A stretch of 64,000 bases of DNA from Fimicolochytrium jonesii (Eukaryota), in contig NW_026515681.1 of NCBI RefSeq assembly GCF_025526975.1, forward strand, positions 124,001 through 188,000, given 5' to 3'. Under the pieces are notes generated by a model that did not search any database, was not told where the DNA came from, and was given only the letters and a program-made list of their open reading frames with translations. Position 1 is the stretch's first letter. The number at the start of each line of letters is the position of its first letter. Of the stretch, positions 1-64,000 are shown piece after piece. The position numbers and the translations under genes are program-made.

Positions 1-3
1 GAC

Positions 4-75
4 GGGGATTTAGATCAGTGGCAGATCGTCTGCTTTGCATGCAGAAGGCCAGCGGTTCAATCCCGCTAATCTCCA
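4..75 (+). tRNA. tRNA-Ala (anticodon TGC)
   Basis: 72-nt cloverleaf: acceptor GGGGATT/AATCTCC with the G3:U70 Ala identity pair, D-stem GATC/GATC, anticodon stem TCTGC/GCAGA around TT-TGC-AT, T-arm AGCGG-TTCAATC-CCGCT; no encoded CCA. Confidence 0.95.
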
Positions 76-92
76 GTAACCACGCGTAAGAA

Positions 93-106
93 TTTTTCTC
101 CTTTTT
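93..106 (+). terminator. Pol III oligo-T terminator of the tRNA gene
   Basis: Two T5 runs (93-97, 102-106) just downstream of the tRNA. Confidence 0.6.
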
Positions 107-831
107 ATGTTCGCCGTTCCCAAAAGTTCTTTCTTGCTTTTGCTTTCCATCCTTCACCACAAAAAAACCCCTCCGTGCAGTGCAACTCTTTTCTTCGCGC
201 TGGCTCTATGGTCTTAGCCTCGCAGCCAACTAAGAGCTCTCACCTTTGATAACTCTCAACTGCCAAACTTTTTGCAGGCCAACTGGGGTATGGGCGAGGC
301 CAGACTGATTGTTCCTGACGTCTGATGAGAGGCGTTCTGCCGTCGCCGTCGCCGTCGCCATCGCCAATCTCAGCCAAGAACGGCGAGCTCAAGGTTGGTA
401 AATTTTGGTCCCGAGCGGAGCGTGTTGTTGTTGTAGTAGGTTAGTTGCCCAAATAGTCGTGCACATGGGTGTCGTTTTAGTCAAAAAAGGATGTCGTTCT
501 AGCAACTCCCTATAGATGAACGCGTGAGTCACCGCATCTCTCTCCATCCATCACCCTTCGCATCTCTCTCCCTTCGCGTCTGCACTAGATCCAGCTGGAC
601 CTGCCATGCATAACCGCAATGGACAGCCTCCACAGCCCTCGACACTCAAACTCACACCAGGTGAACTCAAGCCAGCAACCGGACGCTGTTTAGACTGTGG
701 TGGCCTCTACTCCCCCCGGACTATCGTATTTCCTACGTTAACTCACCGTCAGCCTTCGTTTGACGTCCGTGCTGAGCATCTTGGACAATTTCCCCACGGC
801 CTATACTGCATTCTGTAACGATATTTAGACA

Positions 832-3523
832 ATGGCTTTGACGTCCGCTTTCCGGCACAGGAGCCTGCAACGGGCGGTTCGGTGCGGAAAGGTGAGTAAA
901 TGGAGTTTCTCGTGGCACGATCTTCGGTCATCGTCCCTACACCGCATTCACTGACTTGGCCTCCACCCACTTTCCCAGAGCTCAATTTCCTCGTCACTCG
1001 TCCACACACAATATGGCAAAAGACTCCTGGCTTCCGTAGCACCTACGCAAGATGGCGCCTCCACCCAGCACGACCCCCGACTTCCATCTTATTCAAGTCT
1101 TCTGAGCAACCTACAAAGCGTACGACAACGTCTGAACCTAACCAAGCCTTTGACGCTCTCAGAAAAGATTCTATACGGCCACCTAAACCAAAGCGATGCG
1201 GAAAAGAGCGACCCAATAGTCAGAGGCAGCTCCTACCTCAAGCTCTCGCCCGACCGCGTAGCGATGCAAGACGCTAGCGCGCAAATGGCCTTACTCCAGT
1301 TCATGCTAGCCAAACGCGCAACAACCGCCGTACCATCAAGCATCCACTGCGACCACCTCATCGAGGCCTTCCAAGGCGGCGACGAGGACGTCAAGCGGTC
1401 CATCATCACCAACAAGGAGATCTTTGACTTTTTGAAGTCTGCGGCGGAAAAGTATGGGATTGCGTTTTGGGGGCCTGGGAGTGGGATTATTCATCAGATC
1501 GTTTTGGAGAATTATGCGGCGCCGGGGATTCTGATGCTGGGGACGGATTCTCATACCCCGAACGCTGGTGGATTGGGATGTCTGGCTATCGGAGTGGGTG
1601 GTGCCGACGCTGTGGATGCGATGGCGGGCATTCCATGGGAATTGAAGGCGCCGAAGATCATGGGGGTCCGATTGACGGGGAAACTTGACGGCTGGACGGC
1701 TCCCAAAGACGTGATCTTGCAGCTTGCGGGACTGCTGACCGTGCAAGGCGCGACAAACCATATCATTGAGTACTTTGGCCCGGGGACCGAGACGCTCAGC
1801 TGCACGGGAATGGCGACCATTTGCAATATGGGGGCTGAAGTTGGGGCTACCACCTCTACTTTCCCGTATTCGCGTTCGATGGCTGACTATCTGCGTGCCA
1901 CTGGACGGCCGCATGTGGCGGATGCGGCGGCTAAGGCGGCGGCAGCGGGGTTCCTGAAGGCGGATGCCGGTGCGGAGTATGATCGTGTGATTGAGATTGA
2001 TCTTTCGAAGCTGGAGCCTCACATCAACGGTCCTTTCACACCTGGTATGTGCCAACAAGCCGCACATGTACTCACACCTCGACGATCGTACTAATGCACA
2101 GTTCCTCTGATGTACAGATGCAGCGACACCCATCTCACAGTTCAAATCCCTCGTCGTTCAACAAGGATGGAAAGACGAGATCAAAGTTGGGCTGATAGGT
2201 TCTTGCACAAACAGTTCTTACGAAGACATGCAGAGAGCGGCAGAAGTAGCCCGACAGGCTCTTGCGAGCGGCGTCAAGAATAGCAAGTCGGCTCTGCTTA
2301 TTACTCCTGGATCAGAGCAAATCCGAGCGACGATCGAGAGGGATGGCGTTGACAAGACGTTGACGGAAGTCGGTGGGCAGGTTCTTGCGAACGCTTGCGG
2401 GCCGTGTATCGGGCAGTGGAAGAGGACGGACGCAAAGTCAACTGACGGGGGGGTGCAGACGGCGACCTCCGGCAAAGATGGCAAAAGGGAAGCCAATGCC
2501 ATCCTAACGTCGTTCAACCGCAACTTCCGATCCCGCAACGACGGTAACCCAAACACCATGAACTTCATCGCCTCCCCCGAGATCGTCACAGCCATGGCCA
2601 TCGCAGGCCGCCTCTCCTTCAACCCCCTCACCGACTCTTTGCCAACACCCGCCGGCACCTCCTTCAAATTCGCACCCCCATCCAATACCGACATCCACCC
2701 CTTACCACCCTTGGGTTTCGCCCCCGGCCGCGCCGAATACTCCCCACCTCCGCTCCAAATCCGCGCCGACCCAGCAACCCAAATCTCCATCGACTCAACC
2801 TCCACCCGCCTGCAGATCCTCGAACCCTTCGCACCCTGGGACGGCAAGGATCTACAAGACCTCCGCGTCCTCGTCAAAGTCGTCGGGAAATGCACAACGG
2901 ACCATATCAGCGCAGCCGGTGCGTGGCTCAAATACAAGGGCCATCTCGATAACATCGCCAATAACACCTTGATCGGGGCCACCAACGCCGTCGCCTTCCC
3001 CACGGATCCCACTAAATCCACAGTCAATTTAGCGTATAATACTTTGACAAAAACCCACGACACGATCCCCGCCGTCGCGCGCGCCTATAAACAATCCCAA
3101 ATCCCCTGGTGCATCATCGCCGACTCGAACTACGGCGAAGGCTCCGCCCGCGAACACGCCGCCCTCCAACCGCGCTATCTCGGGTGCACGCTCATCATCG
3201 CGCGCAGCTTTGCGCGGATCCACGAGACCAATCTCAAGAAACAGGGAGTTATACCTTTAGTCTTCAAGAACCCCGCTGACTACGACAAGATAGCGCCGGC
3301 AGCTTTGGGGCCGTGTGAGGTTAGGGTGAGGACGAGGGGGTTGGACAGTTTGGCGAAGGGAGATGTGGACGCACCGGTGGAGATTGGGGTTAGGCATAGA
3401 AAGGTGGGGGAGGAGACGTGGGGGAAGGAGGTTTGGGTGGCGGTTGGGCATAGCTTTAGTGGGGGGCAGGTTAGGTGGGTTGGGGCGGGAAGTGCGTTGA
3501 ATTTGATTGCACAGGGGCAGTAG
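832..3523 (+). CDS. ACO2: Mitochondrial aconitase family protein, ACO2/AcoB-like (3 exons; introns ~892-978 and ~2045-2118)
   Basis: Motifs [78 protein letters not shown]; Arg-rich presequence-like exon 1 splices in frame. Confidence 0.9.
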
Positions 3524-5078
3524 AGGATTGTGCACATAGTTCCGTAGCTACACTTCTTCCTTGTCATATATTTATCCTTGTACATGCCAAATGATCATCT
3601 CGGAAAGGGCGCTCGAAAGTCCGGAGTGATTTGGAACGCACTTCTGGAAGGGGTTGTTTGCTCGTGGGTGCCCCTGACAGCGCCTCGCTTACATATGTAC
3701 AAGATTGACAGGGGACATAAGGGGGCTTCTTCCCCTCTTCTTTCCCCCCTCGTCCCCCGTGGCTATCCACTATCCACTCCACCAATAGACTTTCTTACAA
3801 GATCGGCTTCCCGTCCTTCTGCATCCACTTGCCCCCACAACCTCCACCCCACCCCACAATCTTCACCACTCGTCAACGCGCAAGTTTGGACAACGCACCT
3901 CCCCCCCACCCCCACCCAAGGCCGACCTCGCCGCAGTCCAAGCTGGAATCCAGGCAGCCATCGAGCAAATCCAAGCAGGTCCCTACCCCTAATCCAAGCA
4001 GTAGGGCGGCTCCAAGTAAAGTATATACTGTCTATACCGTTCAGGCGCCGCTGATTGCCTCAAAGTTGCTTCGGGCGAGGGATGCTGGGAAGCGAGACGT
4101 GGCTGGGGGTGATCGAGCCTCACGGAAAATCCGGAACCACCTCTCGTTCTCCCACCAATGCCAGAGGGAGGGTCATGGACGTGATTGGACGACATGGTGG
4201 TATATCCTTTCAGCTTCCAGGGAGAGTACCTGTTTCGGGTGCGAGAAGGACAGGCGGACGTACGAGTACGGGAAAGGGTATCACGGACTGGATTGAAGTC
4301 AGACGGGTCGTGTGTGTCCTGGTCGATGTTCTCAACGACGCGGACGGGGAACAAGGCGTTCCGATTTTAGGAAATGGAAGATGCATCGGTGTGGATGGAA
4401 GCCCCTACTGGAAGCCGGAAAAGCGAATCTGGTTTCCACGCCCGACGTGGGGCCACACGAGACGTTGCGTTTGACTTCTCGAGGCAAAAGCATCGTGTTG
4501 TTCAACCTGACGGTGGTTTGGCACACACACGCCGGGTGACGACAAAAATCACAACGGCAGGAAAGCGAATTGAGCACCGCAGCCTCTTTGAATGCCACCC
4601 GCCTCGCCCAAAGCTATGTCGCTCCCTGTTATGCGGCCTTTCGGAGCTGGCGACTATCCAGCTAACTGTCGCTTGCCGGGATAACGTTTCTGTGGTTCTG
4701 AAAAGGAGCCGCGTGTTCGACCTCCTGTGGAGCGAAGACAGGATGGAGCTGGCGAGCGGAGTAAGAATCTCACGCGACTGTCGGGTGAAGCTGTCGAATG
4801 AACCGTGCGCATACGACTCTCAATGAGCGCACCGGCTTCATCTGGGTAGTGGGGTCGGGAGGTGCCGGCGGCGGGTCCGTAAATGAAGACAATTGGCAGG
4901 ATAAAGGTCGAGACAAGGAAGAAAGAACCGCCATCCAACAGGTCGAGGAGCGGGAAACCCGGGCCGCTGTTCGTCGCCGCCGCCAGCGCCAGTGCGAGAC
5001 TACCGCCGCCGCCGCTTTCGTCGGTCCCACCCTCGCTGCCTCCACCACCACGACCACCACCACCAACAACGGTGCCGC

Positions 5079-6273
5079 TGCCGCTGCCGAGGCCACCTCC
5101 GTAGCCGCACATCCCCCCGCCGTCTACGCCCCCGACCTCTCCACCATTCCAGGCATTGACGCCTATCTCCGCACCTCCCTCCCATGGGTCCTAGGCTCCC
5201 CCCCCCCCCCCCCCCCCCCCTCGCGAAAAGTACAACACCTTTGCGCCCCCCCCCCCCCCCCCCCCCCGGACGAGGAGCCCACCATCGAAACCGAGGGCAG
5301 CGGCGACAGTATTATCAGCGTGTCCGTCAATTTGCAAAGTATGCGACGTTTGAAGAGTTTCCAACCAAAGAAGAGTTTGCGCGCCTCACACGACTTGAGC
5401 GGACCGTCCTCGACGAGTTATGGGCTCTGTCTGCTTCCTCTCCAGGATGAACCGCTTGCGTACAGCCTTGCGGTGGACGCAATGCCATATTTAGGTGAGT
5501 TATGTCCTGTATATTTATCCCCCCCCCCCCCCCCCCCCCCCCGGCGGCTTCCTCTTTTGTCTAATCATGGTCCGCACCTGCCTCATCACAGGTGCCTATT
5601 GTGAGCTCTCACGCCTCTATGAGCGCCGTGGAATGCGGCTGTTTTCGGCTATCCCGCTGCGCAATCTCGAATCCAGTCATCTGTTCGGATCGACACGAGG
5701 ATCCTAGGCACTCATATCCTGGGCTTGAGCCAAAGTCGCATGGAGAAATTCACCAATGAACGCAAGCAGGAGCTGTGGGGGCAGTTTCTCAATGTGAATG
5801 TAAGTCTGTATCGTTTTGCGCTTATTTCAATCACCTCGCTGAATGACGGATTGTAGGACAAGGTCTTCAAGCGTCGAAAGAAGCTTGGTCTCAAGTTTGA
5901 TGGATCAATCTCCACCATTGCTGGCATTGACGCCTATCTCCGCACCCTCCCGCCCGTGGGTCCACCGCTCCCCGCCGGCGAAAAGTACAATCCCCTTGCG
6001 GCCCTGCTGCATCCCCTCCCGGACGAGGAGCCCACCATCGAGCTGGGCAAGGTGTGGTGTTGCCGCTGCCGAGGCCACCTCTGCGGCCGCACATACCCCC
6101 GCCATCTCCGCCCCTGACCTCTCCACCATTGCAGGCATTGACGCCTATCTCCGCACCCTCCCCCCATGGGTCCTACGCTCTCCCCCGGCGAAATGTACAA
6201 TGCCCTTGCGGCCCTGCTGCATCCCCTTCCCGACGAGGAGCCCACCATCGAGCTGGGCAAGGTGTGGTGTTGC
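5079..6273 (+). repeat. ~210-bp direct repeat (units ~5079-5289, partial ~5908-6060, ~6061-6273) interrupted by a Fanzor fragment
   Basis: Recurring blocks CTCCACCATTNCNGGCATTGACGCCTATCTCCGCACC and GACGAGGAGCCCACCATCGA. Confidence 0.8.
5297..5907 (+). pseudogene. Internal fragment (copy C) of the Fanzor1 element
   Basis: Homologous to copy B exons 2-4 (QYYQRVRQFAKYATFEEFPTKEEFARLTRLERTVLDELWAL...GAYCELSRLYERRGMRLFSAIPLR...DKVFKRRKKLGLKFDGS) with frameshifts; retains introns 2 (5495-5591) and 3. Confidence 0.9.
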
Positions 6274-9200
6274 CCTAGGCGGAGGCTGCAGTGAAAGCCA
6301 AGAAGGACGCCGAGCAACGTTGCTCAACTGCTCGCAGACCTTATCACGAACAACGCGGCGGACTTGGCGGAGATCGCAGACGCACGGAACGGGGCTGCTG
6401 CTATGGCGTGGTGGTCTCAAAAGTGACAAGAACCTGGCACAGTTCTGTCATTGGTAGAATGGCGGCCATCCTGAAACCTGAAGTATACCAGGAGACCAGT
6501 ATCTCCAGTGCATGTCACCGCTAGCGTTAGCAGCCACATTCTCAACGGCTGGGAAAGGTTGGAAGATGTACTGCTCGACATCAGGCGCCTTGGGTACGAA
6601 TCATGGATAGAGGAGCTCCATGGATAGAGAGCGCGCTTCCTACGTGCTAACTCGAAGTTGGAGGAATGGTACAGCAGTCAAATTGGTCAACGTGAAATCA
6701 ATGGCTTGAAAGTGAGTTGATTGCGTCCGAACAGCAGAACAATGAGCCAGTCGTGCAAAATTCCTTAGAAAGACCCCTGATTGCGGAAAGGCCAGCCGAA
6801 TCTTGGACTGGCTTCGATTGGGCTGACAATGTGGGCCTGGACCCACCCACGAGCACCGCCCCAGCATGGCTAGCCCTTCCCGCCGCAGCGCCAGCATCGC
6901 AGTAGCTACCAGGGCAGTGGAGACAATCTGGAAAGTTGCGGCCGTCCATTCGCAGCCGTGGAGGCACTCACCGGGGGAAAAGAACCACTGAGAGTGCCAA
7001 CTGGTACCTCCTTTCGACTCCACGGCCAGATGCTCTGGATGAGCGGGAGCAGGTACTTGGCGAACACGCCGCAAATATGGGATGTTGGGAGGAGAGCTCT
7101 GTGCGTCGGTACAGCTGGCTATCCTGACTGAGCGGCAGGGATCATCCAGATCGCATTCAAATGAGGAGGGACCGCTAGATCGTGAACAAAGCTCCTTTGG
7201 GAATCATCTACTCTGCCGCGGGAAAGTATGTTAGCGCAGGTTGGGAAACGGTGCTACTACAAGCAGAAGCGGACGTCAAAGCGGAGGAATCCGTCGTCAA
7301 AGCCACACGCCTCCTCCTCAACGGAAAGCCGGAATTGCGGGGAGACGAGGGACTCCTCGCTCGGCTTGGCGTCGCTCGGCCGCCAGGCTTCTCATTGCTA
7401 GAAAATTGAACGAGTGCTGGGAATGTCCCTGCGCAGCCCATGGATGAAATATTGTGGGGCTTTGGGCTCTGAAGAACACCACGCGAATCCGTACAGCGAT
7501 TCTCCGAATTCCGGAATTTGTGGCCCCGGCCTTGCGAAGTCCGAGAGACATTCTGGAACAAAGCACCGGTGAAAGCTTGCGCGACGGGCAGAAGTTCCGG
7601 GCTGGATAGAAACCCGGGGATGGTGGCCGCCGGAAACCCCATCTTTGGAGGAATACTGTTGAAGATTATCTATCTGGCCTGCGAGCGGAATAATACCTGC
7701 AGAGTATTGCCGTTAGTTTCTGCCACACATACCGCACAAACCAACGACGCGGAGCCGCAGATCCACGGATGCGAAGGTTATTTTCGGTTCACAGTATTAG
7801 GGTGGCATCCAACCTGTCGAGATTGACGTGCCATAGATATCGACGCCGGACATTATGGTCGGACGGGCGTTGCGGGAAGCAAGCTCTGATAGCAACGGAT
7901 CAGACATTAAGTAGTTGCGGTTCCTCACACGCTCAGTTCAGCACGCTTACTGAATGAAAGTATGCTTCCTGGACATACGTAGGACGCGGGCACTACGACG
8001 GAGGCAGAGCATTCAACCCTGTGGCATGGCTTGATGATGGCTCACCGCAGTGCACCAGCCGCATCGCACCCGCGATTCGTGAACGAGAGACTCGTCGGAG
8101 TCTCCGTTCGTATAGCCATCAACCCGCAAAGACGTTTCGCGGCTGGATGCTGCGAGGCCAGGTTTGTTTCCTTTGCCACACCCAACTTCGGATGGCTTTT
8201 CCCTTCTGAACGCCGTGCGACCAACTGAATCAGCGGATATGGGACGAACGTACAGGATGGATGCACAATGAGTTGGTCTTGCAGGGACATTCGCGTGAGG
8301 CAGTTGGCATGGCTTGCAGCACCGGGCATGGGTACCAAACTCACGGTGTTGCAAGCCGTGTCATCTGCGCTAAGGGGAGATACGGGCTGGAAAGCCTTGA
8401 TGGTCGCTGTTATGGAGGGGAGCGCTGGATTTCCGCGGGTGCCTTTCCCACGACCACCGACCTGCCCGCGGGAGTTGATACATGTGAGTGGGTTTGGGCG
8501 GAAGCGGAGTAGTAGGCCCAGGAAGCGGGGCCGGATGTGGCGGCCTTTCTGTTGGAACTCGTCAAGTTGGAGGTTTCAACTCCGAGGATACCTTCGAACT
8601 CTCAGACCCCTGTCGCGTGGCGGATCGATAGCCGGATTGTCAGTAATATCGTGCAGGCTATGACGGCCGTTTCTACAACTCGGAGAGAGGATCCATGCAC
8701 CGCAATTACACACAACCTGGTGCCGCATCTATCGCATGTTCTGTCCTTGATCCGGAGGCAATGGCGAAGGCCTCGGAGGCAGCCAAAAATTAGAGAGAGG
8801 AACAAGGAAAGAGAGGAGAAGCTGTCGTGCCTGCAACCGGGTGATCCGGAGCGTGATGTCCTCCGCCCCATCAGCACCAACGAGGATCTCCACGAGAATA
8901 CGAACGCTTCGATGAGTTTCTTTTCGCTGAAAACCAGATCACTACGACGGTTGATGTTTCGTTTCGGGTCATTCCCTGGCGCAATCAAGCAGTTCTTGAT
9001 TTCGTTGGTCGAGTCGAGTCCCTGGAAAGTTTAGCGGATTTGCCAAAAATCTCTGCCGAGGCCGCTCTATTGTATCCTTCAGTTAACCATAGTCTGTCCG
9101 CAGATGGGTGTTACCACCCGAAAGCAGGCAGCTGTAGCCGAGGATGCGTTTACAACTTTACACCCAAACGGCTCAAGCAGTGCGAGAAAGACGATTTTTG

Positions 9201-11477
9201 GGGATTGTCTCGTCAGGTTTGAAGTCATTTCTTCGCGTTACGTCAGCGGTAACGCGTTGCGCGTTCTTCCCTTCTGAAAGAAGATCAGGACACCATAGTA
9301 GGCGCAGAAACGCCCGCAGATTCACGCCTTTTCCTCACTCCACAGGAGCCCTTGGGCATTGCGAGATTGCCAAGTCCCAAACTGACTCCGAACTGACTCC
9401 CAACAGCACGGGGAGACCTCCCTAGCCATCACACGCCCCTCTTGAGTGTGCCTAATGGCCTCTCTGGGCTGGACTAGACGTGGTACACAACCATCAACAC
9501 CTTCCAGGGTGACGTCTGCACCAGCCAATCCAGTTAATTCCCACCACCTCCTCTATCCTCCACCACTCATCTAGATTCAGCAACACCGCCAACCCTGCCA
9601 CAGGTGAACACCTGTTCCCTCCTGTTCCCTCTCGCCCTCGGGGGAAGCCCTTGACCGTAGAGGAAAATAATATGGTTGTCTGAATGGCGAGATTCCTTTA
9701 CCTTCATGCAGAAGACATGGGGGATGAATAGCAGAACTTTTACAATAGGCAACATTTTGCAATGCTTTCTTTTTTACTGAATAGACAGATTGTTGGAACC
9801 GGACTTGACACTCTTACTTTGTTATGATTGTCTGGCTGGTTGACAAAAAGAACCTTGTAGAAAAAGAAGTCGGCGCTGGAAAATGCCGTCAACCAGTTTC
9901 TTGGCTCCTATGTCCACGCCCGTCCAGTCGCGCTAACTATGCTGTCTCGATCTATAATACGCGTGATGGGAGTGGGGAACTACTTGGACGCAGTGCTGTT
10001 CGCATTGCTTGGAGATATCTAGGGGCAACAAGGCACGAGGCGTCAATCCGGTCCTTGGTATGAAGCGCAACTGACACTGGTCGGGTCAGAAGGGGACCAG
10101 CACATGAGCGGCTTCGAGGTCTGATGGGCTAAACGAATAACAGAATAGCATCGGAAAACAAGTTGGAACTCAACGGACGGGTTTGATCACGGATCCTGAG
10201 CATCATCATATGAGTTTGAGAACGGAAAATGCCAACCTGTTATGTGCGGTTGCCCGATTCGCAGCTTTGACGGAGCACTGCACGGAAGTAAAGACTCCGT
10301 CAGTCTTAGGAGGATGCCGTCGTCAGTTCCGAGTATAAGGAGAGCAGGTGTCCAGAGAGCCCTTTGAGTCTCCAATTATACTACATTTACAACAACAACT
10401 CGTCCTCGAAATGTACACGGACTCCAAGTCACTACCGACATTACACGCTCTGCGTCGTGCCCCTCGCCGCCTCGTTCGCTTCGGTCATTGAAGTCGGAGA
10501 TCGGCGAAATAGACAAAGAGGTGCCGCCTTCCTGGAAGGCAAAGAAGCAACGCTGGGGGTCACTATCCGGTTCCACCGTCTCCAATCTCAAGATTCCTGC
10601 CGGCGGCTGTGCCAATTTCTCAGAACACGGGTCCGGACGGGATAGCATCTGCCATCGTCAACCGTGGAGGGATCGAAAGGATGAAGAGAAAGATAAAAAA
10701 GAAGTAAATAAGCTTATTCAATCAATGAGACGTGGAAACTCCCAATAACGCATCCTAAATCAGGGATTATTTTGGTAGCACATCTCGAATGGTGGTAGGT
10801 TGCGAGATTTTTAGAGAAATAAGCTATAGATAAGCGTTTCATAAGGAAAAGAAAATATGAAAGACGCTCTCTTGAGTTTGAGTAAATTGTGGGCCTCATT
10901 CCTTGACAACGAGAAGGCAAGAATAGGTCGGAGATAAGTTGTGCGTAACGAAGAGGCTCTTCATTTTGGAAATCAACGGTAGCTCGATACCTCAGATAGT
11001 GCTTTGGTGGAGCGGCCACGCCCTCACACCACCCACCTATTCCGAGTTTAGACATACTATCCTCAGAGATCCCATCATAGACAAATGGTACTGCTGCATT
11101 CACTTGCGCTGCTGCAAACACCATATAAGAAGCGTTGTCCGAATGGGGTCGCGACGGTGTGCGTTACGCGTTTGAAGCGGGGGAACCTCGCTAATGGAGT
11201 GCACAGCCACCTCACACCCCGAGAGACCTCGTCCGTCTCGCTCCGTCCTGGTGCTTTTCCCCATCCCCGTTCCCAGAACTGCCGCCGATACTCCACTGGA
11301 GGAACAACTGCTCTCAAGACAGCTCTTCGCCGCACGTTAACCGTCTTCTCGGGCACCCGCTCTCTTCGCTCATCTCTGTCGTTTCCCGGTGACGGCGGGG
11401 CAAACGGAAACGGCACACTTTCTCACCTTCGAGGTTTCGCGTCACACTTCCCGTAATCTCTGGTCGGCTGGGAAACA

Positions 11478-13708
11478 ATGTTCTACACAGACGTCCTTCT
11501 GTCAAAGAAGGGTCCGCTGGCCAAGATTTGGCTGGCTGCCCATATGGAACGCAAGTTGAGCAAGACACAATTCCTGCAGGCCAACCTCCCGGCGTCTATC
11601 GGTAAGCACCGCCCGCCGCAGAGCTTAACCTTTTGGCTGCGTTTCTCACGCTAATACTCTCCCGCTTCTCTATCAGATACTATCATCCAGACAGGGGAGG
11701 AACCGATGGCTTTGCGTCTATCTGGTCAGCTCCTACTCGGAGTAACACGTATCTATTCTCGCAAAGCACGATATCTCTTGGAGGACTGCAATGAAGCCTT
11801 CGTGAAGATTCGCCTGGCGTTCAAGCCGGGCATGGTCGACATGGCTGGCGATCACGCTGTTGCAAACGTCAATGCAATCACATTGAACGATGCGATGACG
11901 GATTACGGAATGCTGCTGCCGGAACCTTCGTTCGATCTGAACATGTTCATGCAACCCAACGCTCAAACCGGCACATCACAGTCCATGTCACGTACGCAGG
12001 ACATCACGCTTGCAGAGCCTAGCCAAACGTCATTCCGCGCAGCGCACGAGGAGCTGCAGGATATGTTTGGCATTGATCTGTCTACCTCCCACGTGGACCC
12101 GAACGCAGCGGACGATGGCTGGAATCTAGATCTGGGGTTCGGCGAGCCTGAGAGGCCGGCAGGTGCGACTATGCCATCCATCTCGGACGCCTCTATGCCC
12201 ATGTCCAGCAGCAACTTCGACGAATCGCTGGAGGTTGAGCGTGGTCGTGATGCGGTTGCCGAGCGCCCGTTCTCGCCGCGACGCGATAGCATCTCACTTG
12301 ACCAGTCCTACACTAAGGACCCGTCGGCGATGGACATTCCTGAGCCATCATTCGATTTGGCGGCGGCTGGCGATTTGTTGGGTGGAGGTGGGCCCATGCA
12401 GATGGATCTTGATACGGCGCTCCTTGACGACCAGCTGCCATTCCCGGATGTTGAGCTCCCTGAAGTTCATCAGTCGGCGGCGGGAGCGACCGATGATGTC
12501 ACGAACAGTTTGCAAATCGAGACGATTGCGCCTGTGGACTTGAATGAGGAGCAGGACGAGAATGCCATTGCAAAGTCAAAGAAGGCGCAAGCGAAGAAGC
12601 GAAAGCTGATCATTGACTCGCAGACGGAGATTCCTTCGGAACTCATTCAGCAACAGCTTCGTGACACTTCTGACATTCTCGGAGTGGTATGTACTGAATA
12701 CATTTACTCGGCGCTTTTCACTGCGATATTCGCTCGCTTTCTTTTTGGCTAGTCCCACTCACTTTCTTGCCCGCGCACTTACAGGAACGCTATGTGCCCA
12801 ACTCACGCAAGATGCAGCAACTCCTCGACATTCGCAAACAGGGTGCCTCGTACTTTATCGCTCGCGCCACGTTTGACTACATGCCCGCGGAACTCCACAT
12901 GCTGTTCCGCAACAAATGGAGGGACTTCACTGCGCCGGAGTTCTCGGCGGATGCGGAGTCCCCGGCGAAGAAGCGCAGGGCATTGAAGGATGTTAGCGAG
13001 AAGGAGAATGTGGCTGGTTTGCTCAATGGTGAGTTACGCAGTTTACGCTGAAATGTTATGGACCAGCCTGGGTTTCCTCAAATCAGCAGAGTTGAATTTA
13101 TGAATTTCTGTTCCACCTTCAAAGAAACATCAGCGTTTAACGATCAAAACCAAGAAGAATACCAGTTCGGCAATCTTGACCTTCCCGACATTTCTGCCGC
13201 GCCCATGGACCCAACCCTTTCGCTCGGCGGCGGGGGCATGGACTCCTCCACCATCGCAACAGGCAACACCTTCCCCAGCGCCGCACTCCAACCCGAAGAA
13301 GAAGAAATCGAGGGCGAACCCTCCAACAAGCGTCGCAAAACCGCTCCCTCCTCCCCCTCCGCCTCCACCACCTTCCTCCCCGACGACCTCACAAACACGC
13401 TCACCTCCCTCGTCGACGAATCCCTCATCGCCCCCGACGAAGACGACACCGCCAACAACCCACAAGGCTTCAGCCGTAGCACAGTCGCGACCGTGCGAGA
13501 CATCCAGTCCCGTGTCCCCCGCAACGAGGCAGGGACGACGACGCTGAGTTATAATGCGATAACTGCTGGTGCCGGGAGGACGGAGGCTGCGCGGCTGTTT
13601 TTTGAGCTGTTGGTGTTGGGGACGAGGGATATGGTGGGCGTTAGGCAGGAGAGGGCCTATGGGGATGTGGAGGTTAGGGCGAAGGAGGCGTTGTGGGGGG
13701 CTGTTTAG
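11478..13708 (+). CDS. RAD21: Cohesin kleisin subunit Rad21/Scc1/Mcd1 (multi-exon)
   Basis: N-terminus [57 protein letters not shown]-terminal winged helix [31 protein letters not shown]. Confidence 0.95.
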
Positions 13709-14250
13709 TGGAGGGGTGTTGGCACTGGAGAGTGAGGAAGGAGAAGAAAGGAGGGAAAGCAAGGGAAATGGATGCTGGGATGGGGTGGGATGGGTTTATG
13801 TCAACAGTGGGAGCTGGAAGAGCAACTATCGACATGTTTACGATTCCCCTGTGTCTGTCTACGGACACAGGATTTCGAGCCGGAAAGATGTTTCGCGCAG
13901 GAATTGGAAGCTTATCAACGTTATCACCCACACGAAGAATCATGCCGGCACAACAACTCATGGACGTTAATGGAGGCGTTCAAATGTTCTACCTCACGTA
14001 GTAGGCAAAATCAAATAGCTTAAGCGGTGTTGCTTTCAACTTTCTTGTTTTGTTTTATGTACTATAATGAACATTTGGAAAAATACATATGGATTTTGAA
14101 GCTTGAAGATGCGGGGATGTGTCGTTGAGGCGAGCGGAGTGGGGAAGGGGGACGGCTGACGCGGCTTTCGGACAACGCGTCCGCGGCATTGCGCGCAGGT
14201 GTGAGCGGAACGGAGAACGACCAACTCCGCCCACGGTGCACCACCCAACC

Positions 14251-16894
14251 ATGACCGTCGACCAAGAAGACCTCTCGGAAAGTATGTATAACATGCCCCA
14301 CCTCCCCCATCCCCTCCCGTCTGGCACCTAACAACCCTCATCCCCAGCCGGCGAATACACCGGCACCTTCACAACCGACTTCCACGATGCCTGCCGCCGC
14401 CACAACTGCACCCCGCTCAAACTCCTCAAAATCACGAACCCACTACCCCCGCTGCCGGTTCCCGTAACCCCGCGGCCCCGGTCCGCGGCCGTCGCTAGCG
14501 AGGCTACCCATAATGCCGACACCGGGAATGATCCTACAGTGTCTAGTGAAGTGGTGGACGAGGCAAACGATACGCCGGGGGAGAGGGACTCTACAACGCA
14601 ACCACAGCAGCAGCAACAGCTGAAAGAAGATGACGTGAGAAGGAGAGAGATGAACTATATCTCGCGGTACCAATACACGCCGACGATTTTGATGGAGACG
14701 GGTGAGGGTGAGGAGGAGGAGGAGCTGCAGAGGGTGGAGATTAGGGGGTGGAAGGTTAGAGTGGAGATTGTGGAGGTGTTGGCAAGTGTTGTGCCTGCGA
14801 GTGGGACGATAAGCCAGTTGGTGTGAGTTTCTGTTGTCCTCAGTGATTGGGAATCAAGATTGAGCGGTTTGGTTTGCGACGGTCGCCTGACCGCGAGCGA
14901 AGCGAGCAGTAAATGTGAGCGGCAGCGAACGATCGTGTTCTTTACGCGAGCGGAGCGATGGGGAGCGTAGCGAGGCCCTGTCTTCAACTGCTGTGTACGA
15001 TAGCGGACAGTCGTTTTTATTGTTTTCTGTGAGCGGTGCTTAAACATAAAGAAATCGCGCCTCTAACCACACTTCATCGCATCACAGGCTCTGGAACTGC
15101 GGCCTCACCGCCCAGCACATCCCCCCTCTCAGCACCCCCTCGCTGCTCACGACCCTACGGAGCCTCACCCTCGACCAAAACCCACTTATTCCCGACGTTC
15201 ATTTCGCCGACCTCATTTCGGAGGACTCGCAGATACGGTACCTCTCCCTGCGATCCAACAATATTGGGGACCCGGGCGCGAAGGCGATGGCGGAGATGCT
15301 GAAGGGGAATCGCGCGCTTGTGTCGTTGAATTTGTGGGATAATCGGGTTGGCGCGGAGGGGGCGGAGGCGTTGGCGGAGGTGCGTTTGAGCGTTGTGGTT
15401 GTCATTGGGGTTGGCGCCTGCTGATTGGGCGGTTTTGGGTTCGCAGGCGTTAAAAGTCAATCAGGTGCTGGCTTCCCTATCGCTTGGATCCAATCGTGTT
15501 GGTGATGATGGGGCTGTGGCGATTGCCAAGGTATGTCTTCCTCGCGGCAGGAACGGGACCTACTTGAGCTGTCTGTCTGTCTGTGCTGAAGATACCACCA
15601 TCCCCAGGCACTCTCAAACATTCTCCTACCACACGACGAAATCGCACTACGCCGTAAAGCCATGGAACTCGACAAACAGCGCAAGGAACAGGAAGAGGTA
15701 TGAGAAGTCATACCCTTGAGCTACTGACATGAAGAAACACTCAGTGCTCATTTGTTATATGTATCGCTTTAGGATCCGATAGTCAAGAAACAAAAAGGAG
15801 GACGCGCGTTGAACAGCGGCGGAGCGAACGGCGCGACGGGGCGGAATAGTTCTGCGAAGATGGGGAATAGGTAAACGCCTACTTTTGTGGACACTCACAT
15901 TCACATCACCATCACAGAAAAAAGCAACGTCCCCCTAACCCCCCTTGCACCCCCAGAATAACGAGCTCCGAAAACATCATCAACAACCCCCCGAAAAAGG
16001 ACGCCGCAGCCCCCGACACCAAATCCAAGACAAAAGGCAAAGCTACCACCACAACCACGAAAGCCCCCTCCGACGCCACCGCAACCCCACCCGCCGCCGC
16101 CCCAGCCAAGGCCGCCACAACTGCCACCACAACAGTAACAACCAAGAAAGGCCCCGTAGCCGCCGTAACGGCGTCGGAACCTGCCCCGCCGGCTTCCGCC
16201 TCGGGACCGAAGAAGGGCGCGGCGGCTGCGACGACGACGGTGCCGTCTGCGTCTGTGCCGCCGCCTGTGGAGGAGAAAACGCCGGCGAAGGGCGCGAAGG
16301 GCGGGAAAAGTGCTGTGGCGGCGAAGGCGGGAAAGAAGGGCAAAACCGAAGAAGTCAAAGAAGAACTAGAGGAGGTACGCAAACAAAAACATAAAATCAT
16401 CATGGAATTTCCTTCTTATTGACTGCTCCTCCAATTTTTTATGTTGAAGGTCATTCAGGACCCCCCCGCGCCCCTGGACCCCATGTTCGAGCACGCCGGC
16501 AACTGGTACGTCTCCGGCAACCGCACCCTCAACATCCTCAACCTGTACGCCAACCACATCTCATCCGACGGCCTCAAAGCACTATCCGACGCTGTGGCGG
16601 ATCAGGAAGCGACGAGCGAGCATGGCGAGGGGGGTGGGATTTTTAGGATCAATTTGGCGGTATGTGGAGTTTCAACATGGTGTGGTTTATTGGTGTCTCG
16701 ATGGTAGTTGTTGATTTCTGTTTTTGTAGGCGAACGCGTTTGATATGGCTTCGCCGACTTACGTTCAGCTTATGGCCCTGCTAGCAGCGCGGAACCCGTA
16801 CGCTGCGCAGGAGGATGGGGAGGGTGGAACGCTGGGGGAAGGGGGTGGAGATGGGGAGGCGATGGAGGTGGAGGCGGAGGATGGGGGGGTGTGA
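14251..16894 (+). CDS. Leucine-rich repeat protein, LRRC71-like (multi-exon)
   Basis: GEYTGTFTTDFHDACRR, VEIRGWKV, RI-type LRRs (LSLRSNNIGDPGAKAMAEML, LSLGSNRVGDDGAVAIAK, LNLYANHISSDG); GT-AG introns. Confidence 0.7.
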
Positions 16895-17747
16895 TGTGGG
16901 TGTGGTGATGGGTGATATTTATGAGGTTTTTCTTTTGGAGATTGGATGTAGTTTTGGGATGATGAATGGTTTCGGAAAAGGCTTTGGAATACCCACGGAC
17001 TTTTTTCTGGAGGTTTGGAAAACTGGGCCGGTATGGTCGCGTTGCTCCCACCTCTTTGAACTGTCGGGTTTTCCTTCCGAGCGTCCGTATATGCGCCATC
17101 TCGTGATTCGATATGAACACAGGGCGGGCCGACAGTGCGATGCTGACCGTTCATACTGTACATGTAAAAGGAAAGTAGGTCCAAACATCCTGCGAAATTT
17201 GACGGGTTTCGACAGCGCGCATACTATGAAATCACACAGAGCCCTACTTACATCCTCCTCTCATCAAATCTTCAAGAACCATCCTCCCGGGGGATAGATT
17301 CTCCTATAATCACACATTCCTCTTTCTACTCAGTCCCCGCCTCGGCCGTTTCGGCAGGCATCCTCTGATCCGTTGAGTTCCTTCCACCAAATCGAAAAAA
17401 GCTGCGGAAGTTTAGAGGGCGCAAAGACGCCCCACTCCAACTTTCGTCCTATTTTCCAAATCATAGCGACGTTGTGGCTATCATCTACGACGGCGCGAAC
17501 CGGATGGCCGCACCTATCCGAGTTCCGCCTGGCGCAGAACTCTTCAACGGCAATGACCTGCTGGCATTTGCATGCGAGCCAGACTACCAGGAAATACCGG
17601 TCGGCCCGGCAGCCTGGGCTCAGCACTTGATTTGGAGACTCCGCTTTCGGACTTGACCCTTGAAGCCCGAACCCATAAACTCACCCACACCCTCACCCAC
17701 CCAACATCCACCCAACACCCACTCCCCATCCTCAACAAACAAGCACA

Positions 17748-20229
17748 ATGGCGAAAGGAAAAGCCAAAGTAGTAAGTACTCGAAGCGGAATGGCAGAGGT
17801 GGCGAAGATGCCATCGAGTCCTGTTCCTTTGTATGTCACTTCCGAGTCATGGCTGCGCGCATAAGCGTGGCGTAGTGGTCGACTTGGACCCCTCGCTTAT
17901 CGCCGACCCAGATGCAATCAGCGGATATCCGTCATTGTCTGAGACCCAGCAAGAGGGCGTATTTACACCGAGTATGTACAATGTGCAGTCTCCCACTCCG
18001 TTGCGCTTCGTCACAATTGCGTGGTAAAACTGAGGACTAAATCGGTTCATTTTCGACATCTTCAGAGCATACCTAGCAACCACGCTCTCTCTCTCGCCGT
18101 ACCGGGACGGGCGTTCCCTGGTATTCTTATTCGCAAGACAATCGAAACCGGTGGCATTGAAACCCAGCGAGGGGGACCGTGCATTTCTATCGGGTCCGCC
18201 CAAGTACTCCAAGTTAGACAAGCTCAAGGAAGGATGTTCTGTAATCCCGATGAGGGAGGCGGCGGCAAGCCTGCTGACCGCCGGCGCCGTCTTCGTGACC
18301 CGGGGGGACGGACTCTTGGCCGTCAGCACGCCTGCCGCCGCCCCCTTCATCGGGGTCGCGGCAGGTTTGGCTTGGAAGGATACCGTCTCGTCTGTTGTTC
18401 TTACCATCAGCACCACTACCACTATCACCACGACCTTCGACGAGACGGCAACATTAGCCGCATACCATGCATTCACGGCCGAGGAGGGTCTGCGGTTCCT
18501 GCGCGATTCGTTGGCGTCAGAACGCTTCGCGTTGGCGAAGATGGACCACGAATTCAGAATGGAGCTGTTGAAGCCTCGCTGTCGTTCCCCAAAATGTAGA
18601 TCTTTGTAATAGCTATAGACCTCGTTTGGAACCCTTAATACACGCAAGTCGTTCTGTGATGAATCGCTGTGGGCTCGAAAACTATTGTAGCCTCGAGGCG
18701 AATTTGGCCTCCATATCTCCTTGCTTGAGCGCATGAGAGTTTTGTCTTTGATCTTCATTGCACTTCGAAGAAAGAACGAGAGCAATGATTGCATAGGCAG
18801 AGTAGCGGTTGCTGATGTTTGCGACCCCCGTTATATGACCCTTTCCGGGAGGCACATATACTGTACAGCACGGCCTTTGGCTACAGGGCCTTACTCTGGG
18901 ACATATGGATTGCCTGGTGAGCAGGGAACGGGGGTGACTAGAAATGGGTAACTCGTGCTAAATGTGGGTAGCTCACCTCCAGAACAAGACTTTTTTACAG
19001 CCAAAGTGAACCATTTGATTAACAAACCTAACCCCTTTGCCTTCGGTGAGTCGGCCTTACCCGGCCTCCTACAATCAGGGTCTACCCGCTCCGCTCGGCA
19101 GCTGTCTAACTAGTCTAACCCTAACCCGAGTTACTCACATTTAGCACGAGTTACCCACTTCTAGTCAATCCCGCAGGGAACACTCCCAAAAACGCGTCGT
19201 CAACGCGTAGATTTTGGAAGAGGGGGAGGTTTCCATCAGATTCATACGGCAGGCTTCTGAAGATACATACATGGCAGGCATTTCGTATACGTAGCTAGAA
19301 AGAGAGAGCGAGACCGCAGAAGGCAGCCGACCCCTCGCACACTTCGGGAAAACATGGACAGGCAGCCCGGCCACCTGAGCTCGCCCGTGAAAACAAAAAG
19401 CGATGCTCGACGGTAACTATATCACACCGTCGCACTATACCAGAATGATACTTCCAGCTTACAGATGGGATGTGCTTATACAGAATCAAGATCCTGAGCA
19501 TGGGCGATGCCGGCGTGGGCAAGAGTTGTTTGATCAAGAGGTACTGCGAAGGAAGGGTACGATAAACAGGCCCCGGGATGCGATGTATTGGGGAATCTTC
19601 GCGCTGCTGATTTTCGGATCATGGCCCCCGCTCTTTTAGTTCATTCCAGAGTACGTGTCGACAATAGGCATAGACTACGGCGTCAAAGCAATCACAAAGT
19701 CCAAAGAAGAAGGTATGGTTTGAAAATCCCTCAAATGAAGACATCAACTCCCCTAAACGGTCGAACCGCCATCCCAGTAAAGGTCAATTTTTGGGACATC
19801 GGCGGCGCCCCTTTCTACCACGACATCCGCACCGAGTTCTACAAGGACACCGACGGCGTGCTCGTTGTGTTCTCCGTCACCGACGCATCCTCGTTCGACG
19901 CCATCCCGCGCTGGATGGAGGAGTTGAAGACGTATGGGAATGCGCAAGGAGTTACGGGCGTGCTGGTGGGGAATAAGTGTGATGGGGATGAGGGGGAAAG
20001 GGTGGTGGAGGTAAACAGGGCGAGGGAGGTGGCGAAGGGGTTGGGGTTGACGTGAGTTGTGCGGATGGTGGTTGGCCGGATGTGTAATACCAGGAAGTGC
20101 TAACGCCTTTGCATCCATAGATACTTTGAAACATCGGCAATGGCAGGCCATGCGGTGCAGGAGATGTTTGACTACCTGTTTGATTGCGTTCTGGGCAAGC
20201 TGAAATCTACGGCCGCTTCCTCGGCGTAA
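17748..20229 (+). CDS. RJL/DNAJC27-like Ras-superfamily small GTPase (no J domain); intron 1 17772-19457
   Basis: IKILSMGDAGVGKSCLIKRYCEGR, STIGIDYGVK, NFWDIGGA (no catalytic Q), VGNKCD, YFETSA; no C-terminal prenylation motif. Exon 1 MAKGKAKV is inferred from an in-phase splice. Confidence 0.8.
18930..19172. mobile_element. MULE/Mutator-like MITE (243 bp) with ~48-bp TIRs and a 9-bp TSD
   Basis: Left TIR GGGGGTGACTAGAAATGGGTAACTCGTGCTAAATGTGGGTAGCTC matches the reverse complement of the right end; direct repeat GCAGGGAAC at 18921-18929 and 19173-19181. Confidence 0.85.
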
Positions 20230-20380
20230 TCTGGGGTATTGCAACATCTTCCTATCATTTTATCCGAAACGCATGCCTCATCTTCATCACCGTCAATCAA
20301 ACGGTCATTTTCATGCAATCATCGATGTTCCAACCCCAATGCGTCATAATCACTTGATCTGCCTAGTAAGCGTAAGGCCG

Positions 20381-20879
20381 TGTTCAGGAATGTGCGCATC
20401 TGCCTATGTACCCGCTTTCACTTGATAGGAGGCAATGATGTCGTCTTCAAGATGGCCTGACAGACGGCCTCCAACACGCGTCTCCAATCTGCTTACAGAA
20501 CGCGTTTTGGACTCTGTTTCCGCCCCTTTCCTAACATCTCGCCCACGTTTCCACCCATCTCAGCCACGTTTCCACCAATCTTGGCCAGTTTTCTTTTGCA
20601 GGCCTGTCGCGGGCCATGGTGGCCTGGCTCTGCCACGTTTTCAAGACGCAACCAAATCTCGCAACTTTTGCTCGCCTGAGGTCTATAAAAGAAGGGCCTG
20701 CGACGGCTTCCCTTGCTCACTTTTTCTTCACCAAACCTCGCCTCGCCTTCCTCATCTTGCCACGGTCATCTTTGAACTTCCCTGTTTCGCCTTCAACACT
20801 TCTACTATCTGGTCAAGTCTCTTCATCTTATCCATCCTTTGCCAACTTACCCTCCACCCTCCTTCCCCATCTCTTCACA
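20381..20879 (+). mobile_element. Possible solo LTR
   Basis: ~500-bp non-coding block, TG...CA-like ends, internal TATAAAA (~20684) followed by a pyrimidine-rich R/U5-like tract; flanks AAGGCC/AAGGTC give only an imperfect TSD. Confidence 0.3.
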
Positions 20880-20919
20880 AGGTCACGCCGTCGGGGGCAC
20901 AAGCGATGTTAAAAACACC

Positions 20920-21060
20920 ACTTCGGCTCCCGCTCATGGCCAGCGGTCGTGAGCTCGCCAACTCGACTTCGGCTCCCGTTTTCCAGCAACGGTCGTGAGC
21001 TCGCCATCCAACTTCGACTCGGCTCCCGCTTATCGCCAGCGGTCGTGAGCTCGCCAACTC
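20920..21060. repeat. 3 x ~47-bp tandem repeat
   Basis: Unit (CT)TCGGCTCCCG-variable-CA(G/A)CGGTCGTGAGCTCGCCA. Confidence 0.85.
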
Positions 21061-21564
21061 ACTTATGTAGGCATTCTATATATGCAGGTCGCCGGAAAGG
21101 GCTCGCTCCACTGTCTGCGCGGAGATTGTATCTCTGCACGTTGTACATATACTATCCTTGACCCACCATGGAGATGTTGGTCCTTGATGATAACGTCGCC
21201 AAAGGGACCGTACGGATGTGGCAACTCATCATCCCGCCCATTTTCATTCGGGCCCGGCTGCTCATCGTATACTCATCCAGTAGCGCTTTTCACTAGCTTG
21301 TACTCCGTATTCATCCACTACCATGTTGCATCTATGTCCGCGCTGTCGAAACCTGTCGTTTTCCTGCCATTCGCACGGATATTGGGGATACCAGAAACTG
21401 AGAAGGTCAATGCGTTTGTACGATTCGACTTATTCATCCCAACCAAAGAACATAACTCAAATGTCTAGATTCTACATATTCGCGGGCATGATGAATGAGT
21501 CCATATCGGGCCTTTTGCATCTCGGGTGGCTTAATCTCACGTTCCGGGTGGGCGGACAAGGCCC

Positions 21565-24500
21565 CTACTTCCCAAACGCCTTAAACATCCCCGCAACCTT
21601 CCCCTCCTCGCGCTTCAGTGTAACCCCCGTGACATACACCGCGCCCGCTGCCGCTTTGCCTTTCCCGATATTCGCTAGGAAATCCGAAGAGAGCAAATAA
21701 GTACGACCGGGTCAGTGTACCACCATTGGGCGATGGTGCATACACGTAAAAACTTACATCTCAGCACAGCCAAAGCCGCATCCACGGGATCCGCGCCGTC
21801 CACGGCCAACGCGACGGGTTCAGCGACATACTGGTTGCGCACGAGCACCTGCTGCAGGCGGGGTGTGAAGTCCTGGTTGTTGAGGATGAGGATGTTGGAG
21901 AGTCGGGAGAAGTCTTGGGTGGCCAGGGTGTTGGAGACGCTGAATTCGTTGAATTGGACGGCTAGGGGGGGACACATAGGGGTGGTTAGTTTGCGTGTGA
22001 TCGTCACAAGAAGTCCGGGGAAAATAATCGCAAAACACCTACTTTTAACCTCACAAGGCTTACTAACGGCCTCCCAAACCGGCTTACAATACTTCTCGAC
22101 AACCTTCGCCGCGTCCTTCTCATGTTTATCCACGAGCACCAGCACGCCCTTCGTGATTGCGCCTGGTTCCGCGCCGCCGTACACCGTCCCCATGATGGCC
22201 TCGCTCCATGCGGCGGCTTTGGTTTTTTCTGTGAAGGTGAAGGTTATCTTCTTGAGCTTGGAGCCCGGTTTGGAGCCCTTGCGCGGTGTACAGGCGTGGA
22301 GGACGACGTCAGAGCCGGATGCGACGGCGGAGAGGATGCGGCGGAGTTCCAGGGGAAAGAAGTGTTTGTGTTGTTTGTCTGTGAAGGGTTGGGAAGATGG
22401 AAGTGGTTGTTAGGATTGGGGGGTGGAGTTTATTTGTATGACCGATGTACGGACTTACTTTTCCCTGCTTCCAGGCAATGGAGCTCGATGCCCACGACTT
22501 TCAACTCCAGCTTAGCGTTCTTCCAGGTGACCATGGCGTTGAACTGCATGTACAAACAATCCAAAGCTCAATAACTACCCAAATTGATACACATCGTCAA
22601 ATTCAACCACACCCATGGACCATACCTCCGGGTTCCCGGGGACAACAACCACACTCGACCGTCCCGCATCCACCCCTCCCGCCCTCGCCTTCGCCCCACC
22701 ACCCCACATCGACGCCAAAGACGACACGCTCTTGAACGCCGCTGCAGCAGGCGCGAGGGACTGCATCGACTGCTTCGGCGTTTCAGGTACATGCATCGGT
22801 GGGCGTTCCAGGGATCCTTCGCTGGACCCGATGGCGGCGGCCGCGCCTTGGTCGCTGAAACTCTGGCGAGTGCTTGCGCTCGTGTTCGCGTGTATGGCGG
22901 TAGGCGCGGGCTCGTCGCCGGCGCGGGAGACGGGTTGGACCCCTTTAATGGCTTGGATGTCCATGGCGTTGAGGAAGCGGCTGGCGTTGGGTGGGAGATG
23001 CACAGCCGGGACTGCGGCGGGTGTGTCGGCCGGGGTTACGATAACGGCAACAGGCTCGGTGGGTGCCGCTGACGGTGATGCTGCATTGGCCTTGGGTTCA
23101 CGTTCACGCTCGCGTTCCGCTTCAGCCTCGCGCTCGGCTTTGCGGCGGCGTCGCTCTTCGTCGCGCTCGCGGTCCCGTCGTTCAGCTTCTTCTTCGGCGT
23201 CCTTTCGAGCTTTTTCGGTGGCTGTGGCTTCTTCTGCTTTTCGAGCTGCAGCTGCAGAGGCGGCTTCTCGCTCCTTCGCGGCTTGCTGCTCCGCTTCCTC
23301 CCTCCGGCGCACTTCTTCCTGCTCTTCAACCTGCTTCTTCCGAGCCCGCTCCTTTTCCTCATCTTCCCTCTTCTTTTCCTCCGCTTTCTTGGCGGCAGCA
23401 GCAGCAGCCTCCTGCTCAACGCGCTCCCTTTCCTTCTCCCGCAGTGCTTCCTCCTCCGCAGCCCGCCTCGCATCCTCTTTCTCCAACCGCTCAGCCTCCG
23501 CCTTCATCTTTGCCTGGCGCACCGCCTCAACCTTCACCCGCTCCTCCTCCTCCTTCTTTGCCCGATCCCTCTCCTCCCGCTCAGCCACTTCCTTCGCGAC
23601 CCGTTCCCGATCCTCACGTTCCTTTGATTCCCTCGCTTGAACTTCAGCAGCAGCTATCCTCCGCTCAGCTTCCAAGCGTTCCTCCTCGGCTTTCCGATCC
23701 CGGATCTCAGACTCGCGACGTTCGTGGTCTTGAGACTCGAGACGTAGTTGTTCCTGCCGACACCGTTCGGCTTCACGAACTTCCTGCTCGTGCCGTTGGC
23801 GTTCCTGTCGTTCAGTTTCAGCCCTCGCAGTAGCAGCAGCAGCAGCAGCAGCAACCCGCTCCTCCTCCGCACGGCGAGTCTGCTCAGCCACGGCTTTCTC
23901 AGCTTCAGCAGCAGCACGCTTCTCCCGTTCGGCCATCTCAGCCGCCTCCTTCTCCTTCTCCATACGCTCACATTCAGCCTCCTCTTGCTTCCGTCTCGCC
24001 TCTTCCGCTGCCGTGAGTTCCGTGGTAGGTCCACCGGGCGAAACCCCCTGATCGCGAGCGGGGGAAGAAGCGACCTGCGGGCTCGTAGGTGACGTAGGGC
24101 CTGCATCCCCACCTTCCTTTGCCCTCTGCTCCCTCCTCAATCTCCGCATCTCATCGCGTTCCCGATCTCTCCGTTCTTGCTCGTCCAATGCTTCGGTGGA
24201 TGTCTTTGCCGCGGCGGAGTCAGCGAGCGGGGTGGTATCACTGGATTCAATCGCGTCCGTAGCAGACACATCTGCTTTGACTTCGTTTTCCTCGATAGCA
24301 TCCGCGTGCTTCGTTTGCTTTTCCTCAACAGCATCCCCACGCGCCTCGGTGCTCCTCGACGCCCGCCTCGCCAACGACGCATGGAATCCCAGTTTGTCAA
24401 TGGACAGTGAGCTCCGTTTCTCCCCTTTCTCACCCTTCTTCTTCCCCTTTTCTTCCGCCTTCGCCCTCTTCGCCTCCTCCTTCTCCCTCCTATGCACCTC

Positions 24501-26479
24501 CTTCTCCCGCTCCTTCTCGTCCCTCTCGACCTTCTTCCTCTCCCGCTTCTCCTCCTCACTCTCCTTCAACGAGTCGCGGCTCTTCTTGAAGAAGGACGCG
24601 ACGGTGTGTTTTGTGGAGGATAGGACGTTGCTGCTGCGTTTGGAGAGGACGGAGGGGGTCAGGGATTTGATGCTGCCCGTGGGGGAGCGCCGGTGGAATC
24701 CGAGGTCGGCGAGGCTGTCGCCGCCGTGGAGGGCGTCGGGTTCGTCGGGGTCGGTGGTCGAGAGGTGGGGGTGGGTTATGGGCTCTGGAATGGCTGGAGA
24801 TGCCACGTCGTCGTCGTTGACCGTGATGGCGGGGTTTGAGATAGGGTGTTGCGCGATAGTGGCGGATCCGGGGCTCACGGCGGCCGCATGCAGAGTCGAT
24901 TCAGCCATCGCAGCCCTGCCAAGAGAAGGAGAAGTGACATTGACATTCGGGACCGGCTCGCTAGCCTTCCGCACAACATGATCAGCCTCACTGTCCCTCG
25001 CCGGTTTCAGCCTAATCGGGGACGCGACGGGGATCACTTCGCCCGCGCCGCCTTTGACAGTCGCATGCCCGACTGCCCTCTGCTCGCTAGCCTTCAAATC
25101 AGCTTCCGCTGCTTTCTCCAATTCCAGCTGTTGCGTTTGCTCGGCGACAGTGCTTTCTTGTCGGCCCCAGGCAGAGTAGAGCCGCTCTTTCTCTTGTTGG
25201 AGCCATTCGTCGTCTTCTTCGCTGTCTGAGGCCAGTTGGTCTGCGGAATCCGTCACAGCGATGGATTCAGTTGATGCGGCTATTGGAGGCGCGATTTGTT
25301 TGACTGGTGATGGCGGAGCAGCGGTAATGTGTGTAGATGGACTGACGACTGGAGATACTGGCAACGCCACCTGGGATGGTGTTTGGGCTTTGTTGGGCAA
25401 TGGGATGGCCGCGTTGGTGACAGATTTGGCTATTAGTGGCGCATGGTCTCTGGGTGTTGTTACAGTATCAGGCTGTGTGGCGATGTTCAACGTCGGTTCT
25501 CTGATCGCGGGCGCAGATATCATCGGGGTAGCGATCCTCGCATTGTCCTTAATCGGTGACATGCTTGAAGGACTTTGGGCCGACACGCCAATCTGCTCTT
25601 CCTTCAAAGCCGGCATAACATTCTTCTTCACCCTCTTCCTCTTCGGCACCGGCTTCAAGTACCTCAACACATAATCATTCGTCAGCTCCCGTTCCCGTTT
25701 CCGCCACTCCTCCGTCGATTTTCTCGCCGTCTGCACTACAATCGGCGGGAACACCTCACACGCGTTGCGCCAGGTCCCGTAGCGCACCGTGCGGGGGAAC
25801 GTCGGCGGGAGGGCCTTGTGCTTGCTGGGATTGTACACGGGTCGGTCGGTTGGGGCCGCCATGCGTGGTTTGGCGAGCGGGGGGATGGGAGGAATGTACT
25901 TCATGTTGATGATGTCGATGCCCCAGTCGGTTAGAATGATGGTGCGGTCGTCGGCGGTTTCTGCGTCTGAGGGGTTCCGCGGTTTCTGCTGGATATGAAA
26001 AACCCACATCAGCTTCTCCAACTCCGATATATCACATATCCAGCGACCGTACTCACGCCAGAAAGATCGGTATTCGAACTCGTCGGACTCTTCTCCCTAT
26101 ACCCGCTCCCGCTGCCAAACGACGCGGGACTCGCCGCCAAAGTTTTCCGCATCTGCTTGGCCAACGGGTCGTTCCCCCTCCGTCTCCGCCCCGACGCGCC
26201 TTCCTCTCGAAGCAGAAGCTCGGTGATGGGGTCGTTGTAGATGGCGCGGGGGATGACATCGTGTTCGTAGTCAGTCTCGCGTGGTGGGACCTGAAGTCAG
26301 GGGATGGAGTAAGTGAAGCTCGTCATTATGGAAGGCGCTCAAGTATGGACGGCCCGAGCTTCATCCCCCAACTTTTATCCAAATTCACATACATCAGCCC
26401 GCTCCGTATAGGTCCCTATCCTCGGCGGGACCTTCGCGCTGAACTTGAAAGGCCCAATGCGGCCGGAGATGACTGTCAT
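21565..26479 (-). CDS. Large hypothetical protein: long E/K/R/A coiled coil plus C-terminal PH-like and DAG/sphingosine-kinase-like segments (multi-exon)
   Basis: 1148-aa open exon (22575-26021); GT-AG-flanked exons upstream (MTVISGRIGPFKFS...|VPPRETDYEHD) and downstream (...FTFTEKTKAAAWSEAI...VLVLVDKHEKDAAKVVEKYCKPVWE...FKAFGK*). Confidence 0.7.
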
Positions 26480-26745
26480 AGCCCAGTCCGCGGGCGGCGT
26501 GGTGATTTGTGCCATTCCTCGTCGTCAACCCGTCGCAAGCAAGAACGATTACAACACGGGTCTGGTTGAAGGAATGGGGAGTCCACCTGCGAGAGCATGA
26601 CTGTGCGGTGCCCCATGGGTGGCAACTGCGGTAGGGGGGGAGCGCCAGCAGTGCGCCGGTGGGGTTAAGATTGCGTCTATTCCGTTTTGGAAGATGGCGG
26701 AGGAGCGCTTCTGCAACTGGCGTCTGTTCCCACCGACCCAAAGCA

Positions 26746-28345
26746 ATGTCCTCCAGCAACCCACCCTCGCATCCCACCGACAGCACCCAGGACAGCACCA
26801 CCACCAACGACACTCAGCCCAACCTTGCATCCCAAGCAGCAGCCCTCCACCGCCGAGCACAATGGCTTCTCGCCCGCATCGACACGAAGCTGTCCACCTC
26901 CCCCAACCCTCCGGCCAAAACCCGGCGCCGGGCCCAAAATAAGAACGGCAATGTCACCTCCCATTCCCCGGACGAAACAATCGAAGGACTGACAAAGTTC
27001 CGGGCCTTAGCCAAGGCTGAGGAGCGGTTCCTTTCCAAGGTGCGTTTACATGTATCGAAATTCTCTTCATCACCCCACCCACTAACATTGTAATTCCACT
27101 GAACAGCTTGTCGAAACCCCGTCAACCATCCGCCCCGCACATGTCTCGTGCTCCAACATTCCCTACCTGACCGCCATCCTGCACCTTATCACCACCGAAT
27201 GCGGGGTCACGCATGTCTTCCGGAATGTGCCTTATCGGGGGGGAAGAGCGGGGAAGAAGGAGGAGACCGCCCGCGTGGATGTGGTGGCTGATTGGGGGCG
27301 GAGGTGGATTAAGGTTAAGGCGTCGGCGAGGGTGGAGGGGGAGGTTGGCGGGGAGGATGAGGAGGACGAAGACACTGACGATGGGGATGCGGGCGATGGG
27401 GATAGTGAGGACGATGAGGATGCCCGCTCAGAGGAAGAGACCGAAACGGCGCCGTCACTGTACACCCAAGTCCGCAGCCTCATCCGTGCGCGCGCGCAGC
27501 ACTTGGTCCATTACGAGCCCCCGACCGTCGTGATGAAGTTCGTAGGGGTGGGCGAGGTCGACGAGCGGATTGTTGCCGCGTTGAGTGATATGGGCGCTGT
27601 CGTCGAGGTGGTTCCTGATCCGCCGGATGCAGATCTCTGGGAAGGGGATTCCATCCCATCAGTCACGAAATCTACCCAACACCCCCACATCCTCCCAACC
27701 CTAAACCTCGACGTCACAACCCTCATCGCCCTCACAACGGACCTGGTTCACACTCCCGCCATCCCCTTACCCGCCCTCGACATCGCCCCCTTGCAACTCC
27801 AAGCACACCAAGAACTCCACACCCCCGTCCTCCCGTACCTCCTCGCACTCTTCGAAAACCGCAAGCTGCTAACGACACGGACGGCGCTACGGAAGTTTGT
27901 GGATATCGTCAAGGTCATGGCGGGCTCGTGCGAGACCAAGAGGGCGAGGGGGTTGATTGCGCCTGGAAGTTTCGCAGATGACATCATGGCCGAGCTGGGC
28001 CCATCAGGAACACATCCACCAGACCGCGTCACATCTCTTCCGCAGGTGGAAGTGATCCCCGACACACCGTCCCCGCGCTTCCCCCTCCCCACCGAAACCA
28101 ACACCCGGCTAACGCAACAACATATAGCGGTATTCGGCACCGGTGACGCCCTCCGCGCGACGACGGTGACTGCGAACGCGTGGGTTGAGCGCGCGTTGGG
28201 GCAGGTGGGTGTGGGTGGGTTGAGTGTGGTTGTGATTGAGCCGAGGAGTTTGGTTGAGGTTAGAGTTGCAAAGTACATAGAGCGTAGGGGGTCCAAATCT
28301 GAAGATGCGGGTGGGGACGCGGACCAGGCTGTTGTGGCCGGGTGA
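26746..28345 (+). CDS. UPF0415/C7orf25-like (DUF1308) protein
   Basis: EGLTKFRALAKAEERFLSK, CSNIPYL, VDVVADWGRRWIKV, LNLDVTTLIAL, VFGTGD, TVTAN, IEPRSL; one intron ~27040-27105. Confidence 0.85.
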
Positions 28346-28597
28346 TGGGTGCGGGGATCTCGGGTGGCGTATTGTAACGGAGGGGAGGTGTAGATAGGGG
28401 CTGTAACGTAGACGTTGTTCAAGCAACTCTGATGAGCGTCGTGATTCTTTCACAATGTATATTACAAGCTGGGCATTGGAGGTTATGAGCGGCTTTCCAA
28501 AATGGTACAAACGAGATGAGGGGGAGCCTTTTGTTGGGAGAAAATGTCTTAAAAGACGGGGCAATGCAACGTTGACGGGGGGCGGGTGAGGCTTCGT

Positions 28598-29446
28598 TTA
28601 CGGACCTCGCGGGTCGGGATACGCAGGGTTACTCGGCGGTGGGCGTGCATTTCCAACGGCCCCGACCCCCGACCCCGGCCCCACCAGCCTCGCGTCCTCG
28701 ACCCCCAACGGCTCAAAATCATCCTCCGGCAGATTATTATACTGCTGTCTCGCCAGCGGCGCATTCGCTGCGGTCGATGATGCGCCGCCGTCTTTGGGCT
28801 GGAAGGCCTGGTAGAGTTCCTTGAACTTTTTTTTGGCGGTTTCGCCGAGTGCTGTTGCGCCGGCTACGACTTTTTCTTTTGTTTCGCGGAAGGTGGGGCC
28901 GGGGTCGGAATCGGCTGCCTGTTGTTGACGTTGCATGGCTATTATTGAAAGAGGGATGCCTCATCAGCCGTCCAATTCACACATCGCCCTCCATACCGAG
29001 ACGTATACACGATCTAATACATACCCTGAACCTGCTCCCTCTCCTCCTGCTCCAACCGCCTCGCCAGCTCCTCATCTTGCTCCTGTTGCGCCAACGACCT
29101 CGCGAGCGCTTCATCATCATGCACATTCTAGAAAATCACATCCCGCATCAGTTCTCCCCAAATACATGATCCGCACCCCGACGTAATGATTTAAGGTGAC
29201 TTACGATATTCCCCCCTGCTGCACCCGCCCCAGGCACGCCATACAACGCGTCCGTGGCGGTATTGGAGGCCGGGTTCTGCATCTCCAACAACGCGTTAAT
29301 GGTCTGCTCGACGTTGTTGCCGTTGGCGGCCAGCACGGCGTCGAGGACTTCCGCGTCTGTGTCGGGGAAGATTGCGCGGAGTTCCTGTGGAGGGGGTTGA
29401 GACGGGTTGGTGGGAAGTTGGGGATGCAAGGAAACCTTACCTCCAT
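28598..29446 (-). CDS. CUE-domain ubiquitin-binding protein (Cue5-like, multi-exon)
   Basis: ME|ELRAIFPDTDAEVLDAVLAANGNNVEQTINALLEM (CUE FP...LL motif), DEALARSLAQQEQDEELARRL, GETAKKKFKELY. Confidence 0.8.
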
Positions 29447-29839
29447 TTTTGGGACTGGTGGCGGGATATGAAATATGGGGGGGCGTTGGAGCGAGTTGGA
29501 CTTTGTGGGTTCTGCGGGATAATAAGGAGGGTTGCGTTTGCTGCTCGTCGTCGTCGCCGTCGCCGTCGTCCCGTTGAGGGGTGAGTTCTGGGGGAGTTGT
29601 GAGCGCCAAGCCCCGTCCGGTCTTCCCCTCCTGCAGCCGGCGCGACGCGTCCGACGGAACACTTCGGTTTCTCGTGGCTTTCCGTCTGCTCCCGCTACAC
29701 ACAGATACTGTACGTGAACACGCAGCACATAGGGGCAACGTGAGGCACTTCCATTCCTGTATATATAGCTCCGGTATGTGTGCGAATGCTCGTTCAAGTC
29801 ACTTCAGGCGAACAGCAACACTGATCGACCCCCCCTCCA

Positions 29840-29954
29840 CTCCTTTTCAGTTATAGCACTACAAGTTGCCATCATCGGCGATGCCTCCGGCAGAGGTACA
29901 ATGATGTGGATGGCAGATAACCACCACGGAAAATGGGATGGGGTGAAATCTAGA
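29840..29954 (-). ncRNA. Putative omegaRNA of copy A (scaffold plus flank-derived guide starting TGCTATAACTGAAAAGG)
   Basis: ~96 nt between the stop codon and the element end, nearly identical to copy B, with nested stems TGCCATC/GATGGCA and CCTC/GAGG; exact boundaries inferred. Confidence 0.6.
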
Positions 29955-31667
29955 CTACCGGTTACGGGAGAATGCGTCTGGTCTGCGGCCATCGCCAAAC
30001 ACCACCGAACGCACAATCGAGAGGAAATTCTTGGTGCTTAGGACATCCCGATTGTGCATTTTCATCCGTAGTCGTAGTGGTCGTGGTCGTCTTCCAGGAA
30101 TCTCAAATGGCGTCCAGTCTTGGTTGATACATTCGGGGTTGGGGCAACCCACCAATCCATGGACGTATTCCATTCTTCCCGTTCTAGCTTGCCACGGCCG
30201 AGGTGATAGCCGTCGTCGGATGTTTTTCTTCACACGACCTTGGCAGTTGGGGCACACGGACGACGTTCGATACTCATCTAGCAAGTAACATGGAATGCTG
30301 TTTCTTGCAAAGAGTGTGCGGAATCTAAATGCCATGATGAGTTAGCATATTATAGTACATAAAAAACGATGATGGTCACTCACCCCTTGGTCTTTGATGA
30401 CTCCTGAAAGCGCATCGTTTTCCCAGCATCGCTCCAATCACCCAAGATGACCGAAAAATGCTTTCCATACCGGCGTCGCATGTTCTTAATGAGCTTGCTC
30501 TCAGACTTTTGCCGCAGTGAGAACGCCTTGAATCTGCGAGCGACGTGAATCTCATCCCGGTAAAACTCATCCAGGGCGGGATCTGGGATATGGATGGATG
30601 TGAGCCAATGTATTACTAAATTTGAAGATCAAAATTGAAGTAGAACATCATACCCGCATGTACGTGATCCACAATGAACGCTGAGAACGCCTCGATGTTC
30701 ATGCTCTTGTGCGACGGAATATGTGATTCCATCTCAGCGATGCCGGCATTGATCTTTCGCTCTCTCATGTCTCTTTGAAAGTACCGAGACTTTGTCTCGA
30801 CCGCCCGTTGATTGGATGTGTATCTGATATGGGGTGGTGCATTGTGAGGACGCTGCAACGGAATGTCGCCGCAACGGGGATGGCGGAGACGGGGGGCTGG
30901 CGGGCGGAGACGGGGGGCTGGCGGGCGGAGACGGGGGGCTGGCGGGCGGAGACGGGGGGCTGGCGGGCGGAGACGGGGGGCTGGGGGCGGAGACGGGGGG
31001 GGGGGGGGGGGTAGCGGGGACAGCAGGGCAGTAGTGATCAACTGAAACGTACCTAAATGGCCGCTCCTTCTTGATGTCTGGACAGAACAAGAGGTCACGC
31101 TTGCCCGGATCAATGCTGACGATGTTTGGAGCCTCCCTTAGTTTGGCGATGTGGTGCTCAAAATACAGCTGTTTGACTTCTTCCCGCATTTGGGCCTTGC
31201 TGCGCTTCCGGGCCCGATACCCATACTTGAGCCCTGGCTTCTTGAAGTGGATGGTAATGGAATACCCGTTTGTGCTGATTGACCCATCGAACTTGAGACC
31301 AAGCTTCTTTCAATGTTTGAAGACCTTGTCCTATAATCCGTCATTCAGCAACGTAATCTGATTGAAATAAGCACATAAGGATAGAGACTTACATTCACGT
31401 TGATAAACTGCCCCCACAGCTCCCGCTTGCGTTCATCAGTGAGTTTTCCCATGGGACGTCTGCTGACATCCAGGATATGAGTACTTAGGATCAGCGTGTC
31501 AATCCGAACACACGACTGGATTCGAGATTTGCGCAGTGGGATAGCGGAAAACAGCCGCATTCCACGGCGCTCATAAAGGCGTGAGAGCTCACAATAGGCA
31601 CCTGTGATGAGGCGAGGTAGGTGCGGACCATGATTAGACAAAACAGGAAGCGGGGGGGGGGGGGGGG

Positions 31668-31946
31668 TTCCGCTTCCTGTCGGCCAGGGGGGGGACCACG
31701 TCGGCCCGGGTCCCGGCGCGCAGCCATTCGGCCAGGTCGGTGTACCAAGCAAGGCACGCGCTTGCGTCGCTTCGCAGCCACGCACAAGCTGGAGGGGGCG
31801 GGGGGGGGGGTTGGGGGGATTCGCTTCCTGTCGGCCGGGGGGGGGGACCACGTCGGCCGGGGTCCCCGCGCGCAGCCTTCCGGCCAGTTCGGCGTACCAA
31901 GCAAGGCCCTTGCTCGTGTCGCTTCGCAGCCACGCACAAGCTGGAG
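31668..31946 (-). repeat. Twin ~127-bp structured repeat units in Fanzor copy A intron 2
   Basis: Units 31668-31794 and 31820-31946 separated by a C-tract. Confidence 0.9.
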
Positions 31947-32293
31947 GGGGGGGGGAGGGGGGGATAATTATACAGGCAGCAACTCACCTAAATATGGCAT
32001 TGCGTCCACCGCAAGGCTGTACGCAAGGGGCTCATCCTGGGGAGGAAACAGAGCCCATAACTTGTCAAGGAGAGTCCGCTCAAGTCGTGTGAGGCCGGCA
32101 AACTCCTCTTCCATTGGGTACTCTTCAAATGTTGCGTACTTTGTGAATTGACGGACACGACAATAATAGTGTCGCTGCTGCGCTCTCCGGAGATGCCGTT
32201 TGACTTCCTTCAAACCAAGCCTTTCATTGACGTAGCGCAGAAACATTTGCATGAAATGCTCGTGTACGTTAACTTTGAGGTTTGTGAGGATGC

Positions 32294-32823
32294 GGTTATG
32301 GACGACGCGTCCATACCATGCGCTTACCTCATGACAGCATCCCAACAGTCAGTCAATGTCAATTCCCTGTCAAAACCTGACATCTGCCAAACCTCGCAGC
32401 CGCACGCAGCCGCGCTACCCCACACCTGCCACTGCCTTCATTTCTCCACGCAGCTGCACGTAGCCACACCTCCCAACACTCGGCGCTTACAAACCCTTCT
32501 CCATACTTCCCCACGTACCCGCCCACAGCCTCAGCGTAGCCACCCCATCCCCAGTCTTCTGTTTCTATGCTTCCCCACCCTTGGCGCTTCTCTTGGCTTC
32601 CCTCTCATTCCGTACCCTCCTGCTTCCCCACGCTTCCCCAGCCTTCCCAGAAAAACATAAATAGCCGCCTCCCCTGAGCTCCCCACTTCCTGATCCCCCA
32701 GCAGATCAACACCAGTTCTTCCTAGTCTTGTTCTAGTTCTTGTTTCGGTCTGAATACCATTACCTGTCAACAACCTGCACCACCAGTCGCCTCTATTTCC
32801 ATCGGCTCCGCCCATTCATAACA
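32294..32823 (+). mobile_element. Solo LTR (530 bp) of the same Ty3/Gypsy family as 61161-61692, inserted in Fanzor copy A
   Basis: Ends (G)GTTATG...CATAACA; 5-bp TSD GATGC (32289-32293, 32824-32828), single GATGC at this site in copy B; shares GTTATGGACGACGCG and CCCCAGCAGATCAACACCAGTTCTTC with the other LTR. Confidence 0.9.
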
Positions 32824-34354
32824 GATGCTCGTAGCCGTGTACGCTGCGGTCGGTTGGCAATTTCGCATGCGGATGGGGGCAAATCCGTGAACATTACAGT
32901 ACTCTTGAACCCGTGGACGCAACTCTTGCGCGATGACCGGATTGCCGTTGTAGCCTGGATTGTTTAGCAGCTCAAATATCATGCTGATGTGCTTGTCCGT
33001 GATGTCCGGGAAATCGTGCAGAGGATGATCAGCTGTGGTGGGCAGACGTAGTAGTCAGGACATTGTTTCAGGAAATATACAGTGTAGTGTACGCCAAAAA
33101 CTCACCAAGGTAGTACTTCAGGAAGAAGGTGGTGTGGCGCGCAAGGATGTGAACATTGCCGATGAATGTTCTGAGGCGCTCCCTTTGAACTTGATTCTGA
33201 TGATTCTGATTATGGATTCGATGAAGGGAAACCTTGGTGCAGGCATGCGTCTGCGGGCGGGGTCGTTGAGCAGGGGGTGGAGGCGGGGGTGGAGGCGGGG
33301 GCTCATACGCCAGGGGTCCACCCGGTGTGCTGGGAAAAAGGAAAGGGATGGGAGCAGGGAGGTTCAACGGACGCTGCAGACCCCTGTCCACGGGTGAAAT
33401 CCCTCGCTGCTGCTGCTGTTGCCCGTCTTCATCGCTGGAGCTCTCGCCAACCATGTCTGCAATTGCTTGGGGCAAGTGGCGATGGACAGAGGGCGGGAGC
33501 TCAAATCGTGGGGGTTGCAATGGTGTGGCTGGCAGACGTATGGGCAATCGCGGGGTAACCGGAGCAACCTTCCTCCTCTTCCGCCGTGGTGTGGTTGCTC
33601 CAGTAAAGATGCCACACCACAGGTGCCCCTGGAGCGCCTGGTGTGATGACATGTTGGCTGTGCTGTGCCTTTTGCGTGCCTGCTAGAGATGAGGTGTTGC
33701 AGGTGATTGCCGTGATAGCTGTGTGTCAAAGAACTCGCGTCAGTGCTGTGGTAATGAAGCTGAGAACGGTGAGGAATTGCGGTTGTTACCTGGTAGCGGT
33801 TGAAGGTGAAAACGGGGATGCTTACTGCCGGGGGGACACGGACGTCGCGGACATGGATCAGAGTAAAGAATGAGGATACCCATACATTCAGCCACACGGC
33901 GTGACAGTTGAGACTCAGAGAAGAGAGGTAAGAGACGCTTGCTTGTGCACACCCACCGGATCACAGCCCATGGATTTTGGCAGCGAAACTGGGGCGGACG
34001 AAAGAGAGAAGGAACATACGGGGGCCCCTCCATCTCACGGGCGGGATGACCCACATTAGGAACCGCAGTTTCATGGCATCGGGGCGAAGAGATAATGGGA
34101 TCCACAGCCGGTTGGGCCCCTTCTCTCTCTCCCTCTCCCTCTCATGTCTGAATCTGAAGCCCGACTTGGGACGGCCATGATGGCGTAATGTGACGCGTCT
34201 CGCTCTCCGACTGTCGAGAACGGAAGGAACGCGCGCCGAACGGGGACCCCGGCAGGAAGGAAGCTCAACACCCCACGACCAACGCAGTCTTTGTGACCGT
34301 ACTGTACTTCTTCTCCACCCCAGCAGACGGCCCTCCATCTCCCACACATCCCTC

Positions 34355-35383
34355 ATGACCCGCCCCACCCAATCCGCTCTCCACCCTCCCTCTCCAGCCC
34401 TCCTCCCCAGATCCTACCGCCACACAACCCTGGAAAGCATCCCCGTCTCCCCTTCCGTGCCTCACACCCCAACCACCACCACCACCTCCGACTCATCCTC
34501 CCACGACGACGACAACGACGACCCGAACCATGTATCCTTCTGCGCTAACTTCGCGCGGTATATACGGGGGGCTGCGATGCAGATCGATACCCAGCTGAGG
34601 AGGAGTGGTCGGTCTGTAACAGGGAAGCAGGGCGGGGAGGGTGGCCGGGATGTTGTGCGTGGGGGGACGGAGTTGAGTAACCTAGATGCTGATGATGAAA
34701 TGGAAGCGGATGAGGGGTTCGTGGCTGATGATGAGGATGAGGAGGGGAGTGAGGAGGAGAGGTCGGCGAGTGAGAGCGAGGGGAGTACGAGTGGGGATGG
34801 GATGGAGAGCACGAGTTGGGAGAGTGGGAGTGAGAGTGGGGAGGAGCGGTTGGAGGATGTGGGTGCGGGTGGTGGTTCGGGAACGGCCAAGACGACGGGT
34901 AGAAGGAGGCGGGCGGATATGAATGCACAAGCTGGACAGGCGAGGAAGAGGGGAGGCAAGGCAACGGTGCGTTCGCAGCCGCATCAGAATGGACGGACAC
35001 GAAAGCCGAAACAGCGGCTACCAACCAAACAGACCAGACGCCACCAGCAAGCACGCCAAACCCTCAACATGCAAAACAAAAAGCACCCGTCGCAACCCAA
35101 ACGCCGAAAAGCCCCATCCAAACCGAACCCTAAACCGACACCGAGACAGCGCCGAGGACGAAAGCAACCCAAACCCCGTGCCTCACCGCCAATCCTCATC
35201 CCCTCCGTCTCGCCGTCCCCGCAACCCCCGCCTTCCGCTCGCAAACGCCGCCGCGTAGCCACTCCGATCCTTATAAACAGCGTTTCGCCGTCCCCGCATC
35301 GTCCGCACATATCCGAACCCAGGCGGCAGCGGAATGAGTGTAAGAGGCGGCGCGTGATGGGTGGGGGATGGAGGAAGGGTTAA
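34355..35383 (+). CDS. Hypothetical low-complexity protein (acidic stretch followed by K/R/P-rich region)
   Basis: Long open frame with D/E tract and NLS-like clusters; no recognisable domain. Confidence 0.45.
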   Translation: MTRPTQSALHPPSPALLPRSYRHTTLESIPVSPSVPHTPTTTTTSDSSSHDDDNDDPNHVSFCANFARYIRGAAMQIDTQLRRSGRSVTGKQGGEGGRDVVRGGTELSNLDADDEMEADEGFVADDEDEEGSEEERSASESEGSTSGDGMESTSWESGSESGEERLEDVGAGGGSGTAKTTGRRRRADMNAQAGQARKRGGKATVRSQPHQNGRTRKPKQRLPTKQTRRHQQARQTLNMQNKKHPSQPKRRKAPSKPNPKPTPRQRRGRKQPKPRASPPILIPSVSPSPQPPPSARKRRRVATPILINSVSPSPHRPHISEPRRQRNECKRRRVMGGGWRKG

Positions 35384-35948
35384 AAAGGGGAAGCTGAGAG
35401 GAGAGCGGTATCGCAGAGGATGCATGGTGGATGGAGATATGTGTGGCGTCCGGTGTGAACCAAACCCACGAACTGGGAGGAACTGAACAACTAACGCCCC
35501 GCAACAGAGCGGAAACTCACATCCGGAAACTCGAAACATTATGCCCCCCCATATTACTCTTTCGTTCGCTTTCGCATAACGATATAGCGTTAGAAAAGCA
35601 TAGTAGGTGAAACGATCTCCTATTCGCGTTGTTTACATCCGGGAACTATTCTTTCGGGCGTACTGGTTTCGGATGAAGGAAATATATACTAGCTGGGCTA
35701 TATGCAGGATGGTTGAGCTCCATGGGCGAGTACTGTACATATGAAGCAAGCTCTCAATGTGGGAGGGTTCGTGGGGGAACAGCGGGGACCATGGTGTTGA
35801 CCCGTCATAGGCATGTCGCGCGAAGTCTGACGCCATTCGACAGCGCGCTCCCCGTAACACCCTCTCACCTTCGTTCTCCCTCGCATCAACCACCCCTACA
35901 GCGACCCCACCATTCATCGTCAATCGAGGTCAGGGAAAAACTCACAAA

Positions 35949-37140
35949 ATGAGCCTCCCCCGCGAAGTCCTCAAATGGCTGCAAAGCCTCGACCTGTCCT
36001 ACCCCGTGCGAAACCCGAAACGGTAACCCCCCCCCCCCCCCCCACCCCCACTAAACTCCCTTCCCCCTTTCCCTTCTGATTGTTTTAATTCTTCCTGTTT
36101 GCGTTGGTTTAAGCGACTTTCAAAACGGCTACCTCGTCGCGGAGATTTTCTCCCGGTACTTCCCGGGGGACGATCTGCTGAACGTCGACCTGCTGTATAC
36201 GGGCGAGGGGAGCGTGCAGAAGGGGAAGAACTGGGTGGGTATGGCGACCCTCTTCCTCGCGCGGGAGATGGAAGTGTGGGGGTGGATTGTGGGTTCTCAC
36301 GACTTTCTTTCGCCGTATCGATCCCGCAGGAACAATTGGAGAAATGTACGGGCGGGTGTGGGTTTTGGGGGGGGGCATGCTTATGTTTTGGGGGACTGAC
36401 TGACGGGATTTTTCTCGGCAAGGAAAGTCTTTAAAAAACACCAGATCCACATCCCACCGACCGCGATCCACTCCGTCTCGCAAGGCCACGTCGACGCCGC
36501 CGCGATGCTGTTGGAGGAACTGTACAGTGTGCTCACCAAGCGGCGGTGCGTGGGATTTTGGCCCCCGTTCCGTGGATCCACGCGGGGGATGTCTGATATG
36601 ACTTTCTTTTTAAAAGGTTGCATGGCCCGAGAACAAAAGACGCACCCAAACTCGCCGCCGACCATGTGCCGCATTTCCAGCTGCCGACGACGGCGAATAT
36701 CATTCGGTCCGTGGACGGGTCGCCGGAGAAGGTAACTGCGCGCGCGAGGGGTGGGCTGGAAACACAAACAGGCGCCGGATGACAGTCGGCGCATTCTCTG
36801 ACCATTTTTTGTTGGTGAAAGGCGAAAGTGATACTGGAGGCGCATCGCGAGTATATCAAGAGTATGCGCGGTAAGCGTTATATACATGCGTCCCCGTTAC
36901 GCCTTTACAAACGACGCTAAATCCACGTTCTGTATCCTACATCCAGTCCTAGCTCACACCAAACAACCCACCAAACCCCGCGCGGCGTCACCCACCCTCA
37001 CACGGAGCACGACCACGACGACGCAGCCGGCCATCCAAACGCAACCACCAAAGCAGTCGCAAGCTTCGTACAAGGACATCCGCACGGGACTCGACCATGT
37101 GCCTGTGCAGCAGATCCGGGTTCATCAGAACTTGGTGTAG
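35949..37140 (+). CDS. SPATA4/SPEF1-like CH-domain ciliary protein (multi-exon)
   Basis: MSLPREVLKWLQSLDLSYPVRNPKR|DFQNGYLVAEIFSRYFPG...KGKNW...LLEELYSVLT. Confidence 0.8.
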
Positions 37141-37593
37141 GGGTTGCGGGTCTGATGTTGGGTTGGGTTTGGGAACTATGCGGGGGATTGATCGCGATGC
37201 TGGAGGTGGGGGGCGGGGTATTTCCCGGCGTGGGATGGATTGCCGGACCCAGCCTGTCTGCTCACAGTACATGTGAAAATGCACTCGTGGTCGGTGCGAG
37301 TGTGACCTGGCGATCATGATTGATAGTGTAGTCAAACTTGAGGGTGACTGTTCCCCACTAATGGCGATTGTGGGAATGTGTCATAGGTCACTGCAGCTGA
37401 TGCTCCTTTTGCAAACTTTTGTTTGTATGTCGTTGCGTCTAATCGATAGCATCGTTTGACCCGGGTGAAATCGACTTGAGCAATGCAAAACTCTGATGTT
37501 CTTCAAATATCGAGAGGCGTGGGAGCCCAACACCAGCATGGGGCAAGCTGGATAGAGCGGGGCACAATGTCTCTGACTTGGGCGGGCTGCGCC

Positions 37594-38814
37594 TTAGTCA
37601 TGATCGTCGGCCGTCGGACCAGGACACAGCTCGTTGAGTTCCTTTGCCGAATCGTAAGCTGCCGCGCACCACACACAGTAGTGGTGCAGGTCGCGGAGAT
37701 ATGTGTTGACGGCTTCGAGCTGTACCGATGGCTGAGGGGGGGAAACAAACATCGTCAGTCGTTTGCTAGCTAACCCTCAAATCGGGAGTCAAAACGCACC
37801 GGCAACCGCTCAAACTCCGACTCCTCCTCCTCCCCATCGTCCAGCACAGTAGCCCCCTCATGTTCCGCCTCCACACTCTCCCTCACAAGCCTCGTCAACG
37901 CGGTCTCAGCCCTCGGATCCCCGGCATCCTCAATCTCCGCCGCATGCTTCACGTCTTTCCGCTCCGGCATCCAGAAATCGTTCCTCTCCACCCCCAATTT
38001 GACGTCCAGGGCCTCGCACGCTTTCCTGGCTTTGCGCAGATCAGACAGGATTTGTCGTTCGAGGAAGCGCGCGTTCTGGGCTTGCCGGTATTCGAGGCGG
38101 GATTGGGATTGGGCGAGTTCGAGGGCGCGTTCTTCGGAGGGGCGGCGCTGCCGTTTGTTGATGGGTGGGGAAGGCGGGCGGATGCCAAGTCCGCTCTTGT
38201 CTGTGGGAGATTATGTGTTAGAGATGACACAGTGGCTTTTCGTTGGTGAGAAGCGAGATGGGAACGAACCAGATTTGAGAACGACTTCGATGGGCTTTTG
38301 CTCCTCGACGGCAGAGCTAGAGTTGCCGATGGCCATCCCTTTTCTGCGACAGCGAAGGGAGTCCGAGTGGCATGGATTAGTCCCCGTCTCGAGCCCATGC
38401 ATAATCCCACCAGCCAGAGAATTCGGCAAACCTACCTGTAACCCATCTTGGCCAACATCTGGAAACCCTTGTTTTCCTGCGTCAGTTCCGACGCCAGTCC
38501 CTGCTCCCTCGTCTCGCGTTCTGCAAAAGACCAAAATTACGAAAGAAAATCGGCGTTCATTTCTTCTCCTTGATCTCAAAGCCTTCGCCCTGATCTCCGT
38601 CCTACATACCCTGCTCCTTGACGCTCTTAACAATCCCCTTCTCTTGTTGCCGCCTGAGGGCCTCCTTCCGCCGCTCTGAGTAGGTTATGGCATCCGGTTC
38701 GCGGCCACGGCCCGTCGTAGGAGGTGCCGTTGCGGTGCCTAGAAGCAGGGCGTCTGACATGTAGTCGTCATTGTCGTCGGACTCCTGCTGTGCGGAGTTG
38801 GCTGGAGTGGGCAT
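37594..38814 (-). CDS. GPATCH11/DUF4187-like protein (multi-exon)
   Basis: DDYMSDALL, TYSERRK, KPIEVVLK, DLRKARKACEALD, C-terminal YLRDLHHYCVWCAATYDSAKELNELCPGPTADDHD*. Confidence 0.8.
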
Positions 38815-38871
38815 TACTTCCGTTTGAACCTGGCAGACAGTTGCTGATCCATACGACCGTATGTAAGCAAC

Positions 38872-38886
38872 CCTCTCTCTCTCTCT

Positions 38887-38918
<32 letters not shown>
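38872..38918. repeat. (CT)n microsatellite in the short divergent promoter region
   Basis: Interrupted CT dinucleotide run between head-to-head genes. Confidence 0.9.
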
Positions 38919-39175
38919 ATGTGGATGAGTGCGTTGCAGTTGGCAACAGTGCGGGTTCCGTGGGCTCCGTGGTTGCGTCTTTCTATGTAATAGTTCCACG
39001 GCTGCGCGTTCGGCAGTTGGAAGCTTGGAGTGCGCTTCTGTCCACCTTGAGACCTTGTCCACCTACAGTACCTTGCTGTCCGCGAGGCAGGCTTGAACAC
39101 AGGCGTAGTCTAGATCTACCTATTATAGTATCCCCGTCGTCGGGGTTGCCAAGGGTGCTTGCGGGGTCGGTCAAT

Positions 39176-42061
39176 ATGCCCGACACAAAAGCCATAGTGT
39201 TTGGTCTGGTCCTCGGCGTCTCCCTCTCCGTCGCTTCTCTCGTCGCCGTCATCCTCAGCAACGAACCAGCCTCCGCCTCCGCCAAGGCTTTCCTTCTGGG
39301 CGACAAGCACAGGAACAAGCACCGCAAGCGGAACAACCGCCATCAGCACCATGACCGCCACTCTCAGCAACCAAGAGCGTTGGACGACGACGACGAGTGC
39401 CAGGACGGCGGCCGTGCCCAGGCGAGGGAGCTGAGCGCCCGATGTGGCGATGGCGTTGCCAGCTTGATTGGAAATACGCCGTTGTTCCGCATACAGAGTC
39501 TATCGGACGCCACAGGGTGCGAGATTATGGCGAAAGCGGAGTTTCTGAACGTTGGAGGCAGCACGAAGGATCGCGTAGCGCTGAGTATCATCACTGAGGT
39601 GGGTTATTAGGTGAAAGTGCCGCATGGCTGTCCGTATGAAACATATTGACGATAGAGAGCTATTGCAGGCAGAGAAACGGGGCTTGATAGTGCCACATAG
39701 GGGTGACACGATTTTTGAAGGCACCGTCGGCAGCACGGGCATATCCTTGGCCGTCATCGCCAAGGCAAAGGGATACAATTGCCACATCGTCATGCCGGAC
39801 GACATTGCAAAGGAAAAGTACGAACTGTTGGAGAAGTTGGGTGCCGTGGTGGAGAAGGTCCGGCAGGTGCCCATCGTTCACAAGGACCATTTCGTGAATG
39901 TCGCCAAGCGGCGCGCGGCAGAGATGAACGCGAGGGCTGACGAGATGGATACCCAGTTGGGGATGGAGCAGGGCACTGACGGGACATCTGACGAGAGCGT
40001 CACAGACGACGAGGACGACGTCGTAGCCACGTCGCCCATCGGCTCACCCCTCCGCCTCCGCCGGAAGGGGGATCGCGTGGGCCATGCACCCCGAGGTTTC
40101 TTTGCCGACCAGTTTGAGAACCTGTCCAACTTCAACATTCACTACCGGACGACGGGCCCGGAGATTTACGCACAGACAGGTGGTTCGCTCGATGCCGTTG
40201 TCCTAGGGGCCGGGACAGGTGGAACACTAGCTGGAATCACGCACTACCTCAAACCCCTACTCCCCGACATGCTAGCAGTGCTCGCCGACCCGCATGGGTC
40301 CGGGCTCTACCACAAAGTGAAGCACGGCATCATGTACTCCCCCACCGAAGCCGAAGGCACGCGCAAACGCCACCAAGTAGACACCGTCGTCGAAGGCGTT
40401 GGGATCAACCGGCTCACCAAAAACTTTCAAAAAGTCGCCGATGGCTGGCTGGACGAGGCTGTGAAAGTCTCCGACCGCGAAGCCGTCGAGATGGCCCGCT
40501 ACCTCGTCCGTAACGACGGCCTGTTTGTCGGATCCTCCTCTGCTGTCAACTGCGTTGCTGCCGTCCGGGTCGCACGCCAGCTGGGGCCGGGACATACTAT
40601 CGTCACTATGATCAACGACCATGGGACACGCCATCTTACAAAATTCTGGAACGATGAATACATCGCCAACGCTGGGCTAACCCCGCATGCCACTGGTCTC
40701 GAATTCCTCGACGAGCCACATCCCTACGCGGCCGCGTCATCCCTCGCCTCCTCCCGCTCATCCTCAACCTCAAACCTAAACACAGTCTCAAACGTTGACC
40801 AAACCCCCCCACCCACCAGCGGCATCCCCTCCCTTCTCGAAACCGAACAAGCAGCCTTCCTAGCCCTCTCCAAACCCCCCAACAACACTGCTTCCATTAT
40901 CAACACTCTCGCCTCCGCTCCATCGTCCGTCTACGCGTGGTCACGCACGCGGTTCCAGAAAGCTGCTGTGAACTTTATACGCAACTCCGGGCCGATACCG
41001 CAACATGTCGGGTTTATTATGGATGGGAATAGGCGGTATGCGAAGAAGGTGGGCGCAAGGCCGGGGGTAGGGCATGTTGCGGGGAGTCGGAAGCTTGAGG
41101 AGGTAAGGCGTCACATCAGGTCACCGTTAACACACCCACGGTGAACTGAGGGAAATCTGCACTCACGGTTCACCTGATCTCACACGTTCTCTTTTCGGTT
41201 TCATTTCTCCTCGAGCAGACCCTAGAATGGTGCCTAAACCTCGGCATAACCTCCGTAACAGTCTACGCCTTCAGCATCGAAAACTTCAAACGCCCCGCGC
41301 CCGAAGTCGACCTCCTCATGGAACTCGCCACAGCCCAACTCGAACAATTCGCGCTCAATACCGATTTCGTCCACCAAAACGGCATCCGCGTCAACGTTCT
41401 CGGTAATACCTCTCTCTTACCCCCCCACGTCCTCTCCGCTACTCTCAAAGCGGAAGAAGCCACGAGGGGTAATACAAGAGTGGTGTTGAATATTTGTTGT
41501 CCGTATACCTCACGCCATGAGATGGCGGAGGCGGTCAACAGGGCGGTTGGGGAAGTGCAGGGGGGGAATTTGGGGGTGGAGGAGATAAGCGAGAGTGTTT
41601 TGGATGGGTTTATGGGGACGGGCGGGCAGCCGGATCTGGATATTCTGGTGAGGACGAGTGGGGAGAAGCGGTTGAGTGACTTTTTGTTGTGGCAGGTGGG
41701 TGAGACTGTACATCTCCGTTTTTTTTTGTTTGTTGTCTGAATGTGTCTAATTTATTTTTTTGGGAAGGTGTCGAAACCCTGCCAGATCCGCTTCGTAGAC
41801 GTCCTCTGGCCGGAATTCACGTTCTGGGATATGGTGCCCATCCTGCTGGCGTACCAGGCGCATTATCCGGAGATGGTGAAGGAGCGGGCGGCCTTGGCTG
41901 CACAAAATCAAACCTCAACGTCGAATGGGGGGAAGGTGGTTGTTGGGGATGCCGTGGCCAAGACGGCGAAGAGCATACGCGATCCTCGCGATCCGGCGAT
42001 TGTTGTGCATAATCCGGGGAGGGTGGAGAAGCAGAGACGGATGGGGAGTGCGGGGCATTAG
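39176..42061 (+). CDS. Fusion protein: N-terminal TM + cysteine synthase (CysK/MCY1-like PLP enzyme) + cis-prenyltransferase (Rer2/Srt1/DHDDS-like)
   Basis: IGNTPL, KAEFLNVGGSTKDR, EGTVGSTGIS, DQFEN, GAGTGGT, VVEGVG, VGSSS, KFW; then in the same exon HVGFIMDGNRR; later exons VYAFSIENFKR, PYTSRHE, LVRTSGEKRLSDFLLWQ, LWPEF. Confidence 0.85.
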
Positions 42062-42387
42062 GTGTATTTGATAGTCTGAAGACCCTTAACGGGATGCAGT
42101 GTAGGGTAGTGGAAGGTAGACATCAGTTTTTGGCAAGGGCGAGCGGGGATCGTCCCGGTTGTAGGGTGTCTATTTACGTACGTAGTTTCATATCATGTCA
42201 ATACCCTTCACACATTTCTATCATATTTTGTTTTCTCGGGGTTGACGCACATTTGAGTACGCAGCTTTCTATCACTTTGACTGTACGAACACCGTTGCAT
42301 TGACCGAAAATGCACTGGGGGAAGGGTAGGAAAAACATGTCTATACACACATTAGGGCGGAACTTCACATCATCGATGTCCAGGGCA

Positions 42388-44845
42388 TCATTTCCGCACA
42401 GGCAACATAGGCAACTGCAACCCCTCCTCCCCGCCACCGGCTTTAGCACCCGAAAGCGACAAACTGCTCGTCGGCCGACTCCCCGTCTCACGCCTCACAC
42501 CCCCGCTCACACCGCCCTTCACGACCTTGGCGCAGCTCTGCGGGCGGCTAGCCGCGGGCGTCTCGGGGTGCGAGATCGCGTGTGATGCGCTCCCAGCGAC
42601 ATCCGCCGCTGACCCGCGTACTTCCAACCCCCCTATCTCTCCCGTACCCTTTCCGGCCCGTTCCCGATCAACCCGAGTAGTCAACCCCAACCTCCGTCCC
42701 GTATCCATCCACCCGCTCACATGTGTTGATTGCAGAGCCCGGCGGTTAGGATCGGTCTCGACGCGCACGTAGGTCTGCAATCGGGTGTTGGGCTGCGCCC
42801 AGGGTTCGGAGGCGAGGGACTGCATGTAGGCGTGGAGGTGCGTGTCGTCGAGGGATGTGAGGGCTTCGAGCGTTTGGCGGTCGGTGAGGGAGGTGGTGTG
42901 GGCGAGTTGGGCGTAGGCGGTGTGGTCGGCCTGTTGTGAGTTGATTCATGGTGAATGAGCGCCCGGGGGTTGCGCATCAAACGCTGTCATTATGAAGAGG
43001 GATATGATGAACGCACCGAAGTCTTCAGATTTTCCTCCTGCACGACCCTCGCCTTCTCCCTGCGCTCCTCCTGCAGGCGTGCGCGCTCGGCAAGCGTCGC
43101 GGCTTGGATTTGGAGGTAGGTCTGTAACGCCTGTGCGTCTTCGACCTGTTGCGCGGCATGGGTTGCTTTTTCGCGTGCTTTCTATAGTTTGAAAGATAAA
43201 TTTCGGTTGGTTTTCAGGGAGGACGGCAAAGCCAAGAAACCGCGCAACGAAAACACCCACCTGCTCCCTATAACTCATCTCGATGTCCAGCCCCTGCTTG
43301 CGCCGCTTCGCCTTCTCCTTTTCCTCCTGCAGCTTTTCGCGGGCGCCCCGGTCCGCCATCGCTTTCGCGACCGCGGCCTCGAGCTTGGCATCCTGCAGCG
43401 CGCGCTCGGCTGCGATCTTTTCGCCGGCTTCGTGGTTGGATTGCATGGTTATACTAAACGTGCAAAGAACTCGTGTTTAGTCCCATCAATACCACTTGGG
43501 GGGGCATTAACAACGGAGTGATACGACGTACATCTTCCGCTCCGTCTCCAACTGTTTCTTCCGATTCACCTGCCGCGTCTTGCGCTCGCGCCAATCTGCT
43601 GCTTTCGCCTGCCGCACCTCCTCCGCGCGCCGCTCGGCTTCTGCGTGTGCCAAGCGGTCGGAGGCGCATTCGTCCAACTGGTGCTTGAACTCCCGCTGCG
43701 CTGCACGTTTGGCGGCGTATTGCGCTTCTTTGCTTTGGAAGGCGCGGTCAGAGGATTCGGAGAGGGGGTTTGTTGCCGCCGCGCGTTGCTGGGGGGAGGT
43801 GATAACGAGCATCAGTTCCAGCTGCACTCATAGATTTGCATATACCGATGCAATGGGTTGGGATTCCGCCGAATTTGTATTACCTCAACCTCCTCCCGCT
43901 CCCTGTCCCTCTTCTCCCTCTGCTGCTCCAACAAGCAGTTCGCAACCTCGATATCCCTCACCCTCGCATCGATCTGCGCCTGTAAAGGGTTGAACCCCGG
44001 CCGCGCGAACACGGGCACCTCGTCCAGATCCTCCCTGTAATCGCGTTCGCGCTCTTCTTGCACCCTCCGGCGTTTGAGTTCCAACTGCATGTCTCGTTCC
44101 TGTTGACTTGAAAGTTTAGCATTCACGCAGGATGATAGCCGTAATGATATATACAAAACGTACCCGCAACGTCTCAAACAACATGACCTTGCTATGAAAC
44201 CTCTTCACGCAATCCGTCTCACAATACTGCATCTGCTTCGCACGGTCGATGATCGCTTTCCGCCGTTGGGCTTCTTCCTCGGCGTACAGCTCGTCGATAC
44301 GGACGCGTTTGGCTTCTTCGGCTTCGAGGCGGTCTGCGCGCGCTTGGAGCCGCTGCTTGCGTTGCCCGCCGACGGTGTGCGTCCAGTTGGCGATGCGGGT
44401 TTTGGAGAGGGCGTGGCGGCGGTCGCGCTGTGGGGCGGAGTGAGGAAGTCAGACCCTGTTTGTAATATGAAGCGGGGGAGACGGACCACGTACATCGGCC
44501 TTCTGCATCTGTCGCACCCGTTCTTCTACGCCTACACCGTCCATCTGCTGCACTAAGCGTTTGAGATCAACAGCGCTGAGCATTACGGGTTCCTGTCTAT
44601 GGACAAGTTGAAATCAGCAAACTGGGGTCCGAGTGCATTGCAGAACTGTCCTTCGACCCGCTTACCTCCTTGAACTCTTAGCAGTAGGCTTCATGACAGT
44701 GGTGGTGGTATACTCCCCAGCTGCGTTCGAGAGATCAAGAAATCAATGGTTATCAGAATCTAACCCGGAGATGAGCATGCAATTATCACTCACGATAGAA
44801 TCCCAGGTGAGGCCCGATGTTCCGCGTCAAGATGCTGACGGTCAT
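42388..44845 (-). CDS. CFAP210/CCDC173-like ciliary coiled-coil (TPH-domain) protein (multi-exon)
   Basis: ANWTHTVGGQRKQRLQARADRLEAEEAKRVRIDELYAEEEAQRRKAIIDRAKQMQYCETDCVKRFHSK, ERDMQLELKR, C-terminal DTGRRLG; gene ends approximate. Confidence 0.65.
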
Positions 44846-45623
44846 CTTCACGACTACTTGGGGATTGGAAACTAGGAACCGGGGCCGTTCTGTTCGCAGG
44901 TAGGCTTCCTGCTTCGAAGTGGTTGAGTATATGGTCAGATCGTCAGAAACGGAGTAACAATAACGGTGGGTTTCTAGTGATTGTAAGATAGCTATGTAAC
45001 GAGCAAATGATACATCCGCAGTATCTTCTAGCGCTTTATGCCTTGTCCAGTACCAAGATACGATCACTTATAGCTGGAGTCAAGCGCCGGTTGCCGTACG
45101 AAAAAAATGACAGTCTGTCAAGCCTGAAATTACAACTCCGCTAGGCCGCGCCACGTCAACGCCACACCTTGCCACAGCTGCGCCACAGCGCTTACAACGC
45201 AAACCGACAGCGCGTCTCCGTTCTTACTCCGCCCCTTGCCTGCCAGTCGCAACGAGCAAACAATTACTCTTATGCGTGCTGAAATAGGGAGGGGAAGGTG
45301 GGGCGAGGAGTGGTGGCACATGACGTTTTTGCTCGTTGAGAAGAGAGATCGTAATGTGCTCACCGCACAGGCTGCGAGGCGTTACACCATAGCGCAATAG
45401 GTGCGTGATTGTTGGTGTTCAACGTGAACATTGTGAAAGCCAAATAGATCGGGTAGAGCAAAAGGATCCTGTTAAATGTCAGGGAATGTCGACGATTGGC
45501 TCACACAGCGTGCACTAGCTTTACCTAAATAAGTCTTGAGGTGTGAGTTGTGGGTTGGAGCAAAAAAGAGGCGCAAACTGGCTTATGGGGGGCAGGGATG
45601 GATGCGCCTCCCCATCGCGAACC

Positions 45624-45630
45624 TATAAAA
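45624..45630 (+). promoter_or_regulatory. TATA box upstream of the aspartic protease
   Basis: TATAAAA ~110 bp upstream of the ATG. Confidence 0.5.
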
Positions 45631-45735
45631 CACGGACCAGCGCCTCGCATTCCCTCTTCCTCTTCGTGTCCTTAGGCAGCTCCATTTATTGAAGCTCGCA
45701 AAGTATACACCTCCATACCCCACCTGATTTTCAAG

Positions 45736-46962
45736 ATGACTTGGCTCACCACCACCCTCCTCGCGCTCGTCTGCGCCTCCGCCCTCCTCACCCCCGTCCT
45801 CGGCGACGCCAACGGCGGGGGAGGCAGCGCCTCCCTCGGCGTCGCCAAGCAACGCCGTCTCTGGCGCCCCCAACCTGCCTCCAGTCTCCGCCGCCGCGCC
45901 GAACAGATGAAATTCTCCAAACTCTACAACGGGCTCTACTACGGCCACTTTGAGGTCGGCTCACCGCGCCAAGGGTTTGACGTGATGGTGGACACGGGCA
46001 GTTCGGATTTTTGGCTGAACTGCAAGAAGGGCAAGACGGTTACCGATAGGAAGTTTTTTTACCCCGAGGCGTCTAGGACGATCAAGAACGCGAACAAGAC
46101 GACTGAGATCAAGTACGCTGATGGGACCCGAATTGTCGAACGGTGGTATAAGGACGTGGTGATCATCGACGATAAAGGCACCGACGTGTACTTTGCGTGC
46201 GCGTTTGAAGACGAGAACCCCGATTTCAGTCCCGCGGATATGGCCGAGGGCACGAGCGGGCTGATCGGGCTCGCGTGGCCCGAGACCTCGACCGTGCCGT
46301 ACGACCCGCCCTTCCAAGCGTTCCTGAAGGCGAAGAAGTTTGCGAGCGGGGTGTATGGGCTTTACCTCGGCAGCGACGCCAACTCGACCGACGGGGAGCT
46401 TCGTCTAGGCAGCTACAACGAGAATCTGTTTAAGAAGAACGATCTGGCGTGGAACCCCGTCCCGCCCGAGTTCAACAGCACCACCCCGCGGCACTGGAAT
46501 ATCTACGTCGACCAGCTGACGGTCGGGAAGAAGACGTTTGCGTTCAAACGTGGCGCCGCGCCGAGTACCGCCGGCACGGCATTGTTCGCGCTCGATTCCG
46601 GGACCAGTTTCTACGGGTTCACCTCGGACATCATGGCCGAGCTGATCCGGGTCACCAACGCGACCGATTTCTCCAACAACTTTGACGGTGGTTACGGCGT
46701 CGACTGCAAGCAGCGCAAGATCGCGCCGCCGTTGGTGTTCACCATCGGCGGGAAGAAGTACACGATCGAGCCGCATGAGTGGATCGGGTACGACCCCGAC
46801 AAGATCGTGATCCCCGGTTGGACGTGCTACTTGCAGCTGTACGATTTGGGCGATTACTATGTCCAGATTTTGGGTGACCCGTTCTTGCGCAAGTACTACT
46901 CTATCTATGATTTTGATAAGAAGCGTACGGGGCTTGCGCTCGCTGTTCCGCCCAAGAAGTAG
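45736..46962 (+). CDS. Secreted pepsin-like (A1) aspartic protease, intronless
   Basis: Signal peptide; YYGHFEVGSPRQGFDVMVDTGSSDFW, ALDSGTS, ILGDPFLRKYYSIYDFDKKRTGLA. Confidence 0.95.
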   Translation: MTWLTTTLLALVCASALLTPVLGDANGGGGSASLGVAKQRRLWRPQPASSLRRRAEQMKFSKLYNGLYYGHFEVGSPRQGFDVMVDTGSSDFWLNCKKGKTVTDRKFFYPEASRTIKNANKTTEIKYADGTRIVERWYKDVVIIDDKGTDVYFACAFEDENPDFSPADMAEGTSGLIGLAWPETSTVPYDPPFQAFLKAKKFASGVYGLYLGSDANSTDGELRLGSYNENLFKKNDLAWNPVPPEFNSTTPRHWNIYVDQLTVGKKTFAFKRGAAPSTAGTALFALDSGTSFYGFTSDIMAELIRVTNATDFSNNFDGGYGVDCKQRKIAPPLVFTIGGKKYTIEPHEWIGYDPDKIVIPGWTCYLQLYDLGDYYVQILGDPFLRKYYSIYDFDKKRTGLALAVPPKK

Positions 46963-47824
46963 GTGCTACTTCTATTCCCCCCAGACCCTCCACAATACAC
47001 GCACCGGAACGGCGACTGGATGTGACCTTGAGCGCTCATGCACCCTCTTTGGATCATCCAGATTCAAAATTCATAACCCATGGGGGAAATCGGGTTCCGG
47101 GGAGGGCAATAACTAAGCACTACGAGCAGCCAGTTGTGGATTATCATATACATCTTGGACTTTTTGGCATCTCTAAAAAATTGATATCTTATCTCTTAAA
47201 AGAACTTTGTCCGATTCTTTTGAAATTTTGAGTGGAGCTGGTGAGAGCTACAGTATGAGAGAAGTGGCGCAAATCATCTGCCCAAGATATCCCAACCTTA
47301 GCGCCGCGCACGTCCCGAAAATGTTTGGTGCTCTCCCTGTCTTTAGTGCAGCTTTCTGCCCAGGCAACCCTCGCATCATTGATCAACGCCCCGACGTGCT
47401 ACTGCTGGCTTTCGTTACGGTGAGGTAGGCATTATGTGGACCGCAAAACCATGAGAAAGCACATCTCAAGGAGCCCTCATTCTCCCACCGCTTTCGGCAA
47501 TGGTTTCATTTGGGGTTGCAGTGAATCTCTTCCGTCCGCCTACGTTGGGGAACCGGGTTCAATTGACGCGAAACGTGAAAGCGCTGGACAACCCTTGCAG
47601 AACTTTTCGTGGGGCGATATTGTACATATTCACACTTTGCAAATTACAAATCCACTGCCTGATGAACCATGTTTCGCACATGTAGGGTCCCGTGTTGGGG
47701 GCTAGGTTACGGATTGTGGAATGAGGTATATGTGACAATACATAGATTGATGTGCGTTGTACATGGTAGGTTGTTGATGGGGAAATTTACGCGGTGGGGG
47801 TCGGGATGGGTGATCACTACAGTT

Positions 47825-48939
47825 TTAAAGCGTCAATTCCTGTGAAAGTAAAGTCATACGATTAGCACAGCTCGCATAGACATAAATGCCTGAGAATTCA
47901 AACCCACCATGATAGCATTGACAATATCATTGTTATGCTTCTTCAGCGCGCTCACAGCCTTCGGGCGGGTAACACCCGCCTGCTGCATAACCAGCTCGAC
48001 ATCCTTCGCCTCGACGCCCTCCTCATCGACAGCCTCTTCGTCGTCGTCGGCGAGCTCGGGGACCTCCTCCTCCTTCTTGGGCTGGGGCTCGGAGTTCTTG
48101 AACTGGTTGGCGGCGGCGGCCTGCGCTTGCGAGTTCATGTCCTCGATCTTGGCTTCGCCGAAGACGATGTAGGTGTCGCTGGTGGCGGATTTGTACACGT
48201 CGGGTTGGGAGACCACGAAGAGGATCTGCAATGTTACGAGTATTGGTTAACCATCGATCCATCGAACATCAGTCTTTCAACCAATCAACCATCGACCATC
48301 GAACGTCATCCATCAACACCCATCAACCATCAATCACCCATCAACAAACGATATAATGCTCGCGCCGCTCGCGACGAGGAGATTGGGCTGGGTGGGTGAG
48401 TGGAATATTGCGCCTTCGGCGCAATGTGGAGCTCGCTTCGATCGCAAAAGATTTGACACTTGCTGAGGCTCGCTTAGAACCGTAATTGGTGGAAGGTTTG
48501 CGCCTGGCCCAATGTGGCTCGCTTCGCTCGCGAAGGCCTTGGCTCGTTGCAGTCCAACACCCGAGCCTCAAGCATTCCTGGACCTCCGGCCCGGTTGGGC
48601 CTCGCTGCCGCTCGCCTTCTCCTCCCTTCGCTCGGAAGTCTCAAGCAATCTCCTCGCTATCGCTCGGAACCCTCAAGCACTCTCGCTAACGCTCCCGATA
48701 CTCACGTTCTTGGGCCTGCGGATGGTAACCCTGGTAATCCCATCTACGTGCTTGAGACCCAATTTAGCCAGAGCCTTCCTAGCCTTCTTCTCGCCCCTTG
48801 ACTGGACGTGACCGGGAGTTCCGGAGAGGATAGCGTCACCCTCGGGACCCTCGACCTCGTCCTCAGACTCCTCGTCCTCGACCTCCTGGACCTTGGGGAC
48901 CTTTTCCTCGGGCTTGTCGTTCGCTGCTTTGGACGCCAT
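47825..48939 (-). CDS. EGD2: Nascent polypeptide-associated complex alpha subunit (3 exons; intron 1 48226-48705)
   Basis: [46 protein letters not shown]...[32 protein letters not shown]...DIVNAIM|ELTL*. Confidence 0.95.
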
Positions 48940-49722
48940 TTCTAGTAGGAGGAATTTTGTCTTGTTAACTTTCCTAATTCACTTCGGTTGAGACCTCCGC
49001 TCGTCCTTTGAGTAAACTATGATCTGGGGCCGGCCTTTGGGCTCCCGAGTTCTGCAGGCCACGATCTGACCGCTCCCCCCGAGGATCATCCAAGCATTTC
49101 GACGGCAGCGGAGCAGACATGGACCTCCAGCGCTCTCCTGACGTTTACCTGTGTGTTCTTGTGGGGAGGGGGTTGTTGATCGAGACCTTTCTTGTCGATG
49201 TTTCGATGTTCGTTGTCGTTCGCAGAACCGCTCCGCGACACTTCGCCCATTGCCGTTTCCTGTACCATTGCGTAAGCCATGGATGAGTCACCATGACGTG
49301 CGCACGAATCGAAAGACAGGCAGGTGAGTTCACATGACTCGGAAATAAAAGGGACGAACGATGCCGATGACGTTCCGTTGTTGCAGTTTGGCACATGCTT
49401 GGGAGTTGCAGAAGTGGGAATAGCTTGCCTGACATGTGATGAGTCACGACCCGTGGCCTCCCGGCTTGTCCCGCACGCGTCCGCATTCCCCACCGGACGC
49501 GGACGGAGCAGCAGCATGGCATGTGTGGGCAATGATATCAGTTGGGAGGGGGAAGAACTGCGCACAACGGGCTGCTCGAATATTATTAGGGTCCCTTATC
49601 CCCCCCCTTCACAACCCAGAACCATTTTCCCACGACTTGCAATCACCAGATTCCCCACTCCATCGATCCCACTATTACAATACCATCAGAACCAACGCAG
49701 TAAGCAACAGCAACACCCAGTC

Positions 49723-51755
49723 ATGTCCATCCAAACAGCAAAGGGCGTCTCCATCTTGGGCCCAGTCAAGCCTCAGTACGCGGACATCTTGTCCATTCCC
49801 GCTCAGGAGTTTGTCGCTACTCTCAACAGGTGAGTCCCAATACAAGGTTGTGTTTTTACTCTCGGTTTACCTTGCGCTGATCCTGACTACTTGTGTTGCA
49901 TAGGGCATTCAACGGTCGTCGCAAGGAGCTCCTCCAACGACGCGTCGAGCGTCAGAAGCAGCTCGACGCTGGTGAGTTCTAGTCCCCGTTGGCCTTTGGC
50001 GGAAAATTCGGAAGGATTAGGTATCACTAACCAGCGATATCTCTGTCTTTTCAGGAAAGTTCCCTGATTTCCTTCCCGAGACAAAGGCGATCCGTGATGA
50101 CCCTACTTGGAAGGTGAGCTTCGGACAACCGGGATTGAAGTCTTGATTTTCCCACGCCGTCCTTCTTTCGTGAACCGGTCTCTCATGCTTCGAGTTCTAG
50201 GCCGCGCCTCCCGCTCCAGGATTGATTGACCGTCGCGTCGAGATTACCGGTCCCGTCGACCGGAAAATGGTCATCAACGCTCTCAACTCCGGGGCATTGA
50301 CCTACATGGCCGACTTTGAAGACTCGAATGCTCCCACATGGGAGAACAACATTTCAGGACAATGCAACCTGCGGGACGCTGTCCGAAGACAGATCGACTT
50401 CCAGGCACCTAACGGAAAGTACTACAAGTTGAAGGAAGGCCGCCTCGCCACGCTGCTCGTCCGGTAGGTTGATTGCTGGCATTCAAACAGTTTAGCCTGA
50501 TGAAAGTTGCCCTGGTCTTACCGTCTCCTTCATTTATACAGCCCTCGTGGATGGCACTTGGAGGAGAAGCATTTCCTGGTCGATGGAGAGCCAGTATCGG
50601 GATCCATCTTCGACTTTGCTCTCTACTTTTTCCACAATGGTGCGGAGTCCGTGCGCCGCGGGTTCGGACCGTACTTCTACCTCCCGAAAATGGAGTCGCA
50701 CCTGGAAGCCAGGCTATGGAACGACGTTTTCAACCTCGCTCAGGACATCCTCAGCATTCCCCGCGGTACTATCCGAGGGACCGTCCTGATCGAGACCATC
50801 ATGGCAGCGTACGAGATGGACGAGATCATCTTTGAACTGCGGGACCACTCCTCAGGGTTGAACTGTGGTCGATGGGACTACATCTTCTCCTTCATCAAGA
50901 AGTTCCGTAACCACTCCCAATTCGTGCTGCCCGACCGTGGCGACATCACCATGACCACGCCCTTCATGGACGCCTATGTCCGCCTCCTCATCAAGACCTG
51001 CCACAAGCGCGGCGTGCACGCCATGGGCGGCATGGCAGCCTTCATTCCCATCAAAGACGACCCCGCCAAGAACGACGCGGCGATGGCCAAGGTCCGCGCC
51101 GACAAGCAACGCGAGGTCCAGGCCGGCCACGACGGCACCTGGGTCGCGCACCCAGACCTGGTTAAACTCGCCAAGGACATCTTCGACAAGCACATGCCCC
51201 AGCCCAACCAGCTCTACATCCGCCGCGAGGACGTCGAGGTCACGGGCGCCCACCTGATCTCCACCCAGGGCGTCAGCGGCAAGATTACCGACAACGGCCT
51301 GCGCATGAACATCGACGTCGCGCTGCAGTACATGGAGGCCTGGCTCCGGGGGAACGGGTGCGTGCCCATCCATAACCTGATGGAGGACGCGGCTACCGCT
51401 GAGATTTCGAGGTCGCAGCTGTGGCAGTGGGTGCGTCACCGTGCCCGCACCGCTGAGGGGAAGGAGGTCACGCCGGAGCTGGTTAGCAAGCTGCTGGATG
51501 AGGAAGTGGAGAAAGTGAAGCAGCGGCTGGGAGAGCAGAAGTTTGCGGCGTCCAAGTTTGAGCTCGCTAAGAAGCACCTTGTGGGGACTATCCAAGGGAG
51601 GGAGTACTCTGATTTCTTGACGGTATGTCAATTCTTTTACCCATGCTTTGTATCAGACTCACTTCCTCAACGCAAATCCCACCTTCTTCTTCATCCCACA
51701 GACTCTTTGCTACGACTCGATCCTCACCCTCTCCGCCGGTGGCGCTAAGCTTTAA
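49723..51755 (+). CDS. MLS1: Peroxisomal malate synthase A (multi-exon)
   Basis: [88 protein letters not shown]-terminal PTS1 AKL*. Confidence 0.95.
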
Positions 51756-52110
51756 ACAAGTTGCGTCACCCTGCCGACCCCCAACCTCAGGAATGCCACC
51801 CCAACCACCTATCACAGCTGCATATAGCTCTATAGTCAGTCCCGCTTACTCGTAGTTTTCTTTCTGTTGATATATTCTGTGTGAATTCATCGTGCTCGTT
51901 ATCGTCTATGCTACTATCTGCCCCTCAGGGATCCTATCAACCTGGACCACCCTACATTCTAAGCCTTCTTCCCGTCAGCGGTAGGCCAATCTCGCAGTAA
52001 CAGCATGGCTCGCACCACCTATGACCACCATGCAATCGTGATAGATACTAACGCCCATGCATCCACGCCGTACCTCCTCCTCCACTCGACCCCCGATGTA
52101 GGACAAAATA

Positions 52111-53164
52111 TCAAGGCAAATCAACAGAAGCCTTATCTTTGAACTTCTTCGCGGCGCGCTCGCCCGGCCGGGTGCGGAACTGGTTGCCGTAAAGCGTGTA
52201 GATTTTCGCCGCCGTCACCTTCTCCATCGCCGTCGTCTTCTCCGCCGTCGTCCTTGATGATATCGTCATGGCGGGTGTAGTAGTAAACGTAAACACCGTA
52301 TTCCGCTTCGGTATCACTTCAAAAGTTGCCCACGTCAATAAAAAAGAATGCAATGCTAAATAAACACCCGCAACCACACACACAGGCACCCCGCCATACC
52401 TTTAACGCCCCCGCCCCGCCCCACCAAAGTAAACATATTCTCCGTCTCCTTCACCACCACCCCACACAGCCCCACCAAACTCGGACACTTGGCCTTGACC
52501 ACCGTGAACACCGCGCCATGGTAATCCGCACGTAACAATCTCGGCAGGACATTCTGCGGGGCCGTTTCTGTTCCCAGCAGTTCCGTCATGTAGGATGTCC
52601 AGAGGGCGTGGAGGGGGAGGAAGGATTCGAACGTATATGCCTTGTCCGAGGATGATTTGAGAGAGAACCAGCCCGTGGCTTTTTTTTCCTTGGAGGTCAT
52701 GCATTTGGTTTTTCGGCGGGCTTTCTGGAGGGCGAGACGGTCCTTGCGGGCGGTGCGCAGAGCGTCTGGGGCGGGGTTGTTGGCTACGACGAGGGTTTTG
52801 TTGTGGAGTTTGGATGTGTATGTGCGGGTAGGGTTGGTCGTGGGGGGGAGGATGTGGGAGATGAGGGTTTGAGTGAAGGTTCCTGGTGTGGTGGTTGCGG
52901 GGATAGGGTCGGGATCGGTGGTAGATTGGGAGGAGGCGAGGAGGGAGGCGGGAAGGGGGTCATAGAGGGGCCCTGTGGCGTCCGGGTTGGGTGGGGGTGG
53001 GGTTGGGATGGGTGCTGGGAGAGATGGGGGGGTGAGTACACTTTTTGATGGGATGGAGGAGAGTTGTTTGAGTATGATATGTAAATACCTGCATTATGCT
53101 CCTTTTTCGGCCTCTTCTCATGCGGCTTGTTGCCTGCCGGCGGTGCTTTGCGTTTCGGTGGCAT
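52111..53164 (-). CDS. POP4: RNase P/MRP subunit Pop4/Rpp29 (multi-exon)
   Basis: FLPLHALWTSYM, LLRADYHGAVFTVVKAKCPSLVGLCGVVVKETENMF, VIPKRNTVF, LYGNQFRTRPGERAAKKFK. Confidence 0.9.
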
Positions 53165-53257
53165 ATCGTCTCAGTAGTACAGTACACACCGATGTTTTTG
53201 TTCCTTTCCTCAAAGTCCCACTCGTTCGTCCCTCAGGTCGTCGGTGGCGGTGGCTGT

Positions 53258-53554
53258 TCACGGCTTGCCTGGCCCTTCAGCAACCTCTTTCCCTGCCTCC
53301 GCCTTCCCACTCCCCTGCTTCTTCTCAGCCGCCCTCCTCGCTTTATTAGCAGCAATAGCCGCGCCAATCCCCGGCCCCTCAGGCGTTCCCGGTCTACGAA
53401 TGGGCGCCCCGGATCCCTTCTCCAGTATCTCCTGACGACGACGTTTGATCTCCTCGGTGTTGGTCGTCGGGTAGGCGACGGTGAAGATGGCGAGCGAGGC
53501 GGTGCTGAGGATGAGGCCGAGGGTTATGCGTTGCTTGGTGCGGTTTGTTAACAT
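53258..53554 (-). CDS. Small hypothetical protein with a single N-terminal TM segment
   Basis: 98-aa ATG ORF; hydrophobic ITLGLILSTASLAIFTVAY followed by a charged helix. Confidence 0.5.
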   Translation of the reverse strand: MLTNRTKQRITLGLILSTASLAIFTVAYPTTNTEEIKRRRQEILEKGSGAPIRRPGTPEGPGIGAAIAANKARRAAEKKQGSGKAEAGKEVAEGPGKP

Positions 53555-53976
53555 GGCATGTCTCGCCCCGTTTTGACCGACCCCGACCCGCTGGTAATTG
53601 GGGGGGCACGGTGCGGGACGATGGCAGGTGGAGAGGAGGTTGAGGGAGGGATGCTGCGACGAAGTTTATACCGCTGTCGGTTTGCGTCCGCTGAGGTGGA
53701 GGCTGTAGAAGCGGGGGTTGACCTTGTGAAAACGTGGGGAAAAAGGGCGAGGTGTTTGTCGCGCGGGAACAGGTCTCCAAAGGTTCCAAAGGTCCTCCCA
53801 ACGATCGCAGCAAACCCCCATCTTGCACGTTCTGCAGGCATACGCTCGCAGTACACATACAGTAACACTATCCACCCCCCAACCCCCTCCGCACTTGCGC
53901 CTCCGATAACTCCCCACGTTCCCACACTCCCCATCCGCCCCCGACCTTCAAGCCACGTCTCTCTCTACTCACCAGA

Positions 53977-55796
53977 ATGAGCGCCCCAGCTCGCAAACGA
54001 GCCCGCATAGAATCAGACGACGAAGGGGAGAACAGTCGGAAAGCAGACGATTCGCTTGATATCTTCAATGTCTTCGACAGCGACGATGATGACGGCGATG
54101 ATGGTGGTGATCATGGTCGCGACGCCAGCACGTCGAAACAGGAGCAGAACGCGCGACCGCGGGGTATAGCGGACGACGATGATGACGACGAGGGCTCGGG
54201 GGAGGAGCTGGATCGCGCCGGGGAGGTGGAGGTGGAGGACGGGCGAGGGGGAGAGCGGGAGAAGGAGCCGCCGCGGAGTACGAATGGGAGTGAGAGCGGG
54301 ACGTCGTCACCACCGCAGCCACCACCACAACCAAAACCGTTCAGCGGCCGCTCGTCCAGCCCGATACCGTTCAACCCTGGAGCGGGTGGTGTTGACACCA
54401 CGAAGGTTGTGCCGTCACAAGTCAGGGAGTTCAACCCAAAGGCGTTCGACGGGTCAGGGCGGGGGGTGGTGGCGACCCACAACAACGCTGCGCCGACTTC
54501 CAGACCGGTGCAGCAGCCACAGGGACGGCCACCACAACCGCCACCATCGGTGTTCAGACTGGAACCCTCTCTGTTCGGGAAGAGACCGGAGGACGACACG
54601 GTGTTGCAGGTGTGCGACTTCTTGTGGCGGAATCTGATTGCGGGAAGGCAGGATGGGGCCATTATTGAGGTATATCGTAGGGGTTTATCGAGCCAGTTTG
54701 GAGACATGTGGCGGATACTGAAGCGTTTTGGGCGCTTGGTGGTGGCAGATTGAGGGGAAACTGGGCCTGATAATAGATAAAGCGACGAATCGGAGGATAC
54801 AGCTGCCTGTACGATCTGAGACTGGTGAGTGAAATGGTGGCCACTAGCTACACTGACTGCACGTAGTAGTCGCCCGTTCAGCAAAACTGACATCACCCTC
54901 GCAATCAACAAAGTGATCTCAAACGAATCAGGCCAATACGTCTTCGACTCCGACATGACACTGGTAAAAAAAAAATCGCCAAATCCCATCTGACTCCTCT
55001 ACCCTAACACCGGTTCCCATTTGTCTGCCCCAATCTCTAGTCACAACATGGCAACTTCAACAAACTCCTCAACTTCTACGTCGAGCAGGGCCAGGGCCGT
55101 CGCGTGCAGTACGCACATACGAAGATCATGGACGAGGTGTACGAGAGCCGCGGGAACAAGGTGCGGGTTTCGACTGACCAGAAAACAAAACAGGTGGGTT
55201 TCATAATCACGCCCCATCTCCCCTACCCCATCAGACCGTCCCCCCAATGTCTCACTCACCTCACCCCCCTCCGATACGTCCCCAATTCAGATTATCGAAT
55301 GCGTCACCAAACGCCGCCTGGCCAACCTCGAAATCCACCTCCCCAACTCGCACCTCGACATCCGCATCACCGTCTCGCTCGAGATCCCCGCCGACCCCTC
55401 CCTGCTCCGTGACCAGATGCGCGACCGCGACCCGCAGCTCCGCCGCGCGAAGGATCGGTTGAGCTATACGCATGAGGCTATTAGGGTCGATTTGACGCAG
55501 GTTGTCAGGGTTGATGTACGTGTAACCTATGTGCCTCTTTGATTCTGACGTGGGGTGGGGTTCGATGGGCAAAGGGTGACAATTTTGAATGTGGGGTTGT
55601 GATTTTTTAGCCATACGGCCGCGAAGAATCGCGCACGCACGAAGTCGAAGTCGAGTTCCTCAACTCGGCACATTTACTGGAAGAAAAGACGAAACGGCAT
55701 GCCGGCCAGCCGGACAATTTCAACGCGTACGTGTCGGTGTTTATGAATAATTTGAGGGGGCTTTGTCGGAAGGCTATCTCGCATGAGTTGCGGTGA
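53977..55796 (+). CDS. CET1: mRNA-capping RNA 5'-triphosphatase, Cet1/CYTH family (multi-exon)
   Basis: IIE|IEGKLG, KVRVSTD, TKRRLANLEIHLPNSHLDIRITVSLE, RRAKDRLSY, RVDLTQV, THEVEVEF; acidic disordered N-terminus. Confidence 0.9.
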
Positions 55797-55871
55797 GGAT
55801 GATGGTCCGGTGGGTATACATAGAGAGAGGGACCCCCGCCGTTTCTTCGATCATGTGTTGATACTCTTTCT

Positions 55872-55986
55872 ACGTGTTGATCGCACTGAGCTACAAGTTG
55901 CCATCATCGGCGATGCCTCCGGCAGAGGTACAATGATGTGGATGGCAGATAACCACCATGGAAAATGGGATGGGGTGAAATCTAGA
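55872..55986 (-). ncRNA. Putative omegaRNA of copy B (scaffold plus flank-derived guide starting CTCAGTGCGATCAACACG)
   Basis: Conserved, foldable 3' terminal ~96 nt; position matches TnpB/Fanzor omegaRNA architecture; boundaries inferred. Confidence 0.6.
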
Positions 55987-58900
55987 CTACCGGTTACGGG
56001 AGAATGCATGTGGTCTGCGGCCATCGCCAAACACCACCGAACGCACAATCGAGAGGAAATTCTTGGTGCTTAGGACATCCCGATTGTGCACTTTCATCCG
56101 TAGTCGTAGTGGTCGTCGTCTTCCAGGAATCTCAAATGGCGTCCAGTCTTGGTTGATACATTCGGGGTTGGGGCAACCCACCAATCCATGGACGTATTCC
56201 ATTCTTCCCGTTCTAGCTTGCCACGGCCGAGGTGATAGCCGTCGTCGGATGTTTTTCTTCACACGACCGTGGCAGTTGGGGCACACGGACGACGTTCGAT
56301 ACTCATCTAGCAAGTAACATGGAATGCTGTTTCTTGCAAAGAGTGTGCGGAATCTAATTGCCATGATGAGTTAGCATATTATAGTACATAAAAAACGATG
56401 ATGGTCACTCACCCCTTGGTCTTTGATGACTCCTGAAAGCGCATTGTTTTCCCAGCATCGCTCCAATCACCCAAGATGACCGAAAAATGCTTTCCATACC
56501 GGCGTCGCATGTTCTTGATGAGCTTGCTCTCAGACTTTTGCCGCAGTGAGAACGCCTTGAATCTGCAAGCGACGTGAATCTCATCCCGGTAAAACTCATC
56601 CAGGGCGGGATCTGGGATATGGATGGATGTCAGCCCATGTATTACTAAATTTGAAGATCAAAATTGAAGTAGAACATCATACCCGCATGTACGTGATCCA
56701 CAATGAACGCTGAGAACGCCTCGATGTTCATGCTCTTGTGCGACGGAATATGTGATTCCATCTCAGCAATGCCGGCATTGATCTTTCGCTCCGTCATGTC
56801 TCTCCGAAAGTACCGAGACTTTGTCTCGACCGCCCGTTGATTGGATGTGTATCTGATATGGGTGGTGCATTGTGAGATTACTACTGCCCTGCTGTCCCCG
56901 CTATCCCCGCTATCCCGGCTATCCCCGCTGTCGCCGCTATCCCTGCTGTCGCCGCTACCGCCATCCCCGCCATCCCCGCTGTCGCCGCTGTCGCCGCTGT
57001 CCCTGCTGTCCCCGCCATCCCCGCCATTCCCGCTACCGCCATCCCCGCCATCCCCGCTGTCGCCGCTGTCGCCGCTACCGACATCCCCGCCATCCCCGCT
57101 ACCGCCATCCCCGCCATCCCCGCTGTCGCCGCTGTCGCCGCTGTCCCCATCCGTGCCCTCCTCAACCCTCCCCGTCCCCGTCCCCACGATGTCCCCACGA
57201 TTCCCCACGATGTCCCCACAATCCCCTTCGTTGGACATTCCGCAATCAGCTGAAACGTACCTAAATGGCCGCTCCTTCTTGATGTCTCGACAGAACAAGA
57301 GGTCACGCTTGCCCGGATCAATGCTGACGATGTTTGGAGCCTCCCTTAGTTCGGCGATGTGGTGCTCAAAATACAGCTGTTTGACTTCTTCCCGCATTTG
57401 GGCCTTGCTGCGCTTGCGCGCCCGATAGCCATACTTGAGCCCTGGCTTCTTGAAGTGGATGGTAACGGAATACCCGTTTGTGCTGGATGACCCATCGAAC
57501 TTGAGACCAAGCTTCTTTCGATGCTTGAAGACCTTGTCCTGCAATCCATCATTCAGCGAGGTGATTGAAATAAAGGATACAGACTTAACTCACATTCACA
57601 TTGAGAAACTGCCCCCACGGCTCCTGCTTGCGTTGATCGGTGAGTTTCCCCATGCGACGGCGGCCCAAGGCCAGGATATGAATGGCTAGGATCGTCGTGT
57701 CGATCCGAACAGATGACTGGATTCGAGATTTGCGCAGCGGGATAGCGGAAAACAGCCGCATTCCACGGCGCTCATAGAGGCGTGAGAGCTCACAATAGGC
57801 ACCTGTGATGAGGCGAGGCAGGTGCGGACCATGATTAGACAAAAGAGGAAGCAGGGGGGGAGGGGGGGGGTTCCGCTTCCTGTCGGCCGGGGGGGGGACC
57901 ACGTCGGCCCGGGTCCCGGCGCGCAGCCATTTGGCCAGGTCGGTGTACCAAGCAAGGCGCTCGCTCGCGTCGCTTCGCAGCCACGCACAAGCTGGAGGGG
58001 GGGGGGGGGGGGTTTGGGGGGGTTCGCTTCCTGTCGGCCGGGGGTGGGACCACGTCGGCCCGGGTCCCGGCGCGCAGCCATTTGGCCAGGTCGGTGTACC
58101 AAGGAAGGCCCTCGCTCGCGTCGCTTCGCAGCCACGCACAAGCTGGAGGGGGGGGGGGGGGGGGGATAAATATACAGGATGCAACTCACCTAAATATGGC
58201 ATTGCGACCACCGCAAGGCTGTACGCAAGGGGCTCATCCTGGGGAGGAAACAGAGCCCATAACTCGTCAAGGAGAGTCCGCTCAAGTCGCGTGAGGCGGC
58301 CAAACTCCTCTTCGGTTGGGTACTCTTCAAATGTCGCATACTTTGTGAATTGATGGACACGCCGATAATACTGTTGGCGCTGCGCTCGGCTAACTCCGGC
58401 TCTCCGAAGATGCAGTACGACTTGCTTCAAACCAAGCCTTTCATTGACGTAGCGCAGAAACATTTGCATGAAATGCTCTTGTAGGTTGACTTTGAGGTTT
58501 GTGAAGATGCTCGTTGCCGTGTATGCTGCGGTCTGTTGGCAATTTCGCATGCGGATGAGGTCGAATCCGTGAACATTACAGTACTCTTGAACCCGTGGAC
58601 GCAACTCTTGCGCGATGACCGGATTGCCGTTGTAGCCTGGATTGTTTAGCAGCTCAAATATCACACTGATGTGCTTGTCAGTGATGTCCGGGAAATCGTG
58701 TAGAGGATGATCAGCTGTGGCGGGCAGACGTGGCAGTCAGGACATTGTTTTATGGGAAATATACAGTGCACCTCAAAAACTCACCAAGGTAGTACTTGAG
58801 AAAGAAGGTGGTGTGGCGCGCAAGGACGTGAACGTTGCCGATGAATGTTGTCAGGCGCTCCCTTTGAGCTTGATTTTGATTATGGATGATTCGGTGAAGC

Positions 58901-59310
58901 GAAGCCTTGGTGCTTGCATGTGTCTGCCGGGGTCGTTGAGCGGGTGGTGGTGGCGGGGGTTCAAGCACCAGGGATCCACCCGGTGTGCTGGGAAAAAGGA
59001 AAGGGATGGGAGCGGGGAGGTTCAACGGACGCTGCAGACCTCTGTCCACTGGTGAAAGCCCTTGCTGCTGGTGCTGCTGCCCATCTTCATCGCCGGAACT
59101 CTCGCCAACCATGTCTGCAATTGCTTGGGGCAAGTGACGTTGGACAGAAGGTGGGAGCTCAAATCGCGGGGGTTGCAATGGTGTGGCTGGCAGACGTATG
59201 GGCAATCGCGGGGTAACCGGAGCAACCTTCCTCCTCTTCCGCCGTGGTGTGGTTGCTCCAGTAAAGATGCCACACCACAGGTGCCCCTGGAGCGCCTGGT
59301 GTGATGGCAT
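55987..59310 (-). CDS. Fanzor1 RNA-guided endonuclease (TnpB-like), 757 aa, 7 coding exons
   Basis: Exons 59310-58785, 58714-58190, 57802-57594, 57538-57261, 56852-56683, 56611-56413, 56353-55987 total 2274 nt with consistent phases. RuvC-I VSIDPGKRDLL, VILGDWS, LLDEYRTSSVCPNC, Zn CPNPEC, RuvC-III HNRDVLSTKNF, terminal RPHAFSR; NLS-like PRRKRRK. Confidence 0.9.
56891..57150. repeat. 9-bp-period minisatellite inside Fanzor copy B intron 4
   Basis: Variants of GCTGTCCCC/GCTGTCGCC/GCCATCCCC; copy A has a 21-bp repeat (GGCGGAGACGGGGGGCTGGCG) in the equivalent intron (30824-31052). Confidence 0.9.
57871..58148 (-). repeat. Twin ~127-bp structured repeat units in Fanzor copy B intron 2
   Basis: Units 57871-57997 and 58023-58148 separated by a C-tract. 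Confidence 0.9.
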
Positions 59311-60513
59311 GATGGCTGTGCTGTGCCGAGACAGGTGATGCAGGTGATTGCCATGATAGCTGTGTGTCAAAGAACTCGCGTCAGTGCTGTGGTAATGAAG
59401 CTGAGAACGGTGAGGAATTGCGGTTGTTACCTGGCGGCGGTTGAAGGTGAAAACGGGGATGCTTACTGCTCACAATTGCGTTGGGAAGGAAGGGGGTTGG
59501 GAAGGAGGGTTGGTATGTAATTGGGGGCCATGATGAGGTGCAATCAAGAGCGTGAGGAGCGCAAAGAGTGAGGAAGAGTAGAGTGAGGATCCCCAGGTTT
59601 TTTACACGCGTGTAAAGGATGTGGGGTAGCCTCCAGGCCAGCTAGCTGGGCAGCTAGGGTAGCTTCTGAGGTTGATTTTGGCTTGTCCACTGCTGATTGC
59701 AGCACCTCCAAGACCACACTCTCCTCCTCTCACACGAAACGTCAAGCGCTCGCAGCGGACGACAGCCCCCTCACCCCCCTGGCCAACGCCCGCCCCCTTC
59801 CAGCTCAAGCCCGGCAACTCACGCAGAGCACTCTCTGAGCACGCTCAGCGCTGACGAGGTGAGTGGCTGCTGTGCTGCCTGGGCGCGCTTGCTTTATGCC
59901 GATCTCGCGGCCCATGTTGAGCACGACCGCTCTTGACTCCCGCAATTGCTTGAGGTGCAGCCTGGATTTGGGCACTCGCGCTGGCCCCATTCTACCAACC
60001 CACTCCCACTCCCATGCCCACGCTACCTGCTATCTATTTCACCCCAACTAACTCACGTACACTCCATTCCCCAGACAAATCACCATGAGAGTGTCAAAGC
60101 CGCGGCGACGTTCCAAGAGCCGGCGCCTACACAGAGAATAGACGGGGCACGGTCCCCAGGCACTTTCCGGTTTGACGTGCGGGGGACGAATTTCTCCCCA
60201 AAATCCATTGAGGGCTGACTAGTACAGCGTGGGGCGAAAATCGTTCCCCTGACGGCGTCGCGGAGAATAGACGGAAGCACCCTTACGCCCTTCACGCTCG
60301 CCCTTACAGCTTCACGCTCTCAGCGCCGTGGTTTACCATTTGGTACGGCTGGTACGTAGGGGGGTAGGCACTACTACCAACATCATACGCTTCCTACTTC
60401 CACCGTGATCGTGAATTGTAACGTGTGATTGTAAAATCTACGCCGCTCCTAGTACGCGCTACTATATATATAAACACCGCTACTGTCTACATACAATGTG
60501 ATGCGACGCGATC

Positions 60514-61160
60514 CTAGTGGTACTCCAACTTCATCATCTCCTCCGTCTTCATCTCGGCATTCACCTCCAGCTTCATCTTCTTCCGGCCCTTCCTTTCCTT
60601 ATCCGCCAACCACTTCTTGCCCTCCTTCTTCTGCAACTCCACCTCCTCATCGTCCATCTTTATATGATGACCATTCCCTTTGCACATGGGGGGCAGGTGA
60701 GGCCAGCGACTGCTAACCATCTCCGCAGCGAGCTTTCCGTCCAACTCCCGGTTGTTGTGAAAGTTCTTGGAACCTTCCAACCCAAGCTCAAACACCTTTT
60801 GATGAGTAAACTGCAAGAATGCATACCGTGTGTCGGCGGGGTCTGAAGCCCACGTCTCCACAAAGTGTTCCAGAGCCTGACTGCGAATGAGCAAAATATC
60901 TCCGGGGCGGTAAGGCAGCATGATACCGAGATCGGGAAGGCAAAATCTTCCACCTTTCGTAAAGGTCCCAAAGCAGCACATCGGTGCCCAGCCGTAAGGG
61001 ATGTCGCGTTTATTGTGATGAGGTGCAATTTGGTGGTTGGCTACCAGAACATTCATGGCATTGACTCAGGGGGCCCTAGTACCAGCCCAGAAGTGCTTCA
61101 AATCCTGCCTGAGGTGGGTCATCGATTGAGTGAGACGGTAATGGGCAATGGGGTCGGTGA
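60514..61160 (-). pseudogene. TET/JBP-like 2OG-Fe(II) dioxygenase, C-terminal part, decayed
   Basis: PHHNKRD..GWAPMCCFGTFTKGGRFCLPDLG..YRPGDILLIRSQALEHFVETW..TRYAFLQFTH; HxD reads HHN, in-frame TGA just upstream of 61056, truncated by an LTR. Confidence 0.7.
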
Positions 61161-61692
61161 TGTTATGATCTCAACGACGGGGGCGGAAGCGAAGTAGAGA
61201 AGACAGGGCGAGTGTGATAGGCGACAAGAGATTGTATTGGCGAAACAAGAAACAAGGACTAGAACAGGAGATGAGAAGAACTGGTGTTGATCTGCTGGGG
61301 AGGAAGGGAATGGACGAAGAGAGGCCGGCTATTTATAGATAGGCAACCCAGCAGATCAGAGAACAACAACAACAAGAGGGGACTGGGGGGCGCCAGCTAT
61401 GCTCCTAGAGCGTGCGTGGCGAGCGTAGAGAGCATTGCTACAGCTGCTGGCTATGGGGAAGCAGTGGGGGGTGTGGAGAAGCCGAGGGGGGATTGGCAAA
61501 ATGAGAGGAGAGAGGAGGAGTGGCGATATTGCAAGAGGATTGGCGAAATGAGAGGAGAGAGGGGGAGTGGTATTGACATTGACACTGACATTGACACTGA
61601 CATTGACATTGACATTGGCGTTTGACATTTGGCGGTTGACATTGGCGGCTGTCAGTAGGTAAGCTTATCGTATGGGCGCGTCGTCCATAACA
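61161..61692 (-). repeat. 3' LTR (532 bp) of the Ty3/Gypsy element
   Basis: TGTTATG...CATAACA ends, preceded on the minus strand by a polypurine tract (AAAGAGAGGGG); internal TATAAATA. Confidence 0.9.
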
Positions 61693-64000
61693 TCACCCCT
61701 CTCTTTAGCGGCGGCGGCGGCGGCGTCGAGTTTGGTGTGGCCGCAGAGGGGGTGCTACGGGGACAGAGGAAGGCTTGTTGGGGTACGCGCTGTGGAAGTC
61801 CTGGAGGAGTGCGTCGGTATGGGTGAGGTGTTCCACGGGCTCCCAGGTGTTCTCGGGGTCAGGCCAGCCCTGCCATTTGACCAAGTACTGAAGGCGACGA
61901 CAATGGATGCGAGAGTCAAGGATGGCTTCGACAACCCACTCTTCTTGACCCTCAACGGTCTCTGGGGGCGCGGGTTTGGGTTCGTGTCGTTCGGGGATGG
62001 TGAAGCGGGGTTCGAGGAGCGAGACATGGAAGACATCGTGGATTTTGTACGTAGGCGGGAGCTTGAGCCGGTAGGCAACGGGATTGATTTTTTCAACGAG
62101 TGGTTGAGTTTCTGAGAGGGCCGGGTTGTCTGGAGGTTTTTGCGGAGGAGCCAGACGTGGTCGCCAGGCTTGAAGTCCGGTCCAGGAATTTGTTTAGCGT
62201 CGGCGTAGCGCTTCATTCGATCTTGGGCTTCCTTGAGCTCAAGGGCGAGCTGTTCATGGACTTCCCTGATTTGTTTAGCGCGGGCTTCAGCGGCGGGGTT
62301 GACGGATTCGGAGGTAGCAGAGGCCGCGAAACTGAAGCGGGGGTGGAGACCCTTGTTGGCGTAGAAGGGGGTGGTCTGGGAGGCGGACTGGTGGGTGTTG
62401 TTGTAGGCAAACTCGGTGGACGACAGAAGCTGTTTCCAGTTGTCCTGTTGGTGGTTGCAAAAGCATCGGAGATACTGCTCCAGGATCTGGTTGGTGCGTT
62501 CCGTCTGGCCATCGCTCTGGGGGTGGAAGGCCGAGGAGAGGTTGGCTTTTGCCCGAAGGAGTTCGAGAAGTCGACGCCAGAACCGGGACTTAAACTCGGG
62601 TCCTCGGTCAGAGATGACGTCGTCGGGGAGGCCGTGGAGACGGATGATGTTGTGGAAGACTAGGTCGGCGGTGGATTTGGCGGATTCTGACTCGCTGCAG
62701 GCGATGAAGTGGGCCATCTTGGTGAGGCGACAGTTGACGTTCAGGATGGAGTCGTACCCGTCCACGGGAGGCAGACCGGTGATAAAGTCCAGGGACCAAG
62801 ATCCCCAAGGGCGGGTAGGGATACTGTTAGGGCTGGAGTAGGCCATATGGTTTGTGTCGACTGGATTTCGCTTGGCTACAGGACAGGTATCGCAGGACTT
62901 GTGGTAGGCCTTGACGAAGCGCCACTGGCTGTGCCACCAGTAGTTGCGGGAGGCGAGTTCGAGCGTCTTGGACATCCCAAAGTGGCCGGCTAGGGGTGTA
63001 TCGTGCATGTCGTGGCAGACTTCAGCTCGGAGCTCGTTGGTGGGGACATAGACCGGGTTATCGTGCAGCAGGATCCCATCTTCATCTGAGAACCGCTTGA
63101 TACGATCTTGGGTTTCCTCGGTTCGTTGGGCGAGGGGTATCTTGAGCTTTTTGCGAATGGTCTTAGCGAGGGGATCAGAGGCCTGGGCGGCCTTAATCTT
63201 GTCAAGCAGCATGGTATCCATGGGTGTGAGGTAGGCCGCGGCGAGTCAAAGGCGTTCGGGAGTCAAAATTGTGGTTGCCTGGGAGCGGAACACTTCTTCC
63301 CCCTTTTTTAGCTCATGTTCGGAGCGTCGGGAGAGGGCATCGGCTTGGTGCTGCTGGGAACCGGGGCGATAGGTAATGACAAAGTCAAAATCCGAGAAGA
63401 ATATCGACCAGGGGGCTTGGCGGCGGTTCAGGGTGCGGGTGGTCATGAAGTACTGAAGGTTTTTATGGTCGGAGTAAACGGTGATCTTGTGACGGGCGCC
63501 AAGGAGATGGTGTTGCCACTGGGCAAAGGAGTCTTGGATGGCCAGAAGTTCCTTGTCGTAGATCTCGTAGTTGATCTCTTCGGCCGTGAATTTGCGAGAG
63601 TGGAAGGCCACGGGTTGGAGCTGATTGTCCTGGTCAGGTTGGAGGAGAACTGCGCCAAGAGCGAAGTCGGAGGCGCCAGTTTCGACGACGAAGGTCTTCT
63701 CTGGGTCAGGGTGAGCAAGGATGGGGGCGGTGGTGAATGCTTTCTTCAGGTTCTCGAAGGCTGTGTTTGCGGCGGGTGTCCAGGCATACGGGATGTCTTT
63801 CCGGGTCAGGGCTGTGAGCGGGGTAGCGATCTTGGAATAACCTTGGATGAATCGGCGATAGAAGTTGGCAAAGCCGAGGAACCGCTGGACGCCTTTGACA
63901 GTCTTGGGAGGTTCCCAATCCGTGATGGCAGCGATCTTCTTGGGGTCCATCTGGATGCCTTTCTCGGAGATGATGAAGCCTACGAACTCAACAGATTCGC
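61161..64000 (-). mobile_element. Ty3/Gypsy chromovirus retrotransposon (RT end, RNase H, integrase, chromodomain; degenerate; continues past the window)
   Basis: VQRFLGFANFYRRFI, ETGASDFALGAVL, NYEIYDKELLAI, SDHKNL, HDTPLAGHFG, DFITGLP, SDRGPEF, HPQSDGQTERTNQ; chromodomain EEWVVEAILDSR..QYLVKWQGW..NTWEP in a shifted frame; in-frame stop at 63246. Confidence 0.95.

What the first reader, a model, noticed from the sequence alone, without database searches (positions are those of the whole stretch)
55891..59469. Apparently intact, six-intron Fanzor1 element with omegaRNA-like 3' end
Seen: seven exons with canonical GT-AG introns join in phase into a stop-free 757-aa protein with all RuvC motifs. 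The canonical RuvC-II Glu position reads G (GDWS) and the alternative Glu is in DEYRTS; there is a CxxC...CxxxxC zinc site and an NLS-like PRRKRRK. The ORF track shows only disconnected pieces, so automatic annotation would likely miss it. Known: Fanzors are eukaryotic TnpB-derived RNA-guided nucleases. Inference: this is a candidate active nuclease of a possibly uncharacterised family, with three relatives within 60 kb.
Basis: partly seen in the sequence, partly recalled or inferred. Interest (0 to 1): 0.85.

Follow-up and report, generated by a model that had tools for sequence, protein, structure and literature searches.

The report
Intron-rich chytrid relative of SpuFz1 nuclease
A soil chytrid fungus carries a multi-copy jumping-gene family that encodes a close, six-intron relative of the known RNA-guided DNA cutter SpuFz1; this copy has an unbroken reading frame but signs of decay, and the family likely reads a different target motif, which would make it a candidate editing enzyme rather than a new kind of system.

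Summary
The anatomy is real. Seven minus-strand exons (59310-55987) joined at six GT-AG introns give a stop-free 757-aa protein with D494, E653, D728, G617 at the canonical Glu site, a C4 zinc site and PRRKRRK. It is not an uncharacterised family. It is a Fanzor1 of the SpuFz1 group, 45% identical to SpuFz1. The host is Fimicolochytrium jonesii, where 61 annotated models on at least 31 contigs belong to the family. Annotation already covers this locus in part (residues 468-757) and a paralog in full. The last 75 nt resemble the SpuFz1 omegaRNA scaffold: TTTTCC start, 7-8-bp first stem, TA end. Unlike SPu-1 it has six introns, shows no terminal inverted repeat, and two of its TAM-contact residues differ (R96G, N133A), so a TAM other than CATA is likely. 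'Intact' needs caution. This copy has private changes at conserved residues (L412P, I438S, D345V), a broken basal stem pair and an out-of-frame upstream ATG. The window holds two other copies, not three, both defective. Splicing, guide RNA and cleavage were not tested on RNA or at the bench. Verdict: new member of a known kind.

The parts
59311..59469 (-). 5' leader shared with copy B; its upstream limit (GCAG-TA) is the candidate but unproven left end; no inverted repeat of the right end
   Evidence: homology with copy B stops at 59469/33828; best match to the reverse complement of the right end within 2 kb upstream is 16 of 30, shuffle mean 16.1
   Evidence: donor CAG|GTAACA, branch CTGAC at 59384, acceptor ACACAG at 59360, all kept in copy B; inferred, no RNA data
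59022..59354 (-). out-of-frame upstream ATG (A at -3, G at +4) opening a 110-codon frame that overlaps the Fanzor start; absent from copy B, which has ACG
58785..59310 (-). exon 1: predicted-disordered N-terminal ~130 aa, then start of WED/REC
   Evidence: pLDDT <50 for residues 1-132 of paralog P0023
59227..59247 (-). NLS-like PRRKRRK (residues 22-28)
   Evidence: present in 14 of 14 fetched proteins that begin with the family's N-terminus; function untested
58715..58784 (-). intron 1 (70 nt, phase 1)
   Evidence: ends kept in copy B
58190..58714 (-). exon 2: REC domain; Q235/Q236 = SpuFz1 Q129/Q130; G202 and A239 replace R96 and N133
57803..58189 (-). intron 2 (387 nt) holding two tandem 151-bp units between poly-C tracts; fragment C has a 97-nt intron without them
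57594..57802 (-). exon 3 (WED); carries private L412P
57539..57593 (-). intron 3 (55 nt, phase 0)
   Evidence: GT-AG kept in copies B and C
57261..57538 (-). exon 4: WED (private I438S; Y456 = SpuFz1 Y345) and RuvC-I D494 (codon 57317-57319)
56853..57260 (-). intron 4 (408 nt), 9-bp minisatellite interior, inverted relative to copy B; donor and acceptor ends untouched
56683..56852 (-). exon 5 (RuvC helices)
   Evidence: used in annotated model P0020
56612..56682 (-). intron 5 (71 nt, phase 1)
56413..56611 (-). exon 6: G617 at the canonical RuvC-II Glu position (= SpuFz1 G505) and lid loop
56354..56412 (-). intron 6 (59 nt, phase 2)
55987..56353 (-). exon 7: alternative Glu E653 (56302-56304), C660/C663/C696/C701 zinc site, RuvC-III D728 (56077-56079), stop
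55892..55966 (-). predicted 75-nt omegaRNA scaffold: TTTTCC, stem-loop 1 with a TTATC loop, linker, uncertain stem 2, ending in TA
   Evidence: compared by eye with SpuFz1, SPu-2 and PpFz1 sequences; folds; 1 mismatch in 96 nt to copy B
55877..55891 (-). predicted ~15-nt guide, read from flanking host DNA (differs between copies A and B after one shared G)
   Evidence: guide length by analogy to SpuFz1
29859..33828 (-). copy B: full-length, dead (TGA at codon 427; 535-nt LTR-like insertion in exon 2 between GCATC repeats)
5291..5910 (+). fragment C: exon 2 end to exon 4 start with introns 2 and 3, lodged in an unrelated local repeat

Best explanation
This is one copy of a multi-copy Fanzor1 element of the SpuFz1 group in the chytrid Fimicolochytrium jonesii, with six predicted introns in an unbroken 757-codon frame, that likely makes an RNA-guided DNA nuclease but is probably already decaying. 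Shown: exon structure and open frame, catalytic and zinc residues matching SpuFz1 one for one, multi-copy status, a sharp right end shared with a second copy, and no transposase ORF inside the shared region. Inferred by homology: the mRNA is spliced and the protein enters the nucleus through its N-terminal basic motif. It binds an omegaRNA made of the last 75 nt of the element plus about 15 nt of flanking host DNA, and cuts double-stranded DNA where a TAM precedes the guide match, i.e. at an empty copy of its own insertion site, so that repair copies the element back (restorative homing). A transposase supplied in trans would move it; none was identified. The TAM probably ends in TA but differs from CATA. 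Odds that this very copy yields active nuclease: about 0.35; that some copy of the family does: about 0.75.
For: 45.1% identity to SpuFz1 over 618 aligned residues, BLASTP E 1e-161; D383/E541/D606 = D494/E653/D728; H21, K25, Q129, Q130, R291, Y345, R387, R414, R531, W570 kept. AlphaFold model of paralog P0023 (89.5% identical) matches SpuFz1 structures at E 1.4e-48, TM 0.70/0.86, then PpFz1 and GtFz1, with Cas12f far behind. Among 60 other F. jonesii models, D494 is kept in 33 of 34 that cover it, E653 in 45 of 45, D728 in 40 of 40. pN/pS between copies A and B is 0.34 (exons 1-4) and 0.30 (exons 5-7), and all exon indels keep the frame apart from the LTR-like insertion (crude count). Junctions 1-6 are collinear at >=7/10 identity in 5 of 9, 7 of 12, 16 of 21, 25 of 28, 37 of 39 and 43 of 45 annotated proteins that span them, out of 52 examined. 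Splice dinucleotides are kept in copy B and, for introns 2 and 3, in fragment C. The 3' end: 75 nt from just before TTTTCC to a TA at the homology break, the same length and end as the SpuFz1 scaffold; 19 of the first 36 positions identical to it without gaps (by eye); stem-loop 1 of copy B folds at z -3.7, 0 of 200 shuffles as stable.
Against: Private changes in this copy at conserved columns: L412P (L in 27 of 27 paralogs; L or I in 20 of 20 outgroups; inside a predicted helix), I438S (30 of 30; I or V in 20 of 20), D345V (14 of 14), A227D/P228L, V253L, R296H. Its burden, 4 of 183 strongly conserved columns, is like that of other long paralogs (3-4 of 183), so all may be ageing copies. The basal pair of stem-loop 1 is lost here (z -1.74 vs -3.70), and a rival helix pairing the linker with stem 2 dominates the predicted ensemble (p about 0.95). 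The whole 75-96-nt tail folds no better than shuffles (z about -0.5). An out-of-frame upstream ATG is present here and not in copy B. The annotated model of this locus starts only at M468. No terminal inverted repeat and no clear target-site duplication, so the mobilising enzyme and the left end are unknown. The junction support comes from gene predictions, mostly of paralogs, not from reads.
Confidence: 0.85

Rival explanations
1. This copy is a fully active nuclease gene, and the private substitutions are tolerated.
For: Open 757-codon frame, all catalytic and zinc residues present, all splice sites canonical; conserved-column burden no higher than in other long paralogs; 3' part about 98% identical to copy B, so recently copied or converted.
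Against: L412P in a predicted helix and I438S in a WED strand at near-invariant columns; weakened stem-loop 1; upstream out-of-frame ATG.
Confidence: 0.35
2. The whole family is a dead relic: it spread earlier, lost its inverted repeats and is now decaying under methylation, with no copy active.
For: Both other copies in the window are broken; most annotated models are partial (only 7 of 60 reach from residue 200 or earlier through all three catalytic residues); 55 of 98 A/B transitions fall at CpG-context sites that are 15% of 3110 aligned sites (the context definition inflates this); no inverted repeats.
Against: Catalytic residues are almost perfectly kept across 34-45 models; pN/pS about 0.3; short branches among paralogs (0.02-0.1 changes per column); a full-length six-junction paralog exists; CpG o/e of the coding sequence is 0.95, like host genes.
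Confidence: 0.2
3. The Fanzor gene is cargo at the right end of a larger transposon whose left part lies further upstream (for example one that also carries the TET/JBP-like gene at 60514-61135), and copy B is a 5'-truncated derivative; the shared 5' limit is then a truncation point, not a left end.
For: No left-end inverted repeat at the shared limit; the limit lies 3 nt before a good splice donor and about 40 nt before another, leaving little room for a promoter; a TET/JBP-like frame lies 1 kb upstream on the same strand (Pfam E 0.057; Atlas 0.93); Fanzor1 is known to be captured by many transposon superfamilies.
Against: The DNA upstream of either copy occurs nowhere else in the window. The non-Fanzor parts of annotated fusion models are unrelated to each other, with one tyrosine-recombinase-like, one CHZ and one CUE neighbour. 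The leader is 159 nt, close to the distance from left end to ATG in SPu-1 (by eye).
Confidence: 0.2
4. Introns 2 and 4 are retained or alternatively spliced, giving a longer protein with low-complexity inserts.
For: Both are multiples of three (387, 408 nt) and open in frame here.
Against: In copy B they are 386 and 229 nt and in fragment C intron 2 is 97 nt, so frame is not kept; intron 4 is inverted between copies; 25 of 28 annotated proteins skip intron 4; relatives have no insert at these positions.
Confidence: 0.04

Closest known systems
SpuFz1 / SPu-1 element of Spizellomyces punctatus (Saito et al. 2023 PMC10432273; Bao and Jurka 2013 PMC3627910; PDB 8GKH, 9CEU-9CEZ)
   Same: Same fungal order. 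45% identity over the whole folded part, same triad, zinc site and lid, most RNA/DNA-contact residues kept. 75-nt 3' tail starting TTTTCC and ending TA. Multi-copy, no transposase inside.
   Different: Six coding introns against a single ORF; about 115 extra N-terminal residues, predicted disordered, with an NLS-like motif; no 30-33-nt terminal inverted repeat found; R96 to G (with a 5-residue deletion just before it) and N133 to A family-wide; N385 to G (DPG, the common Fanzor signature per Yoon et al.); R260, R420 also changed.
Uncharacterised Fanzor1 proteins of Gaertneriomyces sp. JEL0708 (KAJ3177236.1) and Phlyctochytrium arcticum (KAI9089618.1)
   Same: Nearest neighbours in the tree: F. 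jonesii clade + Gaertneriomyces SH-aLRT 100, plus P. arcticum 96 (quick tree); 53% identity for Gaertneriomyces.
   Different: 637 and 660 aa, no long N-terminal extension, DPN motif; their exon structure and ends could not be seen.
PpFz1 of Parasitella parasitica (Xu et al. 2024 PMC11423790; PDB 9CF0-9CF3)
   Same: Fanzor1 fold (E 8.8e-29); omegaRNA stem-loop 1 of 7 bp with a TTATC-containing loop, as here.
   Different: About 20% identity, 849 aa, TAM ATN.
Multi-exon Fanzor1 elements, e.g. CRe-1/2/3 (CrFNuc, Helitron2) and AMa-3 of Allomyces (7 exons)
   Same: Spliceosomal introns in a Fanzor1 gene; CRe elements also lack true terminal inverted repeats.
   Different: Not close relatives in my searches; no Helitron-type termini seen here.

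Membership tests
Fanzor1 | D-X(125,275)-[TS]-[TS]-X-X-C4 zinc finger-X(5,50)-RD motif (Bao and Jurka) | tested here: met
   D494, T656-S657, C660/663/696/701, R727-D728 (motif text)
Fanzor1 | Canonical RuvC-II Glu lost; alternative Glu six residues before the zinc finger | tested here: met
   G617 and E653 align with SpuFz1 G505 and catalytic E541
Fanzor1 | Enlarged REC/WED/RuvC/TNB architecture, unlike compact TnpB/Fanzor2 | tested here: met
   model of paralog P0023 (not of this copy) matches SpuFz1, PpFz1, GtFz1 first
Fanzor1 | Eukaryotic, multi-copy, borne by a mobile element | tested here: met
   61 F. jonesii models on at least 31 contigs; sharp shared right end with unrelated flanks in 2 of 2 copies that have it
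Fanzor1 | omegaRNA scaffold at the right end with a 7-bp first stem-loop, followed by a variable guide | tested here: inconclusive
   sequence and stem-loop 1 fit; stem 2 ambiguous; whole tail not more stable than shuffles; no Rfam match; only two copies
Fanzor1 | omegaRNA expressed and bound; guide- and TAM-dependent dsDNA cleavage | not testable with these tools
   bench work needed
SPu-1 element (Mariner-like, non-autonomous) | 30-33-nt terminal inverted repeats | tested here: not met
   none at the shared 5' limit or within 2 kb upstream of either copy; truncation not excluded
SPu-1 element (Mariner-like, non-autonomous) | TA target-site duplication preceded by CA | tested here: inconclusive
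   TA lies near both limits, but preceded by GCAG and followed by G in both copies; empty sites not available
SPu-1 element (Mariner-like, non-autonomous) | Single-exon ORF | tested here: not met
   seven exons against one
Helitron-borne Fanzor1 | 5' TC and 3' CTRR ends, or Helitron2 asymmetric repeats with insertion after TTTT | tested here: not met
   shared limits read GCAG... and ...TTGTAG; flanks are not TTTT (features)
Replitron | Short direct terminal repeats and a Rep HUH transposase | tested here: inconclusive
   only a 3-nt GTA is shared by the two ends; no Rep search was run; features

The most novel reading that the evidence does not exclude
The F. jonesii family is a still-active Fanzor1 lineage that gained six or seven introns, shed its terminal inverted repeats and rewired its TAM reader (R96G with a shortened loop, N133A) to a G/C-containing motif such as (GC)AGTA. 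It reached at least 31 contigs without a Mariner-type end, through an unrecognised transposase or through its own cut-and-repair activity. It would be a natural SpuFz1 variant with new targeting range and a test case for how Fanzors spread without inverted repeats.
Probability: 0.15. Interest if true: 0.7.

Novelty: new member of a known kind. Interest (0 to 1): 0.38.

Why it matters
SpuFz1 is the structurally best understood Fanzor1 and has been engineered for editing, but it is tied to a CATA motif that tolerates no change. A 45%-identical ortholog that keeps the catalytic core yet changes two of the five side chains reported to hydrogen-bond the TAM is a ready natural probe of TAM recognition and may widen the target range. 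The family also offers dozens of genomic copies in which right ends, guides, target sites and intron gain can be read directly. None of this overturns current understanding: intron-bearing, NLS-bearing Fanzor1 genes are described.

Tried and rejected
No whole genome is held for this window, so other copies could be seen only as annotated proteins, and ends, empty sites and ghost elements could not be compared. Sequencing runs: no RNA holder was listed; this is no evidence either way, and no reads were laid. Pfam on single exons and on five paralogs gave only sub-threshold zinc-ribbon hits (Cas12f1-like TNB E 0.029); the copy held has no model that hits SpuFz1 itself; the precomputed label PF26935 could not be named. 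Rfam: one chance match, E 0.17. Terminal inverted repeats: none above shuffles. Targets for the two predicted guides inside the window: no off-locus match with fewer than 2 mismatches in 13 nt. Retained-intron idea rejected. DPG instead of SpuFz1's DPN was considered as a defect and rejected: it is family-wide (33 of 34), common among distant hits (44 DPG-only vs 65 DPN-only of 141) and the usual Fanzor signature. A 3' over-representation of copies was not claimed, because my first search used exon 7 as bait. Metagenome loci: 7 found from 72 pattern matches; none gave usable ends. Viral contigs gave 3 distant hits, 21-22%. The careful tree did not finish; the quick tree is quoted. PDB sequence search for the TET/JBP-like frame found nothing. 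Earlier findings of this scan: none by place or sequence. Prior description: no occurrence of Fimicolochytrium, jonesii, EV422DRAFT or Gaertneriomyces in the supplements of Saito et al. (one scanned PDF not searched; no positive-control term run) or in 2 files of Jiang et al. (uninformative, since Spizellomyces was also absent there). Of 17 papers naming Fimicolochytrium, 15 were listed and none has a Fanzor title (listing only). Lists in supplements I could not see, and Repbase, may hold this family.
Full report
Observation. The finding lies on the minus strand. The window holds two relatives, not three. B has a stop at codon 427 and a 535-nt LTR-like insertion in exon 2. C is a 620-bp internal fragment at 5291-5910.

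Host and annotation. A search with exon 7 returned 13 proteins of 565 candidates, all from Fimicolochytrium jonesii, order Spizellomycetales. Cluster look-ups and a second search raised this to 61 named models on at least 31 contigs, counted by hand from distinct contig lengths; some are split models of one locus. P0020 (EV422DRAFT_587913) is 100% identical to residues 468-757, so this locus is annotated, as a 5'-truncated gene using junctions 4-6. P0023 (EV422DRAFT_39733, 761 aa) is 89.5% identical and collinear over all six junctions. Of 52 proteins examined, those spanning junctions 1-6 were collinear at >=7/10 identity in 5 of 9, 7 of 12, 16 of 21, 25 of 28, 37 of 39 and 43 of 45 cases. 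These are predictions, mostly for paralogs; no RNA reads were seen.

Identity. P0023 matches SpuFz1 (8GKH) in one stretch at E 4.6e-149, PpFz1 at 2.4e-37 and GtFz1 at 2e-4. The window protein is 45.1% identical to SpuFz1 (P0060) over 618 aligned residues. D494, E653 and D728 fall on the catalytic D383, E541 and D606 named in Saito et al. and Xu et al., and G617 on G505. An AlphaFold model of P0023 (mean pLDDT 75.5; residues 1-132 below 50) finds SpuFz1 first (E 1.4e-48, TM 0.70/0.86), then PpFz1, GtFz1 and, far behind, Cas12f. In a quick tree of 40 rows the 10 F. jonesii rows form one group (SH-aLRT 100), sister to a Gaertneriomyces protein and then a Phlyctochytrium one, inside a 34-row group that also holds the S. 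punctatus proteins. A library-wide search found 1841 representatives at E<=0.001. So this is the SpuFz1 neighbourhood, not an unknown family.

What differs from SPu-1. (1) Introns. SPu-1 is a single ORF, and in seven metagenomic relatives the six positions are uninterrupted wherever covered; three of those loci (two identical) have one intron at a different, shared site. The six introns are therefore most simply gains in the F. jonesii lineage; the state in Gaertneriomyces is unseen. An earlier AI note says SPu-3 has an overlooked intron (e1-9511500, not tested). Multi-exon Fanzor1 genes are common knowledge. (2) TAM reader. Of the side chains reported to hydrogen-bond CATA (R96, Q129, Q130, N133, R291) and the unwinding Y345, R96 is G in 14 of 16 paralogs and N133 is A in 19 of 20; Q129, Q130 and Y345 are kept and R291 is variable. 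A five-residue deletion precedes the R96 position. A TAM other than CATA is the inference. (3) Ends. SPu-1 has 30-33-nt inverted repeats and TA duplications. Here the best upstream match to the right end is 16 of 30, equal to the shuffle mean. Both copies begin GCAG-TA and end TA-G before diverging. If TA is the duplication, the shared GCAG would be the target motif. Two copies cannot settle this, and the 5' limit may be a truncation: it lies next to two splice donors that, with a CTGAC branch site and an acceptor at 59360, mark a probable leader intron.

The 3' tail. From one base before TTTTCC to the TA at the homology break is 75 nt, the length of the SpuFz1 scaffold, which also starts NTTTTCC and ends TA. 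By eye, 19 of the first 36 positions are identical without gaps. In SpuFz1, SPu-2 and PpFz1 the (T)TCC start is followed by a 7-bp stem with a short loop beginning TT. Here different bases form a 7-8-bp stem round TTATC; in copy B it folds at z -3.7 with 0 of 200 shuffles as stable (the 30-nt stretch was chosen after seeing the stem). The pattern TTTCC-N7-TTRTC occurs only at these two places in the window (pattern made post hoc). Against: the whole tail is no more stable than shuffles, stem 2 has competing folds, and Rfam has no match. I rate it a probable omegaRNA.

Is this copy alive? The family has been under selection: catalytic residues are kept in 33 of 34, 45 of 45 and 40 of 40 models and pN/pS between A and B is about 0.3. 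But this copy has private changes at L412 (to P), I438 (to S), D345, A227/P228, V253 and R296. L412 and I438 are invariant in 27 and 30 paralogs and hydrophobic in all 20 outgroups, and lie in a predicted helix and strand. Its stem-loop 1 has lost the basal pair (z -1.74). An ATG in good context 44 nt upstream, where B has ACG, opens a 110-codon frame across the start codon. Other long paralogs carry a similar load (3-4 of 183 conserved columns), as expected of copies that age after insertion. I put activity of this copy at about 0.35.

Mechanism. By homology with SpuFz1, and following the review PMC13565253: spliced mRNA, nuclear import, an omegaRNA that runs about 15 nt into flanking DNA, cleavage of the empty insertion site, and restoration by gene conversion. 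All steps are inferred. The A/B comparison is a mosaic: 1-3% divergence from exon 5 to the right end, introns included, against 4-12% upstream. This points to recent conversion or recombination between copies, which fits break-induced copying but does not prove it.

Literature seen. Saito 2023 (PMC10432273): passages, sections 7 and 10, supplement search. Xu 2024 (PMC11423790): passages, Table S3. Bao and Jurka 2013 (PMC3627910): passages, supplement 1, supplement search (files 13-14 not searched). Jiang 2023 (PMC10530073): passages, supplement search. Yoon 2023 (10.1101/2023.08.09.552727), Craig 2023 (PMC10288648) and PMC13565253: passages. Searches listed no paper on a F. jonesii Fanzor (listings only); supplements I could not read may list it.

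Verdict. Real and correctly named; a new member of a known kind, with worthwhile but incremental novelty in its probable TAM change, intron gains and unresolved ends. Interest 0.38.

Noticed in passing
window 56853-57260 vs 30824-31052: The interior of intron 4 is inverted between copies A and B with splice signals left intact; annotated paralog P0034 shows A-like repeat content in B's orientation, so A probably carries the derived inversion.
   Followed up: partly
window 57864-58163 and 31652-31963: Two tandem 151-bp GC-rich units sit between poly-C tracts in intron 2 of copies A and B but not in fragment C; origin unknown, no Rfam match.
   Followed up: partly
window 55891-56852 vs 29859-30823: The 3' kilobase of copies A and B is about 98% identical, introns included, while the 5' part is about 90%: a recombination or conversion breakpoint near intron 4.
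   Followed up: partly
window 5079-6274: Fragment C, with its introns, interrupts a local 150-210-bp repeat, with short shared sequence at the right junction; looks like a DNA-templated repair insertion.
   Followed up: no
window 60514-61135 (-): TET/JBP-like dioxygenase frame (Pfam E 0.057; Atlas hits 0.93 to Tet_JBP clusters), cut at its 5' side by a gypsy-type LTR; such genes are often transposon-borne in fungi (recalled).
   Followed up: partly
window 61135-64000 (-): 3' part of a chromodomain-bearing Ty3/gypsy-type element (integrase ORF 61755-63245, labels read by eye); its LTR is 60% identical to the 535-nt insertion in copy B.
   Followed up: partly
window 60183-60250 and 59591-59626: Two short imperfect inverted repeats upstream of the element: about 19-nt arms around a central TA (seen by eye), and an 18-nt-arm hairpin with no spacer; possibly ends of another element.
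   Followed up: no
window 53866-55800 (+): Host mRNA-capping triphosphatase gene (Pfam mRNA_triPase E 1.7e-22 for 55207-55539) ends roughly 0.1 kb from the element's right end, convergent with it; the predicted guide is read from this 3' region.
   Followed up: partly
L001:4378-4443; L003:388-561 (approximate): Two distinct metagenomic SpuFz1-like genes share one phase-1 intron after the NLR(V/L) motif, a position not used in F. jonesii; L001's tail also starts TTTTCC and reaches TTGTA about 75 nt later.
   Followed up: partly
window 29000-29800 (-): Annotated model P0039 fuses dead copy B to the neighbouring CUE-domain gene; several other models fuse Fanzor exons to unrelated neighbours, a source of false domain fusions in databases.
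   Followed up: partly
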